From Botryllus schlosseri (lineage: Eukaryota): a stretch of DNA of 64,000 nt. The stretch spans positions 1,736,001 through 1,800,000 of the forward strand of contig CM119372.1 of NCBI GenBank assembly GCA_051294905.1, read 5' to 3'. Position numbers and translations under genes: made by a program. The notes beneath the pieces are model-generated. The model searched no databases. It worked only from the letters and a program-made list of their open reading frames with translations, and was not told the origin of the DNA. Below, in pieces: positions 1 to 64,000 of the stretch. How positions within the stretch are numbered: the first letter of the stretch is position 1; the number at the start of each line of letters is the position of its first letter.

Positions 1-1326
1 CAAACATTCAACTCCATTCCGCAGATGCGCTGTCGCTTACGCAGTTCTGTAACACGATCCGCGCCTCTCCGATAACCGGCTTGCGGAAAGACTTGGGTCG
101 CACGACTGGGATGTCTTTTTAGTTTGCGTCCAACCGTGAAACAAGTCCACAACCTTTAGCTAGTTTTGGTGGAGGCTTACTTAACACGGTTTGTCAGTAA
201 ACTTGAAGGGTTGAGACGGTTTAATTACATCGTAAGGACGAACGTGTGAACGTTGCGAATTGATGTACGACCGCTGTCAGACTACAAGTAACTAGAATTC
301 GTTGGTTAGTTATCTGTAGTCAGACATGTTGTGACAAGTGAACACGAGCTTGGCTGAATGTGAACATTAGATGAAGTAGTTCATGTTAAATCACGTATCC
401 ATAACTTCCTCTAAAGAGCAACATGCTATGAACCGTATATCCAGCGTCAGTTTGCTAACCTGCTCTCTATACAAAAGAGCATCCTCTGTATGTCCGTCAT
501 TTCGCGATTTGCTCGTCATTAGAGTTTGCCAAAATGATTTTACTACTCGAATCGAAATCGAGTACAATTCTAATGATTCTAGGTTTACTGAAATTATAAG
601 CACCTTGTCACTAAAGTTAATGATTTATCAAGTAAAATCATAGTTTCGACACTATTTTCCATAGTGGAAGCGTTGAAACCTGGATCGGTCGTACCGCAGC
701 ATACGAAATCTGCAGTGTCAAGATACGCACGTCAGAGAAATTGCCATGTCTGTGAAGCCGTGATCGACCCACATCACTGCCACAAAGTGCAATGAAATAG
801 GTACGGTCGGAATAATACTCAGTACTCGATTTTGACAAGCCCTACTCACTCTACTAGATTATGAACGAGACGCCCTTAAAATAGTTACAAGCTCTGTCAA
901 TACTCGACATGTTTGACGGTGAATACAGGCTTATTGATCAATCTTCATAATTGAAATCCAATAGCGCGCAATGGCGATTATAAGTTTTTTGCTCAATTAC
1001 TATTAATTAACCTTATCCACACAAGCGTCTGGCAATTGCACAGCATGATGTGTCTGGCGTTAGTAATCAAAATATCTGATAAATATCAAAATATATTCGA
1101 CAATGCCATCAGCAACATGTTAGTGAAAACGACTTTCGTACCTGTTCACGGGTGTTGAGTCATTTTTTGGGGGTAATGTTTTATTTGCGTACAATTCAGG
1201 GACGAGGCATTGTAGCCAGAATGAAAACGAATTGGAGCGTAAAAGCCCCTGAAACCTGATCTCTGCTCGTCAGAATGCTCGCTTCACGAAATCACAAATA
1301 GTGGAAAAATTGTCAACAGTCTACAG

Positions 1327-2907
1327 CAGGGGTTCTCAACTTTCCTTGTATAACGGGCCGCATTTTAACAGCAAAAGACGCTGCGGGCCGCAGAACAATA
1401 TTACCTTGTATTCATGGGCTACTATTAAATTTAGGCTATTGTAGCCTATTTACCAGTCGTATACGGGCATTTAGTACATTTTTATGCATTATAAAGCATT
1501 AATGGACAGCGTTCGTAAGTTTGCATCTGCTGCTTGTGAGAATATGTATCTTTTAGCGGCGCATGTAAATCCCTTCATGGAGCGTGCATTACATTCGTTG
1601 CCAAGTTGGTATGGTATATGGAACTTCAAATCCTTCCACCAGAGAGCCGAACTCTCTGTTCCAATGCGTGGGCGAGCAAGTATAAAATTACGATAGCTTT
1701 TCCGTTACAGAGGCCATTATCACATTGAGCTCTGAGTGATATGAGAATACGTCTATTGTTTGAGGCCATTTCTGAGCAAACCAATCAACCCTTCTCCTTT
1801 CCGCCCATGCCTGGGGCCCTGCACCAATAGTTACAGAAGTCATATTTGTCAAGTTGATATTTTTCGTTGGTCCCCTCCCCACGTTTGCCCAGCCAGTATG
1901 TCCTCTGTATATATGTCCACTCTGATAAAATTCAACCAGATAATTATAATTAGTTATGCAATGTCGGTGGATTCGTCCAAGGCTGGGTTAAAGTAGTCTA
2001 CGCGGCAACGTGTTTCAGAACATGCGATAAAAGATTGACTGATATTTGATGTTACTCGTCTGGTCACGATTGAATCAGACGACTGTATCTTCGAAAGTTG
2101 TCAGGTGATGTTGTCCTTGCTGCTAAGTTCCGCAAACAGCAAATATTCGCAAAGTATGTTACGGTTTTATTGAAGTCACACCTTATATATCAGATTTCTT
2201 GGGTTTAGTGATATTCGAAGCAATTTTAAACGATGCGTCTGTAACGTCGTCGGCAATCTCAACAACCGTTCGCAGGGAGTCAAACACTCTTTAAAAGTGT
2301 AGGCATACTACGTGGCGGGATTCTCTTGAACCAGAGTCAAGCCGAATAACGATTCAAAACAATAACAATCTGAAGTCGAGCATATATCAAGAAACGAGAA
2401 CGCATTAAAGCAGTGGTTCTCAAACTTTTTTCAGACACGCCCCCCCTTTTTTATAGGGAAAAATTTCGTGCCCCCTTATCGTCATATAGCAAAATGCAAC
2501 CAGAATTCTAGCAGTACAAACGACTAGTTTGATGGCATGGAAGGTTATGGACGTTGATTAGAGAATTCTCAAATATGAAATTCAGACTATACACAGAGAA
2601 ATAACTATGAATTGGGGATAATTTGCGCGCAGCGCAAAATTTCTTTCAGTTCACCGCAGCTTTGCGCCCCCTTCAGATGCTTTCACGCCCCAAAAGGAGC
2701 GCGCCCCTCAGTTTGAAAACCACTGCCTTCAAGAATGAGCAGTCAAACGAAACAAAGACGGTGCGATAAAAGAGCTTAAGTATCAAAATTAATTTGTAAC
2801 AATACCGTGTCATTTGTAATTGCGTTTATAATGAAAGATGTCGCGGGCCGCAAAATACACGTCTGCGGGCCGCATGCGGCCCGCGGGCCGCGGGTTGAGA
2901 ACCCCTG
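1327..2907 (-). mobile_element. hAT (Charlie/SPIN/Buster-like) element with decayed transposase
   Basis: TIRs CAGGGGTTCTCAAC / GTTGAGAACCCCTG with a perfect 8-bp TSD GTCTACAG. Minus-strand relics DASFKIASNITKPKK (~2239-2195), IVTRRV and YFNPALDESTDIA (~1996-1957) are interrupted by stops and frameshifts. Confidence 0.9.
2411..2725. mobile_element. hAT MITE nested in the 1327-2907 element
   Basis: TIR CAGTGGTTCTCAAAC / GTTTGAAAACCACTG with a degenerate 8-bp TSD. A second copy lies at 44102-44377. Confidence 0.85.
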
Positions 2908-4652
2908 GTCTACAGCATCCCACCAGGCGTTAAACGCGTAAGCTTAATTTGTGAACATCCTGTAACATAATAGGGTAAAACGAATTGGCACACCTTTCGA
3001 GTGGCATATCAAGACGGCAGATAAGCTTTACTGAAGCGATCTGCCTAATGCATTTTACGGTTCGCCCACTGTGAGGATTTCTGGGTTCATATGCGAGGCT
3101 CTACTGATTGGTGATTGCTAATTAACTGGTTTACTCCATTCAATGGAGAAAATATTATGTGTTGGTATCATTTCTCATTTCTTTTAGAGATTATCTAATG
3201 AAAGACTGAACAACAGCACGGCGTTGGAAAATACCAGGTGTGTACGACTGTACGTACACTAACATTAGTCGTATATACTTTAACGCGTCTGTAAAGAGTC
3301 CATTGAATAATATATTCATATCGAACTGAACCCGAAAATAGTCGTGCTCATTTAAATGAGAATATACTATTCAATTGGAAATTGGAGTTCTGTACCTGCA
3401 ATAAGCTATAGAGAACGTGATTGAATTCGTATTTCGCAGCATACTTAGATAATAGCTACTGGTGCTGTTACATTATAAATTTACTATGCTGAGGCTGTTA
3501 TCTATTCTTCTAGTGATAACATGTCAGCCAATGCTCGATTCCTGCTTCTTGCTAACCTTAATTTGATTACTTACATCGCATGTGCCATTCTTGATTTGTA
3601 ACGCACTAAAACTAGTAGTTAAGCCTGTTTGATAAAGAAAAAGGTTATTGTGATTCCATATCCTATGTAGCTTTATGAACCTGGTCAGCTTACTAAAAAT
3701 ACTAGCAGACACTTCCTACATAATTGCGTCATAATACAATAAATCGGTATACGCCTATACAATATACAATTTATACATGCCCGTCAAACACAACAGGACG
3801 AAAGCTTTGCTTATCCAATGATATAGTAGATAACTGAGAAATCTCGACGAAATGGATGCATCACAATGAAACTGAGATAAATCGATCTGGTTCGCTTTGC
3901 TCTTGCTAAATCTTGCTCTAATCAAAACAAAAATCATTAACGAGGAGATGAATTCTATGAATTGCATTGGAAAGCATGAAATTTTGCATGGAAAACATTG
4001 TAATATTGGGCTTGAATAGGCTATGCTCCAATCGCGGTCCTATAAAATGGCTTAAATCTTATGTTGTTGTTTTGTGGTATTCATGGTGTTTATCGACTAC
4101 TATGGTCATTTACACCAGGCCGATATTGTTCATTATTTTCCGTAACTGCCGACTTATAGCTTAAATCTTATGGTTTCACTTCTATAGGTCCGTGACCCAA
4201 TAATATGAAGCATTTTAATAATATTTAATCTAGTATTCCTTTTTGCTATTTTCGAGTCTTTTACGATGTGATGTTGGGATTTTAGAAACTTATTCAATTT
4301 ACCTCTAATTTATTAATATGCAACATATGCATTACTTGGCCACGATGTGAACTTAAATTCTTACGTGATGACGAGTATTCCATGCACCGACGGTGGGATC
4401 ACCAGAGCCGTGAGGAATTGTGAGACAAGTCTGATAATGAATCGTTAAAGTACTGAAACATTCTCAAATTTATACGCAATATCGCTCTACGAGCATACAA
4501 TCTAAATACCGTGTGATACTGCTATTTTATAGGCTTCGGAACAAGAATAACTACATATATCCATTAAATCAGCATAATCACACAAGGTAAGGTAGTCGGT
4601 TTGGTGAAAGTAAATTGAAATCGTAGCAGTAGCACGACAAGGCTATTGGTTA

Positions 4653-5234
4653 GGGTTGTTCAAAAATAACTTTGTTCCGTATTCCGGGGATTCACTGATT
4701 AAATTGTTAGGTTGCCTACAAAACGCCGCACGCAAAATTTGGCTCGATTCCAACTGGTAGATGTGAACGCCAATGAATTTATTATAAATGTTTTTTCATA
4801 ATTTCAAATTTTGCTTTCAATCCATGAAATTATTGAGTTTTCTACAAAAACGATCCAAAAAGAATTTGACGCAGTTCCAATCCGCAGAAGTGAAGTTATT
4901 TGAGTTTTTCGTTAATAATTTTGGGATTAGCCAACCACCATCCAAGCTATTTTTGCGAATCCAAAATTTTCAACTTCAATAACTACATTACCAACGGTTG
5001 GAATTTAGAAAAATTGTTAGGCATCGTTCTTTTAGAAAACCTAACAAATTCATCGGGTTGGCAGTAAATTTGAATTTTTTTAAAATTTATTTATAATAAA
5101 TTCAAAATTTTCAAACTCATGTGCGTTTACAGCTACCAGTTGGAATGTTTGATGCGCAGCGATTTCTTTAGGCAACCCATTAATTCAATCAGTGAATCCC
5201 TGGAATCCGGAAAAAAGTTATTTCTGGACAACCC
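4653..5234. mobile_element. Long-TIR MITE, TA-flanked (Tc1/mariner-like)
   Basis: ~110-bp imperfect TIRs beginning GGGTTGTTCAAAAATAAC, with TA on both sides. Relatives lie at ~13135-13658, ~16101-16596 and ~36358-36864. Confidence 0.75.
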
Positions 5235-8200
5235 TACTGTGGATGTTTCAATCAGCATTCTTCCCTCTATCACTTACCCTCCTCACGGTGAGGATATCTG
5301 AAAGTGGCCAAAACATAAAACGCATGGAATTTTGGGATATGATAAATACGTAGCCTACCATTAAAAGTGCGCCTTCTTTGAGCGTAGCCCTTTTTCCCAT
5401 AGGTTGTTTTGCATGCTAGCGATCTGAGTGGAATACTATTTCCGTACCAAATTAAGTAAAGACACCCAACGGCTTAAAAATCTGTTTAGTCAATGTCCTT
5501 GCGTGTGCTCGTTCGTATTCCCACAAAGGGCGCTGGCATGCAACAGCTCTTGGGAACAATTTCATCACAATGGACGAGTTCACGGCTCGCTAAATCCCCT
5601 TTGTCCGGTGAAATAGCCGGGTAATTTACGGCAATTTTGTAGACATCCTACACTCTTGGACGACAATTTGGTAATTCGCACGAAGTTCACATCACGATAG
5701 AGGCTACGTGACAGTGTAAGGCTAAAATGGAATGGAAATTGTGATTACCACAAATTCGATGTAACTCACCCGTAAAAACCATGTAAACCAGATAGGATTG
5801 GCAATAATAGATGTCAGTGATCGTGATCATGGTTCACTATTTACACCTGCATCTATTCGGATAGTAAAATATGCATATACCAGACTTGGAAAACTAGATA
5901 ATTTTTGTTGTGCAATTAGACTTATTAGGGTGAAATGCCGATAATCAAATTCTAATTTAATTTGCGAAATGCTTCAATTCCCTCTGAATACTAAAGGAGA
6001 ACTATAAAGTGCGAAACGAGCGATTCTTAATAGTGCGAATGAACGCTGATTTGATATGAACTGAATTTGATTATTGCTGTGTTTCTTTCCAATCCGGAAT
6101 GCATTTGGACTATTATTCGCCACCCGTCATTAACTGCTACCCTTTCGAAGAACCTTGTTCAATATGCGTGCTAGTAAATTGAAATAATGGTTGGATGATA
6201 GGAGACCGTTGTTACTGTCGATTTACGATTTACGATTATTGCTGGTGTGGGTGACGGCCGCATTGACCGTTTTAACACATGAATTGTACAATGTGCAATT
6301 GTGCATGTTACACTACCAGTATACACGATAGCCGCAACTTATGCATGCAACATTATCGCTTTCACTTGATATTTTCAAGCTTTCCATTCTTGCTCGAACT
6401 AACCTGGTGTTCGTGGGATGCTTCATTGAATAGGTTAGTTATAACAGTTTGGTCGAAAGCTAACACTATTTGATGAAGCACTCCAAGGATACCTCTCTCG
6501 TGGACTGTTAACTTTGGAAAGTGTAAGCTACGAACCGGCTAAAACTCTTTAATATGCATGCAGTCTCGGGACTTTCACTCGTGAAATTCTTGTAACTATT
6601 CAACAACCATGTCGATGATATTAATTAGTCTGACGTGTATTTAGTTAATAGTAATATGATTCCGGCAGAATATCATATCAATAGTACGATAGAAAGAAAT
6701 GATGTCAAGTAGCTTTGCCGCATTCAGATTTACTATGAAATAATTTGGAGAAAAACATTAGTATTCTTAAAGACGCAAAAAGCAGGTGCTATATTTCAGT
6801 TTCGATATGAACGTAAGATAGCTAAACTAAACGCTGTGCTTTTTATTCGGAAAAGTAGGGTGGACGTTTAATGGATTTCTCCAATATTCGTCGTCCATCT
6901 TCCTTTCTGAATGTGAAGAGCAGCGTACTCTCGTCTGACGCTGATAAGCTGTTCAAGGCATACAGCCCTCCCTGGTCTAGTTTTTCATGCGACTGAATCA
7001 ATTCTGTATGACGATATTGATTGCAGATCATCCCCTATGCAATTGCGCGTACATGAAGAATGAATCGGCAGACCAGAGACACAGGTTGAATGTCGTGAAG
7101 GCCCGCTGTTGCTGAGCAGCAGTACAGAAACTCATGAGCCTGAATCGTAAATTGTCACAGTGCGTCATGTACAATGTGCCCGAGCCCGAGGAGCGGGATC
7201 TCGGTCTGAGAAGCAAGGACTTGCAAACTAGTTTGCATGTTGTTGTTGTTATTATTATATTTATTATATTATTATTATTATAATACACGGCAGTGGCGCG
7301 TATGTACTTTTGAGGCTTTGTGCACCGCGGCACTGATAGTTTCATGCATGCGATTGTGATATTGAACCACGTGCCCCACCTAGCGTATTTGAAATTTTCC
7401 GGTAACTCGTAAATGTGCGTTCGTTATGACGACCAATCTTGTTGAGCTGGTTCGTTCCATTTCATTTGCATCATGTCTCAATAAACGACCGCAAATACAG
7501 AAAAGTACTCTCAAATTCCAGTGCAAAAGAGAATCGTCAGCTCGTACCGAGTAGAATTTGAGAATAGGAATTTTTTCCAAAATGATGCACCTATTGATAA
7601 GAAGGCGGCTTAAAAAATGCCAGTGGTGGAATGAAGACAAAATACAGCATCTTCTGTTGAATGAACGCTAGTCAAAGCTCAAGATAACCTACCCACGTTC
7701 TGATTTTGCCCACCGACACAAGCCCCTTCTTCCGTTACTAACAATTGTGTGCACATGACTCTTACATATGTGTATTCCATTGAAGGCCGATTACAAGTCG
7801 TTTCCGCTGCTTTCTATCTTTTCATTGTGTCGCAATCACGCGGAATATTGAAATGATGAAACTATTAATAATCCGACCTGAATGCCTCCACGGTGCAGTG
7901 CGCATGGGAGCGAAACCAAGGCAACACATGTATTTGAAGTATAAATATATATTCGTATTACGATTGGAACGCCATAGCGCCACTCATGAAATATATACAC
8001 TCGGTTGAAAGCAGGAAAGGATAAAAAATAAGCAAAGATCTGGAAACCCAGTGCAACATCATTGAAGAAAGGATGTAAGCCATTGCTAATACTGTGCATT
8101 GTGTCAACTGACTGAACAACTTCATCAGGGCAAGGGTCATCGAGATAACCGACATCACGACACCTCCGTCTGCAGCACTCCCGTAACTCCTATGCTTTTT

Positions 8201-8723
8201 CGGAGTACTCGAGTAGTTATGTTCATAGACTATTTCAACTCCAACTTGAACAGATTTCCAGGAGAGACTACTTGAAAATTTTGCATTTTGATCAGTAGAA
8301 AGTAATTTTAGGATAACTTTGCATCACTTTTGCGTGAAATTGTCATAAAAACTGCATGCGACAGCTTCCTGTGTCCCGGAAACCAACTACATGCTTTCGA
8401 AGATTCCGCCTATCTGCATTGTCAACAGTCATTTTACATTGGTCGCTTGGTCGCTTAGACACATTTGGCCATTTTGAAAGAAGACATCTCCGTAACTGCT
8501 ATAAGTACGCGGCCCCTTGATAAAATCTACTCTAAACTTTTCGAACTTTTCATGTTTTACTTCTATTAGAAATTATGTAAACATTTCTACTTACGAAACA
8601 AGGCTGCCTACCTGGACCGTCTTTACTTGTGACTTAAATACTGTGATGTTATTCAAATGAACACTGCAGTAAACGAACGCAATACCTAGCAGTGCAAGAA
8701 CATATTGTTCAGACACGAAAATT

Positions 8724-11700
8724 CTATTGCTTAGACTGCGGCTTGCTGTTGGTGCCCCAATCGTACTGCATGAAAGTGACCTTGTAGTTGCGATCCTGCA
8801 TCAGGCTGGACAGATGACATTTCTTGTTGCAGTTGGCAGGTAGGCAATCGTAAACCCACTGGACAACCTGAAATCGGAGCAAATAAGAATTTATAACGTT
8901 GTGTTGGCCGCGGACTTAAAATTAGACTGATTAGGACGAAATACCGATACCACTATTACAAATTCAAACTTCATGACAGCTGGACAAAAGATCCCCCGTG
9001 GCAACATAATACATTTTTGGAATATTGCACCTATTTGCAGGGTTGTAATGACTCGAGTCATGTCAGTGAGTCTACTCGGGTACGACTTAGTCACGATTTT
9101 CAAATGCGTAAAATGACTCGACTCGACTCAGGTCAATTTCTGTATTGACTTGACTTGTACTCGAGTCATTGCGCACGACTCGAACCAAGTCATATGACTC
9201 GAGACTAGGACAGCCAAGACATACATTTCAGTGTAACTTCGAAGGATAATAAAGTCACCACATGATTGGTATTTCTATTGGTATTTCGTCGTTTAGTCCT
9301 GATACTTGGAAAATAGGCCCAGAAACTGTTAGGACTGAGGAATATTACGATATTATGAATGCGAGTCATTCTATATCACTCGTGCAAAGTTAAGAAAAGT
9401 GGGTTGAACTCAATACTGAACAGTGAACATAATGACTCGGACTCGCCCCTCTACTGACTAAATCACACTTCATTAGGTGGTGAATTGAAAATGAATCGAC
9501 TTGACTCGAGTCAAAACTGCAAAAGTGAGACTTGGTTACCACCGCGGTAACATATGTTAATGAAAGTAGAACATATCATATCAACTCTTTATGAAAGCAC
9601 CTGAGCGTTATCAGCTCCGAAATCGCATTTGTACCAATCCATGATCTTGCTCAGTTTGACAAGTTTCTTGTCCGCGTCAACGCCACAGCCATCTTCTCCT
9701 TCCAAAAACGCCTCTGCCGCACAACGCAGCTGTTCCATTATTCCCTAGGATACGAAACAAGGCTGCTTCAGAGACAGCAGATGATTGTCAAGAGACAATG
9801 CCTACTAATAGGACTCGGCGCGATCCAATGATTCAAGCACTCAGATCTGAATCGAGTATTAATACTAAGAATTCGAATAGAGTAACGAGATATGATCGTT
9901 TCGAGTACTGAAATTACACGCCCCCCGCCAGTAACAGTTAATTTCATCAACAAGTTATAGTTTCGATACTAACTTCCACAGTGGGAGCCTTGAAACCTTG
10001 ATTGGTCATATCGCAACATAGAAAAAACATAATGCAATAGCTAATCTCGTCACTTAAAATGACCTTTCTGTGGAGTTGCGATCAACCCACAGCGTTGACG
10101 CAAAGTGCAATGAAATGGGCGTGGTCGAAATAGTAACAAACTATCGTTAGGTGATGTAGAACTGGCATCGAAAATGTCCTCCATTACTGCATTTCGTCCT
10201 CCTTTACAGCTTTAACAGCTTAGATAATGGACAGAGTGAACAGAAAACCGGCATAAATGACGTCAAATAGATAATGCGGACGTTCGAGCGGATCAGTCGG
10301 GAGTCAAATGAAAGTGATCGACCTTTTTTTTAGTCAACACAACAAGATTTCCAGTAAATATCCGAAAATCAGCTATTTTCAATTTCGGTAAACTAATTTT
10401 TACGGTTTGGTAAAAGTGTCCTCTTTTCCCGATTCCTAAATATGCTAACCCCGGTGATACTCTAATAATAAATCAAATAACTCAAGTACTCGATATTGCC
10501 CAGAGCTACTAGCTACGCAGAGTTGAGGCTTTTAGCAATATAACAAATTGAGCATGAAGAGATCACAACAGAGGTAGAGAGATAGACTGCAATTGTTTTC
10601 ACACTCACGACTCACCGCAACAGAAATGTGATCATTTCCTTTATTATCAACAAGCACGACACATACAGCCGTACATTGACTAATATTCAAACTCACATTG
10701 GCGGAATAGGTCTTTATCGGCGGACAGCTTTTAGCTCCGCACACCAGAGCGAAATGAATCAGAGGCTCGGGTTTTTCTAAAGCGGCACGCATACGTGGGT
10801 CGGACTTGGAGAAAGGTCTGGTCAACATCCCAACACCCTGAAATAGAAGTGTCAGCAGCCAAGAGTTGCTACGCAAAAAGAAATAACGCCGTAAATGTCA
10901 TTTAATCACTAGTACCAATTTCTAAGACATGACAAAACTGCGTCAAGGGGCAAGTAGAATATGAAAGGCCTGAACAAGGGTTGTAATGACTCAACTAGCA
11001 ATTTTTGGCGACTCCACTTGCCTACAAGTAGTATCTTAATTATGGACAGTCAACGTAACAATTTTAGGCAGTAAAATTTTGAAGGAAAAAGTTATTTTTA
11101 ACAACCCTAAAGCGCATCCACGCAGAATGACTCGCAATTCCACGAACACAGATTCGCACTTTTAACGCTATCTTAGTTTCCTACATGTAATAGCTATTAC
11201 TTTTGCGGAAAGCAAGCGAGCATGATAGACGATTTTTATTCATCATAGTCCTGCGTATTGAATTGTTCAAATTTATCGATACCTACTAATTGCACGGTCA
11301 TTAGCAGAGTCATGGAAATGCCGCATATTATAATATCGAATGACTTGCAAATGTTTCGATCCCTTTTCAGAAAACGTTTGCATTTCAATATCTAGTCGAC
11401 AGAATTTGTCACGTCAGCATGCGATATAGATGCTAAATATTGAGTAATTTATTCATGTTGACATAGACCCGGACATTTTCGGTTGACATTCGTCAGCAAC
11501 TAGTAGACAATTGAAAAAAAAACATTGTGCATCAACAATCGCATCACCAAATACGACTCGCCGGCATGAAATTTCAAATAATAGAAGCAAAGAAACAGCA
11601 AATATATATCTGAAAGTGGTCAGCTTCACAATGCCTCTCAAAATGATTACTGTCAAAGTTATAGCAACAGTGCTCACCTTACGGTTCGAGCGTAAGACTC

Positions 11701-14700
11701 CGTTTTCAATGTCTTGCAAAGAGTAGTCATGTCCACCGATGCGATACGACGCAGAGTTGAAAAACTAGGGTAATAAAAGATATATAAATTGGAAGTCACA
11801 TCTTGCATGGTTCGCAAAGTAGCTAGCAGACTTGGATAACTATATAATTCAATCTCAGTTCGGATTTGGAAGAAAACTACGCCGCTATAATTCTAGTCCT
11901 AACCTATTGATATGAACTGAAATTGTTTCAATTATCAAATCCATCAATTATAATTCTACTCTAACTTGGAAAAATAGTAGTTATAATTCTAATTCTAATC
12001 TAATTTAAAAAGCTGAAAATTTTATAGTTATCCAGCTCTGTATGTAGGCAGCTTTAGTCCAAGCGATACTCATCATTTGAGAGGAGATGAATAATTTCAA
12101 CGCGATATACTCACCTTATATCTTTGCCATGTTGTTGTAGGTATTCCTAGCATGACATTGGCATGGATCACGAGAGCGTTATAAATATTGATGAAAAACG
12201 CAAGTTTCTCTTCCCTTGTCATGTCTTCTACCTGAATGGAAGATTGGAAACACTTCAACTCAGCTCAGTAGAGCAATGTCCAGGATCTATGCAAGGCTTC
12301 ATAAATATAGGGCTGGTCACAATGATTGTGTACTCCAATCTGAATAGGGTGTTAATCCTTCTAATGATCCAGTTTGAGTAAAGAGAGATCATCTTTTCGA
12401 ATACTGAAATTACACTCTCCTTGCCACTAAAAGTTAATTTATCAGTGGGAATGACAGTTTCAAAACTTTTTTCGATCATGGAAGCCTTGAAACCTCGATT
12501 GGTCATATCACAGCACACGAGCATGTAGTGCAAATCTACACACGTTAGTGGAAATGACATAGCTGTGAAGTCTTAATCAACACACAACAACAGGGATCAC
12601 ACTCAAAAATTTATTACTGTTATATCGAACAAATTCGGCAGAACTTTTGACACTTACGTTGAGCCTTTGCAATTGCCCTGTCGATTGCACATAGTCGCGA
12701 AACAATTCGCTGTCTTTCATCCCTTTATAATCCACATACTTGCCGTCGGGAGATAGGAACTGACCGTAGAGTTTCAGGATGTGTTTTCTCAATTGTACCG
12801 CGAGTGCCGACGCTACAAAAGAGAAATAATCGTATCAGAAAAGCGCGACATCTTAACCTGCTACTAAACAAAGGCGAAACATCGCTCGAAGTATGATTGA
12901 AAGTCGGATAACTAGAAAATTTACAGCTTTTCCCAAATATATTAGAACTAGAGTTATAACTACACCGTTTTTTTCCAAGGTGGATTAGAATAAGAAAAAC
13001 TGAATTCTAAAAACACTGGGAAATGGAATTAACTTATGAACTAGGCCTACATAGAGCAACAAAAACCAAGTTCAGGTCATACCAAATATGAGCTCATTCT
13101 CATAAGCACGAGGATGGCAAATGCCTGTACTTGTGGGGTCTTCAAAAATGACTTTTTTTCTCAAATCGTACTGGCTACTTGATAAAATTGTTAGGTTACC
13201 TAATTCAAGCCTACACCAAATTTGGTTCAATTCCAACCAGTGGAAGCGGAGTAATTGCCGTCGAAAAATATGGATTTGAATAAAATAGTATTTACGGTGG
13301 GCACCACTATAATAAATACCGGTAATCAAGAATTGGACACCGTAAACACTATTTTATTCATAATCCAAATTTTTCGACGGCAATAACTCCGCTTCCACTG
13401 GTTGGAATTGAACCAAACTTGGTGAACATCGTTTCTATAGACAAGCTAACACGTTCATGGGGTGAACAGAAAATTTTGAAATTTTTGGTTACCGGTATTT
13501 ATTTTTATATAATAAATAGAAACTTTCTTCTCCTGTATCAATGCGGCTACCGGTTGGAATTGAACCAAATTTGGTGTGCAGGCTTAAATTAGGTAACCTA
13601 ACAATTTTATCAAGTAGCCAGTACGATTTGAGAAAAAAAAGTCATTTTTGAACACCCCTACTGAACTGGTACACCAATCGTGGCTCGTTTCGCACTATAC
13701 AGCTCTCCCGTAACATTTAAATTAGAAATTAGATCATAATTAAAATGGGACCATAGAAACATGTCACAAATCAGATTAGAATTACATTACCGGCATTTTG
13801 CACTAAATAGATGATTCCAAGTTAGGTATGATCGAGACTGAAAACCCTCAATGGCCAATTCTACTTATCACTACATCCTACAAATATACACCAGTAGGGT
13901 TTAGCATCAGCAGCGGTTATACCACTCGAATATTCGAGACATACTCAAAATCTATGTGGCTTTAATGATTATGAGCTTGAAAAGTCGTGCTTTTCCCATC
14001 GACCGCATCATACTTATACTTGAAATGAAACAGCCCAGGGCCTGTCTTGAAAGGCACAAAGTTCATTCAAACTTGAGTAAGCACACTAGCCACAACTCTC
14101 AATAATACACAGGCAAACCAAATCACAAAAACAACAAAATATTTCTACGGCGATTCACATAATAATGCATGACTAGTCTACGACGGACAGGCGCATTGAT
14201 ATTGCCAGCAACAAGGGGATATGAAAACAAGTTTACATTACAGCCCAGGTAGAGTTTACATAATTCAATTCAAGTTTGTACCGGCAGTGCTTTGCGTAAA
14301 TCCAGTCCGAAATCCATATTATCGCTCCATTTTTCGACCATAGATAACTAACCTACAGATAGACGGCAAACACATGACACCACCAGCCGCAGACTTGGAA
14401 AACTGGATGTTTCTATTTGTCTAATTACACTAATTAGTGCGAAATGGCTGTAATCTAATTCTAATCTAATTTGTGAAATTTCCACGACTCTCATTTTAAT
14501 TAAAATCTAATTTTTGGTGTCCCTGAAAATGATACAGCAGAACCGTATTCAATTGAATAGCATATTCATATGAAAATAAACCCGGATATTTTCGGCTGAC
14601 ACTCGTCAGGGGTAATCGATTGTTGATATACAATGTTCTTCCCAATTCCCTACTAGTTGCTGACGATTACCCCTGACGAGTGTCAGCCAAAAATATTTGG

Positions 14701-17700
14701 GTTTATTCAAATATGAATATACTATTCAATTGTATATTGAAGTTCTGTACCTCCAAGAAGCTCTTCAAAGATTGGAATTCTAAATTTTGCTGCATTTCTT
14801 CTCAATTCAGAATTTCATTCAATTTCTTGAGTTTTTGCAAATTCAGTAATGGTAATTCCAATCACATTTCCAATAAAAACATATAGCTATAATTTTAATT
14901 TAAATTTAATTTGGTTAAGCTGAAAATTTTCTAGTTCTCCGCCTCCTCTGTGGATTAGTTATCCATAATTCGACCGACCTAAATCGAAGTTACTATTTTG
15001 TGGATCCGAAAATTAGTCCGACTCCATTTACCTGGCATCGGTTTAATGTCCACGACCACCTGAGCGTTAAGCGATTTGGACGGTTCGTCCTCGAGTAAAC
15101 GGTAAAGTGTCTTGTCGTTCTTGAAGGTGTCGTCGCCGTGAACTGCGCTTAGGAATCGCGATTGGAATAAACCGCCCGCAAATTCGGCAGCCTGCTCCTG
15201 TCCTGAAAAGCACAAAAGAGTGTTTAGTACTATTTGGGAATCGGAAATGCAGGGTTGTAACGACTCGAGTCACGATGTTTTGGTGACTCAACTTGACTCG
15301 AGTCATTTTTTCAAATGCTTAAAATGACCAGACTCGAGTCAATTTGCTTATTGACTCGACTTGTACTCGAGTCATTGTGCGGGACTCGAAGCAAGCATTA
15401 TGACTCTAAACTAGGATGGTCAAGACCGACATTTCATCGTAACTTCGAAGAATAGTAAAGTCACCACATGATTAGTACTTCGTATATCTGAACTGATACT
15501 CGGGAAAATAGGGCCAGAAACCGTTAGGACTGAGGAAAATTACGATAGTATGAATGCGTGTCATTCTATATCACTCGAGCAGAGTTGAAATAAGTGGGTT
15601 GAACCGGGCTGAATTCAAAACTGAACAGTGAGCATAATGACTTGGACTCGGACTCGACCCGCAACCAGCTGACTTGGACTTGGACTTGTCTCGGTGGTGA
15701 ATTGAAAATGACTCGACTTGACTCGAGTCAAAACTATAAAAGTGAGATGGATTTGAGACTCGCAGCCTTGTGACGTGGTTACAACCCTGCTGAAATGTAA
15801 AAATATTATAATATACTATGTAGGGTTGCGCACGATAATTGGATTATTCGAATCTAAGTCGGGTATTAATTCTAATGATTTGACTCAAGCGGCGATAGAC
15901 GATTCTTTCTAGCACAATACTGAAATGATACGCTCCTTGCCAGTAGAGTTAATCTATCAATGACATTTATGCGAAGTCGTGATCAACCCACGGCAATGTC
16001 TCAAAGTGCAATGAAATAGGTATGGTCGAAAAAACACCAAAGCATCTTTAATGTGATGTAAAAACTGGCATAATATTCTCAGTTAGCCGCATAAAGGTAC
16101 GAGGGCTGTTCAAAAAAAAAACTTCTCCTTCAGATTTCACTGGCTACTTGATAAAATTGTTATGCTGGTGAAAAAACGCTGCACACCAACTTTGGCTCCA
16201 TTCCAACCACTAGAAGTGAAGTTATTGCAGTAGAAAACTTTCTAATTCAATGATTTTATAATAAATAATTAAAGAGTTGGTCACCGTAAATACTATTTTA
16301 TTCAAATCCAAATTTTTCTACTGCAATATCTTCGCTTCTAGTGGTTGGAATTGAGCCAAATTTGGTGTGCATCATCTCTACTGACAGCCCAACAATTTTA
16401 TGGGGTCGGTAGAAAAATTTTGAAATTTTATTTTTTTGTTTTTAATGATATAAATTCAAAACTTTCTACTGCACGAATCTTGCTTCTACTGGTTGGAATG
16501 GAGCCAAAGTTGGTGTGCAGCGTTTTATCAAACGACCTAAAAATTTGATCAAGTAGCCCGTGAAATCTGAAGGAAAAGTTTTTTTTTAACAGCCCGAAGG
16601 TACATATTTGAACATTCCCTATCATTTATACCGTTTTGAAGTCATGATGAGCGGTACTCGAGTCGAAGCCTCATACTCTACTCGGTATCAAATCGATTTA
16701 GCCACGCTGTGGAAGAAAATGAATGAAAGAAAAACGCTCACCACATCCTTGATGCTGTTGGATCCACGATACCAGCTCACATCCCATAAAGCAACTCTTG
16801 TGCACCACCAACAGATTTCTGTAACAGATTTCGAAAGTCGATCACAAGTTGCAAATATGTATATGTGAATTCAGAATCAAAGTCAATTTCCAAGTTTTTC
16901 GCGAATTCTGTAATTCCAATTCTAATTCTAATCTAATTTGAAAATAATACTGCGTAGCTATCATTCCAATTCCAACCGAATTTGAACAAGCTGAAAATAC
17001 ACTAGTTGTCAAACTCTGCGAGAGACAGCGCCACCATTCATCGGTATTATAAAATACAAGCGAAACAAGAAAACGTTACCGATGGTCTTTCACGACTCCA
17101 CTCCTTTTGAACAAATGAATGAGGCTCGCGTCGTCATCATTTTCCTCGGGAATTTGCGCTACAATCAAGAGATAGCGTCTGTGTGAGTTTCGCATATACC
17201 AAATCCGGTTAAGCAGTATTAGCAAAACCGATAACAGGAATCATTTATTGTGACAGCAAGTGGGAGAATTGGCATTTTGATTTCTTTCTGGTTCTATAGT
17301 CTAGGTTCCAAAGGCGTTGTGGCTGTAACCAAGGCAGTTTCATATTGTTAGTCTGAAGCTGGAGTCTGGAGAAGGAAACGTTCGGAAAATGAGACTAAAT
17401 CGATTCCGAAAAGAAATATGAATACAAAAGACTACTTAGCTACCGGCGACGTTTGGAAAATGATAGAAAATAATGTAGTAGACATCTCTAGCCCAACGAA
17501 TGACGGCATACAATAGGTAGCCTATCCAAAAGGTACGTCGATAATGGAAATCAGGCATAAAAGACGATAGAGATACCTTCTGTTGAAGCGGCATCAACAG
17601 GTGCAGGCACGGGTGGGGCATTTTTCGGAACTGGTCTCGTCTTGATTTCGTCGATAAGTTTCAGAAGATCCTCTTTCGACTGAAAATTTCACATCGATTA

Positions 17701-20700
17701 TCATTAGGAATGGCAATATCAATATCGGAAAAATGTGCGAGATCACTATACCGGTGGTTCCTATTTTCCCAACCTTTTTGTTATCACAGATTGCTTTAGA
17801 CAAATTTAATTAATCCTGCAGACACCTGAATTTTGCCTGAAACTCAATTAACATACTGTTGACTGTTGCGGTAATTATGTTAATCATACGGTACTGTGTC
17901 GAATTGCTGCTGTTGTTAGAAAGAAGAAAAAACAGAAGGAACGAACGGAAGAACAAAAGTTGAATTCAATATCGGTACGAAATTGAATAAACAATGGACA
18001 ACATACGAGAAAAATGAGGAAATATTTAAATAAAGACGTGATAGGCTGACGACTTGAACTAAAATCACATGCTTTCTGTTCTGTAATAAACGAGGCAATC
18101 CTGATTTGACGGTATTCACCATGCGTTGTGGTAGATGCAGCATTGTGGTGTAAGGTCAATGTACGACGTACGTACACACACTGTTGGCAGCAGCATCCAT
18201 TTATTTTAATGCATATTTGTACAGCATATTCTCGCGTGACACATGACACAACTTGACACATGCACAGCTAATGAGAGAAATGAAAGTTTCTTCGTTTCCC
18301 AAAAATTCATCAAGGTAATCACATACCCCAAAATTCTTGGGAAACACTGCACTATACACTTCAGTAGCATTTTCAGGAAAGCCAGAAATTTGGAAAGTGA
18401 TTAGTAGGGCAAGTTTTTGCAGCTTTTGCAACTTTTTTATACAGCTTCCGGCAGCTTCCTAAATACTCGGAAGTTACGTAAAATGCTTTTTTATGCTGTT
18501 TGAAGGAATCTTATAGTGCAACTTTTTGCAACTTTTCGATTTTTCATGAAAGTTTTTTGATTTTTCATGCAACCAACTTTTTACTGGAAATATTTGGCAG
18601 TATCCTATATGTAAATAGATCGCTTGATTATTCGACTGAAATATGGTACCGTAAAACAGCACTGAAGTAACGCTCCAACAGGTATTTTGGAAGCTGAGCC
18701 GGAAAGTTGACCTTTTTTTTTAGTCAACCAACGGAGAATGTGGTCTTTTAGTGCAACTTTTGTGAAAAATAAATGCAACTTTCCACGGATTTGACTGCAA
18801 CAAAAACTTGCCCTAGTGATTAGTTCTAGGTCTAATTGAGAATTTTGAAAAGTGAGCAGTTCTAGTTCCAGTTGTGAATTTTGAAAATCCAGTACGTTAT
18901 ACAAGTCTGGTCAATGCAGAGTTCATGCGGTGTTAGATAGACTTCAATTACCAAGCTACGGAATTCCTCTATTCCTCCCACATGAATGCTATTGAAAAAG
19001 ATTTGCGGCAGCGTGCGTTTACCAGTCAATTTCATCACCGGCTTCCTGTGGAAATTACAAGTTGAAATTTAGCTACAATCACACATGCATCAACTGGTGA
19101 TTAACGGCGGAATCAATATCCCAGACAGAAGAAATAAAATTGACAAATTAGCTTATTGAACATAATACAACAGCGGGATTTAGAAGCAACAAGGTTTCTT
19201 TGTTGGCATACAAGTGTTCTAAGTCTTATAAGTCTGAGTTCAACCTGATTCACAAACATCCATTCTTAATCTTGACTTGACTTGAGTCATTCTGTGTATT
19301 GTTTCGACTTGTACTCGAGTCATTGCGCATGACTCGGAACAAATCATATGTTTCGAGACATGCACTTCGCTGTAACTTCGAAGAATAGTACACTGCCGCA
19401 TATTCAGTATCATTGACTATCAGTAGGCTTACTGGTCTTTGTAAATAGGGCCAGAAACTGTTTAGAGCGAGGAAAACTACTATATCATGATTCATGAATG
19501 TGACGCATTCAATATCGACAAAAAAAGTCAAAAAAGTGAGTTGAACAGGGCTTGAACTCGAAAATGAACAACAAACACAATGACTTGGACTCAAGACTTT
19601 GAACTGTGACTTGGACTCGAGTCAGCGGTGAATTGAAAATGACTCGACTTGACTCGAGTCAAAATTATAAAAGTAGAATTGACTTGTAACTCGGGACCTT
19701 GCGACTTGGTTCCAACCCTGCTTATCAGTAACATGAAACCCATAAAATTATTATATAAAATTATATACCAAGATAATTTAAAGAAAATTACACTTTCGAA
19801 ATTATACCTTGACAAATTACAGTTTTGAAATTATATAAATTACTGATGCAGATTAATTGATTAGCTCACAGACTCACAGACTCGGGTTTAGAACCACTAT
19901 GTAGCAAATCCAACCTGAAATGGGGGTTGTCGTCCATATTGACTTCGGTGAAAGGCAAATTGAGGTCTTCAAATTTATTCTTCACGACGCGGCAATGCGG
20001 ACATCCAGAAATCGAGTATAACGTGATCCTTCCCGGGTATTTCTCTGGAGAATCCAAATGCAAAAATATTCAATAGAGTCAATTGGTGCATGCAGATAAC
20101 TTGAGATAAGAAATACGATAAAGTCTAAGATTTAACGTCCTACAACTACAGCTGGGCACAACGATTGAAGAACTGAATCGAGTATTAATTCTAACGAATC
20201 GAGTCGGGTAGTGGGAGATGATTTTTTTCAAGTAGGTCTACTGAAATTGCACGCTCCTTGCTAGTAAGAGTTGAATTATCAACGAAAATAATAGTTTCAA
20301 TAGTATTTTTCACCATGGAAGTCCTGTTGGCCGTATAGCAGCATACAAAATATTGTAGTAGGCCTACTAAGCTACTCACGATACTGAAAATGCCATATCT
20401 GTGAAGTCGTGATCAACCCATGGCATCGTCACAAAATGCAATGAAATGGGTATGGTCCACAAAAATACAAAATCATCTTTAATGCGATGTGGAACTTGCA
20501 TTATATTCTTTATGCTAGCATAAAAAGTACATATTAGAACTTTCCGCAGTTACGGCATCATAATAAGTGACAATCAATACTCGATTCGACGCCAGATATT
20601 CCATTCAGAATCGAATCACTAAGCACTCGATCTTGTCCAGCTCTACCTATAATCTTTAACAAGAACATCGAAAAAACACTGAATTCTACACTTGAACTTT

Positions 20701-23124
20701 CTATAGAAATTGTACACCAGCATGTCACAAAACTTATGACGCTCAGCCATACCTGGAACTGGAGGTGCGGTTTCAGGAATGGCATTCTCCCGTACATCCG
20801 ATATTAAATCTTCGAGTTCATTCTTTCCCTGATAAAGAAAATGGTAAATAATTATTTCCAAACAAGTATGCTCAACTCAACACAATCTGTAGCTGCTCGC
20901 GGCACGTTGTCTGGCAGTAGGTTGAATATTTCTTGACATAATGTAACAGTATGTTAATTTGAGAACCATTACAATGGACAATTCCTGGAAGACTGGTAAA
21001 TCTTAATTATCCCTAATCATAATTTAAATGATTAGCGATCCTCTTTCCTTACAGATATTAGTGTTCTATTTTCATGTATGGTGTAAGCTATCTATAGGCC
21101 CCCGTACTCAAGTTTCTTAATAACTAACATGCCTACCTAACAGTGCTTTACTAACAGCATTGCTATTCCAGGTAGGCAGGCATAGTCAGTATAGTATGCT
21201 AATCCACTGAGCCATTTCATAAGGCACAGGTCACAGCTGCAGACAATATGCTAACTGTCGAACCTGACAACAGATATTCATCATTCCTGACAGCAGACAC
21301 CGAAAGCACTACGACACCTACACAGCTGATTACAGTGAAATAGGAAAATTGGGTGTTTCTGACACTTACCAATGCTTGGAAGTCATCATTGCCGCCAACA
21401 TACCGTCCATTAAAAAATATTTGAGGAACAGTACGTCTTCCAGTAAGCTCAATGACTTTCAATCTAAAATATATTACAAGTTATTTTCAGATTTACCATA
21501 GTACGGTATATAGTACTAACCTAATTGGAATTATGCTAATTGCATTGGACAATCAATGGTAATCAGGACCGTAACTGCCGCACTCCAAACCCCCCCAATT
21601 AGGGGGGGGGCGAGCTCAAAGGGGGCCCAAAATTATTTCGTGAATTAGCATAAATTATAAAGTAATTTTTGAAAATTTATGCATCTTTTTCAAAATTTTT
21701 TCGCCCTCCGCGCGATATCAATTTGTAAAATATCTTGATTATTGGGTACTCTTCACCCAAGAAAAACTACGCAAGATTTATGAAAATGGGCATATCGGCG
21801 TTGGCCATTACCGCGCCACGACGCACCAAGATATATAGTTTTAGGCCATGTAACATGCGACTCCAAGAAATGTGCCAGAATGATCGGCAGCGAGAAAACC
21901 TTGGCCAAAAAGAACTGCACTTATGCTGATATGTATAGGTTTAATTGTCCATAGACGCCTAAATGACCGACTCCGAATGTTCCTGTCTTAGCAATCTGAA
22001 CCTCACAAGAGAAATACCATCCCACAAGGAAATATTATATGCCAGTGAAGAAATACCAATTTGAAATCGTGTGCGTCTTTTAGTTTAGTACATTTATGCT
22101 ATTATATATTTTTGATATAGCGGAGGTCACGATATAACATCATGTAACGAAGTCATACCAACAGGTCCGTCCGCCTGAAGATGTTTAATTAGCCTATTAT
22201 TTACGGGCCTTACAGTTTCCAAGACACCTCACTCAGCTCTACCGGTAAATCTGATAACGCAAGTAGAGAGGACAAGAAATTGATACCAATATATATGCAA
22301 TTCCCGATCTTATTGACCGATTTTATTATGAATTATTGACAATTTTCGCGCTTGTCGCGTGCTCACTAAATTGTACAACTAATTTCGCGGTAAAAGCGAA
22401 CAACGTGATGGGGGGGAGGGTCGGTTGAGCCCAAGACCCTAGTTTTTTTTACAGGGGCTGACTAAGTGCTGTTTAGTTCCTGCCAGCAGGTATACGCCCG
22501 AAGATATTTAATTATTATTATTGAGTGGTCCTAACTTTTCAAACACACCTCACTCCGCTCTACCAGTAAATCTGATTACGTGAGCAGAGAAAGGATAAAA
22601 ATTGATAACAATATATATGCAATTCTCGATCATATTGATCGCTTCAATCATGAATTATAAAAAAATTTCGCGCTTGGCGCTGTTAGTCGAGAAAAGCTCC
22701 CTCATTAAACGGACACTCAATATAGATGATAAGTAGTGGTAAACAACGTATAAGGAGAGCGGGGTTTGGAGGGCGAAGCCCCCCAGAAGTCCGGTTTATC
22801 ACCCTATGGGGGGTCCAAGACCAACGTTTTGGGGGGGCTGGCGAAGTGCTGTTACGGCCCTGATGGTAATAGCGGTGGGCCTATACAACATGAATAACGA
22901 AATCCGATTTAGTCTATTACGGTAGCGCACGAGATGCTTAAATCTGTAGGGCGAAATTTAAAAAACAAGCAATTTTAACCCATCGTATCATACCTGTACT
23001 CGGGATTTTCGTCCAAGTTTACTTCGGTGTAACTCAAATTCAATTCGTCTAGCTTCGTTTTCGCGGCTTTGCAGTGTGGGCATCCAGTAATCGAGTACAC
23101 GGTTACGCGGCCTTTCAATTGCAT
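8724..23124 (-). CDS. Glutaredoxin x2 - DEP - DUF547 domain protein, 15 coding exons, 580 aa
   Basis: Exons, all GT-AG and phase-consistent (1743 nt including TAG): 23124-22994, 21463-21370, 20828-20753, 20044-19915, 19045-18952, 17679-17577, 17158-17080, 16818-16742, 15202-15032, 12812-12658, 12231-12115, 11764-11678, 10837-10697, 9744-9601, 8867-8724. Grx1: YSITGCPHC...TGRRTVPQIFFNGRYVGG. Grx2: YSISGCPHC...TGKRTLPQIFFNSIHVGG. DEP-like: VKDHR...HKSCFMGCELVSWI...FLSAVHGDDTFKNDKTLYR. DUF547: EKLAFFINIYNALVIH, YSLQDIENGVLR, EPLIHFALVCGAKSCPP, LSKIMDWYKCDFG, YDWGTN. Confidence 0.92.
11440..11585 (-). mobile_element. Degenerate Penelope 3' tail with hammerhead relic
   Basis: Aligns by eye with 34160-34305. 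The minus strand reads CUGACGA-AUGUCAACC-GAAA-AUG-UC-CGGG, with the stem I 5' strand deleted between the two CUGANGA boxes. Confidence 0.65.
14547..14770. mobile_element. Inverted pair of Penelope pLTR/hammerhead units (both cores mutated)
   Basis: A minus copy at 14581-14612 (triplet UUC->UCC) and a plus copy at 14670-14701 (GAAA->AAAA, UC->UU) form a ~190-bp imperfect palindrome in intron 9 of the Grx gene. The flanks match the 34150-34240 tail. Confidence 0.75.
15250..15789. mobile_element. hAT MITE with GACTC/GAGTC subterminal repeats
   Basis: TIR CAGGGTTGTAAC / GTTACAACCCTG; TSD CGGAAATG/CTGAAATG. Copies at ~9038-9546, ~19240-19720 (reverse) and 63861-64000 (partial). Confidence 0.85.
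18405..18815. mobile_element. hAT MITE
   Basis: TIR TAGGGCAAGTTTTTG / CAAAAACTTGCCCTA with a perfect TSD GTGATTAG. Confidence 0.85.
21564..22862 (+). mobile_element. Non-autonomous hAT element, copy 1 of 3 (intron 1 of Grx gene)
   Basis: TIR CAGGACCGTAAC / GTTACGGCCCTG with a perfect TSD ATGGTAAT. Confidence 0.9.
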
Positions 23125-24277
23125 TTTAGCGGCGCGAGGCGAGCTCTTCCCACGACAACCACTTCTCAAAAACGTGAATCGTACTGAATTATAAATGGTA
23201 TGAAATAAGTTATATATTAGCTTTCCGCTCCAGTTAGCGTACTTGTAAACAATCCGCCACTCATCGTGATTCAGCAGTCCTGTTCGCACGTTATAGCATA
23301 GCCTTTGTAAAGGCTATGGTTATAGCAAAGCTGACGTATATACGCACTACGCAGGCAACATGCACGGCCCGCTAGGGTTGCAACGCTCTCTCTCCATCAG
23401 TTCGGTTTATGTTGGCCGACGGTAATGAGGCAATAATATATGTGGCTGACTGAGGGAAAACTTTGATAAAACCAGTATCAATTGAATGCTATCGGGGTAC
23501 TGATTCACGAAAAAACAGATTAGATCTTATTCTGTTCAAGGTCACACGAATCCCCACAAAATCACCCGTAAAATTTACGCTACGATAAAATTGGATTTGG
23601 ACGAGCGGTCATTTATCGGAGAAACGATTCCTCAGCTCAAGAGAAGTGAGGAGAACAACGTCTCTCGTGTCGATTGCTCGATGCTCAGTCGCTGCTCGAG
23701 GGCAATACGATCGCTGCCTCGAGGTGTTATTGATAAACATAGCTACCTGCTTGCAAGATAAATAGGCTACAAAACGACGTACTGATTTATCAAGTACGGC
23801 GGATCACGACTTTGTAACAGTGTTTTGTCGGCAATTCGACAGGCGACTAGCATCGAAGTTCGCACTCAAGTTAAAATAAAAGCAAATTCGATTGAATTAT
23901 TATATAGTCTGCGATCGAGATTATACCGGGTTACGATCTGACATAGCCTATTTATCTATTTCGCCTATCGACACATGTAACTTCTTTTTCATCGTATATC
24001 TACATCCCTTTTATGCGATATGCTGTTACTTTCAATTCAATGTACAATGCACTTACACATGCCTAGCTCTTATTGAGATGTCGTAGGCCAGCGCGGTATA
24101 CTATATTTTGGATTGAAATACCCCTTCAAGTCGCTTCCACCCCCTCTATCCCCCTTCATTTCATCCAAATCTTGTGGTGTTTAGAAATAATAAAAAATTA
24201 TTATTGCTGAGATTGACGGAGAATTATACACCGTACATCAGTTCAGTTCGGTTTATCAGCAATTTTTATCAGTTTAA

Positions 24278-24569
24278 TACCACCCCGAAATAGCCTTCAA
24301 AGTCTGAAAATCGGCATTGTTCTAAACCAGTGGTTCCCAACCTTTTTCGACTCATCGCCCCCTTCGCTATTTTCGCCCCCTGTCGCCCCCTTTGTCCATT
24401 TTCGCCCCCCTATCGCCCTCTTCGTCATTATTTCGCCCCCCTAGGCCAACCACTGTTCTAAACAATCGCAACCACGCACTGACCGTCGTTATGGTCATTG
24501 TGCTGCGCCGTCGCAATTGTTTAGAACAATGCCTATTTTCAGACTTTAAAGGCTATTTCGGGGTGGTTC
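24278..24569. mobile_element. Foldback MITE with nested 128-bp hAT MITE (24328-24455)
   Basis: Outer ~50-bp inverted arms ACCACCCCGAAATAGCC.../...GGCTATTTCGGGGTGGT. The inner element CAGTGG...CCACTG has a perfect TSD TTCTAAAC and tandem TCGCCCCC motifs. Confidence 0.85.
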
Positions 24570-25142
24570 CATTGCCTTGATGAAAGCTTAATGTATATCA
24601 TCAGAATCACCGCGACTGTAGCTTTCAAATAAGATCAACTTTATTTAATTTGAGCGCTCGGTTCGTCATCCATGGGATTATCAATCACGCTCCCGTTTCA
24701 TGCTATGAAGCGACAACAAATCTGCCGTTGTCGCATCACTCGACCGTGAGTCACGTGTTGCCCATCTATCCGTAGGTTAGTTATCTATACGCCGTTGCCG
24801 TTCATACGGCGACAAAAAAAGCCCAGTAAAAGACCCGATGAAAGAAAGCACTCACAAGTAAAGGAAAGAACTAGTAGAAAGGGCCGCGGCTTCAAAAAAG
24901 ATCAACATCGAAAAGAAGTGTGACTTCGGGCACTCTAGGCCGAGGTGGATGTTAGAGTAAAGGATCGCTACTGATGCGTGTCGTTCGACATCCTCGTATC
25001 TGTTCATGACATCGCATTGTGTCTTATCGCATTGTACATTGTATGTGACTTGTTCAGATGAAAAATATAACGTGACGATGTTAAGGTGTCGAAACGACTT
25101 GGAATAGTCTTAGGAATCTGGAACCCGCACCTTGACCTAGGC

Positions 25143-26370
25143 CACGGGTCGGGAACCTTTTTCCTCCGACGAGCCATATTGGCCCATTTTTTTTTCATTT
25201 TAACTCCAAAAGAGCCATACATGTCAATCAACTGTTACGTCACAATTGAAAATTCGTGACGTCATGGTAGCACTTATATAAACTCACAATCACAACATGG
25301 GATTCGCCGTGTGCGCCTCATTTTCTCTACAAAAACTCGTACGAATCATGCTGGTAAGTGGTAACCTTATTCGAGCATGCGAAACTTGAGTTACTAGAAC
25401 GTAGCTTCGTGGTGATGCTCCTTTTTAATGCGAGAACTCATGATCACATGCGCAAGTGGAGCCAAACATGATCTTGATCACTACGGCAGTACATACCCCA
25501 TGTAGGTGTGATACATCAGTGACATGGGGTCAGGGGAGGCAAGCGAGGCAGTTCGACACCTGTCGCCAGGATGAGTGAACGAAACTTGTGAAACCTTCAA
25601 TAACTATTGGTATTTTCTATCGATGTAAATGACTGAATTTTGAACATTTTCTTCCCACATAAGGCGATTTGCATATTTATTACTCGAGAATACAGCCCGA
25701 AGCGAGAGGTAACGCACAGACGGGCCAAACTTCGCCATTGATACCACAATTCAATAGCTTAGAATTCATAATAACTGATATGAATTGAATATAACTGTTG
25801 CACTGATTCTGAAAATCTAAATACTAATCGTCATCTCAATTCTCAAAGTATTCGACGGGAACATATAACGTAGCGTTACACGCCTACATTTTATCGCCGG
25901 TGCTACAAAGCGACTTACCAATCAAGAACGTGGATAGCTATGGCGTTACTTGTAATTGTGAATGTCACTTCCACGGCAGTTCATTTCGCGTCATAGATTT
26001 ATTTGATAACTGCATTGTCATATGGGCATCGCCATGTCTGCTAATCTCTTTGATCAATCAACGTATCGTGCAATCCAAGATTTCGAGGCGGGTACATCGA
26101 ATTCGCGAGTGATATTGGTCGCAGGCGCGACAACAATTTCAATTTGGGGATTTTGAAAAGGGTTGTCCGTGCGAGCCGGCATTATCTTTACCTCTCAACG
26201 ACATGTTTATACACAGTCACGAGAATAGTTATTCTGGTCGTGACGAAAATTTACCAACTAGTTGCTGCAATATTAATCAATTCAGTAAAAAAAAAATATT
26301 TGGCAAAGAGCCATACCTTATACCCAAAAGAGGCATATATGGATCGCGAGCCATAGGTTCTCGACCGCTG
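25143..26370. mobile_element. Non-autonomous hAT element
   Basis: TIR CACGGGTCGGGAACC / GGTTCTCGACCGCTG; TSD ACCTAGGC/GCCTAGGC. It splits a host repeat that is contiguous at 29420-29490. Confidence 0.8.
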
Positions 26371-28558
26371 GCCTAGGCGATGTAAAGAGGCGGCATGCCT
26401 GCCGCTGAATCAAAAGTAAAAGAAGATAGTATAGAAAAAAGCAAGCGACAAAAATGGTGGCATGTCATGGAAGACGAGATCGATCGGTCAGGTCGTGGTC
26501 AGGTAATCTTGAGGACGGACTAGTATTTATTTAGTAGTAATTGTGCTAATAGTGGTAGGCCTAATTAGGCTTTATTGTATAATTTTGTTTTCCACTAAAA
26601 AGATCGTTCTGCTCGGTTGTATTTCTTTCTTTTTATGGCGTCGATTATTTAATAAAATCGCAAGTGCCTTACCAAGTCATTCTTGGTAAAACAGTGACTG
26701 CCACAAATGTCCAAGATATCGATTCTCGTATAATCTCACCATTTCCATATCTCAAAATTCGTAAAATACCTGCTGCAACGAAAACACAATACAACTTTCT
26801 GTCATATTTTACTAAACTAAGCATCAAATATCATCACTCTGATGAGTCGTAAAAAATATACCCTATATATCGACTTACTTGACTGTAAGAGCATAAAACG
26901 ATGGTTCTCAATCGTGGTGTGGATTGAATTGCCCAGGGGTGCCGCGGGTGTCTGATTAAAGGACTACTCCAAGTCGTTTCGGCACCCTCATGTCTTTTCA
27001 TATATCGCAATCTTGTGGTGTATGGTGTATTGATTTGATTTGATGACGATGAGAACCGGTCATCGGCGGCAATGAGACCGTGATGACCAAGAGATTGGGC
27101 TGAAATCTTGTTAGTCATGTTTTTAGTCAGGTTCTCAGAACGTGCATGCACGATTACTGAAATATGTAGCGTGCTGTCCCTAACTATTATACATTTTCAG
27201 AGAGTGCATCGAGGTTAAAATGGTTGAGAATTATAGGCTATACTGACATAAAACGCCTATAATAGAGACATTTTCGACCATATTCCGAATGATGCGCGAA
27301 ATTCGTAGACTTAATTAATCGACCTCTGTTCGTTCATATTATCATCAAGATTGCGAGCCAATAGTATACAATGAAAAGATAGAAGAGAGTCGAAACTACC
27401 TAATAAACTAGTCTTTCAATCATACTTTTTTATTATTATTAATAGCACATTTACAGTGGCGCTTATCGCCTTTCAATCATACTTGTAACCGACTGAATTA
27501 TTGACCTTCAGATATAATAATAAAAGACGAAGAACATGCAAAATGTAGCATGCAGAATGAATGAAAAATAACATAATATAGGATAAATTACAAATGAAAT
27601 ATATATGAATCGGCACGGTGTCGATGGGCGGAATAGATATACGCCTATGTCAGATGGGGGTCTGGTAACTCTGGCAAACTACAGTACGTCTATAGGCCTA
27701 TATAAGCGTATAGATATTAGATATACATTTCTGACTGGGAGTAGCCTAGATAGCAATATCCAAATACAATTCATTTGTAACCGCGAGCAATGGCTCTCGC
27801 GAAATCCAGGCCTCGGTGGTTATAAGATTTCTCATCTAATGGACGCCTTCGCCCGATATTTCCGATATAGTATATCTGCTAATTGCCCTTAAGTCCGGTG
27901 ACTTAAAAAGGTCATATTTGCATCCCGTAAAAGCACCTGATGCTGGGATATCTAGAATCTAGATATCCCTACACCTACAGTCTACACCTGTTAGCTTAAA
28001 AATCAGGCGGGCGATGAGGCTCGTAGAGACCAGATATGCCAATGCCCAAACCTTTTTCGACAGCGAAACGCACTACAATTTGGTAAGGTACCGTTATAGT
28101 TACTTCCGTCTACAACACTGAGCTATATAAATAAATCTAATAAGTTCGCCGCTTGTTTTGGTTATGGCTATATTGAGGCAAATCTGGCATTGTTTTATTC
28201 TCGATCGGTCACGTACGGTTCCGTCACTTATCACGTACGTTTCCGCCGACTTTTGATTTCAATCGATAAATTTGGCGTGTTTTCTCAGAATTTGGCAGAT
28301 GCAAAGTTATAAATGCATTCAGTCGCTATCTCATTTTGGTGGATTCGGCATGACTTATTTTCCCGCTTCAGTGCAATTTGGTCAGGTTGACGCGTACCTC
28401 ACGAGCTCGTCTCGCGAGGCGCTGTATAATTAGCACGCCTGAGCTAGTTTTTTTTTAAATGGGATATTATTTGGAAACGATAAAATTTCATAATTTAAAC
28501 ATATTTCTAGCAGTATCAGTATCAGTTTTTATAATCAATTTCATCACGTCAGAACACC

Positions 28559-29373
28559 CAGGGCCGTAACAGCACTTCGTCAGGCCCCCCCCCAAACTTT
28601 GGTCGTGGGCCCCCCGATAATTTATGATAAAATCGGTCAGATCGGCGGTTGCATATATATTATGCTATCAATGTATTGTCCTTTCTACTCACGTAATTAG
28701 ATTTACCGCTAGAGCTGAGTGAAGTGTCTTGAAAACGGGAGGGACCGTAAATAATAATTAAACATCTTCGGGCGGGCGGACCCGTTGATATGACTTCGTT
28801 ACATGATGTTATTTTGTGACTTCCAGACTGCTATATCAAAAAATATAGAATCGCCCAAACGTAGGCTTCTAAACTGAGAGACGCACACGATTTCAAATTG
28901 GTATTTCTTCACTGGCATAACATTTTTCCCAGCGTGATGGTATTTGTCTTGTGAGGTTCAGATTGCAAAGACAGGAACATTCGGCGCCAATCATTTAGGC
29001 GCCTATGGACAATTAAACCTACATGTATTCTGTATATACAACAAAGTCTTTGGTCAGCATAAGGGCATAGACCCTTTCGGCAAAGGTTTTCTCGCTGCCG
29101 ATCGTTCTGGCACACTTCTTGGAGTCGCATGTTATATGGCATCAAGCTTGATTGTATGTCTTGGTGGGTCGTGGCGCGGTGATGGCTCAATACCCGATAA
29201 TGAAGAGAATGGCCACTTGAATTCGCGCGCAGCGCGAAAAAATTTTGAAAAAATTGCATAAATTTTGAAAAAATACCCAATGATTTATGCTAATTCACGA
29301 AATAATTTTGGGCCCCCTTCGAGCTCGGGCCCCCCCCAATTGGGGGGTTTGGGGTGCGGCAGTTACGGTGCTG
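28559..29373 (-). mobile_element. Non-autonomous hAT element, copy 2
   Basis: TIR CAGGGCCGTAAC / GTTACGGTGCTG with a perfect TSD AGAACACC. The interior is homologous to 21564-22862 in reverse orientation. Confidence 0.9.
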
Positions 29374-30232
29374 AGAACACCACAAGACTGTGATACAATG
29401 ACAAGATAGGAAGGGGTCGAAACAACTTGGAATGTAGTCTTTGAAATCAGACCCCCACCCGGGACTAGGCGATGTAAAGAGGAGGCATACACATTACACA
29501 TGCACTTTAAACACTGAATGAAAAATAAAATAATATAATATAAAGGGACAAGCGACAAAATGTGGTGGGACATCTAAATAGGCTCCCACCTACCACTGAT
29601 GTGACGGAAGGCAAAATCGATGTCAGGTCGTGGTCCTGTAAACTTGCGCGCTGACTAGTATTCATTCAGTGAAAATTGGTTTTATTTCGACTTGAATGTG
29701 GACAATGACATGCTCGACGACTGTCGGATAGCCGGCGATAGACACTGTTCCACACTGCAGGTCCGGCATATTTGATAGCGTAGCTTATACAGAGATAGAT
29801 ATCCCTGATAACAAGTAGTCAATAAACAAGACCACTTGACTAAGTATAGCCAGTAGGTGAAACCTACTTGTGTATTCTGTAACTGACCACTTCTGGCGAC
29901 GCAATGATTTCGGGATCTTGTCAGTAGCAAGATTCGAACCCTAACTGAAGCAGTGACGATGAATAATATAGGCTCCGTACTTGAGCCATTCAGAATCTTG
30001 CGTTGCCCTTCAAAGCAATACTTTCACCCGTTCCTTTACAAGACTAAGTGTTTTGACACAAAGAATTATCTAAAGAGGTGTTTCACTAATTTCACATTCT
30101 ACAACTTCAAGTATGAATAGAACTACAGTAAATGCTTTGTTGTCGTTAGGTTCCATTGTTCATGTATTTAGAGGTTGATGTAGAGGTTGCATTGTAATTA
30201 TACCCTGTGTTCTGTTATCTACTGCTCCTTTG

Positions 30233-31474
30233 CAGGACCGTAACTGCACTTCGTCAGCCCCCCCCCCAAAAAAAAAAAAAAAACGTTGGTCTTTTGGGCC
30301 CCCAAAGGGTGATAAACCAAACTTCTGGGGGGCTTCTCCACCCAGACCCCCCATTCGCTTTGTCATCTTTGCGCGACTTATCAACGACATTTATTGTACT
30401 GTTTAGTGAGACTCATTTCTTCGCCTAAACGCGCGAAACGCGAAAGTTTTCAACAAATCACGATCGAATCCGTCAATATGTTGCTATCAATATTTTATCC
30501 TCCCTGCTCAGTGCTCACGTTATCAGATCTCCCGGTAGAGCTGGTCTTGGAAACTGTAGAGCCCGTAAATAATAACTGTACATTTAGGCGATATATCAAC
30601 TTCATTACATGATGTTGTTTCGTGACCTCCTGTCTCCTATGTCAAAAGATATTGAAATCACCCAAACGTACTAAACTAAAAGACGCACACGATTTCAATT
30701 TGGCATTTCTTCCTTGCGGGTAGGCATTTGTCTTGTGGGATTCAGATAGCCAGGACAGGAACATTCGACGCCAGTTATTAAGGCGCCTATGGACAATTAA
30801 ACATGGTCTATGTATATACCGAAGTTTTCGGTCATCATAAGGGCAGTCCTTTTCGGCACAGGTTTTCTCGCCGCCGATCGTTCTGGCACACTTCTTGGAG
30901 TCGCATGGTAGGCCTACGTGGCGTAGAACTGTATATGTCTTGGTGCGTCGTGGCGCGGTAGGCCTAATGGTCGACGCCGAAATGGCCATTTGTATCAAGC
31001 ATGCATAATTTATCTTTTTTGTGGGTTGGGGAGAGTATCCAATAATCCAGATACGTGACAACGTTAAGAGAGAGAGAGAAAGAGATATGATATTCTTTTT
31101 CGCCTGCACCATCGAGATGCTTTGACGACGGAGTTGCGATACGGCCCCATGAGGTCATCTAGTCTGCGCCCCCGTTTTTTTTTTCTCCTCCATGCTATCC
31201 GTGATTGCTGAGCGCCTAGTAGGATAGCTGCGGATACCAATTTTCGAGTCTTTGGTATGACCCGGCCGGGGATCGAACCCACGACCTACCGCTCGAGAAG
31301 CCGGACGCATAAGCATTACACTATCTCGCTCGGCGAAGCGCGAAAATTTTTTTATAAGTTGCAAAAATTTCAACAAAAAAAAACACTATAATTTATGCTA
31401 ATTTACGAAATAATTTTGGGATCCCTTCGAACTCGCCCCCCCCCCAATTGGGGGGTTTGGCAGTTACGGGCCTG
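30233..31474 (-). mobile_element. Non-autonomous hAT element, copy 3 (carries SINE insertion)
   Basis: TIR CAGGACCGTAAC / GTTACGGGCCTG; TSD CTCCTTTG/CTCCTTCG. Confidence 0.9.
31066..31335 (-). mobile_element. tRNA-derived SINE inserted in a hAT element
   Basis: The minus strand has an A-box-like TAGTGTAATGC and a B-box GGTTCGATCCC. The central GGTCATACCAAAGAC...GGCGCTCAGCA resembles the conserved Meta-SINE domain as I recall it. It ends in a TC microsatellite and is absent from the other two copies of the host element. A decayed relative lies at ~36053-36135 (+). Confidence 0.75.
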
Positions 31475-31803
31475 CTCCTTCGTTCAACTTGACCTTTTAT
31501 ATTATCTTTTACTTTTAATTCAGCGCGCATGCCTCCTCTTTACAGCGCCTAGGCCCAGGTGGGTGACTGATTTCAAAGACTATACTCGAAGTCGTTTCGA
31601 CACCTTCCTATCTTTTCATTGTAACGCAGTCTTGCGTTGTTTCGAAATGATGAAACTATTAAAAAAACTGATGCTGAAACTGAGCTATAACTCCGCCCTG
31701 GACACTGATCGCTTGGCTCGAAGTAATTCTGATTGAATGCGTTGGTTTCATACTTGAAGTTCGTCTTCTGTTTACTGATCTACGAAGACTTGAAAAGTAA
31801 CAC

Positions 31804-31839
31804 TAGTGTCAGAAGTGGGATTCGAACCCACGCCTCCAT
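31804..31839 (-). pseudogene. Isolated 3' portion of tRNA-Leu (CAA/CAG type), retro-copy or extended PBS
   Basis: The minus strand reads ATGGAGGCGTGGGTTCGAATCCCACTTCTGACA-CTA. This corresponds to the variable arm end, T-arm and acceptor 3' strand of metazoan tRNA-Leu, followed by a CCA-like CTA. I found no 5' half nearby. Confidence 0.75.
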
Positions 31840-32619
31840 CCCCATCACCTGTCGACCCAGTGGGAAATTTTACATAAACAAGACTGAAAACAAGTTCTTT
31901 TATTCGCCACAAAACGGCAGTGTAGACAACAGAAATCGCTTGAAAATAAATCGGAAAAATTTCATTGAAAATGCGAAAATTCATAGCGAAAGGTAATATT
32001 TTGAGAAACACCACCAACTTTATACAAAAGGTGTAATTAGTGACAGGTGGGACATGCTGGTATTTATAATGGAGATGACACACCTTCTGGAACGACAGCT
32101 TCACTAAAACGTAAAACGCCAGAGATGGCCAGTACAAATTAGCATGCTAACAATACTTTCCTTTCTGATTCCCAAAAAAATAATTTCTTTTATCAAAATC
32201 CATTAACTAGAACCGAAGATATGGCAGTTCAAAAGTCGTTTTTGCAAGCATACCAATTAATTTTCATGAAAATTTGAGATGGTGGATTACACTTTAATAC
32301 CGAACACCTCTGGTGTAGAAATCATCAAAAACATGTGAAGTGTGAGGCTATAATCAAGAGCGTGCTTTAGCCAACAAAATCTTTAATCCAGGGAGTGTTG
32401 ATATTACCCCATCACACTCTGTAAGAGAGAATTGGGCCTGCTGCACTCTCGGACTCATTTTAACTTTCTCCTTTGGATTCCGCAAATGTTCTGCTCCCGA
32501 ATGCAATACACGTTTCCATTTGACACAATAAACAAGTGGAAGCACATGAATTTCACCAATCTCAAAGGCGGTCAAGTCAGGAACACGTTATGACATTGTC
32601 AAACGTCTCTATAACAATA

Positions 32620-33810
32620 TTACCGTTGCTGATAAGGCATGTTTTGTTGAGGCTGGTTTTGCGCTGGATTCTGATTGTACTGCATGCCTTGATGCGTCTG
32701 CTGGTTGGGATACTGAGGCGGGTAGCTTGAAGGCAGTTGTTGCTGATATGGGACTTGCTGTTGCTCGTGAGGGGCCTGTTGCATCTGATGATTAGGCTGT
32801 GGTGTGTTGTACCCAGTATATCCTGGAGATGCATTTGGAGGAGCAGGACGGCCGTAATATGGCCTTGGCTGGTTTTGAATCATACCTTGATGGGAAGAAA
32901 CAGGGTATTGAGACTGTGGTGGTGGTGGTGCATGTTGGTATGCACCAGGAGGTGGTCCTTGCGAGCCAATTGATGCATTAGGTGGGTATGCATTAGGCTG
33001 TGGACCGTATTGTGCACCCTGCTGTGTCGGTTGCTGATTGGGAAAGGCTGAATTCTGCGGATATGAAGGAGGTTGGCTAAAAGCCTGCGAATAGGATGGG
33101 GTTGACTGTGGGTTTGCTTGAGGGTAAGATGTATTTTGCTCGTTATACTGAGACTGCGGTTGTTGGTATGAAGGCGTTTGATGAGTTGGTAATAACTGCG
33201 GATTTTGAGGAGGATACTGCTGATTTGACGCGGGCGATTGTCTCTGACTCTGGGTCGAATCGACTGGGCTACGTAAAGGCGTTCTTGTTCCTGACGAGTT
33301 CGGTGGCTGATGATACTGAGGGGGGTATGAGTTTGGTTGTGGCGGTGGGTTAAAATTGGGTTTCATTTGCGGTGAGGAACGGTGTGTTTGAGGAGACGCA
33401 TACGGCGCTTGGGGTGTCGGTGGGTTAGAGCCGATACCATTTGACTTAGTGGTGACGACTTGCGGATTGTTAACGCTGACGGGTGCTTCGTTTTGAGGTG
33501 ATTGAAAAGTGGATGCAATATCCGATCTCGGTGGTTTAGGTGAACCTAAACTTCCGGAAACACCTTTCGGTGACGATAACGAAACTTGCGGATTGCCAGT
33601 TTGGTTTGAATCCGCGACCGTGGCGAGCCATACCAAGTTACGGTGCAGTATTTGCTGGTACTGCGCTGATTCTCGAATGTTTCCGCTGCTTTGATTGTCG
33701 ACGATGCACTGGATCAAGTGACCGTTCTCGTCTAGTAGCTTTTGAATGGTTTCTTGCGTGATTTGGCCTTTGTTGCCCCGAACATGTTCGGGAACGAATA
33801 TGCTGGACAT
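32620..33810 (-). CDS. SS18: SS18/SS18L1 (SYT/CREST)-family BAF complex subunit, single coding exon, ~396 aa
   Basis: The ORF from the ATG at 33810 has an SSXT domain (ITQETIQKLLDENGHLIQCIVDNQ...QYQQILHRNLVWLATVADSNQ). A long Q/P/G/Y-rich low-complexity tail follows, ending ...MPYQQR. A ttttcAG acceptor at 33849-33848 lies just upstream, so the track's N-terminal extension to 33990 is probably not coding. Confidence 0.92.
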   Translation of the reverse strand: MSSIFVPEHVRGNKGQITQETIQKLLDENGHLIQCIVDNQSSGNIRESAQYQQILHRNLVWLATVADSNQTGNPQVSLSSPKGVSGSLGSPKPPRSDIASTFQSPQNEAPVSVNNPQVVTTKSNGIGSNPPTPQAPYASPQTHRSSPQMKPNFNPPPQPNSYPPQYHQPPNSSGTRTPLRSPVDSTQSQRQSPASNQQYPPQNPQLLPTHQTPSYQQPQSQYNEQNTSYPQANPQSTPSYSQAFSQPPSYPQNSAFPNQQPTQQGAQYGPQPNAYPPNASIGSQGPPPGAYQHAPPPPQSQYPVSSHQGMIQNQPRPYYGRPAPPNASPGYTGYNTPQPNHQMQQAPHEQQQVPYQQQLPSSYPPQYPNQQTHQGMQYNQNPAQNQPQQNMPYQQR

Positions 33811-34149
33811 TGTAGCCGTTATTACAGGTGATATATAATTATTCAATCTGAAAAATATCAACACTGTAGGACAATGGTGAGCCAAACACAGATAGTTTGG
33901 AACCGGTCTTATATGAAAATGTGGCCAACCTGAGAATGATAGGGCCATGAAGGTACTTGTTCTGCTCGGGTATACAAGATTTGTGAGCAAACATTTCCGA
34001 CTATTAATATTAACAAGACAAAGTTGCGTTTCAATCTAACTGATGGTCACGTATAGCTTCTACGTTCGAAGAACTTGTTGTCAACTTAGACTGACCACAG
34101 ACGTCTCCTTGACTTGATGACTTCAAATTCATGGAATACAAGTTTTGGT

Positions 34150-34590
34150 CAATCGAATAGTATATTCATATTGAAATGAACCCGAATATTTTCGGCTGAC
34201 ACTCGTCAGGGGTAATCATCAGCAACTAGTAGAGAATTCGAAAGAACAGCATATATCAACAATCGTAACACAAAATATGACGTCACCAGCACGAAATGTC
34301 GAATACGAGAGCGTTCCATGTACTATTTTTAGATGATACACAAACTCTTTTTGTTGACACAGCCTTGGCTGGTGTATTTTGATAAAAGTCGACTCCAAGG
34401 CACACAAATGAAAGTGTGAGCGACCCTTTCCGAGTATGCGAAATCTGTCGTCTTGATAATTTTTCGCACAGGCGGGATTATCCAACAAGTGTTTGCCAAT
34501 TGCAGAATTTATGGCCTTTGATTGTTCCGCATCAATCTTGAGCGGATAAGTTAAGGGTGAGCTTTTCACCGAGCGTGTTCTGGTCACAAT
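34150..34590 (-). mobile_element. 5'-truncated Penelope-like retroelement (GIY-YIG endonuclease C-terminus + pLTR-like tail)
   Basis: ORF 34219-34587 contains SAIGKHL...FRILGK...LESTFIKIHQPRLCQQKE, the C-terminal half of a PLE-type GIY-YIG domain. It is followed directly by a hammerhead-bearing tail that recurs elsewhere in the window. Confidence 0.8.
34177..34218 (-). ncRNA. Minimal type I hammerhead ribozyme (Penelope-associated)
   Basis: The minus strand reads ACCC-CUGACGA-GUGUCAGCC-GAAA-AUAU-UC-GGGU. It has stem I ACCC/GGGU, an intact CUGANGA and GAAA core, a G-C closed minimal stem II, a palindromic helix III (AAUAUU) and a UUC cleavage triplet. The predicted cut is between 34184 and 34183. 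Confidence 0.8.
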
Positions 34591-34880
34591 TTGAACTTGA
34601 AGTTTACATCAAATATGATTTATTCCTTGTATAGATGGATAAATACACTATTTATGTATCGATTCAGGAATCTGGCTCGCCAAGTAGTGCTACTTATTTT
34701 CCCACATCACGCCCGCCGACTGATGAAGTTGCCCACCGGCCACCCCAAGTCCCCCAAACTGTGATTTTTTTATATGGCATGCAGACAAAATATACGACAC
34801 CGATTATCGCATTATTACGGGATTGCCAGCCCAGCAGGAGTACGGTAATTTAAATGTCCTAATTTATGATAGTAAAAGCT

Positions 34881-35256
34881 CAGAGTGGAATTGGTGGCAA
34901 ACGTCACGCGCAACTTTTCATTTAATTCTTTAATTATTCTATGGAAGAAACCCTTCTGTCACGCGCAACTTATTGACGAAAACAACCACTGATTCCAGTC
35001 TGGGTAAAAGCCAGATTTGACTAAAACACTTCTTCGACGTTGTAGGTTGATGATAAACGACTCCTAAGTAATTGATTTTGTAGTTCGAAGACAAGATGTC
35101 TCGGGCCCAGACTGGAAACAGTGGTTGTTTTCCCCAATAAGATGCATGTGACAGGAAGGTTTCTCGCATAGAACAATTAGGTAATTAAATGGAAAGTTGC
35201 GCGTGACGATGGGGTCGATGTCTCGATGCCAATGCCATGCCACCAATTCCACCCTG
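34881..35256. mobile_element. MITE
   Basis: TIR CAGAGTGGAATTGGTGGCA / TGCCACCAATTCCACCCTG, with internal inverted GTCACGCGCAACTT motifs. Confidence 0.7.
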
Positions 35257-35801
35257 GTCTTGGGCTGAAGTGTCGGCACTCGACACTTCTTTGATACAAA
35301 CACTGGCCTAACCCTTGGTTATAAGTTTACGGGTTATAAACATGATATTCCACACACCAAAGTGAGGGTTAGTTATTAGATTACGTGATTGGATAAAAGC
35401 CATAAAAGGGCTATTGTTTGTAAATTCTCTGATTGTGCAAGCGAACGGGGACAGTTCCATGCTACTGTCTAAAACAGTACGGTATCCATCCACATGCATT
35501 TCAGACTACATATGTATCAGAAAATAGGGCATGCTCGATGATCGAAAATATCCCGTACCGAGCCCGAAATTGCAGCTAAACTGACCCAAGCACCGAATAC
35601 CGTATTCAATGCTATAGCGATCTGACTCCGTACATTGAATATATCTGTCGTGAAATACAAGTTCCGTCATAATGGTCTTAAACAACGAACGACTAAGCTT
35701 TCTATCAATTGTCAAAATCCGACAAACCTGTCCCGTATTCCATATTGCTAGCGTATAGGTTATGCTGATTATCCTCCAACATTGACAGCAACTACGATTA
35801 C

Positions 35802-35900
35802 CAAATGTTTCTGCACAAACAGAAAATGGCGCCGACACCTAGCGCCACCTTACGACACACTGGTGATCCGACATTACCGCAGTAAGCGGATGACGTCAAC
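35802..35900 (-). promoter_or_regulatory. Candidate SS18 promoter / non-coding first exon
   Basis: YY1-type AAAATGGCG (35823-35831), palindromic CRE TGACGTCA (35891-35898) and a minus-strand donor TTG|GTAATC at 35802. Confidence 0.4.
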
Positions 35901-38063
35901 TCGCAGTTCGTTTATGCGAATTTTGGCATTTTTTGAGTCGTTTAGTGTCATCATTCAACTTTAAGCATGTTGGGACTCTTTTGGCACCTCGCTTTTCTTC
36001 AAAAATGGCAATAAAAACCTTGTTTTCAGCGCTTCAGCGCTCCAGCGCTTTCCGCGGCCGGATCGGACCAAAGACATGATCGGTAACACCGGTAACCATG
36101 CCTTCCCTGCTTACTGGGATAGCATGGAGGGGTGGTGCAAGACTTAGAAAGCCGTACAAGGCTATATCTGCACCTTCCTTGTCCAACGGCATGATCTCAT
36201 GGTATGCGTATGCACAGATCGTGTGTATGTCTACCATGAGTCGGTGTAGCCTATATGCCGCAGAAACATCAAGGACAAAAATAAACTACGTCCTTACCTT
36301 TCCTATGGTTTCTAACTATAGATGCAAATGCCTATTAGTATATAGCCTATACAGTAGGGTTTTCCACATATAACTTTCCTTCTGGATCCCGGAGATTCAC
36401 TGATTAAATTGTTAGGTTGCAGTAATAACGATGACCAATTCCAACCAGTATACGCCGACGCCTATTGTAATTTTTGAATTTATTATAAAGTATTTTTAAA
36501 AAAGTCAAATTTTACTGTCAACCCCATAAAATTGTTTAGATGTCTACAGAAACGTTGCGAAACAAGTTTTACACAATTGCAATTGCAGCGAAGTTATTTG
36601 AGTTTTTCATTCAAAATTCTGGTATTTTCCACTGTCATCGATGCTATTTTTGCAAATCCAAAACTTTCAACTGCAATTATTTCGCTTCTATGGGTTCAAC
36701 TGCAATAATTTCTCTTCTATTGTAAATTCGTCGGCGTAGGCTATATTGGTTGGAATTGAGAAAAATGTGGTATAGGCTACATGTAGCGTTTTATTAGGCA
36801 ACCTAACAATTTAATCAGTGAATCCCCATAGGATCAGGTAAAAAGAAGTTATTTTTGAACAACCATATTATACAGCTTTTATATAAGCAGGGTCATTCCA
36901 TGCCTGCACCAACACCAGTGATATCTATCCATTGTGATATCCATTTTCCGGCATCTTTCCTAATGTCCTTTTTAACTAACATTTGTTCCAGCCAGACTGT
37001 GTAGAGAGCAACGAGTGTACCTGTTTGGTGCGGGTGTGATCAGACTAGTTGACCTCCAAGGTCGTATCGATCATTCCTGTCTGATACCGAATACTGTGCA
37101 ACGTGCATGCATAATTTTTGAAGCACCATTATTGCTGTCTAAGTATTTCGGATGGATGAAAATACTCCCTTTCTTTTACGATTTTTGAAATAACTACATA
37201 GGCCGCTACTTATTTTCTGATCTTAGATTTTTGTCGAAGTAGAGGAGTCGCCTACCTTTGAGGCTTGCATCAATTTTATGGGTGAAATCGTCATAACTGG
37301 ACAAAATATAGTCTTTGTATCACGGAATCTGAATACATTTTCCAAAATATTTATATCGTCTGTAGTATCCACGCTTAATACGTTTCTGTAGATTGCTGGT
37401 TAACAAGATCGACTTTACGCCAACAGAGCGTTGAAAGAACAGAACCATTGAACCATTGAAACTTTCATACAAACGAAAGCGTATACGCAGTTGGAAATGC
37501 GAGGTTTCGCCTTCAGAAGTGTCATTGTATTGTTCGGTCGAAACGCAACAGCGTGTTGTTTCTTGAAAATGAGCTACAATAATACTAGAGATAGAATCAA
37601 TAGTTTGATAATGACCGGGGTTCAAATCGAACCTAACCTCTGGGTATACGCCACTGCGCACGACGTGCCACCTCAATAGTCACAAGTTGACTATGGATCT
37701 GGCAACCAATGATGGTCAAGTCGGGCGTGCCATCAAAATTCATCTATATGAGTTGAGCGTTGTTTGACCTCCAACAGAACACCCTCAGCCTGGCTCAGGA
37801 AACCTCGGTTAAGGATCGCTGATCCAAAGTAATGTTCCAGTAGGCTACTCCGCAAAAATCGTCTCACGACTGTCGAATCACTACAGCTATTATTAACCTA
37901 CTGGACTCGGATTCGCAATCGAATCAATGTCCTATTTATAATGCTACACCTTAGGGTTGAAATCTGACAGTCTTCGCGTTGTACAATTTTGTCCCTCCAT
38001 ATTTATTCTGTCCGCAAGCACGCTGAATGTGCGTAAAACCAAAACCATATAGCCTTCGTGTTA

Positions 38064-38115
38064 GTGCCTTTCTACTACGATGTGCCTTTCTACTACGATG
38101 TGCCTTTCTACTACG
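38064..38115. repeat. 18-bp tandem repeat, ~3 copies
   Basis: (GTGCCTTTCTACTACGAT) x ~3, just 3' of the ZP gene stop codon. Confidence 0.9.
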
Positions 38116-38196
38116 CCGGTTATCGTATTGAAGGAATATACGTACAAAACACGACTCATTTCTCAAATCTTATAAGTACGAACACAGTGTTCAATT

Positions 38197-41100
38197 TCAT
38201 AATCGACTAGACATTTCTTGGCTCTCAGTCCGCACTTTTAGCTGCGACCTCCTGTTGGCGGTCCAGGCAGCAGCAAGGCCCATTGCACACAACAGGAATA
38301 CGCCCATTGCAGCAATTCCGCCCCATATGAAACCTTCATTTGCGCTCCCGTCGCTGAAATAACCTGAGAACATACAGCAGCGTGTCAAATTATTGATCAG
38401 GATCATCGCGTTACACTCACTAAAGTTTGCAAAGTGTATATCGGACGACTACATTTTCCTCGTATATTCAGGCAGTGCGTTTCAATGTACCAGCAGACTT
38501 GGACAACTAAATAATTCTAGTTGTCTAATTTGTGGAAATGCTGGCATTCTGATTATAATCTGATGCATGAAATCGTCAGTACTTAAGTAGCAGTAGAAGT
38601 AACGCCATCAGTAGAAGTAACGCCATAAATTTCTCCTAAGTAGAAGTAGCAGTAGAGATTTACAAGTCAAAAAGTAAGTATTCTAGGCCTAATTTTGTCT
38701 AAAAACAGTTAAGTAGAAGTAGAAGTAGTCCAAAATAAACCACTGCAAGAAGTAGTACATGCAAAATCTGCTTGAAGTATATCGAAAAGAAGAAGTACTT
38801 CATTACTAAGCAACCTCTAATCTCATTTCTTGTTTACCTGATAATACCACAGGCCAAAGGCGAACTGCATAGTGCGATACGAGCCAAACTTAGTAATGTA
38901 CAGACATTTGTCATTCTCATGCATATGTGAATAAACTCTGATTAGGTATTAACCGAACTTGATGTGCTGATATGATGACCGGCGAGCGTAAAAATGCTGA
39001 ATAACGGCGTCGTCCCGGTTAAAGGTATTTGTGATCTGTTTATGATCGGAAGCCTTTTTCGTCGATGGAGCCACACTTACCCCATAATTTGTCAATCTCA
39101 ACCAGCTGACGTCACAATCAAGGACTCGTGACGTCATTGCTTCGAAAAAATCGCCATGTCGATTTATGTTTCAAATGCAACCCTAATTGTCATGCCTCAT
39201 GCGCATGTGTATGAGCTTTGATTTGGAGTGAGCCCGCCGAGCTTGATTTTTGTTGCATTTCTTTCTGATCAGGAATTTAATTCAATTTCCACGATTTTGA
39301 GAGTTAGCAATTCTAATTGTAATCTAATTCGGAAAAGTTGGAAAATTTTCATTGTTCCACCCTGCGCGCCTCTACTTCACGTAGTACAATGTAACACGGC
39401 ACGCCATACTTACGGAGTGGTGAGTGCGATTTTAAAATGTTTTCATCCAACTTTGCCTCCGCGTCATCACTCCTGGTGCTTCGTCCCAACTCATCAAGAC
39501 CTGTAAAGTCGCAAGATCCCACATAAAGATAACCACGAGCAATTGGCATGTTATTTGCGGAGGTGGTCATATTTAGAAAAAGACATGTCAAAATTCTTTG
39601 CAGATGTAGAAAATGAGATTGAAAAGTATATACTCGAGTAGTTTCGAATGGTCACTATGGCAGTGCGACTTCACAACCAACGCAAAGTGGCCCTGACCAG
39701 CATGTACTATAAATTGTTGTAATTTTCCAAGATATTTCCGTTACCGTGAAGCATGGTCTAGGGCAGGGGTCGCCAACTCGAAACGGGTCGCGGGACACTT
39801 TTCAAGTTTCGTGGAGGCTACGGGCCGCGAGAATGCAATATTGAGGCAAAATCGGTCACACTTTTAGCAACCACGTTTTCAAATCTTAACGTCAGTAAAA
39901 CACCGTGCTCTCCGACACGGGCGAAGGGCATAGTTACCACAAAAGAAGTAATATTTTATAACAAAATATATCATGAATAACAATTTCATTTTATTTTAAA
40001 CTATGAGCTGCGCACGATACTTGACGCTCTTCAGCGACTAAGGAATCGATATTGGGGCTAGCAAAATAATTGGGGCTGAATTATTATCTACTGTTTGAGC
40101 TTAATTTTGAGGGAAATCCCTAAGCCGTTTTTAAGCGTCTTGGTCTTGGCAGTGTCTGGACCATCGCACGTCAAGGCAATATCCCCAAAATCCAATTCGT
40201 ATTAGCTGACTCTCCTTCGATAAAATACTGTTGCCGTCGCCGAAGCCATTCCAGCTAGTGAGGAATTGTGATGTTGTGCACAGGAGAATAGCAGGTTTTG
40301 AACAACAGCAATATTTTGAAACTGAAATCAATTTCAGCATTTCAAAATGCCTTAGCTTTCTTCCGAAATCTGAGATCAGTCTTGGGACTATATTTCACCC
40401 GCAGTCATAATGAATATTTACTCGTACACAAGATGAAAACAAATACCAGAAGTATTTTTCACCTTACAAAATCAAAACTAGTAAGTTTGTCTGCAATAAC
40501 TGTCTGGTTTGTCGAATAACTACCAAGTAGAATTCGAACTAATCTGAAACATCAACTACTAATAAAGTATGTACGCAAACTCGAATTGATTACAACGAAA
40601 ATGTACGCAGCTACTGATCATGATCACCGCTGAATATTGGCCATACCTTTTTGCTTAGGTTTGTGTGGAGATCCGACTTGTACCGACTGCGAGCTAGTAG
40701 CATGTCGTAGTCTTGGCGTCGGCACTGCGGTGTTATTATTTCCCAGCGAGTAATTACCCGGCGAATCTGTCGTACTTGCAGTGTGTCTCGCATTCTCGGT
40801 TGCTAAATCGCCCGTGGCCGTCTTAGATGGCGCTACGTCGATATCTACGTTGTGCGATAACCTGCTATCCCGTCTCTCAGAATCGTCGTGATCATTCCCG
40901 GAATGTTGATATTCTGATCCGGACCCAGATCGAGACAAGCTACTCTCTGGTGACCCTGTGATTACCGAATTCAGCAAGTGAATCATCGTCAGGGACTCGC
41001 TTAATTCCACGCTTTCCCGATATTGATCGGAGCTTGAAGAAATATCACCATCAAGTCGAATATCGCCAGCAGTTTCGCCATTTCCATCAATATCGTGAAA

Positions 41101-44100
41101 GGGCGCGATTTGCGTACCAGTTTGTCTTTTAGTGTCTCTGTATAAAGTACGAGCTACCGTAGCAGTTGAAGTTGATTTAAACACCGTGTCCGTTGCGTTA
41201 GAAGCGTTTTGATGTGAGAACATATACACATGTGTGCTGTTTTGACTTGGTGTTGGTGTTTTTCCAAATTCAAATAAGGTTGCTGGTACAATTTGACTCT
41301 GAATACCTTTTCGCTTGTCAATACCGGACAATACCGCACTTCGCTCTACCAATATGTCGTCGCCATCGATACTACTTGGCGTCGTAATCGTCGATGCTTC
41401 GTCGGTGAGAACGTTTTCCGTTATTGACCATTCCGTTTCAAACACCGTATTTACCTGAATATTTCCAGATGTGCTTGGGACATTAGTTGCGTGACTGGTG
41501 ATAGAAGATGTTTCCGACACTGCTATTCCATATCTGATATCCGCGCGGCCGCTGTCTTTCGGCAGTATGTAGAACGGACCAAGTGTGAATTTGCCGACAT
41601 CGGGAAGCCTCTTCAAGCACTTAGATCCGGAGTAGTCAAAGCAGTTCTGTTAGGAGATAAAAATATGAAGTAATTCGAGACGGCGCCATTCGCGACCAGC
41701 AGGGCGAGTAATAGTTTTTAAAATGCGCCAAAATCGAGATGCCATATTTGTTGAATATCGGTAAAGGTGCTCGTTATCGGTTTTATCGGCATCAGAAGCG
41801 CGAAAATTGACAGACGTACCTTTACATTTCCCTTCGCACACTTCACGACCGCGCCTTTGATGACGAATCGCTTGCATTCGCTTGCGGGAGGAACGTTGAC
41901 GCTGATGCAGATCACGTCCGACTGCGTGTTGAAATTGATGTCGGTGTTCACAGATTTTCCGCCAGCGGGTCGCCACCTCACGGTGCATCCGTTTGTCACT
42001 GATGAATACCGCAGCGCGGATGAAGTTGCATCTCCTTCGCATAAGAAGGTCATTTCCTCAATGGCCGACACAAAGCTGTCGCTTGCCTGCGTACAAACGA
42101 CAACTTGTTGGACCTGGTAACGGTGATGTTGCGTCCTCGATATCGGGAGTTCGCACAGAAACCGGAGGCTTACTGGGAGATCCTAACGACCCATATCCGT
42201 AGTCTCAGTATCAGTTTATTAACATTTTCATCATTTCAAAACACCACAATACTGCGAGACGAGGCATCTACCACGTCACCAATGCCATATTGTAGAATGA
42301 ACTTCAACCATTCAAGCCGACTTGGACAAATATATAATTCTAGTCGCATTATTAAAGAGAAATGCAGGTAATCCAATTTTTGAAATGTTCTATGCTCTGG
42401 TTCTAATTCAATTTTTGGTTTTCCTGAAAATGCCAACAGGAGAACTGTTTAGTAGGGATGGTGTGAGCGTGAGGTTCACGTTCGCGTTCTGTGCGTGAAC
42501 CTCAGAAATTTAGAGGTTCGCGTTCACAACAGAACCTTGGTAGATTCCAGAGTTGAGCATGGATTAGGATTAGGTTTTGAAAAAACAGGATTTGTGAAAT
42601 TTCGTCGGATTTGGATTGGATTTGGATTAGACATTTTTTTCAGTACGGATTAGGATTTGGATTGGATTTACCTATTTTCTGGGAGATTGAAATGTCGTGC
42701 GGCGAATGGCGACAAACTTTATTCAGATCAGTTATTAATGTACTTATGGTAACTAAGTTATCTTGAATCAAGTGAATCGTTGGTTGTGAAAGAAAATTTT
42801 CGAATCCCTCCATTACATAAATTATTATTTTTTCTGAATTTCCAGTTGGAATCGGATTAGGATTGGACATGGACTTGAATAAGAAAAAGTTATGGATTTG
42901 GATTTGGATTTGAAGGTTCGGATTTGGATTGGATTAGGACATAGAAATTTCAAATCCGCTCATCTCTGGTAGGTTCTGCACTGTGAACCTTTTTCATATA
43001 TTACAATTTTCACTACATTATAACATCTTTTGTTCAAATTTATTGGATTTCAACTGCAGGCCACTCTATGCATGGTGCTGGCAGTATAAAAATTGAACAC
43101 TAAACGAGCATGCACCTTGACAATCTCAAAATTTTTACTTGCTTTCTTACAAAAGTTTGCCCGAAATATCCAGCTTTCCGTATGCGAATATTTGGTCACT
43201 CTCTGCCGTGAGCCTGACCCGCAATTACATAACATAAAAAACGAAATACACTACATGTAGTCAGTTAATGATGCTTATTCAACCAATCAATGGAATTGAT
43301 ATCGTTGGCTGATGTAAAAAATCTAGCGGGTGAGCGGGGTCAATCTTGACTTCATATGTTTATTGTATCATAAAAACCAAATTCGTGCGATTGATGTGTT
43401 GGCTACTGCTGTATAACTTGTTAATGGGGTAATATCGGCAGCAAGTATGGCAACCCGTTTTACACTCTGCTCAGTATCAATGTAACAATATTCGACGCCG
43501 AATACATTTTCCGGCCTGGCCTAGACCGTTAAGGCGTAAGCTTATACCCCTGGTAAGTCCTCGTCGAAATTGTTGGCTAAGCGACGGAAGATATTGATTT
43601 TATGGGAATATTATATCCTTTGATTGCCTCAGTTGATACATTTAGCGACGTTTAAAACGTGATTCAGCATTGTGGCATTATGTGGCTCGAGTCGTCGCTA
43701 GGTATCGTGTACAGTGTACACACCAGGGGTCGCCAACTCAAAATGGGTCGCGGGCCACTTTTCAAATTTCGTAGCGGCCGCGGGCCGCAAGTATTCGATA
43801 TCGATATAAACTACGCAACAACGTTTTAAAACTCAACGTCAGTACAACACCGTGCTATCTAACAGAGACAGTGAGCATAGTGACCACAAAAGAACTAATA
43901 TTTTATTAAAGGAATACAAATACAACAAACATCATTATCATCAAGTTCATTTTATTTTAAGCTCTGAGCTGTGCACGATACCTGGAAACGCTTTTCAGCG
44001 ATCAAGGAATCGATATTGGGGCAAGGGCAAGCGAAATACGATACTATAGCTGAAAGACCATCTCCACGTTAAGCTTGACCTTGCGGGGAAGCCCTATAAG

Positions 44101-47100
44101 CCAGTGGTTCTTAAACTTTTTTATACACGCCCCCTTTATGATACTGAGAAATCACGCTCCCCCTTACCGTCATATCACAAAATGCAACCAGAATGCTAGC
44201 GATCTCAACGGATAATTTGATGGCATGGAAGGTTATGATTGTTAATTGATGAGAGAATTCTATTATATGAATTCCGGACTATACACAAAAAATTTTTCAG
44301 TTGACCACAGCTCCGCGCCCCCTTAAGATGCTTTCACGCCCACAAGAGGAGCGCGCCCCCCAGTTTGAGAACCACTGCCCTATGCCGTTTTCCAAACGTT
44401 CCGGTCTTGGCAGTGTCTGGGCCATTGCACGTCAAGGCAATAGGTCCAGTTCATTCATATCAGTTGGTTATTCTCCCTCGACGGAATGATGTTGACATCG
44501 CCGAAGCCAAAGCTAGTGACGAAAAAATGATGTTGGGCACCGGAGGATAACTATGTGTTGAAACTGTAGTCAATTTCAGCATTTCAAAATGGTGTTCTTA
44601 TCTGTATTCCGAAATTTCAAATCAAGTCGCGGGCCGCAAAATATGACCTCGCGGGCCGCGTGTTGGTGACCCCTGGTACACATGCACTGTGTCACATTAA
44701 TATAGGCTATCACTTCATTGAAAGATAGGATTGGAATTAGCAATATGACGTCACGTGACGTCATGAGGTTCACGTTCGCGTTCACACAGAACCTTTCAAA
44801 AAGGTTCGCGTTCACACGAACCTGAACCTTTCAGAGGTTCACACCATCCCTACTGTTAAGTGCGAAATGTGCTCAGCTTGGCATACAGACATTTGCCATT
44901 CCCATGGTCAATGTTCCCTCTAATTATTGACGAGTCTGCGCGCACTCACCTCAACTCACTACGCGATCCCCTGCACAACAGTGCATAACACTTCGGATTT
45001 TTTGAGCGCAGCTCAGATTTTCTATGCGCAGAGACTGTGTCATCACTGCGCAATTGTGCACGTGCGCAGCTTAGAGGGAGCATTGCTCATGGTTATGAGC
45101 ATGACCTCTGATTTAACGTGCACTAAACGAGAATTTCCCTGTTGCGTTTCTTTCCACTACGGAATGAAATTCAATTTTTCAAGTTTTACGAATTCGGTAA
45201 TTTGGTCCAATTGTGCACTGAAGTGTCACGCGCGTCGTGCGAACAAAGCTATTTCGATATCTTTAAATCGATCAGGCAAGATATTGCAATATTTTATACC
45301 AGAAATCAGTAGTAATTATCAAAATGTTTTTGATCGCGGCTCATTAGTGCAGGAATTGAAGTTAGAAATATAGTTCTGCACGTGGTCAACGGTGTACGCA
45401 GTAACGCACGGTTCATTTTTATGGAATGTAATGTAACATACTGCTAACGGAAAAACGGGGAGCCCTGGTCTAGATTTCAAGCCGGAGTCGAAATGTGTAT
45501 AGTGTGATGTATAGTACACCTGAAATTTATGTGCGCCTGAGTCTCTGGGTTGACAATAATTTCAGCTACGTTTTACTGCTCATTTATACATACCATTTCA
45601 TCGGGATGTTTATCGAGTTTAGTCTTGATGCTCATATGTATCACATCACCAGGACGAAATACCGCGTGGTCGGCGAACTGAAAAAGCGGAGGACACGCAA
45701 CGCTTGGGCAAAATCGAAGGTTTCGGCAAAGAGCGATTTCCGGATGGAAGACTTCGCTGCCGAAACTTGTAGTGTCGAACGGAGACCTGAAAAATATATC
45801 ATCGTCTTCATTTTATTATTATTTTTATCAAATCATTACACCACAAGATTGCGATATAATGAACAGATAGGAATAGGTGTCGTCGTTTAATTAGCATGCA
45901 AATAAGAGGCGACGAAAATGGATGCTGCAGGTGTCGGTGAGCGAGGTCGATATGTCAGATTGCGGTTCGGTAGTCTTGAGAGCTGGTATTCATACATTGT
46001 AAGAATTGCTTTGTATTTCGATTTGAAAATATAGAGCATCTTATGGTTGATATTTTCGATCAAATAACATAACTGTAAAAATCACATACGGGCTGAATTA
46101 GTGTTGCGCTGAGGAATCGTCGATATGAAGAGCACAAAGCACTTCCACTCCTTCGTATTACTCCAGTGTGGTTCGCCTACTTGCACGATACTTACTGAAG
46201 TACGAATGGTTATGATTTAAGGCTAATTCCACATTTGATGAAAACTACTCATGTCTGCTTTACAAAAGCCACCAAAGTGTCGAATGTAAGTTTCTAGGTT
46301 GATTTGCATCACTTTTGTGAGAGAAATTGTCATTTCTACTTTACCAAATAACCACTTTGTGATGATGGTGGAATATTTTTTCGAGAACCGCCCTATTTGT
46401 AGTGTCTTCTGTCATTTTGCGTTGTCGCGAAGAAAAATTTTGCAATTGCAAAAGTAACCTACCTTCTAATACTTACGCAGAATACAATTAACCGCCCATT
46501 TCCCATTTCCAGACTTCCAAGTAGATTAGGTATATCTATGGTTACTTCTACTTGTAGCCAAGTAGAAATATGTGGTCCTCTTTCTACTTTAGGATTGCCT
46601 ACTATTTTGATTACATCCGGCAACACATTAAATTCATAAAATTGCATAATATCTTCATGTTGGAATAAACCCGAATAGATACGGCTGACACTCGTCAGGG
46701 GTAATCTTCAGTTTGAGAATCGGAAAGAATATTGTTTACAATTTATTTGAGTTATTTCAATAAGAAAATTAAATTGTTTATTGAAATTCCGCACCTCCCA
46801 GAAGCTCTTCAAATACATGAAGTATATGCCCTTTCTGTAATTAGCAGAAGTTATATAGAAAGTTGGCATATACGTCGCATCTTTTGCGAAAATTCGCTCA
46901 CTTTCGTTCGCTCGACATTGTTTCTCCCGAGTCATCTCCGTATACGCATTTGAAATCCCCGTAATGTTTCAAAGTCCCGGCCACCGTCTTGTATTGAATC
47001 GAGTTTGCATATACCACGCCATATTCGAACAAGGTGATTTTAGTTCCGCAATCCCCAGCCAAGCGGGTGCGAAAGTATCGCTTCCGAAAATCAACTGCGG

Positions 47101-50100
47101 ATTGATAAAGATGAGATTTATTTGCGAAGTAAAAAGACTGATGTAAGTGCTGTAGCGCCGGGTTTACGATATCGTAGGCCTCAGTACTACAAATGCAAGC
47201 AGTGCAGTTCGGGTTGCATAAATTCAACACGAGCTTGTTCCAATATCACTTCTCCTACCTGTTTATCATGCGCTCGTCCGCTGCCATCTTACATATGGAA
47301 TAACAGTGTGGGGCTGCTCTTACAAGAAGCATATCAACAAGCTCCAGGTATTACAAAACAAAGCCATTAGGATTATATCTAATATACCTGCACGTAGTAG
47401 TGTCAGTCCTGAATTTAGAAAATTGGGCATTCTCAAGGTCTCAGATTTGTATGAATTTGAAATTGTAAAAATCATGAAACAATATAATGAAAGAACATTA
47501 CCTGACTATTTCGACAACTTTTTTCAATGCCCCAATTCAATTCACCATTATAACACAAGATTCTCACAAAATCAGTCCCTATTTGTTAAATTGAATTCAT
47601 CAAGACTGTCAAGAAATTCCCTATCTCATATAGGTGTGAAATTTTGGAACAACGTACCAACTATCTACCGTACTCTGCCTTATCATACATTTAAAGCTCG
47701 CTATTGCAAATTTATATTATCCAAGTACTAAGAAGAACATATCTCATGACCACAGTGATGTTGTTTGTTGTTTTGTTTCATTTTATATGTTACAATAATA
47801 TTACCACTGTGTACATGGGTCAAATTGTCTGATCACACTGTTAACTATGATAACCGTCCTTCGCTAGTGTTGCTGTCTTTTATTTACTTTTGTTTATTCC
47901 GTTACTCTTTGCGGTGCTACTCGACTGAGAGAAGAAATTGATTCATAGTATTATTAATACTGCCAATATGCTTGGGTGACTCCGGCCTAGAAGACTTCGG
48001 TCATATCGGGTCTCCCAGTCTATACCATGTAAAATATAGTAGGAGAAAATGTATACTATTGGACGTGAATTGTTTGTGGACATTGCCTTTACTATATTTC
48101 ATGGTTGACGAATAAAAGAATTCTCTCTTCTCTCTCATGTTCAAAACATGGCCCCCGTTTGAAACATGTTTTTTTTCCGTTTCTTCAACAATGACGTCAC
48201 TAATCTTTAATTGCGACGTCACGGGGATTGATATTGACAATTGAAACTATAGGATATAATGGCTCCTTCGAAGAAAAGGCTTCCGACCTCTGTCATAAAC
48301 AGCCAAAAATATCTTTAACCGGGACATACATCGTTTTGCAGCATTTTTACGGTTGGCGGTCATCATCATGAAAACACCCATTTCGTACCAATCATCTCTA
48401 TCAACGTCCCAAAGCTGTTGAACCGACGACGATTTCGACGGTTTCAGTCACTACACATCTTATATACGTGGACAATATATTGGGTACAAATCGTCCGTAG
48501 GCTCATACTGCATCTTGTCTTTTCGACAATATTCTCCCAATTTAAAAAAAAAAACGATTTAAATGCAACCCCAAGTGTAGTCCATGAATACAAGTTGTAG
48601 TGACCTTAGGATGAAAGCATAGATAGACGAATCTGCTTGATAACTATCTAGGTTTTTATTACCTGGGAGATTCGACTACAATCAACTATACAAGGAAACA
48701 AGACGCACACTTCCAAGCACAAACATGGACAATGTGCATCTGAGCGGCACGAACGAACTCCACAGAACGAAGAAACCAATACACCAATAAACTGCGATTG
48801 TGGCTACGTGCGAAGAACGACAGAACGTTTGCATGACGGCGTGAAAGAGAATGTCGTTCTAGATATATTATAGCAAGCGCATCACGCTCAGAGAACAAAG
48901 GTCTCCCTTGATTTACCTCCTGAAGCAGAGACTTGGATAGCTATAGCTGTCGAATTGGAGGGTAATCTAATTTCAATCAATTTTTTTCGAATGTTTCTTT
49001 CTGATCCGTGTTTCTTTCTGATCCGTATCTAGTTAGTTAAGAAAGTTTTTGATGTCCTCATTTTAATTCTAATCCGATTTCCTGAAAATGCGACAGGATA
49101 ACTGAATAGTGCGAAACGATCCAAGCTTGATGTACATTTGGCATGAGACCGGACTTGATTTGATACGAACTAAACTTGATTAAATTTCCAAGTTTTCGTG
49201 AATTCAGTAACTTAAATTTCAATCTAGTTTGGAAAGAAGGGATAGCTATAATTGTAATTTTAGAAAAATTTCATTCTAATTCAGTGAAGCTGAAATTTTT
49301 CTAACTGTTCAACTCTGCCCTGAAGCTTAAATCGGAACACGAAACGGATACGAATTCTGCCATTGGCAAACTTTTAATAGACAGCCTAAACGAAAGATTT
49401 CGCGTCGTCAGGAGACGCCGTTCCTTTTTTCCATAAATGCGTTGAAGTCGACTTCCATCAAAATCCGCCAACCTAGTTTGTGACAACAAACAGTTCGTGT
49501 AATCTCACAAATTAGATTACGGGCATTTGACTCAAGTCATTAACCGGCCCGTAAGTCGAAAAACAAGCAATTACGACTATAGACAGTCAGCCCTCAAGAT
49601 TCCCTGACCACAATCTGACATCTCGACCTCGCCTACCGGACACATGCCGTATTATTTTTCATCGCTTCCTTTTATGCTACCCTTTCTTAAAATCCAATGT
49701 GCATGCCGCTTGACAATATGCTCTCTAGGCCAAGGCGCGTGTTTGATTAAAATACTACTCCAATTCGTTTCGGCAATCAATCAGTTTTTTCATCGTTTCA
49801 GAACACCACAAAATGCGATACAATGAAAAGATAGGAAGGTGCCCTCCTATCTCTTCCCTATATCGCAGTCTTGTCGTGTTTTGAGTTGATAAATATATTT
49901 AATGGAATGATCATGATGTTGGTTTTTGAAGTAGTCATGGTGTTTGTAGGCTACTTGTCATTTACACCAGGCCGATATTATTCAGTTCTATTCCGTAACT
50001 GCCGACTTCTAGCACGCCCCACTTCTAGGCTTGAATGAAGGCCTAGCTAGAATGATCATGACGATATGCGCAACATAGCGAAAAAGTTCAGGAGATTCAA

Positions 50101-52903
50101 AGGCGAGATCCACTAATATAATACGGGAGCCGACAATGTACGCATGCAATCATCGGTGACGGGATGCCTGTAATCGCATATGGGCAGCGATCACCAGGGA
50201 TATCTAGAACTAGATATCCCTGCGGCCTGCGATCACCATTCAGAGGCTATACGATATCCAAATGGCTGGATACGAAACCCATCCAACGTATCGCGTCGAC
50301 GAAGTCCGGTGGCGCCATGTCTCGGAGCGGCATGCGCGTTGCGCATTGATCCGCACATACATGCCTCTCGACTTAGTTTTGAGCGCAATACGCGCATTGC
50401 GTGTCCGCGTAAATACATGCGGTCCTACGTGCGAGACGCGCGGTCACATTCAATTCAGTTGACGCAGTGTTGGATTTTGCTCGCTCGGTAGCACCCTGTA
50501 ACTAGGGCCGAGCAAAATCGACTGCCTGGGTGATTCCATCCGGAATTGAGGACGAAAGATGTGTTAGTTCAAATATGTGCCTCTTTTGCAACAACGAAGC
50601 ATATAATACCAGTTCTACATCCCACTCAAGATAATTTGGTATTATTTCGGCGATGCCTTACATTGCACTTTGCGACAATGTTGGTGTTCATTCACGACTT
50701 CACTTCATTATCATGGGTGGTTTTTTACTGCATGTTTCTTATGCCGGGATACGACCGATCGAGCTTTAAAGCCACTCAGTGTAAAATAGTACGGAACTAT
50801 TATTCTCGGAGATAAATTAACTTTTAGTGGCAAAGATACGAGTTCTGTCATGTCTCACTACTGGACTCGAATCATTACTATTAATGGTCGAATCATTGTG
50901 TGCACTGTCCAGGACTTATGGTGACCCGAGAAAGGTCAGCCAAGAATGTTTCAGATCGTTCGTGCAATCTTTTGATGAACAACAACCAACGATGAAATTA
51001 TTAATACACTGAAATCTGAAGAACCGCTGATTTTAGAAAATGCCTTATTGAAGGTTTAATGACATACTGCATGCTCGCGTGGATGCGGAAACAGCGTAAC
51101 AGTATCCATTTATCACCCAAGTGTTGCAGGTCTATCTAGTCTCCTCCTCGTCATCTTATCCGTGTAAGCGGCGTCTTACAACAAGCCTAGAAGTGGGCCG
51201 AGCTACAAGTCGGCAGTTACGAAATAAAAATGGAGAATGGCGGCCTAGTGCAAATGACCATGGTAGTCGACAAACACCATGAATGTCACAAACAAACAAA
51301 CCTTTCTTAAACAATCTATAATGCCACAAGAATTGGAATACAATGAACGCACAATATGAAGTTCGAATGACTGGATTGTGTCTATTTAATCAAATTTTGA
51401 CTATTGTGCCGCTCTGTGGTACTGGAAGCACGCAATTCGAGGAACCGAAGCATTAGGTCCGGCCCTGTCCCTCTGGTCAAGTATTTCAGTACAACTCATT
51501 AGGACGTCGTACCTTGGAAGACCAAACAGTTCAAATGCACATCAATTGACATTTCGTATTCGGAAACGCAGAACGGCCTTGTGATAAATATTTTTGCCAT
51601 GAATAATGAACATGAACATTGAACATATACGCATAGTTTGGTGATACATTGCATTTCCTGCTTTACTTGCTGTGATGAAAATCACGGTGGATGAAATGTA
51701 TGCAGGCTCCATCGAACCCATAATAATCGACCAGGATGTAAAGGTCTTAGTCGCAAGGGGAAATCATAAGCGACATTCCGGTCCATTAACAAATTCCATT
51801 CTCATTACTCCAATTTATAGGACGCGATTGCTCTAATCGTTGAGCCTCGCATAGGAATAAATAGGCTCGACATATACAGTGTGGTTGGATTGGATATCGT
51901 TGACGTATTCATAATCACACATTACCATTACCATATACGGCTGTACACGCACACTCCTGTACGTACCATAGCATTGTGCATCGTTTCCCAAGTAGAATGC
52001 AGTGGCACCGAGGCGCCGGAGTTCATCGTGAGCGTCCTCGATTGAGAGTTGTATGGCCCACAATCCGCACGACACGTCGACTCTGCCTGGCAGCGAACGA
52101 AAAAACTGTTTTAAGCGCACGACATGCGTCTGTGTTGAGAGAAGGGGCGTCAGCTCAAATGCATATTGACCGGTCAACGTCGAGTATGACCTTCCGGACT
52201 GGTGCGAGATGTCAACATCGTAAAGCATAAGCATATACCACTGACGTCCCGAAAGTGAAAATGATCGTGGTTTGAAAAAATCATGCGGAGCGTCATGTAT
52301 ACCGATTAAATACGAAGATATAAGTTTCGATGATTTCAGATGAAATAATTTTCGAAAGTTCATACAAACATCACCAAAATATTGTGACTGAAAAATATAT
52401 CGGACTCGATCATTGCCTATGGTCATGGGGGCAGGCGACAATAGCATTCGGCACTTATGCCTGAGAAACTTGACCGTGTGAATTTGGGTCGGGTATGGTT
52501 AGGGATGTAAGGTTACTTTGCTGTTATAAAGTCACATGCTCAAGTAGCACATTCGTAACTGAAGTTTTCATTACGTTCCATGCTCAAATGTCGGTAAACC
52601 TTGGATATTTTCAGGCCGAGTCAATTCGGTCTTTGTGCCATATCATCAACATCATCGTAGACTGGCGCATGAAATCGGGTTCGGGATCAACGGGCGATTC
52701 CATATTTACGTATTCATCATCAGATACAACATTAAGAAAGCATAAGCAGTTGAGATGTGAATTTGTACTATAGCATACATCCACAAAATCTTTCACAATT
52801 GTAATAAACAACTGAACTCGCGTTGCATACCATTACAATTGCATATTTGAGGAAGGATCAGCAGCAGGATAGCAAGGAAGGGCCCGATGATCTCCATACG
52901 CAT
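38197..52903 (-). CDS. Zona pellucida (ZP) module type I membrane protein with mucin-like stalk, 8 exons, ~699 aa
   Basis: Exons: 52903-52831 (signal peptide MRMEIIGPFLAILLLILPQICNC); 52086-51967 (RVDVSCGLWAIQLSI...FYLGNDAQC); 47094-46902 (GDCGTKI...YANSIQY...FKCVY); 45786-45594; 42086-41820 (VTNGC); 41646-40647 (CLKR..FTLGPFYIL, then S/T-rich); 39500-39414; 38363-38197 (TM FIWGGIAAMGVFLLCAMGLAAAW, tail, stop). Phases 1,1,2,0,0,1,1 all join in frame, total 2100 nt. The 4-Cys ZP-N pattern is recognisable; ZP-C is divergent. Confidence 0.8.
42453..44852. mobile_element. hAT element hosting nested MITEs
   Basis: TIR TAGGGATGGTGTG / CACACCATCCCTA; TSD CTGTTTAG/CTGTTAAG. It contains 42548-42968 (TSD GTAGATTC/GTAGGTTC, GGATT(A/T) hexamers) and 43724-44675 (TSD GTACACAC/GTACACAT). 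The latter contains 44102-44377. Confidence 0.85.
44909..45085. mobile_element. hAT MITE
   Basis: TIR CAATGTTCCCTCTAA / TTAGAGGGAGCATTG; TSD CCCATGGT/CTCATGGT. Confidence 0.85.
46655..46815 (-). mobile_element. Degenerate Penelope pLTR/hammerhead copy
   Basis: The minus strand reads GATTACCCCTGACGAGTGTCAGCC-GTATCTATTC-GGG, with the GAAA core destroyed. The nearby acctcccagaagctcttcaaa matches 14749-14769. Confidence 0.65.
47262..48137 (+). mobile_element. 5'-truncated LINE (L2/Crack/Daphne-like) 3' end
   Basis: The frame YHALVRCHLTYGITVWG...LQVLQNKAIRII...HHYNTR...GVKFWNNVP...SKY* is the typical post-RT C-terminus of CR1-group LINEs. The 3' UTR has a stem-loop at ~47974-48018, then AATAAA (48110) and a (CT)n-like tail. 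It is antisense within a ZP-gene intron. Confidence 0.85.
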
Positions 52904-53293
52904 TCCAAGATTCCCAAAGTAAACCAGAACTAAACTAGAAGGACGTTATGTGGAATTATTATCTAAGCTTCGATAAATGTCAACAAAGTCGTTAAAACCA
53001 CATTGTACCATGATGGCCTGTATAGTTTATGCCGTGTATACTATCACAGACCAATAGTCATATACATCATACCGGCAGACATATGCATTCAAACAATATA
53101 ATCACCAAAATATGCATGGAGATACAGTATAGGTTGAGAACAATGCGTGTTCACGAGCGTTCATTAGCAGATATTATATTCACTATTATTATATTCCAAT
53201 TATGCAGAAAGGCAAAGCGAGCTTTGGACAAATACCAGTAGCAGGCCGTTTAAAAAAAAAACGGCGAAAAAATTTTAACTCTCACATATGCAG

Positions 53294-53802
53294 TGGGGCT
53301 GGGCAAAATGATTCGAATCCGAATCGAATATTAATTTTAATGATTCGAGTTGAGTAGCAAAACACGATTTTTTCGAGTACTGGAATTATACGCTGCTCGC
53401 AACTGAAATTTAATTTACTAATGAGAATTATAGTTATGATACTATTTTCCACTGAGGAAGCCTTGGAAACCTTGATTGGCCGTGTCGCAGCATACGAGAC
53501 ATAGTACAAAGCTACGAATGTTACTAAAAATAACACATTTCCGAAGTCATGATCATCCGAGAACATTGCCAAGAAGTGCAATGAATTCGGTAGAGTCGAA
53601 GAAATACCAAAAGAATCTTTAATGTGATGGATAACAGGCATTACATTCTTTGTGGTGGCATAAAAGGTATATATTTGAACTTTGGCATACAGTAGTACAT
53701 TATGTTATGACGTCATAATGAGTGATACTCGAATACTCGACTCGAAGCGTAACACGTGATCCAGAATCGAATCACGCTGGTACTCGATTTTGCCCAGCCA
53801 TA
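53294..53802. mobile_element. hAT MITE of an abundant ~500-bp family
   Basis: Ends TGGGGCTGGGCAAAA / TTTTGCCCAGCCATA with a perfect TSD ATATGCAG. Decayed relatives lie at ~545-845, ~9820-10150, ~12330-12580, ~15820-16700, ~20150-20645 and ~54080-55070. Confidence 0.85.
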
Positions 53803-55798
53803 ATATGCAGCACGGCAGCGCGCTTGACGAATGTGGTCATGGTCACGCGTCATTGCCCAGTTGTTGAAATTACATTTTAAGCGACTTCCGCAACATTTGG
53901 AACAATCTGAAGTTTGTTTAGAAGAAAAACCGGGCCTAGTTCACAATATCCAACCCTCAAGCTATCCTTAGCCTATCTCTATGTAGTCTTCCAATCTTCG
54001 TGGCATAGGTCTATACTCTATACTATATGCATGATGTGGAAACTACCAAAACCAGTAAAAAGATGAACATGACCATATACTGTCCGTCTAAGGCTGGATA
54101 CAGTTGAGAAACCGCGAGATCCGATTCTTGATAGAGTTTTAGTATGCTTGGAGTCGAGTTGAGTATGAGAGTACCGCTCACTATGACGTCACAACAGTAC
54201 GGAAAGGGTGAAAAGTTCAAATATGTGCCTTTTATGCGACCACAAAAAATATATTCCCGGCTCTATATCACATTAAAGATGCTTATTTGGTATTTTTTCG
54301 ATCACACATTGCATTTTGTGACAATACTGTGGTTCGATCACAACTTCGCAGAAATATCATTTCCCCACAAACGCGCGTAGCTTTGTGCTAGGCTACTTGT
54401 TTCGTATGGTGCGATATGACCCATATATAGGGGTTTACAATTACAGCCATCGACAATGCAAGATGGTATCGAAAGTATCATTCTCGTCGATAAAGAAACT
54501 TTTAGTCGCAAGGAGCGTATAATGCAGATGCAGTCGAATTATCTTATCGACAAGTTATAGAATTTTAAACATAATCAGAATTAACACTTGAAACAGCCGA
54601 GTATACTCATTGCTCACGGTTACAAGAGGCGACAGACCGTGATACCGAGGTGGTTACGCGCATTTACAACGCGTTGTGCGTCAACCCACATATTTGCGAT
54701 AAGACAATGGTACAGGAGTTTGAGTACTGAAATTATGCGCAATAAGAGTAATTTACCAACGAAAATATAGTGTCGATAGTATTTTCCACGGTGGAAGCCT
54801 TGAAACCTCGATTTGTATGCGTGATGCAATGATGTAATCCGAAGATACGCACGTCAACGTGCAAATGACATATCTGTAAAGTAGCGATCAGCAGTCACAG
54901 CAATTACCATAAAGTGCAATCAAATAGGAGTGGTCGAGGAAATACCAAATGATCGTTAACGAGATGTGGGATCGGCATTTATTCGCTGTAGTAGCATAGA
55001 ATGTGCTGTGCAATGTGTATATTTGAACCTTCCATATCCTCAATACTGTTATGATGACATATCTAGGGCGATTTGTGTTGGACATGTCAAAAATAGTCAA
55101 AAGTATGTCAAAATTATAGCGTTACGTTAAAAAGTGTCAATTTTTTACAAAGTTAAAACTTTTTTGCAACCTGCATTTCGTTTGTATCGTAGATTTTTCA
55201 CTGTCGGTGAACTTATCGTTTGACATTTTACAGCTTGTAGCATATTTTATAGGCCTACCGTTGTAGACAGCCCGTCGTCTGCTCATTGTGAATCACAAAA
55301 ATTAAAATGAAACAAATAGGTTGACTTAGTGTTATGCTCAACGTACCTGTCTAAATACCTGTCTAAATAGGTCTGTACAGCCTAGAATCGCGTCATACGC
55401 TTATATCCAGTATCCACACTTCCACAGTAACGCCCCAAATCGAAATATCCAGGATCCTACTATGTTCTTCAACCACTGTAATCTGACTAAAATGCATGCT
55501 TACAGCATCCATCCCACGCATAACTTTCGTAACATGCTTTCTTATCTCACGGTCGCGACGATACCGTGTTATTTCACTCCTAATTTCCTTTTAGCGCGTA
55601 AATCAGCGACGATCTATAAACGCTGGTATTGCCAGGACTACAAAAGTCATTGCGATTTTTAACTCTCTAACAAGCCGTAGATGCGATTAGGGCCAACGGG
55701 GATTGATTTAGATTCCGCCATCGATAAACGCTGAGCAATTAGTAGAGCCATCGTCAATCAACCTCCCGATGCAGCGTTTGAAAAAGCCTTCTACCAAC

Positions 55799-55917
55799 CA
55801 GACTTGGACAACTAGAAAATTTTCAGCTTTTCCAAATTGGATTAGAATTAGATTACTGACATTGCGCTCAAATTTAGTGAAATTAGACAACTAGAATTAT
55901 CTAGCTTTCCAAGTCTG
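55799..55917. mobile_element. Short hAT MITE (CAGACTTGG family)
   Basis: TIR CAGACTTGGA / TCCAAGTCTG; TSD CTACCAAC/CTACAAAC. Longer decayed relatives start at ~5881, ~11827, ~14390, ~38494, ~42316 and ~48927. Confidence 0.75.
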
Positions 55918-56140
55918 CTACAAACCGGGCTCGTTTTGTACATTACCTTCGTTTCATGAATATTTTCGACAGCTGTAAACACAGTATATTCTGAACTTCT
56001 GGTACTATGATATGGTAGGGGACGCGACTTAAACGTTCAAACACCCGCCCGGTCTAAGTGATTAATAACCAGGTTTCAAACGATGAACCCTACAGTCTCA
56101 GGGTTTGGCAAAAGTCAAGTTTGGATTTCGACGGCAATGC

Positions 56141-56530
56141 TAGGGTTACCATACGTCCTCTTTTAAGAGGATTTGTCCTCTTTTTTGACTTTTTTGAACG
56201 TGTCCTCGGAGGACGACCTTTTGTCCTCTTTTTTGAGATTTGTTCGCTTTTTTGAAAATTTAGGTCATATTTAGAGCAAAATTCGAGTGATATGCCGTGA
56301 ATTAGCACAGAAGTGACGCTCCGGCTTTTTTTAGTCAACCACTTAGCAATGTGGAGAGAAAAACGGTATATTGAGCTCTGAGCGGAAAGTCGACCTTATT
56401 TTTCTTTTGTCAACCGATCACAAAGTGGGAAAAATTCACCGATTTTTGAGAATTCTTCTCCGGTTTTGCAAGTCTCTCAAATTTCTGAAAAAGTCTCCTC
56501 TTTTTAGATTTTCGAAATATGGTAACCCTA
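56141..56530. mobile_element. hAT (Blackjack-like) MITE
   Basis: TIR TAGGGTTACCATA / TATGGTAACCCTA with a perfect TSD GGCAATGC and GTCCTC subterminal repeats. Confidence 0.88.
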
Positions 56531-58669
56531 GGCAATGCCGACTAAAAAAGGTCGTCGCTTACCGACCTCACTTTCGGGAGTCGAGTTGGGAAAACGACAT
56601 ATTTTTAGTCAACATAATAATATTTCCCGTCCAAATTTTTATATCACCCGTTTTCTTACCCACCTGCTACTATATCTTTTGTAGCTTGTGAAAAGCGTCT
56701 GCTTTTTCGGATCTTATATTCGTAACATCATATACTATTCAATTGTATATTGAAGTACTGTACCTCCAAGAAGCTCTTTTTCGGATCTCAAAATATGGTA
56801 ATCCTATGGAATGGTCTCTGCAACAGAAGTAGATTTGCAGTAAATATTCAATATAATATTTTTGTTTTTTTGTGACAATCATGTTTTGCACAGTCCATTT
56901 ACAATTAATGTGCATCAGTATTTTGTAGTAGGCCTAATGTATTGGATTGAAATATGGTTGAAGCTTTTTGATTTTGTCACTCAGCGAAAACTTGGCGTTT
57001 GCAGACTCTTTGCACAACAGAGCTGCAGGGTTCGCTAGGCAAGTTTCTACGAATACAGAAACTGCGTAAAGGCTTATCACTATAATTTTATCAATTCAAA
57101 ACGCCACAAGAATTGCAATATAGTGAACAGAAAGAAGCCGAAGTCAATTAATTAAATTGGCATGCCAACCGCTCTACAGCTGATCCTGATAAACTAGTGT
57201 GCTGTATAGGGATGGTGCTTCAGAATACGAATCATTCTGATTAGTAATTCTATCGGCTCCAATATACAATAAGAATTGCGATATGGAATGAGTTCACTTG
57301 CTAACACTTGATTAACCGTGCTCGATCCGCACACTTACATCGGGGGCGATACAGTGAATAGGATCGTGACAGGATGATTCTATGAAGACGCGTGGCTGGA
57401 ATATGAATTACCACAATGCGCACAACCCACAAGAATATTTGTGCTATGCCTTATCAAGACCTATTCGTTATTTTCTTTATGTTTGTAGGTAGGCCTGTCG
57501 ATTTATGAATTTGGGTTTGAAGGTCAACTGCATCATTCATTCTTCATAGACGACTCAGCGTAATTTTCAAACAGCCACAGTATACCTATATTTAAAATTC
57601 TCAGTTGTTGGCGAAGTTACGCAGCAATGAGCTAGGCTGCAAAGTCAGCCGATATCGTTTGGTGATTTTGATAAAACGATAGATCTTTATAGAATATCAC
57701 TATCACCGTGTGTTCAAATAGTAGGCTACATCATGACTTTTAATTATTTTTATCAGTCGAAGTTCAAGTATATTTCGTCATGAACTTAGGTTTCACAGTA
57801 GAGCCTAAAATCCACCCCACGCTTGAAAGTAGCTAATGGGAACCACGTATTTTAATTGCACAAATGACACTCTCTGAATAGTGCTGGCGACGCCCGAGCC
57901 GACAACCATCATGGTTCGCCAAAATGCACCATAGATTACACTTGACGCATTACAATGCGGAGAGCAAATCAAGCACTGATGGTGGCGGCTGCGATAAGGA
58001 TGCAATACGTCCGATGAAAAGTGATAGTGTTTTCCCCACAATTTTCAAAGTCAAAGCTGTCAAATTATAGTATAAATATTATTAACTAAACGCCTCGAAT
58101 CAGAGTATCCAGTAGGATACCAAGAGAATATGCCTAAGCACGCCCGTCCATGAATTCTACCCAGCTTGTACGAAAACGAATATAATATGTTTTGGAACCA
58201 TAAAAAGTAGAAATCTGATAGGATGTGAAATGAGGATCGAAGCAAGAGCCAACTCGGGCACGAACAAAATGATTGAATAATTCAAGTGACTAGTGTGCTA
58301 CGTGTAACACCATCGGCGGGCGCGTTCCAAAGTGCCGCCCGCGGCGTGGGATCTTGTTAACCTTTTTCTCGCAACGGTCGCACATTGAGAGCGCGTCACG
58401 CGCCAAGCCTCCTGTTCACATCGCCACTCAAAGCACGAGGTTTCCGGTTGCGCAAACAAGACTGAAATTATAACACCATAGCGTCATCTAGAGTTGTAAT
58501 TTTGGTGATAATACCGAAACAAATTATTACGGGAACACATAAATATAACCCTGTCAATATGCAAGGATTTCACAGAGATCCCCCTGTTACAGATACATTA
58601 TAGATAACTAACCTAGTTATCTATAGATACATGCCGTACAAAAGAATGCCCTTGTTCACGTAAGGGAAT

Positions 58670-58880
58670 GTGACCAATCAGGAACAGGACATAATGACGT
58701 TCCGCATCAACAACGCGCCATAATTCGCGAAAGTGGGATCGGCGCAAGATGGCGGACAGGCGTTGGAGCGTTTTAAAATTGTCATAAAAGTATTCAGGTT
58801 TAAAGACCGGCTGCAGTTCTTTTGTGTTAATTTCCGTTGATAAGATCATAAGTATTTCATGAAATTTCAGCTGTAAGTGA
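58670..58880 (+). promoter_or_regulatory. Candidate ZNF800 promoter / non-coding first exon
   Basis: CpG-rich patch with CCAAT, TGACG, TCGCGA and a YY1 motif CAAGATGGCGG (58745-58755). A GTAAGT donor lies at ~58873 and an acceptor ttcatAG at ~60309, before the ATG. Confidence 0.45.
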
Positions 58881-60364
58881 GGAGATTTGGCACTATAGTA
58901 TGGATACCTAATGGTAGGCGGTGACGTGACGCCCCTCCACCTTGGCTGTCGCGACATTTCTACAAAAATAGTTGGGAAAAGCAGAAGTTAGAACAAGTTA
59001 GTACCGGACACATTTAGTCAGAGGATATTGCTTTGATTTTGGGGTCGGGGACATTATCTGTTTTGATTTCCAATCGTAGAGTATGGTAACAATGACTTGG
59101 GTGCAGTGCGGGCACGCGGCACGCCATTCACGCACACCTGGTCGACTTCGACAACTAGACAATTCGATTTGTCCGAATAGACGAATTAGAACGAAATGCC
59201 GGTAATCTAATTCTATTGTGATTTGTTTCTCTGATCTAATTTTATTTCCTAACTGATTTCTGTTTTCTCTGAAACTGGTATACTGGGTTGCTGGGAAACT
59301 GTTGGCCTATATGCGCAACTAGCCAAGCTTGCTTATGATAATGAGCTCTGATCTGATATGAAATGAACTTCATTTCCTAATTCGGAAATTAATTTAATGC
59401 CCGGATTTTTGCGAGTTCAGTGATCCTAATCCTTTAATATAATTAAAAAACTGTATGAAAATGCTGGATATTTTCCAGTTTAGAATATTTGATTTGTATC
59501 GTGAGACTGAACAATTTCAACAAAGCTTTCTGATGATATGTATTACTAGTTTACAATCCTGTAAACATCAGAAGATATCTTGTGCCAAGGCTTCACAAAC
59601 TACGGCCGCGACCTCCGAAGGGGTCGTGTAAAGAATCTCTAATTCAATACCGTATGTTTATTTCAACACAAAATATTACCATACTTTGACACTTTGATCG
59701 TTTAATTTCGATAACTTTAAATCACTGAATATTATAAGTAATAAATAGCCTGTAATAAGGGCTGGCTATAATTGATTACCATCGTAAGAGTAGATGTGAT
59801 GTGTAAAGTTCATATACCTATCTTCTATACCAGTGGTTCCCAAACTTGTGATGTCGGAGCCACATTTCAAATATCAATGTTTGTATGGGCCGCATACATC
59901 GCTAATCTGCGCCTATCAATGCCAAGATAAACCGATATAGAATCTATAGAAGTCTATGTGAATGCAGAGACGAAACAGAAAGGTCTATGACCAGCAGAAC
60001 TCGAGATATATCATTGTCTGACGGGTATTCATCTATGCGTTTGACGATAGTCTGCAGGAATTCTATTATCCCGTTTTCAGAAGCGGCCTTGGACGGCTTT
60101 AAACACAACTAGTATCCCTCATTTTAGCATTCATATACGGAAATTGACTATACGTATTCATAGAAACAAACAACTGTCGTATACTATATTTTGTGGCATA
60201 TTTAGGGGTCAATCAGAGCCCCAAGAAGGCTACCTTGTAGCCGCGGTAAATTATATTGCTTTCATTTTGTTCCACTTCTGGTAGGCAATATAACATTATT
60301 TATTCATAGGCAATGCTTACCTGAAAATATTCCCGTTTTCAACTACAACCGACGTTACTTCGCC

Positions 60365-62851
60365 ATGTCTGCAACCCAAGAAAACGTCAATGAAAATGCA
60401 ATGAAAGAGGGATCAACCACAAACAGAGAAAGGAAAAAAGACCTGATGTCCGTCATTGCAGCCTTATCTGCGGACACATCAAATTCACCAACTTCGTCAG
60501 AAATGAAAGAACCTTCTCCATCCATTTCATTGGTCGACACTGAAATCCTCCCTGCAGTCACTAATAGTGACAGCCCCATTCAGACTCCTATTTCTCAAAA
60601 TGATCTAGACACCAGCAATTCCGACCAAAGTGGCGACGTAATGACTAATATCATCCACCTACTATATCAGGCTGCGTCTGGTAAACCAATGGTAAACAAC
60701 GCACTTGGAAATGACGAAACAATTTTGAACATGCATCGACCTCTGCAAGGGCAGAAAGAAGCTTTAAAGCAGTTGATGACGTCGTACGCAAATGGCACCG
60801 ATCAAGTGCGCAGGATTCTGTCGAGCGAAGTTAATATCATCTACGAATGTAAGCGTTGTCGTGGAATGTTCAGGTCTTTGCCGAACATAATTCGACACAA
60901 GCAAGATTATTGTACAAACGAAGGCTTGATGTCGTCTGTTCTCAACCGAGCTGCTAATAGTTCGAGAGAAGATGATGAGGCCTTTCAAAGAATACTTAAC
61001 ATCCTCCATCCTCCTGAACCAGAGCCTACTGTTGTATCTTTTGATGAACCGACTCAGTCTAATCAAACAACGCCTGAGTCTAGTCGTAAGTCTGTCGCGG
61101 CTATTCCTACCATGATTAAGCCCGTGATAACACAACGTTTTCCTGTTGAAATGGCCAGAGTCGTGACTACATCTTCATCTGTCATAAATCCCGTTCCGAA
61201 AGTGCGAGATTCCCCGTCAATGTCGCACTTAGGCAAGTTTTTTGTGGGCAAATCTAAATCTGGTGGTCACGAAATCGCAAAACCGTATTCCTGCCCTACG
61301 TGCAGGAAAAGGTTTGTAGAGAAGAAAAGTGTGAAGCGCCATTTGATAACGATACATGGCATGAGTGTAGTTGATGCGTATAAAGCCATGAACACTGCAG
61401 AAAACGCAGTATCTAAAGCTTTAGTGCCTATTTCATGCGCCACAACTAGTTCTCCATTTCAATCACGCAGCGGGCGTACTAGATCGCGACGTTCTGAGCC
61501 AAGCGATAACTTACTAAGTCAATGCGTGGAAGAAATTAACCTCGGCCCGAGCAGAAGGATTCACGTTCTCCCCCAAGAGTTTATTTTGAGCTCCGTGCAG
61601 TGTCCCGTATGCCACCAGGGTTTGTGCAGGAGGACGAACGTCCGCAGGCATTTGTTAGAGGCACACAATCTGATTATCAAAGGCGAAAAGAAATACTTCC
61701 AGCTGAAAGACATAGCCAGAAACACTACCTCAAACAGCCCGACTTTGAGAAGGTTACGACACCTGTTCACTGTGACCAACAGGAGCCCGACTTTGTCTGA
61801 AGAGCGAGCCAATTCTTTATCGCAACAAGCCAACTCTGCGAACGCAAGTCTTACGTCCTCGATGCAATCTGGTAGCGCGTCAGACACCGATGCAGATCAG
61901 AATCCGAACGGAACCAATATGTCAGGGCATGCTTTGAAATTGGAAAAAGTGCAGTTTGTAGAATCGGGCGCTACCAACTTATCAGCTAGTGAACAGATGC
62001 ATGAGCTATCCGTCAATGGCCCTACCGCTGATGATGTCGGTCATGTAAATGAAAATGCTGACACTGATAAAAACAGCGTGGACAGTGGCAAGAAATCGTC
62101 TCAAGACTTGAATCAAGAAACGCTGCATGAAGACGACAATGCAGAGGAGCCGCCTCCTAAAAAATTGAGGCAATTAGCGCCGATGGTGACCAGAACTGGA
62201 CGTACCGTGACTTCATTCAACGGAAAAGTGATTACAGGCACTAAGCAAGTGACTGGTAGCGGAAATTTACAAAAAATCACTCTGTCGCAAGTCACCTCGT
62301 TGAAAAGTAACGACAGAAACGGGACCGGGGTCAAAAATTTGATTATTCGCAGGATATCTTCGGACTCAACCACCGTGCCTACTACCACATCAAGTAACGG
62401 GCGTACTTTCATCAAAGTCGAGCTGCGTAATTCGCCGAGAGTGCAGCAACACGATTCCAAATCTATCTCTTCAAAAGCGACTGCTGAATACGACATCGGA
62501 AAGCTAAAGTGTTTCACATGCAATAAAAAATTCGCGACCCCCCCGGATATTAGAAGGCATCTTATCACGGTGCATTCGTTTACAACCGAAGAAGCTCTAG
62601 CCACGTGTTACGATTCTTCTAGCGTCGATTCAGCGGCGCAAGTAGCCGGGTTGAAACACGGTTTTGACATCACAAACGCAAAGTGCATGATTTGCAAGAG
62701 GTTTTACTTCTCGAGAGAGAATCTCTTAAGGCACTTGTCGAGGACGCATCATATGGAGCCGGATATACTGAAGGATTTGAAAGTGTCGTGTGGTTTGTTG
62801 ACGTTGGTTGATGTAGAGAAGGCTGACTCTAAGCACGACGTCAAGTCAAAG
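60365..62851 (+). CDS. ZNF800: ZNF800-like C2H2 zinc-finger protein, large first coding exon
   Basis: LKQLMTSYANGTDQVRRILSSEVNIIYECKRCRGMFRSLPNIIRHKQDYC resembles the conserved N-terminal C2HC block of ZNF800. Four further dispersed C2H2 fingers follow (CPTC..HLITIH, CPVC..HLLEAH, CFTC..HLITVH, CMIC..HLSRTH). A phase-0 donor AAG|GTAGCT at 62851 precedes the ORF-track stop at 62875. Confidence 0.85.
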
Positions 62852-63421
62852 GTAGCTATCAAATCATTTTGTTAATTACAAAATTTCTTCATTTTGGTCC
62901 CTGAACATATGACCGTACCGAAAGCGTGCAATATATAGGTAATTAAACATGTGCGTAATCAACAGAAAAAATGATGAGATAAGAGGAAACAGTAATCACC
63001 ACAATTAGCATGCAAAACTTGAACATTATTGGAGCATGTTAGGGTTTGGGTTAAATTAGGGCTAAGATCAGATTAGGATTAAGATCAGGGTAAGGTTTAA
63101 ACTTCTCACTCTCCCCTAGCTGTAAGTGTCGGCTTGATCAAGCCACTTTTTCGTTTCTTATAAGATGCCTTCATTTTACGCGTAATTTGAAGGGGCTTTT
63201 TGTGGTAGAGAACTTCAATTTACAATCGAGTAATATATTCATATTGAAACATGTTTCAACATCAATGTTTTTTAAAATTTTATTTTTCCGTTATGCTCAA
63301 AAACTTCTCACTCTATGAGATAAAATGTGTCTGCATACCAGACTGCCATCTACTCTAATATCAAGACTGAATTGTTGTTCATGTTGAGCTCCTTGTAAGG
63401 TGTATTCTTTATTCATTTCAG

Positions 63422-63612
63422 CCTCCAACGCAAGCTGTCAAAACGGAAAGCGCACCTCCCGAAAGCGCTTCCGCAGAAGCCGTGGATGCCGTGTCCTTCA
63501 AGGCGACGATCTCCGAGAAATGCACGAAGGAACAGGCTGCTGAAGCAATCAAGTTTTTTCCAAAGCACTATATCAATGCAAACACCCTTCGGTGCTCCAA
63601 ATGCAAGCAAAG
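63422..63612 (+). CDS. ZNF800: Next coding exon of the ZNF800-like gene (gene continues past window end)
   Basis: Acceptor tttcAG, then an open phase-0 frame PPTQAVKTES...YINANTLRCSKCKQ ending in the first half of another zinc finger (CxxC). Donor AG|GTAATT. Confidence 0.8.
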
Positions 63613-64000
63613 GTAATTTTCTTCATTACGTCTATTTTGTTGTTAGCTTACTATAAGGATGCAAAGATGATATTGGTGGTGTGTGTGTGAGTGTGAGAGT
63701 ATTTATTGTAATCTGGTACCTGAGTGATTCGACTTGGAACCAATAAGAGTATCACTCATTAAGCCATGGTAACATACTAACAGTATTGATGATGTGGAAA
63801 GTTGGAATATGTACTGGTACCTTAATATGCGACTGCAATGAATATAGTGCAAGTTCTACACAGGGTTCTAATGACTCCGAGTCACAATTTTTTGGTGACT
63901 CGACTTGAATCAAGTCATTTTTTCAGATGTGTAAAATGACTCGAGACTAGGATAGCCAAGACAGACATTTCAGTGTAACTTCGACGAATAGTAAAGTTAC

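What the first reader, a model, noticed from the sequence alone, without database searches (positions are those of the whole stretch)
17577..23124. Tandem duplication of a three-exon glutaredoxin module gives a Grx-Grx-DEP-DUF547 protein with two CPHC dithiol sites
Seen: exons 1-3 and 4-6 are paralogous, with the same donor phases (2,0,1) and equivalent intron positions in the Grx domains. Exons 2 and 5 are both 94 nt, both copies keep GCPHC, and both end in an APPVP linker. The copies are well diverged yet open (TVPQ vs TLPQ cis-Pro loop, GGND vs GGIE), which suggests both are under selection. Known: the family as I know it from plants and animals has one Grx before DEP-DUF547 and is uncharacterised. 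Inference: this is a lineage-specific two-Grx architecture, possibly with different substrate specificity per domain.
Basis: partly seen in the sequence, partly recalled or inferred. Interest (0 to 1): 0.72.

Follow-up and report, generated by a model that had tools for sequence, protein, structure and literature searches.

The report
Double-glutaredoxin Grx-DEP-DUF547 gene, sea squirt
A probable sea-squirt gene from a widespread but unstudied redox-protein family carries an old, selectively maintained duplicate of its three glutaredoxin exons, a rare two-active-site form that is a modest variant of a known family rather than a new system.

Summary
Observation confirmed. The gene has 15 coding exons on the minus strand and reads openly as 580 aa: Grx-Grx-DEP-DUF547. 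Exons 1-3 and 4-6 are paralogous (phases 2,0,1; 51/96 identical; both CPHC). The duplication is old and both copies are under purifying selection (pS 0.755, saturated; pN 0.30; introns unalignable). The form is rare: 1 of 342 Grx-bearing homologues fetched has two modules. That one (P0037, an unnamed Styela-like sequence) shows the form is not confined to this genome. Its modules are 91% alike, so it is either a second duplication or the same one homogenised. The nearest named relative is Styela clava (single Grx). RNA confirms expression, three splice events and use of the exon-3 donor, but the 20753->20044 junction was not displayed; inclusion of exons 4-6 rests on thin depth evidence. Different specificity per domain is unshown: module 2 has two substitutions not seen in the family beside the glutathione site, but its overall departure is within the family's range. 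Likely mechanism (inferred): tethered dithiol domains serving a conserved Cys pair in DUF547, with DEP an optional targeting cassette. New variant of a known, uncharacterised family.

The parts
22994..23124 (-). Exon 1: start codon and N-half of Grx module 1 with CPHC (C15, C18); donor phase 2
   Evidence: RNA-run contig piece ends exactly at 22994 and begins at 23145
21370..21463 (-). Exon 2 (94 nt): cis-Pro loop TVPQ and GGND of module 1; phase 0
20753..20828 (-). Exon 3 (76 nt): last helix and Pro-rich end of module 1, 9 codons shorter than exon 6; phase 1
   Evidence: bin depth fits exon 3 alone, not read-through
19915..20044 (-). Exon 4 (130 nt): duplicate of exon 1 with no start codon of its own; CPHC (C115, C118); phase 2
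   Evidence: in-frame stops 9 and 12 codons upstream and no ATG between them and the exon
18952..19045 (-). Exon 5 (94 nt): TLPQ and GGIE of module 2; phase 0
17577..17679 (-). Exon 6 (103 nt): last helix of module 2 plus the ancestral-length linker; phase 1
   Evidence: about 9x depth in RNA run X18, zero in X20 and X22
15032..17158 (-). Exons 7-9 (17158-17080, 16818-16742, 15202-15032): DEP domain, a phase 1-1 cassette that can be skipped in frame
   Evidence: fish and Ciona database isoforms skip at equivalent borders
8724..12812 (-). Exons 10-15 (12812-12658, 12231-12115, 11764-11678, 10837-10697, 9744-9601, 8867-8724): DUF547 region with the conserved Cys pair C471/C476 in exon 13; stop in exon 15
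   Evidence: RNA-run contig splices exons 13-14-15
8300..8723 (-). Transcribed 3' flank (3' UTR, end not defined)
   Evidence: contig and read depth

Best explanation
One gene of the Grx-DEP-DUF547 family in a stolidobranch (probably styelid) ascidian, in which the three Grx exons were duplicated in tandem long ago. SHOWN: the gene structure, the paralogy, purifying selection on both modules, expression, and the rarity of the form. INFERRED (about 0.85): exon 3 splices to exon 4, so the main product has both Grx domains; the downstream copy lost its start codon and became a phase 1-1 cassette. INFERRED mechanism (about 0.35): each CPHC domain is a thiol-disulfide oxidoreductase that, tethered in cis, reduces the conserved Cys pair of DUF547 or something bound there. 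DEP is an optional membrane-targeting cassette. The extra domain adds a second dithiol carrier on a short flexible link: module 1 keeps the family-consensus glutathione-side residues, while module 2, next to DEP, has drifted or been tuned there.
For: Gene model and phases. pS 0.755 against pN 0.30, 5 of 24 four-fold sites identical, and only exon 1/exon 4 align in DNA. Under neutral substitution the chance of exons 4-6 staying stop-free is 0.009-0.09. Exon 4 has no ATG, and no ATG-to-phase-1-donor mini-exon matching my patterns was found in intron 3. The exon-3 donor is used: 1577 bases laid against 1596 expected for exon 3 alone and 2541 for read-through. In run X18, depth per exonic base is 5.9 (exon 3), 5.2 (exon 4), 8.9 (exon 6) and 12.9-14.3 (exons 6-8). 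P0037 carries both modules in one 580-aa frame on a 2404-nt contig. AlphaFold2 folds P0037 with two Grx domains and a low-confidence link at residues 89-96. The DUF547 Cys pair is C/C in 355 of 370 motif matches among 416 proteins scanned and in 29 of 29 strict matches in bacterial ORFs. 43 fetched proteins have Grx and DUF547 but no detected DEP, mostly 376-aa fish isoforms.
Against: The 20753->20044 junction was not displayed: the joint table showed 15 repeat-derived joints and hid 398. The depth figures come from roughly a dozen reads of one run, binned. One X1 bin (1696 bases) lies between the inclusion (1901) and skipping (1470) expectations. All skip isoforms are in frame. Both modules, like all 219 family modules, lack the Lys three residues before the CxxC that PMC11724882 describes as binding glutathione, so ordinary glutathione chemistry is not assured. 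Bacterial DUF547 relatives had a Grx/Trx-like ORF in only 1 of 80 loci and no Grx fusion. Module 2's excess departure is not significant (8 v 2 columns, p 0.11; non-redundant 7 v 2, p 0.18).
Confidence: 0.6

Rival explanations
1. Alternative cassettes: each mRNA carries one Grx. Exon 3 skips to exon 7, or hybrid forms (exons 1-5-6, 1-2-6) are made, and the two-Grx protein is minor or absent in this species.
For: All these splice paths are in frame, giving 471, 480 and 480 aa. The family already uses phase 1-1 skipping for DEP. The contig lengths fit skipping as well as inclusion.
Against: Exon 4, with its own CPHC, is under selection yet has no start codon or evident first exon, so it needs exon 3 upstream. 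Exons 4 and 6 show depth like exon 3 in X18. A contig running unbroken through exon 3 implies a single path out of it in X1 (inference). P0037 has both modules in one frame.
Confidence: 0.12
2. Dosage or tolerated redundancy: both domains are made and do the same job; module 2's differences are ordinary divergence under purifying selection.
For: Module 2 departs at 8 of 43 conserved columns, and 14 of 56 non-redundant modules depart as much. Relative-rate tests were significant with 1 of 9 outgroups. P0037 keeps two near-identical modules (91%). The Val of VP binds glutathione through its backbone (PMC11724882, passage), and a solved Synechocystis Grx has SLPQ.
Against: Val before the cis-Pro is present in 219 of 219 family modules. 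Ile after GG is in 0 of 56 non-redundant modules. These changes sit with D170E, D171E and Q173R at the glutathione-contact helix. The module-2 branch is 0.61 against 0.25 for module 1.
Confidence: 0.4
3. Origin: one old styelid duplication, later homogenised by gene conversion in the P0037 lineage and lost or unannotated in Styela clava. The alternative is two independent duplications (about 0.4), or P0037 as an assembly product (about 0.1).
For: The window's modules are less alike (53%) than either is to S. clava (59-61%). In both two-Grx proteins the first module lacks the 9-14-residue tail that follows the Pro-rich end in fish, Ciona, S. clava and window exon 6. At 9 sites where P0037's modules differ, the window's modules match by position 5 times and crosswise once (sign test p 0.22).
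Against: AU tests reject plain positional orthology (module 1 pair p 0.0012; module 2 pair p 0.0052) and do not reject the window's modules as sisters (p 0.32). All four S. clava records have one Grx. P0037 is a single record from a single contig.
Confidence: 0.5
4. The family, and so this protein, serves metalloid (arsenic) or sugar chemistry at DUF547, with Grx as the built-in reductant.
For: Among 80 bacterial loci: ArsM-like genes in 2, TIGR04283 arsenosugar glycosyltransferase-like in 3, MerA-like FAD oxidoreductases in 6; a conserved Cys pair. Earlier AI notes make the same link (leads only).
Against: These neighbours are a minority. The commonest context was fusion to a GH15/trehalase-like domain (23 of 80, many from Chlorobiaceae). 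Nothing in the window bears on it.
Confidence: 0.12

Closest known systems
Grx-DEP-DUF547 family: plant 'class IV' GRX-like 1/2 (PMC13621322) and animal orthologues (fish zgc:152951; Styela clava LOC120342896, XP_039267870)
   Same: Domain order Grx, DEP, DUF547. CPHC site as in 177 of 219 animal-dominated modules. DUF547 region 71% identical to S. clava. Conserved DUF547 Cys pair.
   Different: Two Grx domains instead of one (341 of 342 Grx-bearing homologues have one). Module 2 has Leu156 and Ile169, which are not seen at those columns in the non-redundant family set.
P0037 (unnamed Logan sequence, 580 aa, 85% identical to S. clava)
   Same: Same Grx-Grx-DEP-DUF547 order and length, both sites CPHC, short link between the modules.
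   Different: Its modules are 91% identical and both follow the consensus; module 2 keeps a Met at its start; not positionally orthologous by AU test.
Dithiol class I glutaredoxins of the bacterial Grx3 type (PDB 2KHP, 1FOV, 3GRX)
   Same: Best sequence matches of the Grx domain; CxxC, cis-Pro loop, GG; fold match.
   Different: No Lys three residues before the CxxC; fused to DEP and DUF547.
Multi-Grx proteins GLRX3/PICOT and plant GRXS17 (recalled, no call)
   Same: Tandem Grx domains in one chain.
   Different: Those are monothiol CGFS iron-sulfur-binding domains behind a thioredoxin domain; here the domains are dithiol CPHC in front of DEP-DUF547.

Membership tests
Grx-DEP-DUF547 family | N-terminal glutaredoxin domain | tested here: met
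   PF00462 in exons 1, 2, 4 above cut-off, exon 5 below; present twice
Grx-DEP-DUF547 family | DEP domain after the Grx | tested here: met
   PF00610 on exon 8, E 5.5e-5, below cut-off as a fragment; region 49-54% identical to S. clava and P0037, whose DEP passes the cut-off
Grx-DEP-DUF547 family | C-terminal DUF547 with the conserved Cys pair | tested here: met
   PF04784 above cut-off in exons 11, 12 and 13; C471/C476
Plant class IV GRX in the strict sense | CxDC/S-type active site (recalled from Couturier 2009, not read) and long N-terminal extension | tested here: not met
   Sites are CPHC and the protein starts at the Grx; plant-like hits carry CQDC, CQEC or CRDC and long extensions. Filed as the animal branch, not as the plant type.
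Class I dithiol glutaredoxin | CxxC active site, cis-Pro loop (TVP) and GG motif (PMC4765768, passage) | tested here: met
   Both modules; module 2 has TLP
Class I dithiol glutaredoxin | Lys before the active site that binds the glycine carboxyl of glutathione (PMC11724882, passage) | tested here: not met
   Ile in both modules; no Lys in any of 219 family modules. Its placement three residues before the first Cys is recalled.
Class I dithiol glutaredoxin | Glutathione-dependent oxidoreductase activity | not testable with these tools
   Needs a biochemical assay
Multi-domain monothiol Grx (GLRX3/GRXS17) | CGFS sites and N-terminal thioredoxin domain (recalled) | tested here: not met
   CPHC sites; no thioredoxin domain before module 1

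The most novel reading that the evidence does not exclude
Styelid ascidians gained a second Grx cassette once. One lineage keeps the two copies alike by gene conversion, while this lineage specialised the DEP-proximal copy into a non-glutathione disulfide relay, so that electrons pass from glutathione to Grx1 to Grx2 to the DUF547 Cys pair, with in-frame splicing switching between zero-DEP, one-Grx and two-Grx forms. This would be a natural experiment that exposes what DUF547 and the class IV-type glutaredoxins do.
Probability: 0.15. Interest if true: 0.62.

Novelty: new variant of a known kind. Interest (0 to 1): 0.36.

Why it matters
The Grx-DEP-DUF547 family is conserved from plants to fish and, according to a 2026 review (PMC13621322), its plant members have no biochemical characterisation. 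DUF547 found no structural match here. A natural two-Grx version, present in a diverged form (this gene) and a near-identical form (P0037), gives matched constructs for asking what the Grx domain reduces and whether it acts on the DUF547 Cys pair. The exon layout also shows Grx and DEP as phase 1-1 cassettes. As genome evolution, tandem exon duplication is ordinary, so the interest is moderate.

Tried and rejected
Stand-alone Grx gene from exons 1-3 (read-through stops 36 codons into intron 3): rejected, because RNA-run depth fits splicing at the exon-3 donor. Assembly artefact in the window: rejected, because the modules share 171 of 288 nucleotides and the introns do not align. Pseudo-exons 4-6: rejected. 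A third copy or paralogue in the window: none. Direct junction evidence: the single read-laying run was swamped by intronic repeats and did not display the junction; no listed holder was on record as RNA, and X1 is RNA only by guess. Complex prediction of the P0037 Grx2 domain with its DUF547 region: no answer, score 0.00. Fold searches of a DUF547 model (P0017, pLDDT 94.6): no Foldseek match at E <= 0.001, best VIA-align Z 4.5; none of the 60 shown of 120 PDB sequence hits covered DUF547. The metagenome scan gave 7 loci, each with one Grx and none useful as an ascidian relative. No whole genome was held. Papers: searches listed nothing on a two-Grx form or on an animal member of the family; I saw listings and abstract starts only, and no supplements, where gene tables could mention it. 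Earlier scan notes had nothing on this gene.
Full report
Observation. The region holds the 5' part of a 15-exon gene on the minus strand, from ATG at 23124 to a stop at 8724. All 14 introns are GT-AG and the joined frame is open for 580 codons. Exons 1-3 (131, 94, 76 nt) and 4-6 (130, 94, 103 nt) end in phases 2, 0, 1 in both sets, and the two modules align without gaps at 51 of 96 residues, both with GCPHC. Pfam on single exons gives Glutaredoxin in exons 1, 2, 4 and (weakly) 5, DEP in exon 8 and DUF547 in exons 11-13. Fish and Ciona isoform borders and an S. clava splice variant place the ancestral exon end 9-14 residues after that motif, so exon 3 is the shortened copy.

Age and selection. 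Between the modules pS is 0.755 (saturated; 5 of 24 four-fold sites identical) and pN is 0.30. In 0 of 2000 bootstraps did pN reach pS. In DNA only exon 1 and exon 4 align; the introns do not. A neutral copy would stay free of stops with probability 0.009-0.09 under substitutions alone. Both copies are therefore old and maintained. Exon 4 has no start codon, in-frame stops lie 9 and 12 codons upstream, and my simple pattern search found no ATG-bearing phase-1 mini-exon in intron 3.

Organism and rarity. The nearest named protein is Styela clava LOC120342896 (DUF547 region 71% identical, against 57-64% for the other tunicate and amphioxus proteins compared), so the source is probably a styelid ascidian (inference). 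Three searches of the 5.8-billion protein set (the best 120 listed of 199, 1176 and 335 hits) and one of the 50% representatives (the best 150 of 10204) gave 415 family proteins. Of these, 342 carry a Grx and 1 carries two. The set is rich in fish and is not the whole family. A phmmer query with two modules should favour two-module targets, and none other rose to the top. The exception, P0037, is an unnamed 580-aa sequence on a 2404-nt Logan contig, 85% identical to S. clava, with two Pfam Grx stretches. All four S. clava records have one Grx.

One origin or two. P0037's modules are 91% alike and 85% and 88% like S. clava's single module, whereas the window's modules are 53% alike and 59-61% like S. 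clava's. AU tests on a 30-row, 97-column tree reject pairing first with first (p 0.0012) and second with second (p 0.0052). They reject neither the window's modules as sisters (p 0.32) nor window module 2 grouping with the Styela modules (p 0.35). So P0037 is a younger duplication or a homogenised one. Two weak hints favour a shared origin: both proteins have a shortened first module, and at nine sites where P0037's modules differ the window's match by position five times and crosswise once (p 0.22). I put a shared origin at about 0.5, independent origins at 0.4 and an artefact in P0037 at 0.1.

Expression. Four runs were laid once. Intronic repeats dominated, the joint table showed 15 repeat-derived joints and hid 398, and the 20753->20044 junction was neither seen nor excluded. 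In X1 (RNA by guess) one contig splices exons 13-14-15 at the predicted borders. Another starts at 23145, leaves the genome at the exon-1 donor and runs on for 441 nt. The bases laid in the exon-3 bin (1577) match exon 3 alone at that contig's depth (1596), not read-through (2541), so the exon-3 donor is used. In X18, after subtracting X22 as a rough repeat background, depth per exonic base is 5.9 for exon 3, 5.2 for exon 4, 8.9 for exon 6 and 13-14 for exons 6-8; X20 and X22 are zero in the repeat-free bins. This is a dozen or so reads, and one X1 bin sits between the inclusion and skipping expectations. Because phases repeat, skipping exons 4-6, 2-4, 3-5, 7-9 or 4-9 all keep the frame. I put co-inclusion as the main product at about 0.85.

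Are the domains different? Against 219 family modules, module 2 departs at 11 of 43 conserved columns and module 1 at 5. Val before the cis-Pro is present in 219 of 219, and Ile after GG is in 0 of 56 non-redundant modules. These positions, and the following acidic pair, contact glutathione in class I enzymes (PMC11724882 and PMC4765768, passages read). Against over-reading: the excess is not significant (p 0.11 and 0.18), 14 of 56 non-redundant modules depart as much, only 1 of 9 relative-rate tests was significant, the Val contact is through the backbone, and a solved Synechocystis Grx has Leu there. Both CPHC sites, the cis-Pro and GG are intact, so module 2 is probably active. Specialisation is possible and unshown. 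Both modules, like the whole family sample, lack the Lys before the active site.

Mechanism. AlphaFold2 on P0037 (119-row alignment, mean pLDDT 91.4) gives two Grx folds joined by a low-confidence link, then DEP and DUF547; Foldseek matches Grx and DEP structures. DUF547 holds a Cys pair (C471, C476) that is C/C in 355 of 370 motif matches among 416 proteins scanned, one of them unrelated, and in 29 of 29 strict bacterial matches. Forty-three fetched proteins have Grx and DUF547 without a detected DEP, mostly 376-aa fish isoforms, and two checked pairs (a fish, Ciona) skip at borders equivalent to the window's exons 7-9; these are database models that I did not check against reads. From this I infer that Grx plus DUF547 is the working core, that the Grx reduces the DUF547 Cys pair or its ligand, and that DEP is an optional targeting cassette (a membrane-targeting role is proposed in PMC13621322). 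This step is inference, about 0.35. The arsenic link raised by earlier AI notes is thus only weakly borne out in this subset.

Comparison and verdict. It is a member of the animal branch of the Grx-DEP-DUF547 family. The plant members are called class IV GRX and are described as biochemically uncharacterised (PMC13621322, passages read; Couturier 2009 not read). Seven literature searches (listings and abstract starts only, no supplements) showed no two-Grx form. Tandem Grx domains are known from GLRX3 and GRXS17 (recalled), which are of another class. The finding is real, rare and apparently undescribed, but it is a domain-number variant made by an ordinary process: new variant of a known kind, interest 0.36.

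Noticed in passing
window 32623-34035 (-): Long open frame encoding an SS18/SSXT-family protein (PF05030, E 1.5e-27) with a Gln/Pro/Tyr-rich tail, about 396 codons from the likely Met with no interruption.
   Followed up: partly
window 60206-62872 (+): 889-codon open frame with several C2H2 zinc fingers.
   Followed up: no
window 40627-41649 (-), 47222-47728 (+), 34222-34608 (-): Open frames of 341, 169 and 129 codons with no Pfam match; the latter two look by eye like retroelement fragments (recalled resemblance).
   Followed up: no
window introns, e.g. 9036-9530, 15248-15791, 19273-19722, 13170-13658, 16103-16595, 21563-22336: Several families of dispersed repeats, some palindromic (MITE-like), at 67-86% identity; they dominate read depth in RNA runs.
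   Followed up: no
P0227/P0139, P0087/P0093 and about 40 fish and shark records: A DEP-skipping Grx-DUF547 isoform (mostly 376 aa) recurs in database models across teleosts and sharks and in Ciona, at borders matching window exons 7-9.
   Followed up: partly
L015, L020, L027, L029-L031, L038, L046 and others (23 of 80 loci): Bacterial DUF547 fused behind a GH15/trehalase-like domain, often in Chlorobiaceae; VTT-domain fusion in L002 and probably L023.
   Followed up: partly
P0089, P0096, P0112, P0114: Several mollusc and other orthologues have N-terminal extensions that look by eye like mitochondrial targeting peptides; the window's gene has none.
   Followed up: no
window 23125-23200 (-): A pyrimidine-rich AG lies about 58 nt upstream of the ATG and could be a trans- or cis-splice acceptor; the RNA-run contig begins at 23145.
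   Followed up: no

Follow-up and report, generated by a model that had tools for sequence, protein, structure and literature searches.

A minus-strand motif resembling a minimal hammerhead ribozyme lies a few hundred nucleotides upstream of an SS18-family gene in Botryllus schlosseri, within the 64-kb window analyzed here (the whole stretch of 64,000 nucleotides). What kind of hammerhead is this, which element carries it, and does it act on SS18? An earlier note had placed it in the tail of a Penelope-like fragment and, should SS18 start near 35.8 kb, in the SS18 pre-mRNA.

The Penelope-like insertion and its family

The motif belongs to a 429-bp, 5′-truncated insertion of Penelope/Poseidon type (34152..34580, minus strand), consisting of an endonuclease C-terminus and a partial 3′ pseudo-LTR. 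The target-site duplication TGACCA flanks it on the same strand, with the upstream copy at 34581..34586 and the downstream copy at 34146..34151, the first TG of the latter being common to the element end. An RNA contig of the family (X1 record 6) matches 34386–34581 with four differences and diverges beyond 34581, and loose ends of family reads run on past 34150. Together with the flanking TGACCA, this match, the departure at 34581 and the reads past 34150 delimit the truncated copy, whose insertion is judged recent from its identity to the family RNA contig (about 98%) and the intact 6-bp target duplication.

Its open reading frame supplies 87 endonuclease C-terminal residues (34318..34578, minus strand), the GIY-YIG motif itself having been removed by truncation. 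In tblastn searches the frame matched residues 150–236 of homologue P0001 at 86% (E 8.8e-49) and the C-terminus of P0124 at 54%, and also aligned with P0006 and P0054; the search for relatives yielded 1136 at E up to 0.001. A Pfam scan of the window frame returned no match, hence no recognizable GIY-YIG domain on its own. Among six relatives scanned, P0124 contained a reverse transcriptase (RVT_1, E 1.9e-8), P0006 a GIY-YIG domain above the cut-off and P0054 one below it, and the remaining three gave nothing. The earlier description of a GIY-YIG C-terminal frame therefore holds by homology, which assigns it to the last 87 residues of a Penelope-like endonuclease, but not as a domain recognized in the frame alone.

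The reverse transcriptase is absent from the truncated window copy and present upstream, as RVT_1, in the homologue P0124. A CX2-5CxxC finger in the linker separates Neptune and Nematis from Penelope and Poseidon elements according to PMC8557442. By eye, no such finger occurs in the linker between reverse transcriptase and endonuclease of P0001, P0002 and P0124, and its absence in these homologues points to the Penelope/Poseidon type. The homologues' frame stops at 34318, 109 nt before C3 of the hammerhead core, and the window copy reads through to 34219; the statement that the motif comes directly after the frame is thus accurate for the read-through frame only, not for the homologues' stop.

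Five motif copies of this family occur in the window, and only the one at 34213–34180 is core-intact, the other four being broken in the core, a stem or both. Two copies joined head to head (14549..14790) carry motifs at 14613–14580 (minus), where U16.1 is changed and the strand upstream of stem I is cut off, and at 14669–14702 (plus), where G12 is changed. A further copy (46638..46830, minus; motif 46702–46669) has a broken GAAA and an inverted tail piece upstream, and an old copy (11439..11580, minus; motif 11500–11467) lacks 13 nt between two CTGA repeats, with the consequent loss of stem I and of the pseudoknot described below. Sense copies of the family 12.5 kb upstream and 19.6 kb downstream of the intact motif are among those broken, so the motif lacks an intact cis partner.

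The family is clearly very abundant in the genome. Summed depth in the DNA run X15 reaches 3.06 million in the motif bin compared with 35–82 in single-copy DNA (depth here is not a copy number), 77–99% of mapped RNA reads continue into other loci, and family RNA is abundant, with a 2.8:1 sense bias in X21. At 34201, 347 X21 reads with a loose end come from another copy in which a different loop of four bases replaces the catalytic box; retaining the CUGAC/GUCAG hairpin, it is an inactive variant with high expression.

Remnants of a related Penelope-like endonuclease, older and degraded, lie at 48685–48855 and 49438–49501 on the plus strand (tblastn E 5e-4; blastn 77%). The 46.7-kb Penelope copy is adjoined by a 169-aa frame (47222–47731, plus) that we take to resemble the C-terminus of a CR1/L2-type LINE ORF2, and an 889-aa frame with several C2H2-type zinc-finger-like motifs occupies 60206–62875 (plus).

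The hammerhead motif and its predicted pseudoknot

On direct reading of the minus strand, every segment of 34213–34180 matches the motif as first described. The 5′ strand of stem I, ACCC (34213–34210), is followed by the catalytic box CUGACGA (C3–A9, 34209–34203) and by a spacer, G-UGUCAGC-C (34202–34194), that forms a one-pair stem II (G10.1–C11.1) with a 7-nt loop. The next stretch (34193–34185) comprises GAAA (34193–34190) and the palindrome AAUAUU with its A15.1–U16.1 pair (AUAU at 34189–34186). UC (34185–34184, C17 being 34184) then leads into the 3′ strand of stem I, GGGU (34183–34180). Hammerhead numbering places the predicted cleavage site at 34184/34183, and the palindrome bears out the suggestion of a dimer-type helix III, from which cleavage as a dimer is predicted by analogy. 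A type III or a non-circular permutation was excluded, the block order C-G-S being that of an ordinary type I hammerhead (permutation types as compared in PMC10085705). The idea of a deletion product of a normal hammerhead with long helix II was dropped because relatives share the 9-nt spacer.

A loose core pattern matched twice in the window against 1.32 matches expected, which is chance level. The full descriptor (4-bp stem I, G10.1–C11.1, palindrome and UH) had 34213–34180 as its sole match in the window and none in 400 simulated 64-kb sequences (first-order Markov); the motif is beyond chance. An Rfam scan with E up to 10 reported no hammerhead family for the window motif or for five related loci. 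Of the checks proposed earlier, the descriptor proved specific, whereas the covariance models of known hammerheads gave no match. The identification of 34213–34180 as a type I hammerhead motif in a Penelope-like tail is supported. As for RNA, no joint is among the 15 listed of 214 from the mapping, no molecule ends are listed at 34183/34184, and reads at the motif derive from other copies and hence are uninformative on cleavage.

For a comparison of relatives, the best 80 were taken from 481 confirmed metagenome loci, together with two genome-collection loci; this set contained 61 motif rows. Besides the window's own, these rows form four families from other hosts: L001, a large family typified by L010, a group comprising L002, L003, L048 and L054, and the pair L081 and L086. 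All four share the 9-nt spacer and the post-ORF architecture, and the flanks of the window family align with no relative's flanks. In viral contigs the exact pattern had no match and the protein no confirmed one; the degenerate-pattern matches L083 and L084 were discarded as unrelated coding-like DNA without stems, and L082 as a spurious 14-aa match without the motif. L081 (G001:C438) and L086 (G001:C127) are animal Penelope-like sequence on short contigs of a bacterial metagenome-assembled genome, that is, host contamination.

In each family, loop II ends in six bases that are complementary to a six-base strand upstream of stem I. The window strand, GCUGAU (34218–34223, minus), is predicted to pair with GUCAGC of loop II, closing with a terminal U.G that is C-G in other copies; by family, the pairs are GCUGAC/GUCAGC, UCUGAC/GUCAGA and UCCGAC/GUCGGA. 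A Watson–Crick partner at 6/6 positions would arise in the upstream range with a chance of 0.2–0.3% per family, and 6/6 pairing with G.U allowed is kept in 48 of the 61 rows. The spacing of the strand tracks stem I length (offsets 7–11), leaving a linker of 0–5 nt to stem I. Pseudoknot cells were paired in 94.8% of cases in 11 chosen rows, compared with 16–41% in slid controls, and in two pairs both bases had changed (G-C/U-A and U-A/C-G), bearing in mind that the rows are related, that these double changes amount to about two independent events among five families, that four pseudoknot pairs never vary and that the structure was drawn from the same sequences that tested the pairing.

The whole structure was 99% paired in seven chosen rows with equal helix III length, a value that none of 500 shuffles equaled, and this alignment holds five doubly changed pairs, stem I accounting for three and the palindrome, which reads AAGCUU in L001, L010 and L081, for one. 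Covariation in stem I, whose absence had been named as grounds for refutation, is thus present, with three of its four pairs changing on both sides across families.

The second CUGAUGA reported 13 nt upstream of the core does begin there, at 34222, but its reading as a second, or the true, catalytic box was rejected. Neither a stem I nor a helix II can be drawn around it, and in L003, L048 and L081 the upstream strand is no longer CUGANGA yet still pairs with loop II. It corresponds instead to the predicted 5′ strand of the pseudoknot, whose pairing is kept in these three box-less families. Our structural model is that helix II is replaced by a 6-bp pseudoknot, conserved in related elements, that completes the 1-bp stem II.

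Conservation of the core across families is partial. CUGANGA, GAAA and UH, with G10.1–C11.1, are all present in the window motif, and G5, G12–A14, G10.1–C11.1 and A15.1–U16.1 hold across families, whereas positions 3, 6 and 8 drift. In the large family, 31 of 54 rows have U3.G8 and 19 have C3-G8, L001 (1310–1316) has a compensatory U3–A8 pair, and position 6 is U in both L081 and L086 (genome G001) and G in L048 and L054. The strict core is found in only 20 of the 61 motif rows. Drift of the catalytic box while the stems hold weakens the claim that cleavage is selected.

RNA start, folding and the SS18 neighborhood

A degenerate TATA-like box, TATATGC (34249..34255, minus), stands 32 nt before the pseudoknot strand and is predicted to be a pseudo-LTR promoter; each of the two window copies examined has a one-mismatch TATA word at −32. 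Exact TATAWA occurs 30–35 nt before the strand in L001, L010, L003, L048 and L081 (shuffle chance 0.6–2.2% each), and in the large family 40 of 46 rows have it at such spacing. From this placement in related families, the motif likely begins the element's own RNA, and the usual TATA-to-start spacing would put the start near 34227, 2–4 nt before the pseudoknot strand. The CpG profile of the window singles out no promoter. Our literature search returned no account of TATA placement for Penelope pseudoknot hammerheads; Drosophila Penelope is described as having a TATA-less internal promoter and a 3′ pseudo-LTR that can drive downstream genes (PMC2377424).

When folded without pseudoknots, the RNA pairs its catalytic box with loop II (CUGAC/GUCAG, P 0.99), and a G12–C17 hairpin forms a second competing inactive fold. 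The palindrome duplex is worth −0.2 kcal/mol in the window copy compared with −4.3 in relatives, and the pseudoknot duplex −7.6 kcal/mol (terminal U.G at 34218) compared with −9.8 in the 14669 copy (C-G); ViennaRNA does not fold pseudoknots, so the balance between folds is rough.

In the mechanism that we propose, the TATA promoter of the pseudo-LTR would start the RNA just ahead of the pseudoknot strand, which would pair with loop II, stack on G10.1–C11.1 in place of helix II and, through its short linker, hold stem I parallel. The same 5′ strand may serve as an anti-inhibitor, freeing the catalytic box from the CUGAC/GUCAG hairpin. Two copies, as in tandem pseudo-LTRs, would pair through the palindrome and so form helix III; cleavage after H17 would then take a capped leader of some 45 nt off the RNA or release unit-length RNA from tandem transcripts. 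Cleavage of the window copy would be slow or absent, given the lack of a cis partner, the weak AU palindrome, the U.G pseudoknot end and the two inactive hairpins, and the copy may sit in an SS18 intron or outron that is discarded regardless.

The SS18/CREST-family gene (32620..33848, minus) has a probable acceptor at 33848, an ATG at 33810 and a single open frame of 396 aa; Pfam SSXT (E 1.5e-27) supports its identity, and its best homologues are ascidian proteins. The acceptor AG is one of six pyrimidine-rich candidates and agrees with the end of spliced-RNA coverage (33819–33859). In the sample used for RNA coverage, about 6% of X23 and 3% of X21, four X23 reads lie over 33817–33819 and none at 33839, and two X21 reads lie over 33842 and none at 33859. 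The coding region (32620–33810, minus) is uninterrupted; vertebrate SS18 genes have many coding exons, and the gene here was possibly retroposed or lost its introns in this lineage.

The motif is sense to SS18 and 332 nt from the probable acceptor, in agreement with the roughly 330 nt first estimated. The proposed SS18 start near 35.8 kb fared less well: X23 depth is 0 over 35315–35917, compared with about 3–14 over SS18, although such a start would escape notice if the first exon were very short or the RNA trans-spliced, and ascidians have spliced-leader trans-splicing (PMC3074122). Three X21 reads, sense to SS18, fall at single-copy 34051 between the element and the acceptor and lend slight support to unspliced RNA, from an upstream promoter or from the element. 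Between SS18 and the 35.8-kb region lies a MITE-like element of about 300 bp (34902–35208) with 103-nt inverted arms (85% complementary); it recurs in the genome, with an X15 depth of about 22,000. A high-copy, highly transcribed short repeat occupies 36111–36250, with depths of about 1,500 in X23 and about 480,000 in X15.

We consider it probable that the locus is a truncated Penelope/Poseidon tail whose predicted fold, with a 1-bp stem II and a 6-bp pseudoknot, would require a dimer for cleavage, and that it is likely a passenger whose influence on SS18 is small. The same fold could be real and serve as a non-catalytic 5′ structure, in recognition by an element protein, RNA stability or template switching, with the box as a decaying remnant. 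In three related families, stem I and the pseudoknot indeed persist as the box drifts, the strict core survives in a minority of rows, the motif sits at the predicted 5′ end of the RNA, and functions other than cleavage are left open by Cervera and de la Peña (PMC4209133). We regard this reading as unlikely, however, since the compensatory U3–A8 of L001 is known from Penelope hammerheads (PMC4209133), the remaining core positions G5, G12–A14, G10.1–C11.1 and A15.1–U16.1 and the palindrome are kept across families, and many of the fetched rows are dead copies. The upstream complementarity might also be a historical by-product, dating from an old event that internally duplicated or rearranged the box together with helix II; the motif would then be a minimal hammerhead that has degenerated and has a stunted stem II, and no pseudoknot would form. 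The resemblance of the upstream strand to the catalytic box in three families, the 13-nt deletion between the two CTGA repeats of the 11500 copy and the small number of independent covariation events would fit such a history, to which we give a very small chance in view of the double changes at two positions, the tracking of stem I length, the pairing kept in L003, L048 and L081 after box likeness was lost, and an exact structural precedent in the PK hammerhead (PMC11300833).

The model of the earlier note, in which the motif is active in an SS18 intron or outron, or at the 5′ end of an SS18 transcript started by the element, so that its cleavage tunes SS18, is in our judgment very unlikely. 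It draws on the sense orientation at 332 nt before the acceptor, on this being the only core-intact copy of the five in the window, on the three reads at 34051, on a CRE-like word at 35898, a YY1-like word at 35830 and a TATAAA at 34774, on abundant, mostly sense family RNA that implies partners in trans, and on the ability of Penelope 3′ pseudo-LTRs to drive downstream genes (PMC2377424). But the youth of the insertion accounts for the intact core, the cis partner is missing, the palindrome is weak and the competing hairpins are inactive, X23 has no reads at 35.3–35.9 kb, and the window contains the CRE word 11 times. Moreover, the cell discards introns and outrons, and splicing went ahead despite slow hammerheads in introns (PMC2995048). 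A stronger form, in which the solo pseudo-LTR is a captured SS18 promoter or outron switch, with RNA from about 34227 pairing sister transcripts through the palindrome and decapping itself, would make SS18 output fall when the retroelement family is active; we hold it to be extremely improbable. Cleavage within SS18 pre-mRNA is thus unlikely and the link of the motif to SS18 weak, and its position beside the gene is probably an accident of recent insertion.

Comparison with known hammerheads

A very small stem II had been presented as a known Penelope trait, a statement that the published forms contradict. The minimal hammerheads of Penelope-like elements are described as having a longer than usual helix II (Cervera and de la Peña 2014, PMC4209133); in the supplement of that study, helix II is a hairpin of at least three pairs (3–8 bp) in every one of the 56 examples listed, and all but two have an extra base between A9 and G10.1. 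The window motif resembles them in being type I, in its pseudo-LTR position after a GIY-YIG frame, in the short covarying stem I and palindromic positions 15–16, and in the prevalence of solo truncated copies, inverted pairs, the U3–A8 variant and presumed dimers. Unlike the forms described there, it has a one-pair stem II, no extra base between 9 and 10.1, and a 5′ strand predicted to pair with loop II. For Penelope hammerheads, a helix III between two copies has been proposed and weakly shown, with low activity (PMC4209133, PMC6765202).

The PK hammerhead 8YDC (Zhan 2024, PMC11300833) offers a closer structural parallel, with a single G10.1–C11.1 pair, a 6-bp pseudoknot formed by a strand 5′ of stem I and a non-canonical cap pair at the far end of the pseudoknot; in its crystal structure, the pseudoknot stacks in place of helix II. 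Unlike this form (RAGATH-1 type), the window motif is without a helix IV hairpin, an A-rich triplex linker or a stable intramolecular helix III, lies in a eukaryotic retroelement and has no Rfam match. Pseudoknots are reported in all three hammerhead types, and a natural hammerhead with a 1-bp stem II and a 6-bp pseudoknot cleaves at over 1.2 per min (Perreault 2011, PMC3088659); that example is type II, competent as a monomer and from a metagenome, whereas the window motif belongs to type I and its helix III is of the dimer type. Short-stem-III variants linked to Penelope (Lünse, Weinberg and Breaker 2017) cleave as dimers according to a review (PMC6765202), and share the Penelope link and the dimer-type design with the present motif.

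Our literature search found no description of a pseudoknotted Penelope hammerhead, although the 2017 study may contain such a form. The RNA is predicted, on the structural model, to join a pseudoknot-type replacement of helix II with the palindromic, dimer-type helix III of Penelope elements. Lünse et al. in 2017 are said to have noted that pairing between the bases before stem I and loop II is common in hammerheads.

Descriptors for Penelope hammerheads demand a hairpin helix II, so the pseudoknotted form, which occurs across at least five families of elements in different hosts, escapes them as well as Rfam. The conserved TATA spacing makes a concrete prediction of where the element's RNA would start and of the piece that would be cut off. 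Bacterial and phage examples of the pseudoknot design are fast and Penelope hammerheads slow in vitro, which makes the pseudoknotted form a good test case for real cleavage by Penelope hammerheads.
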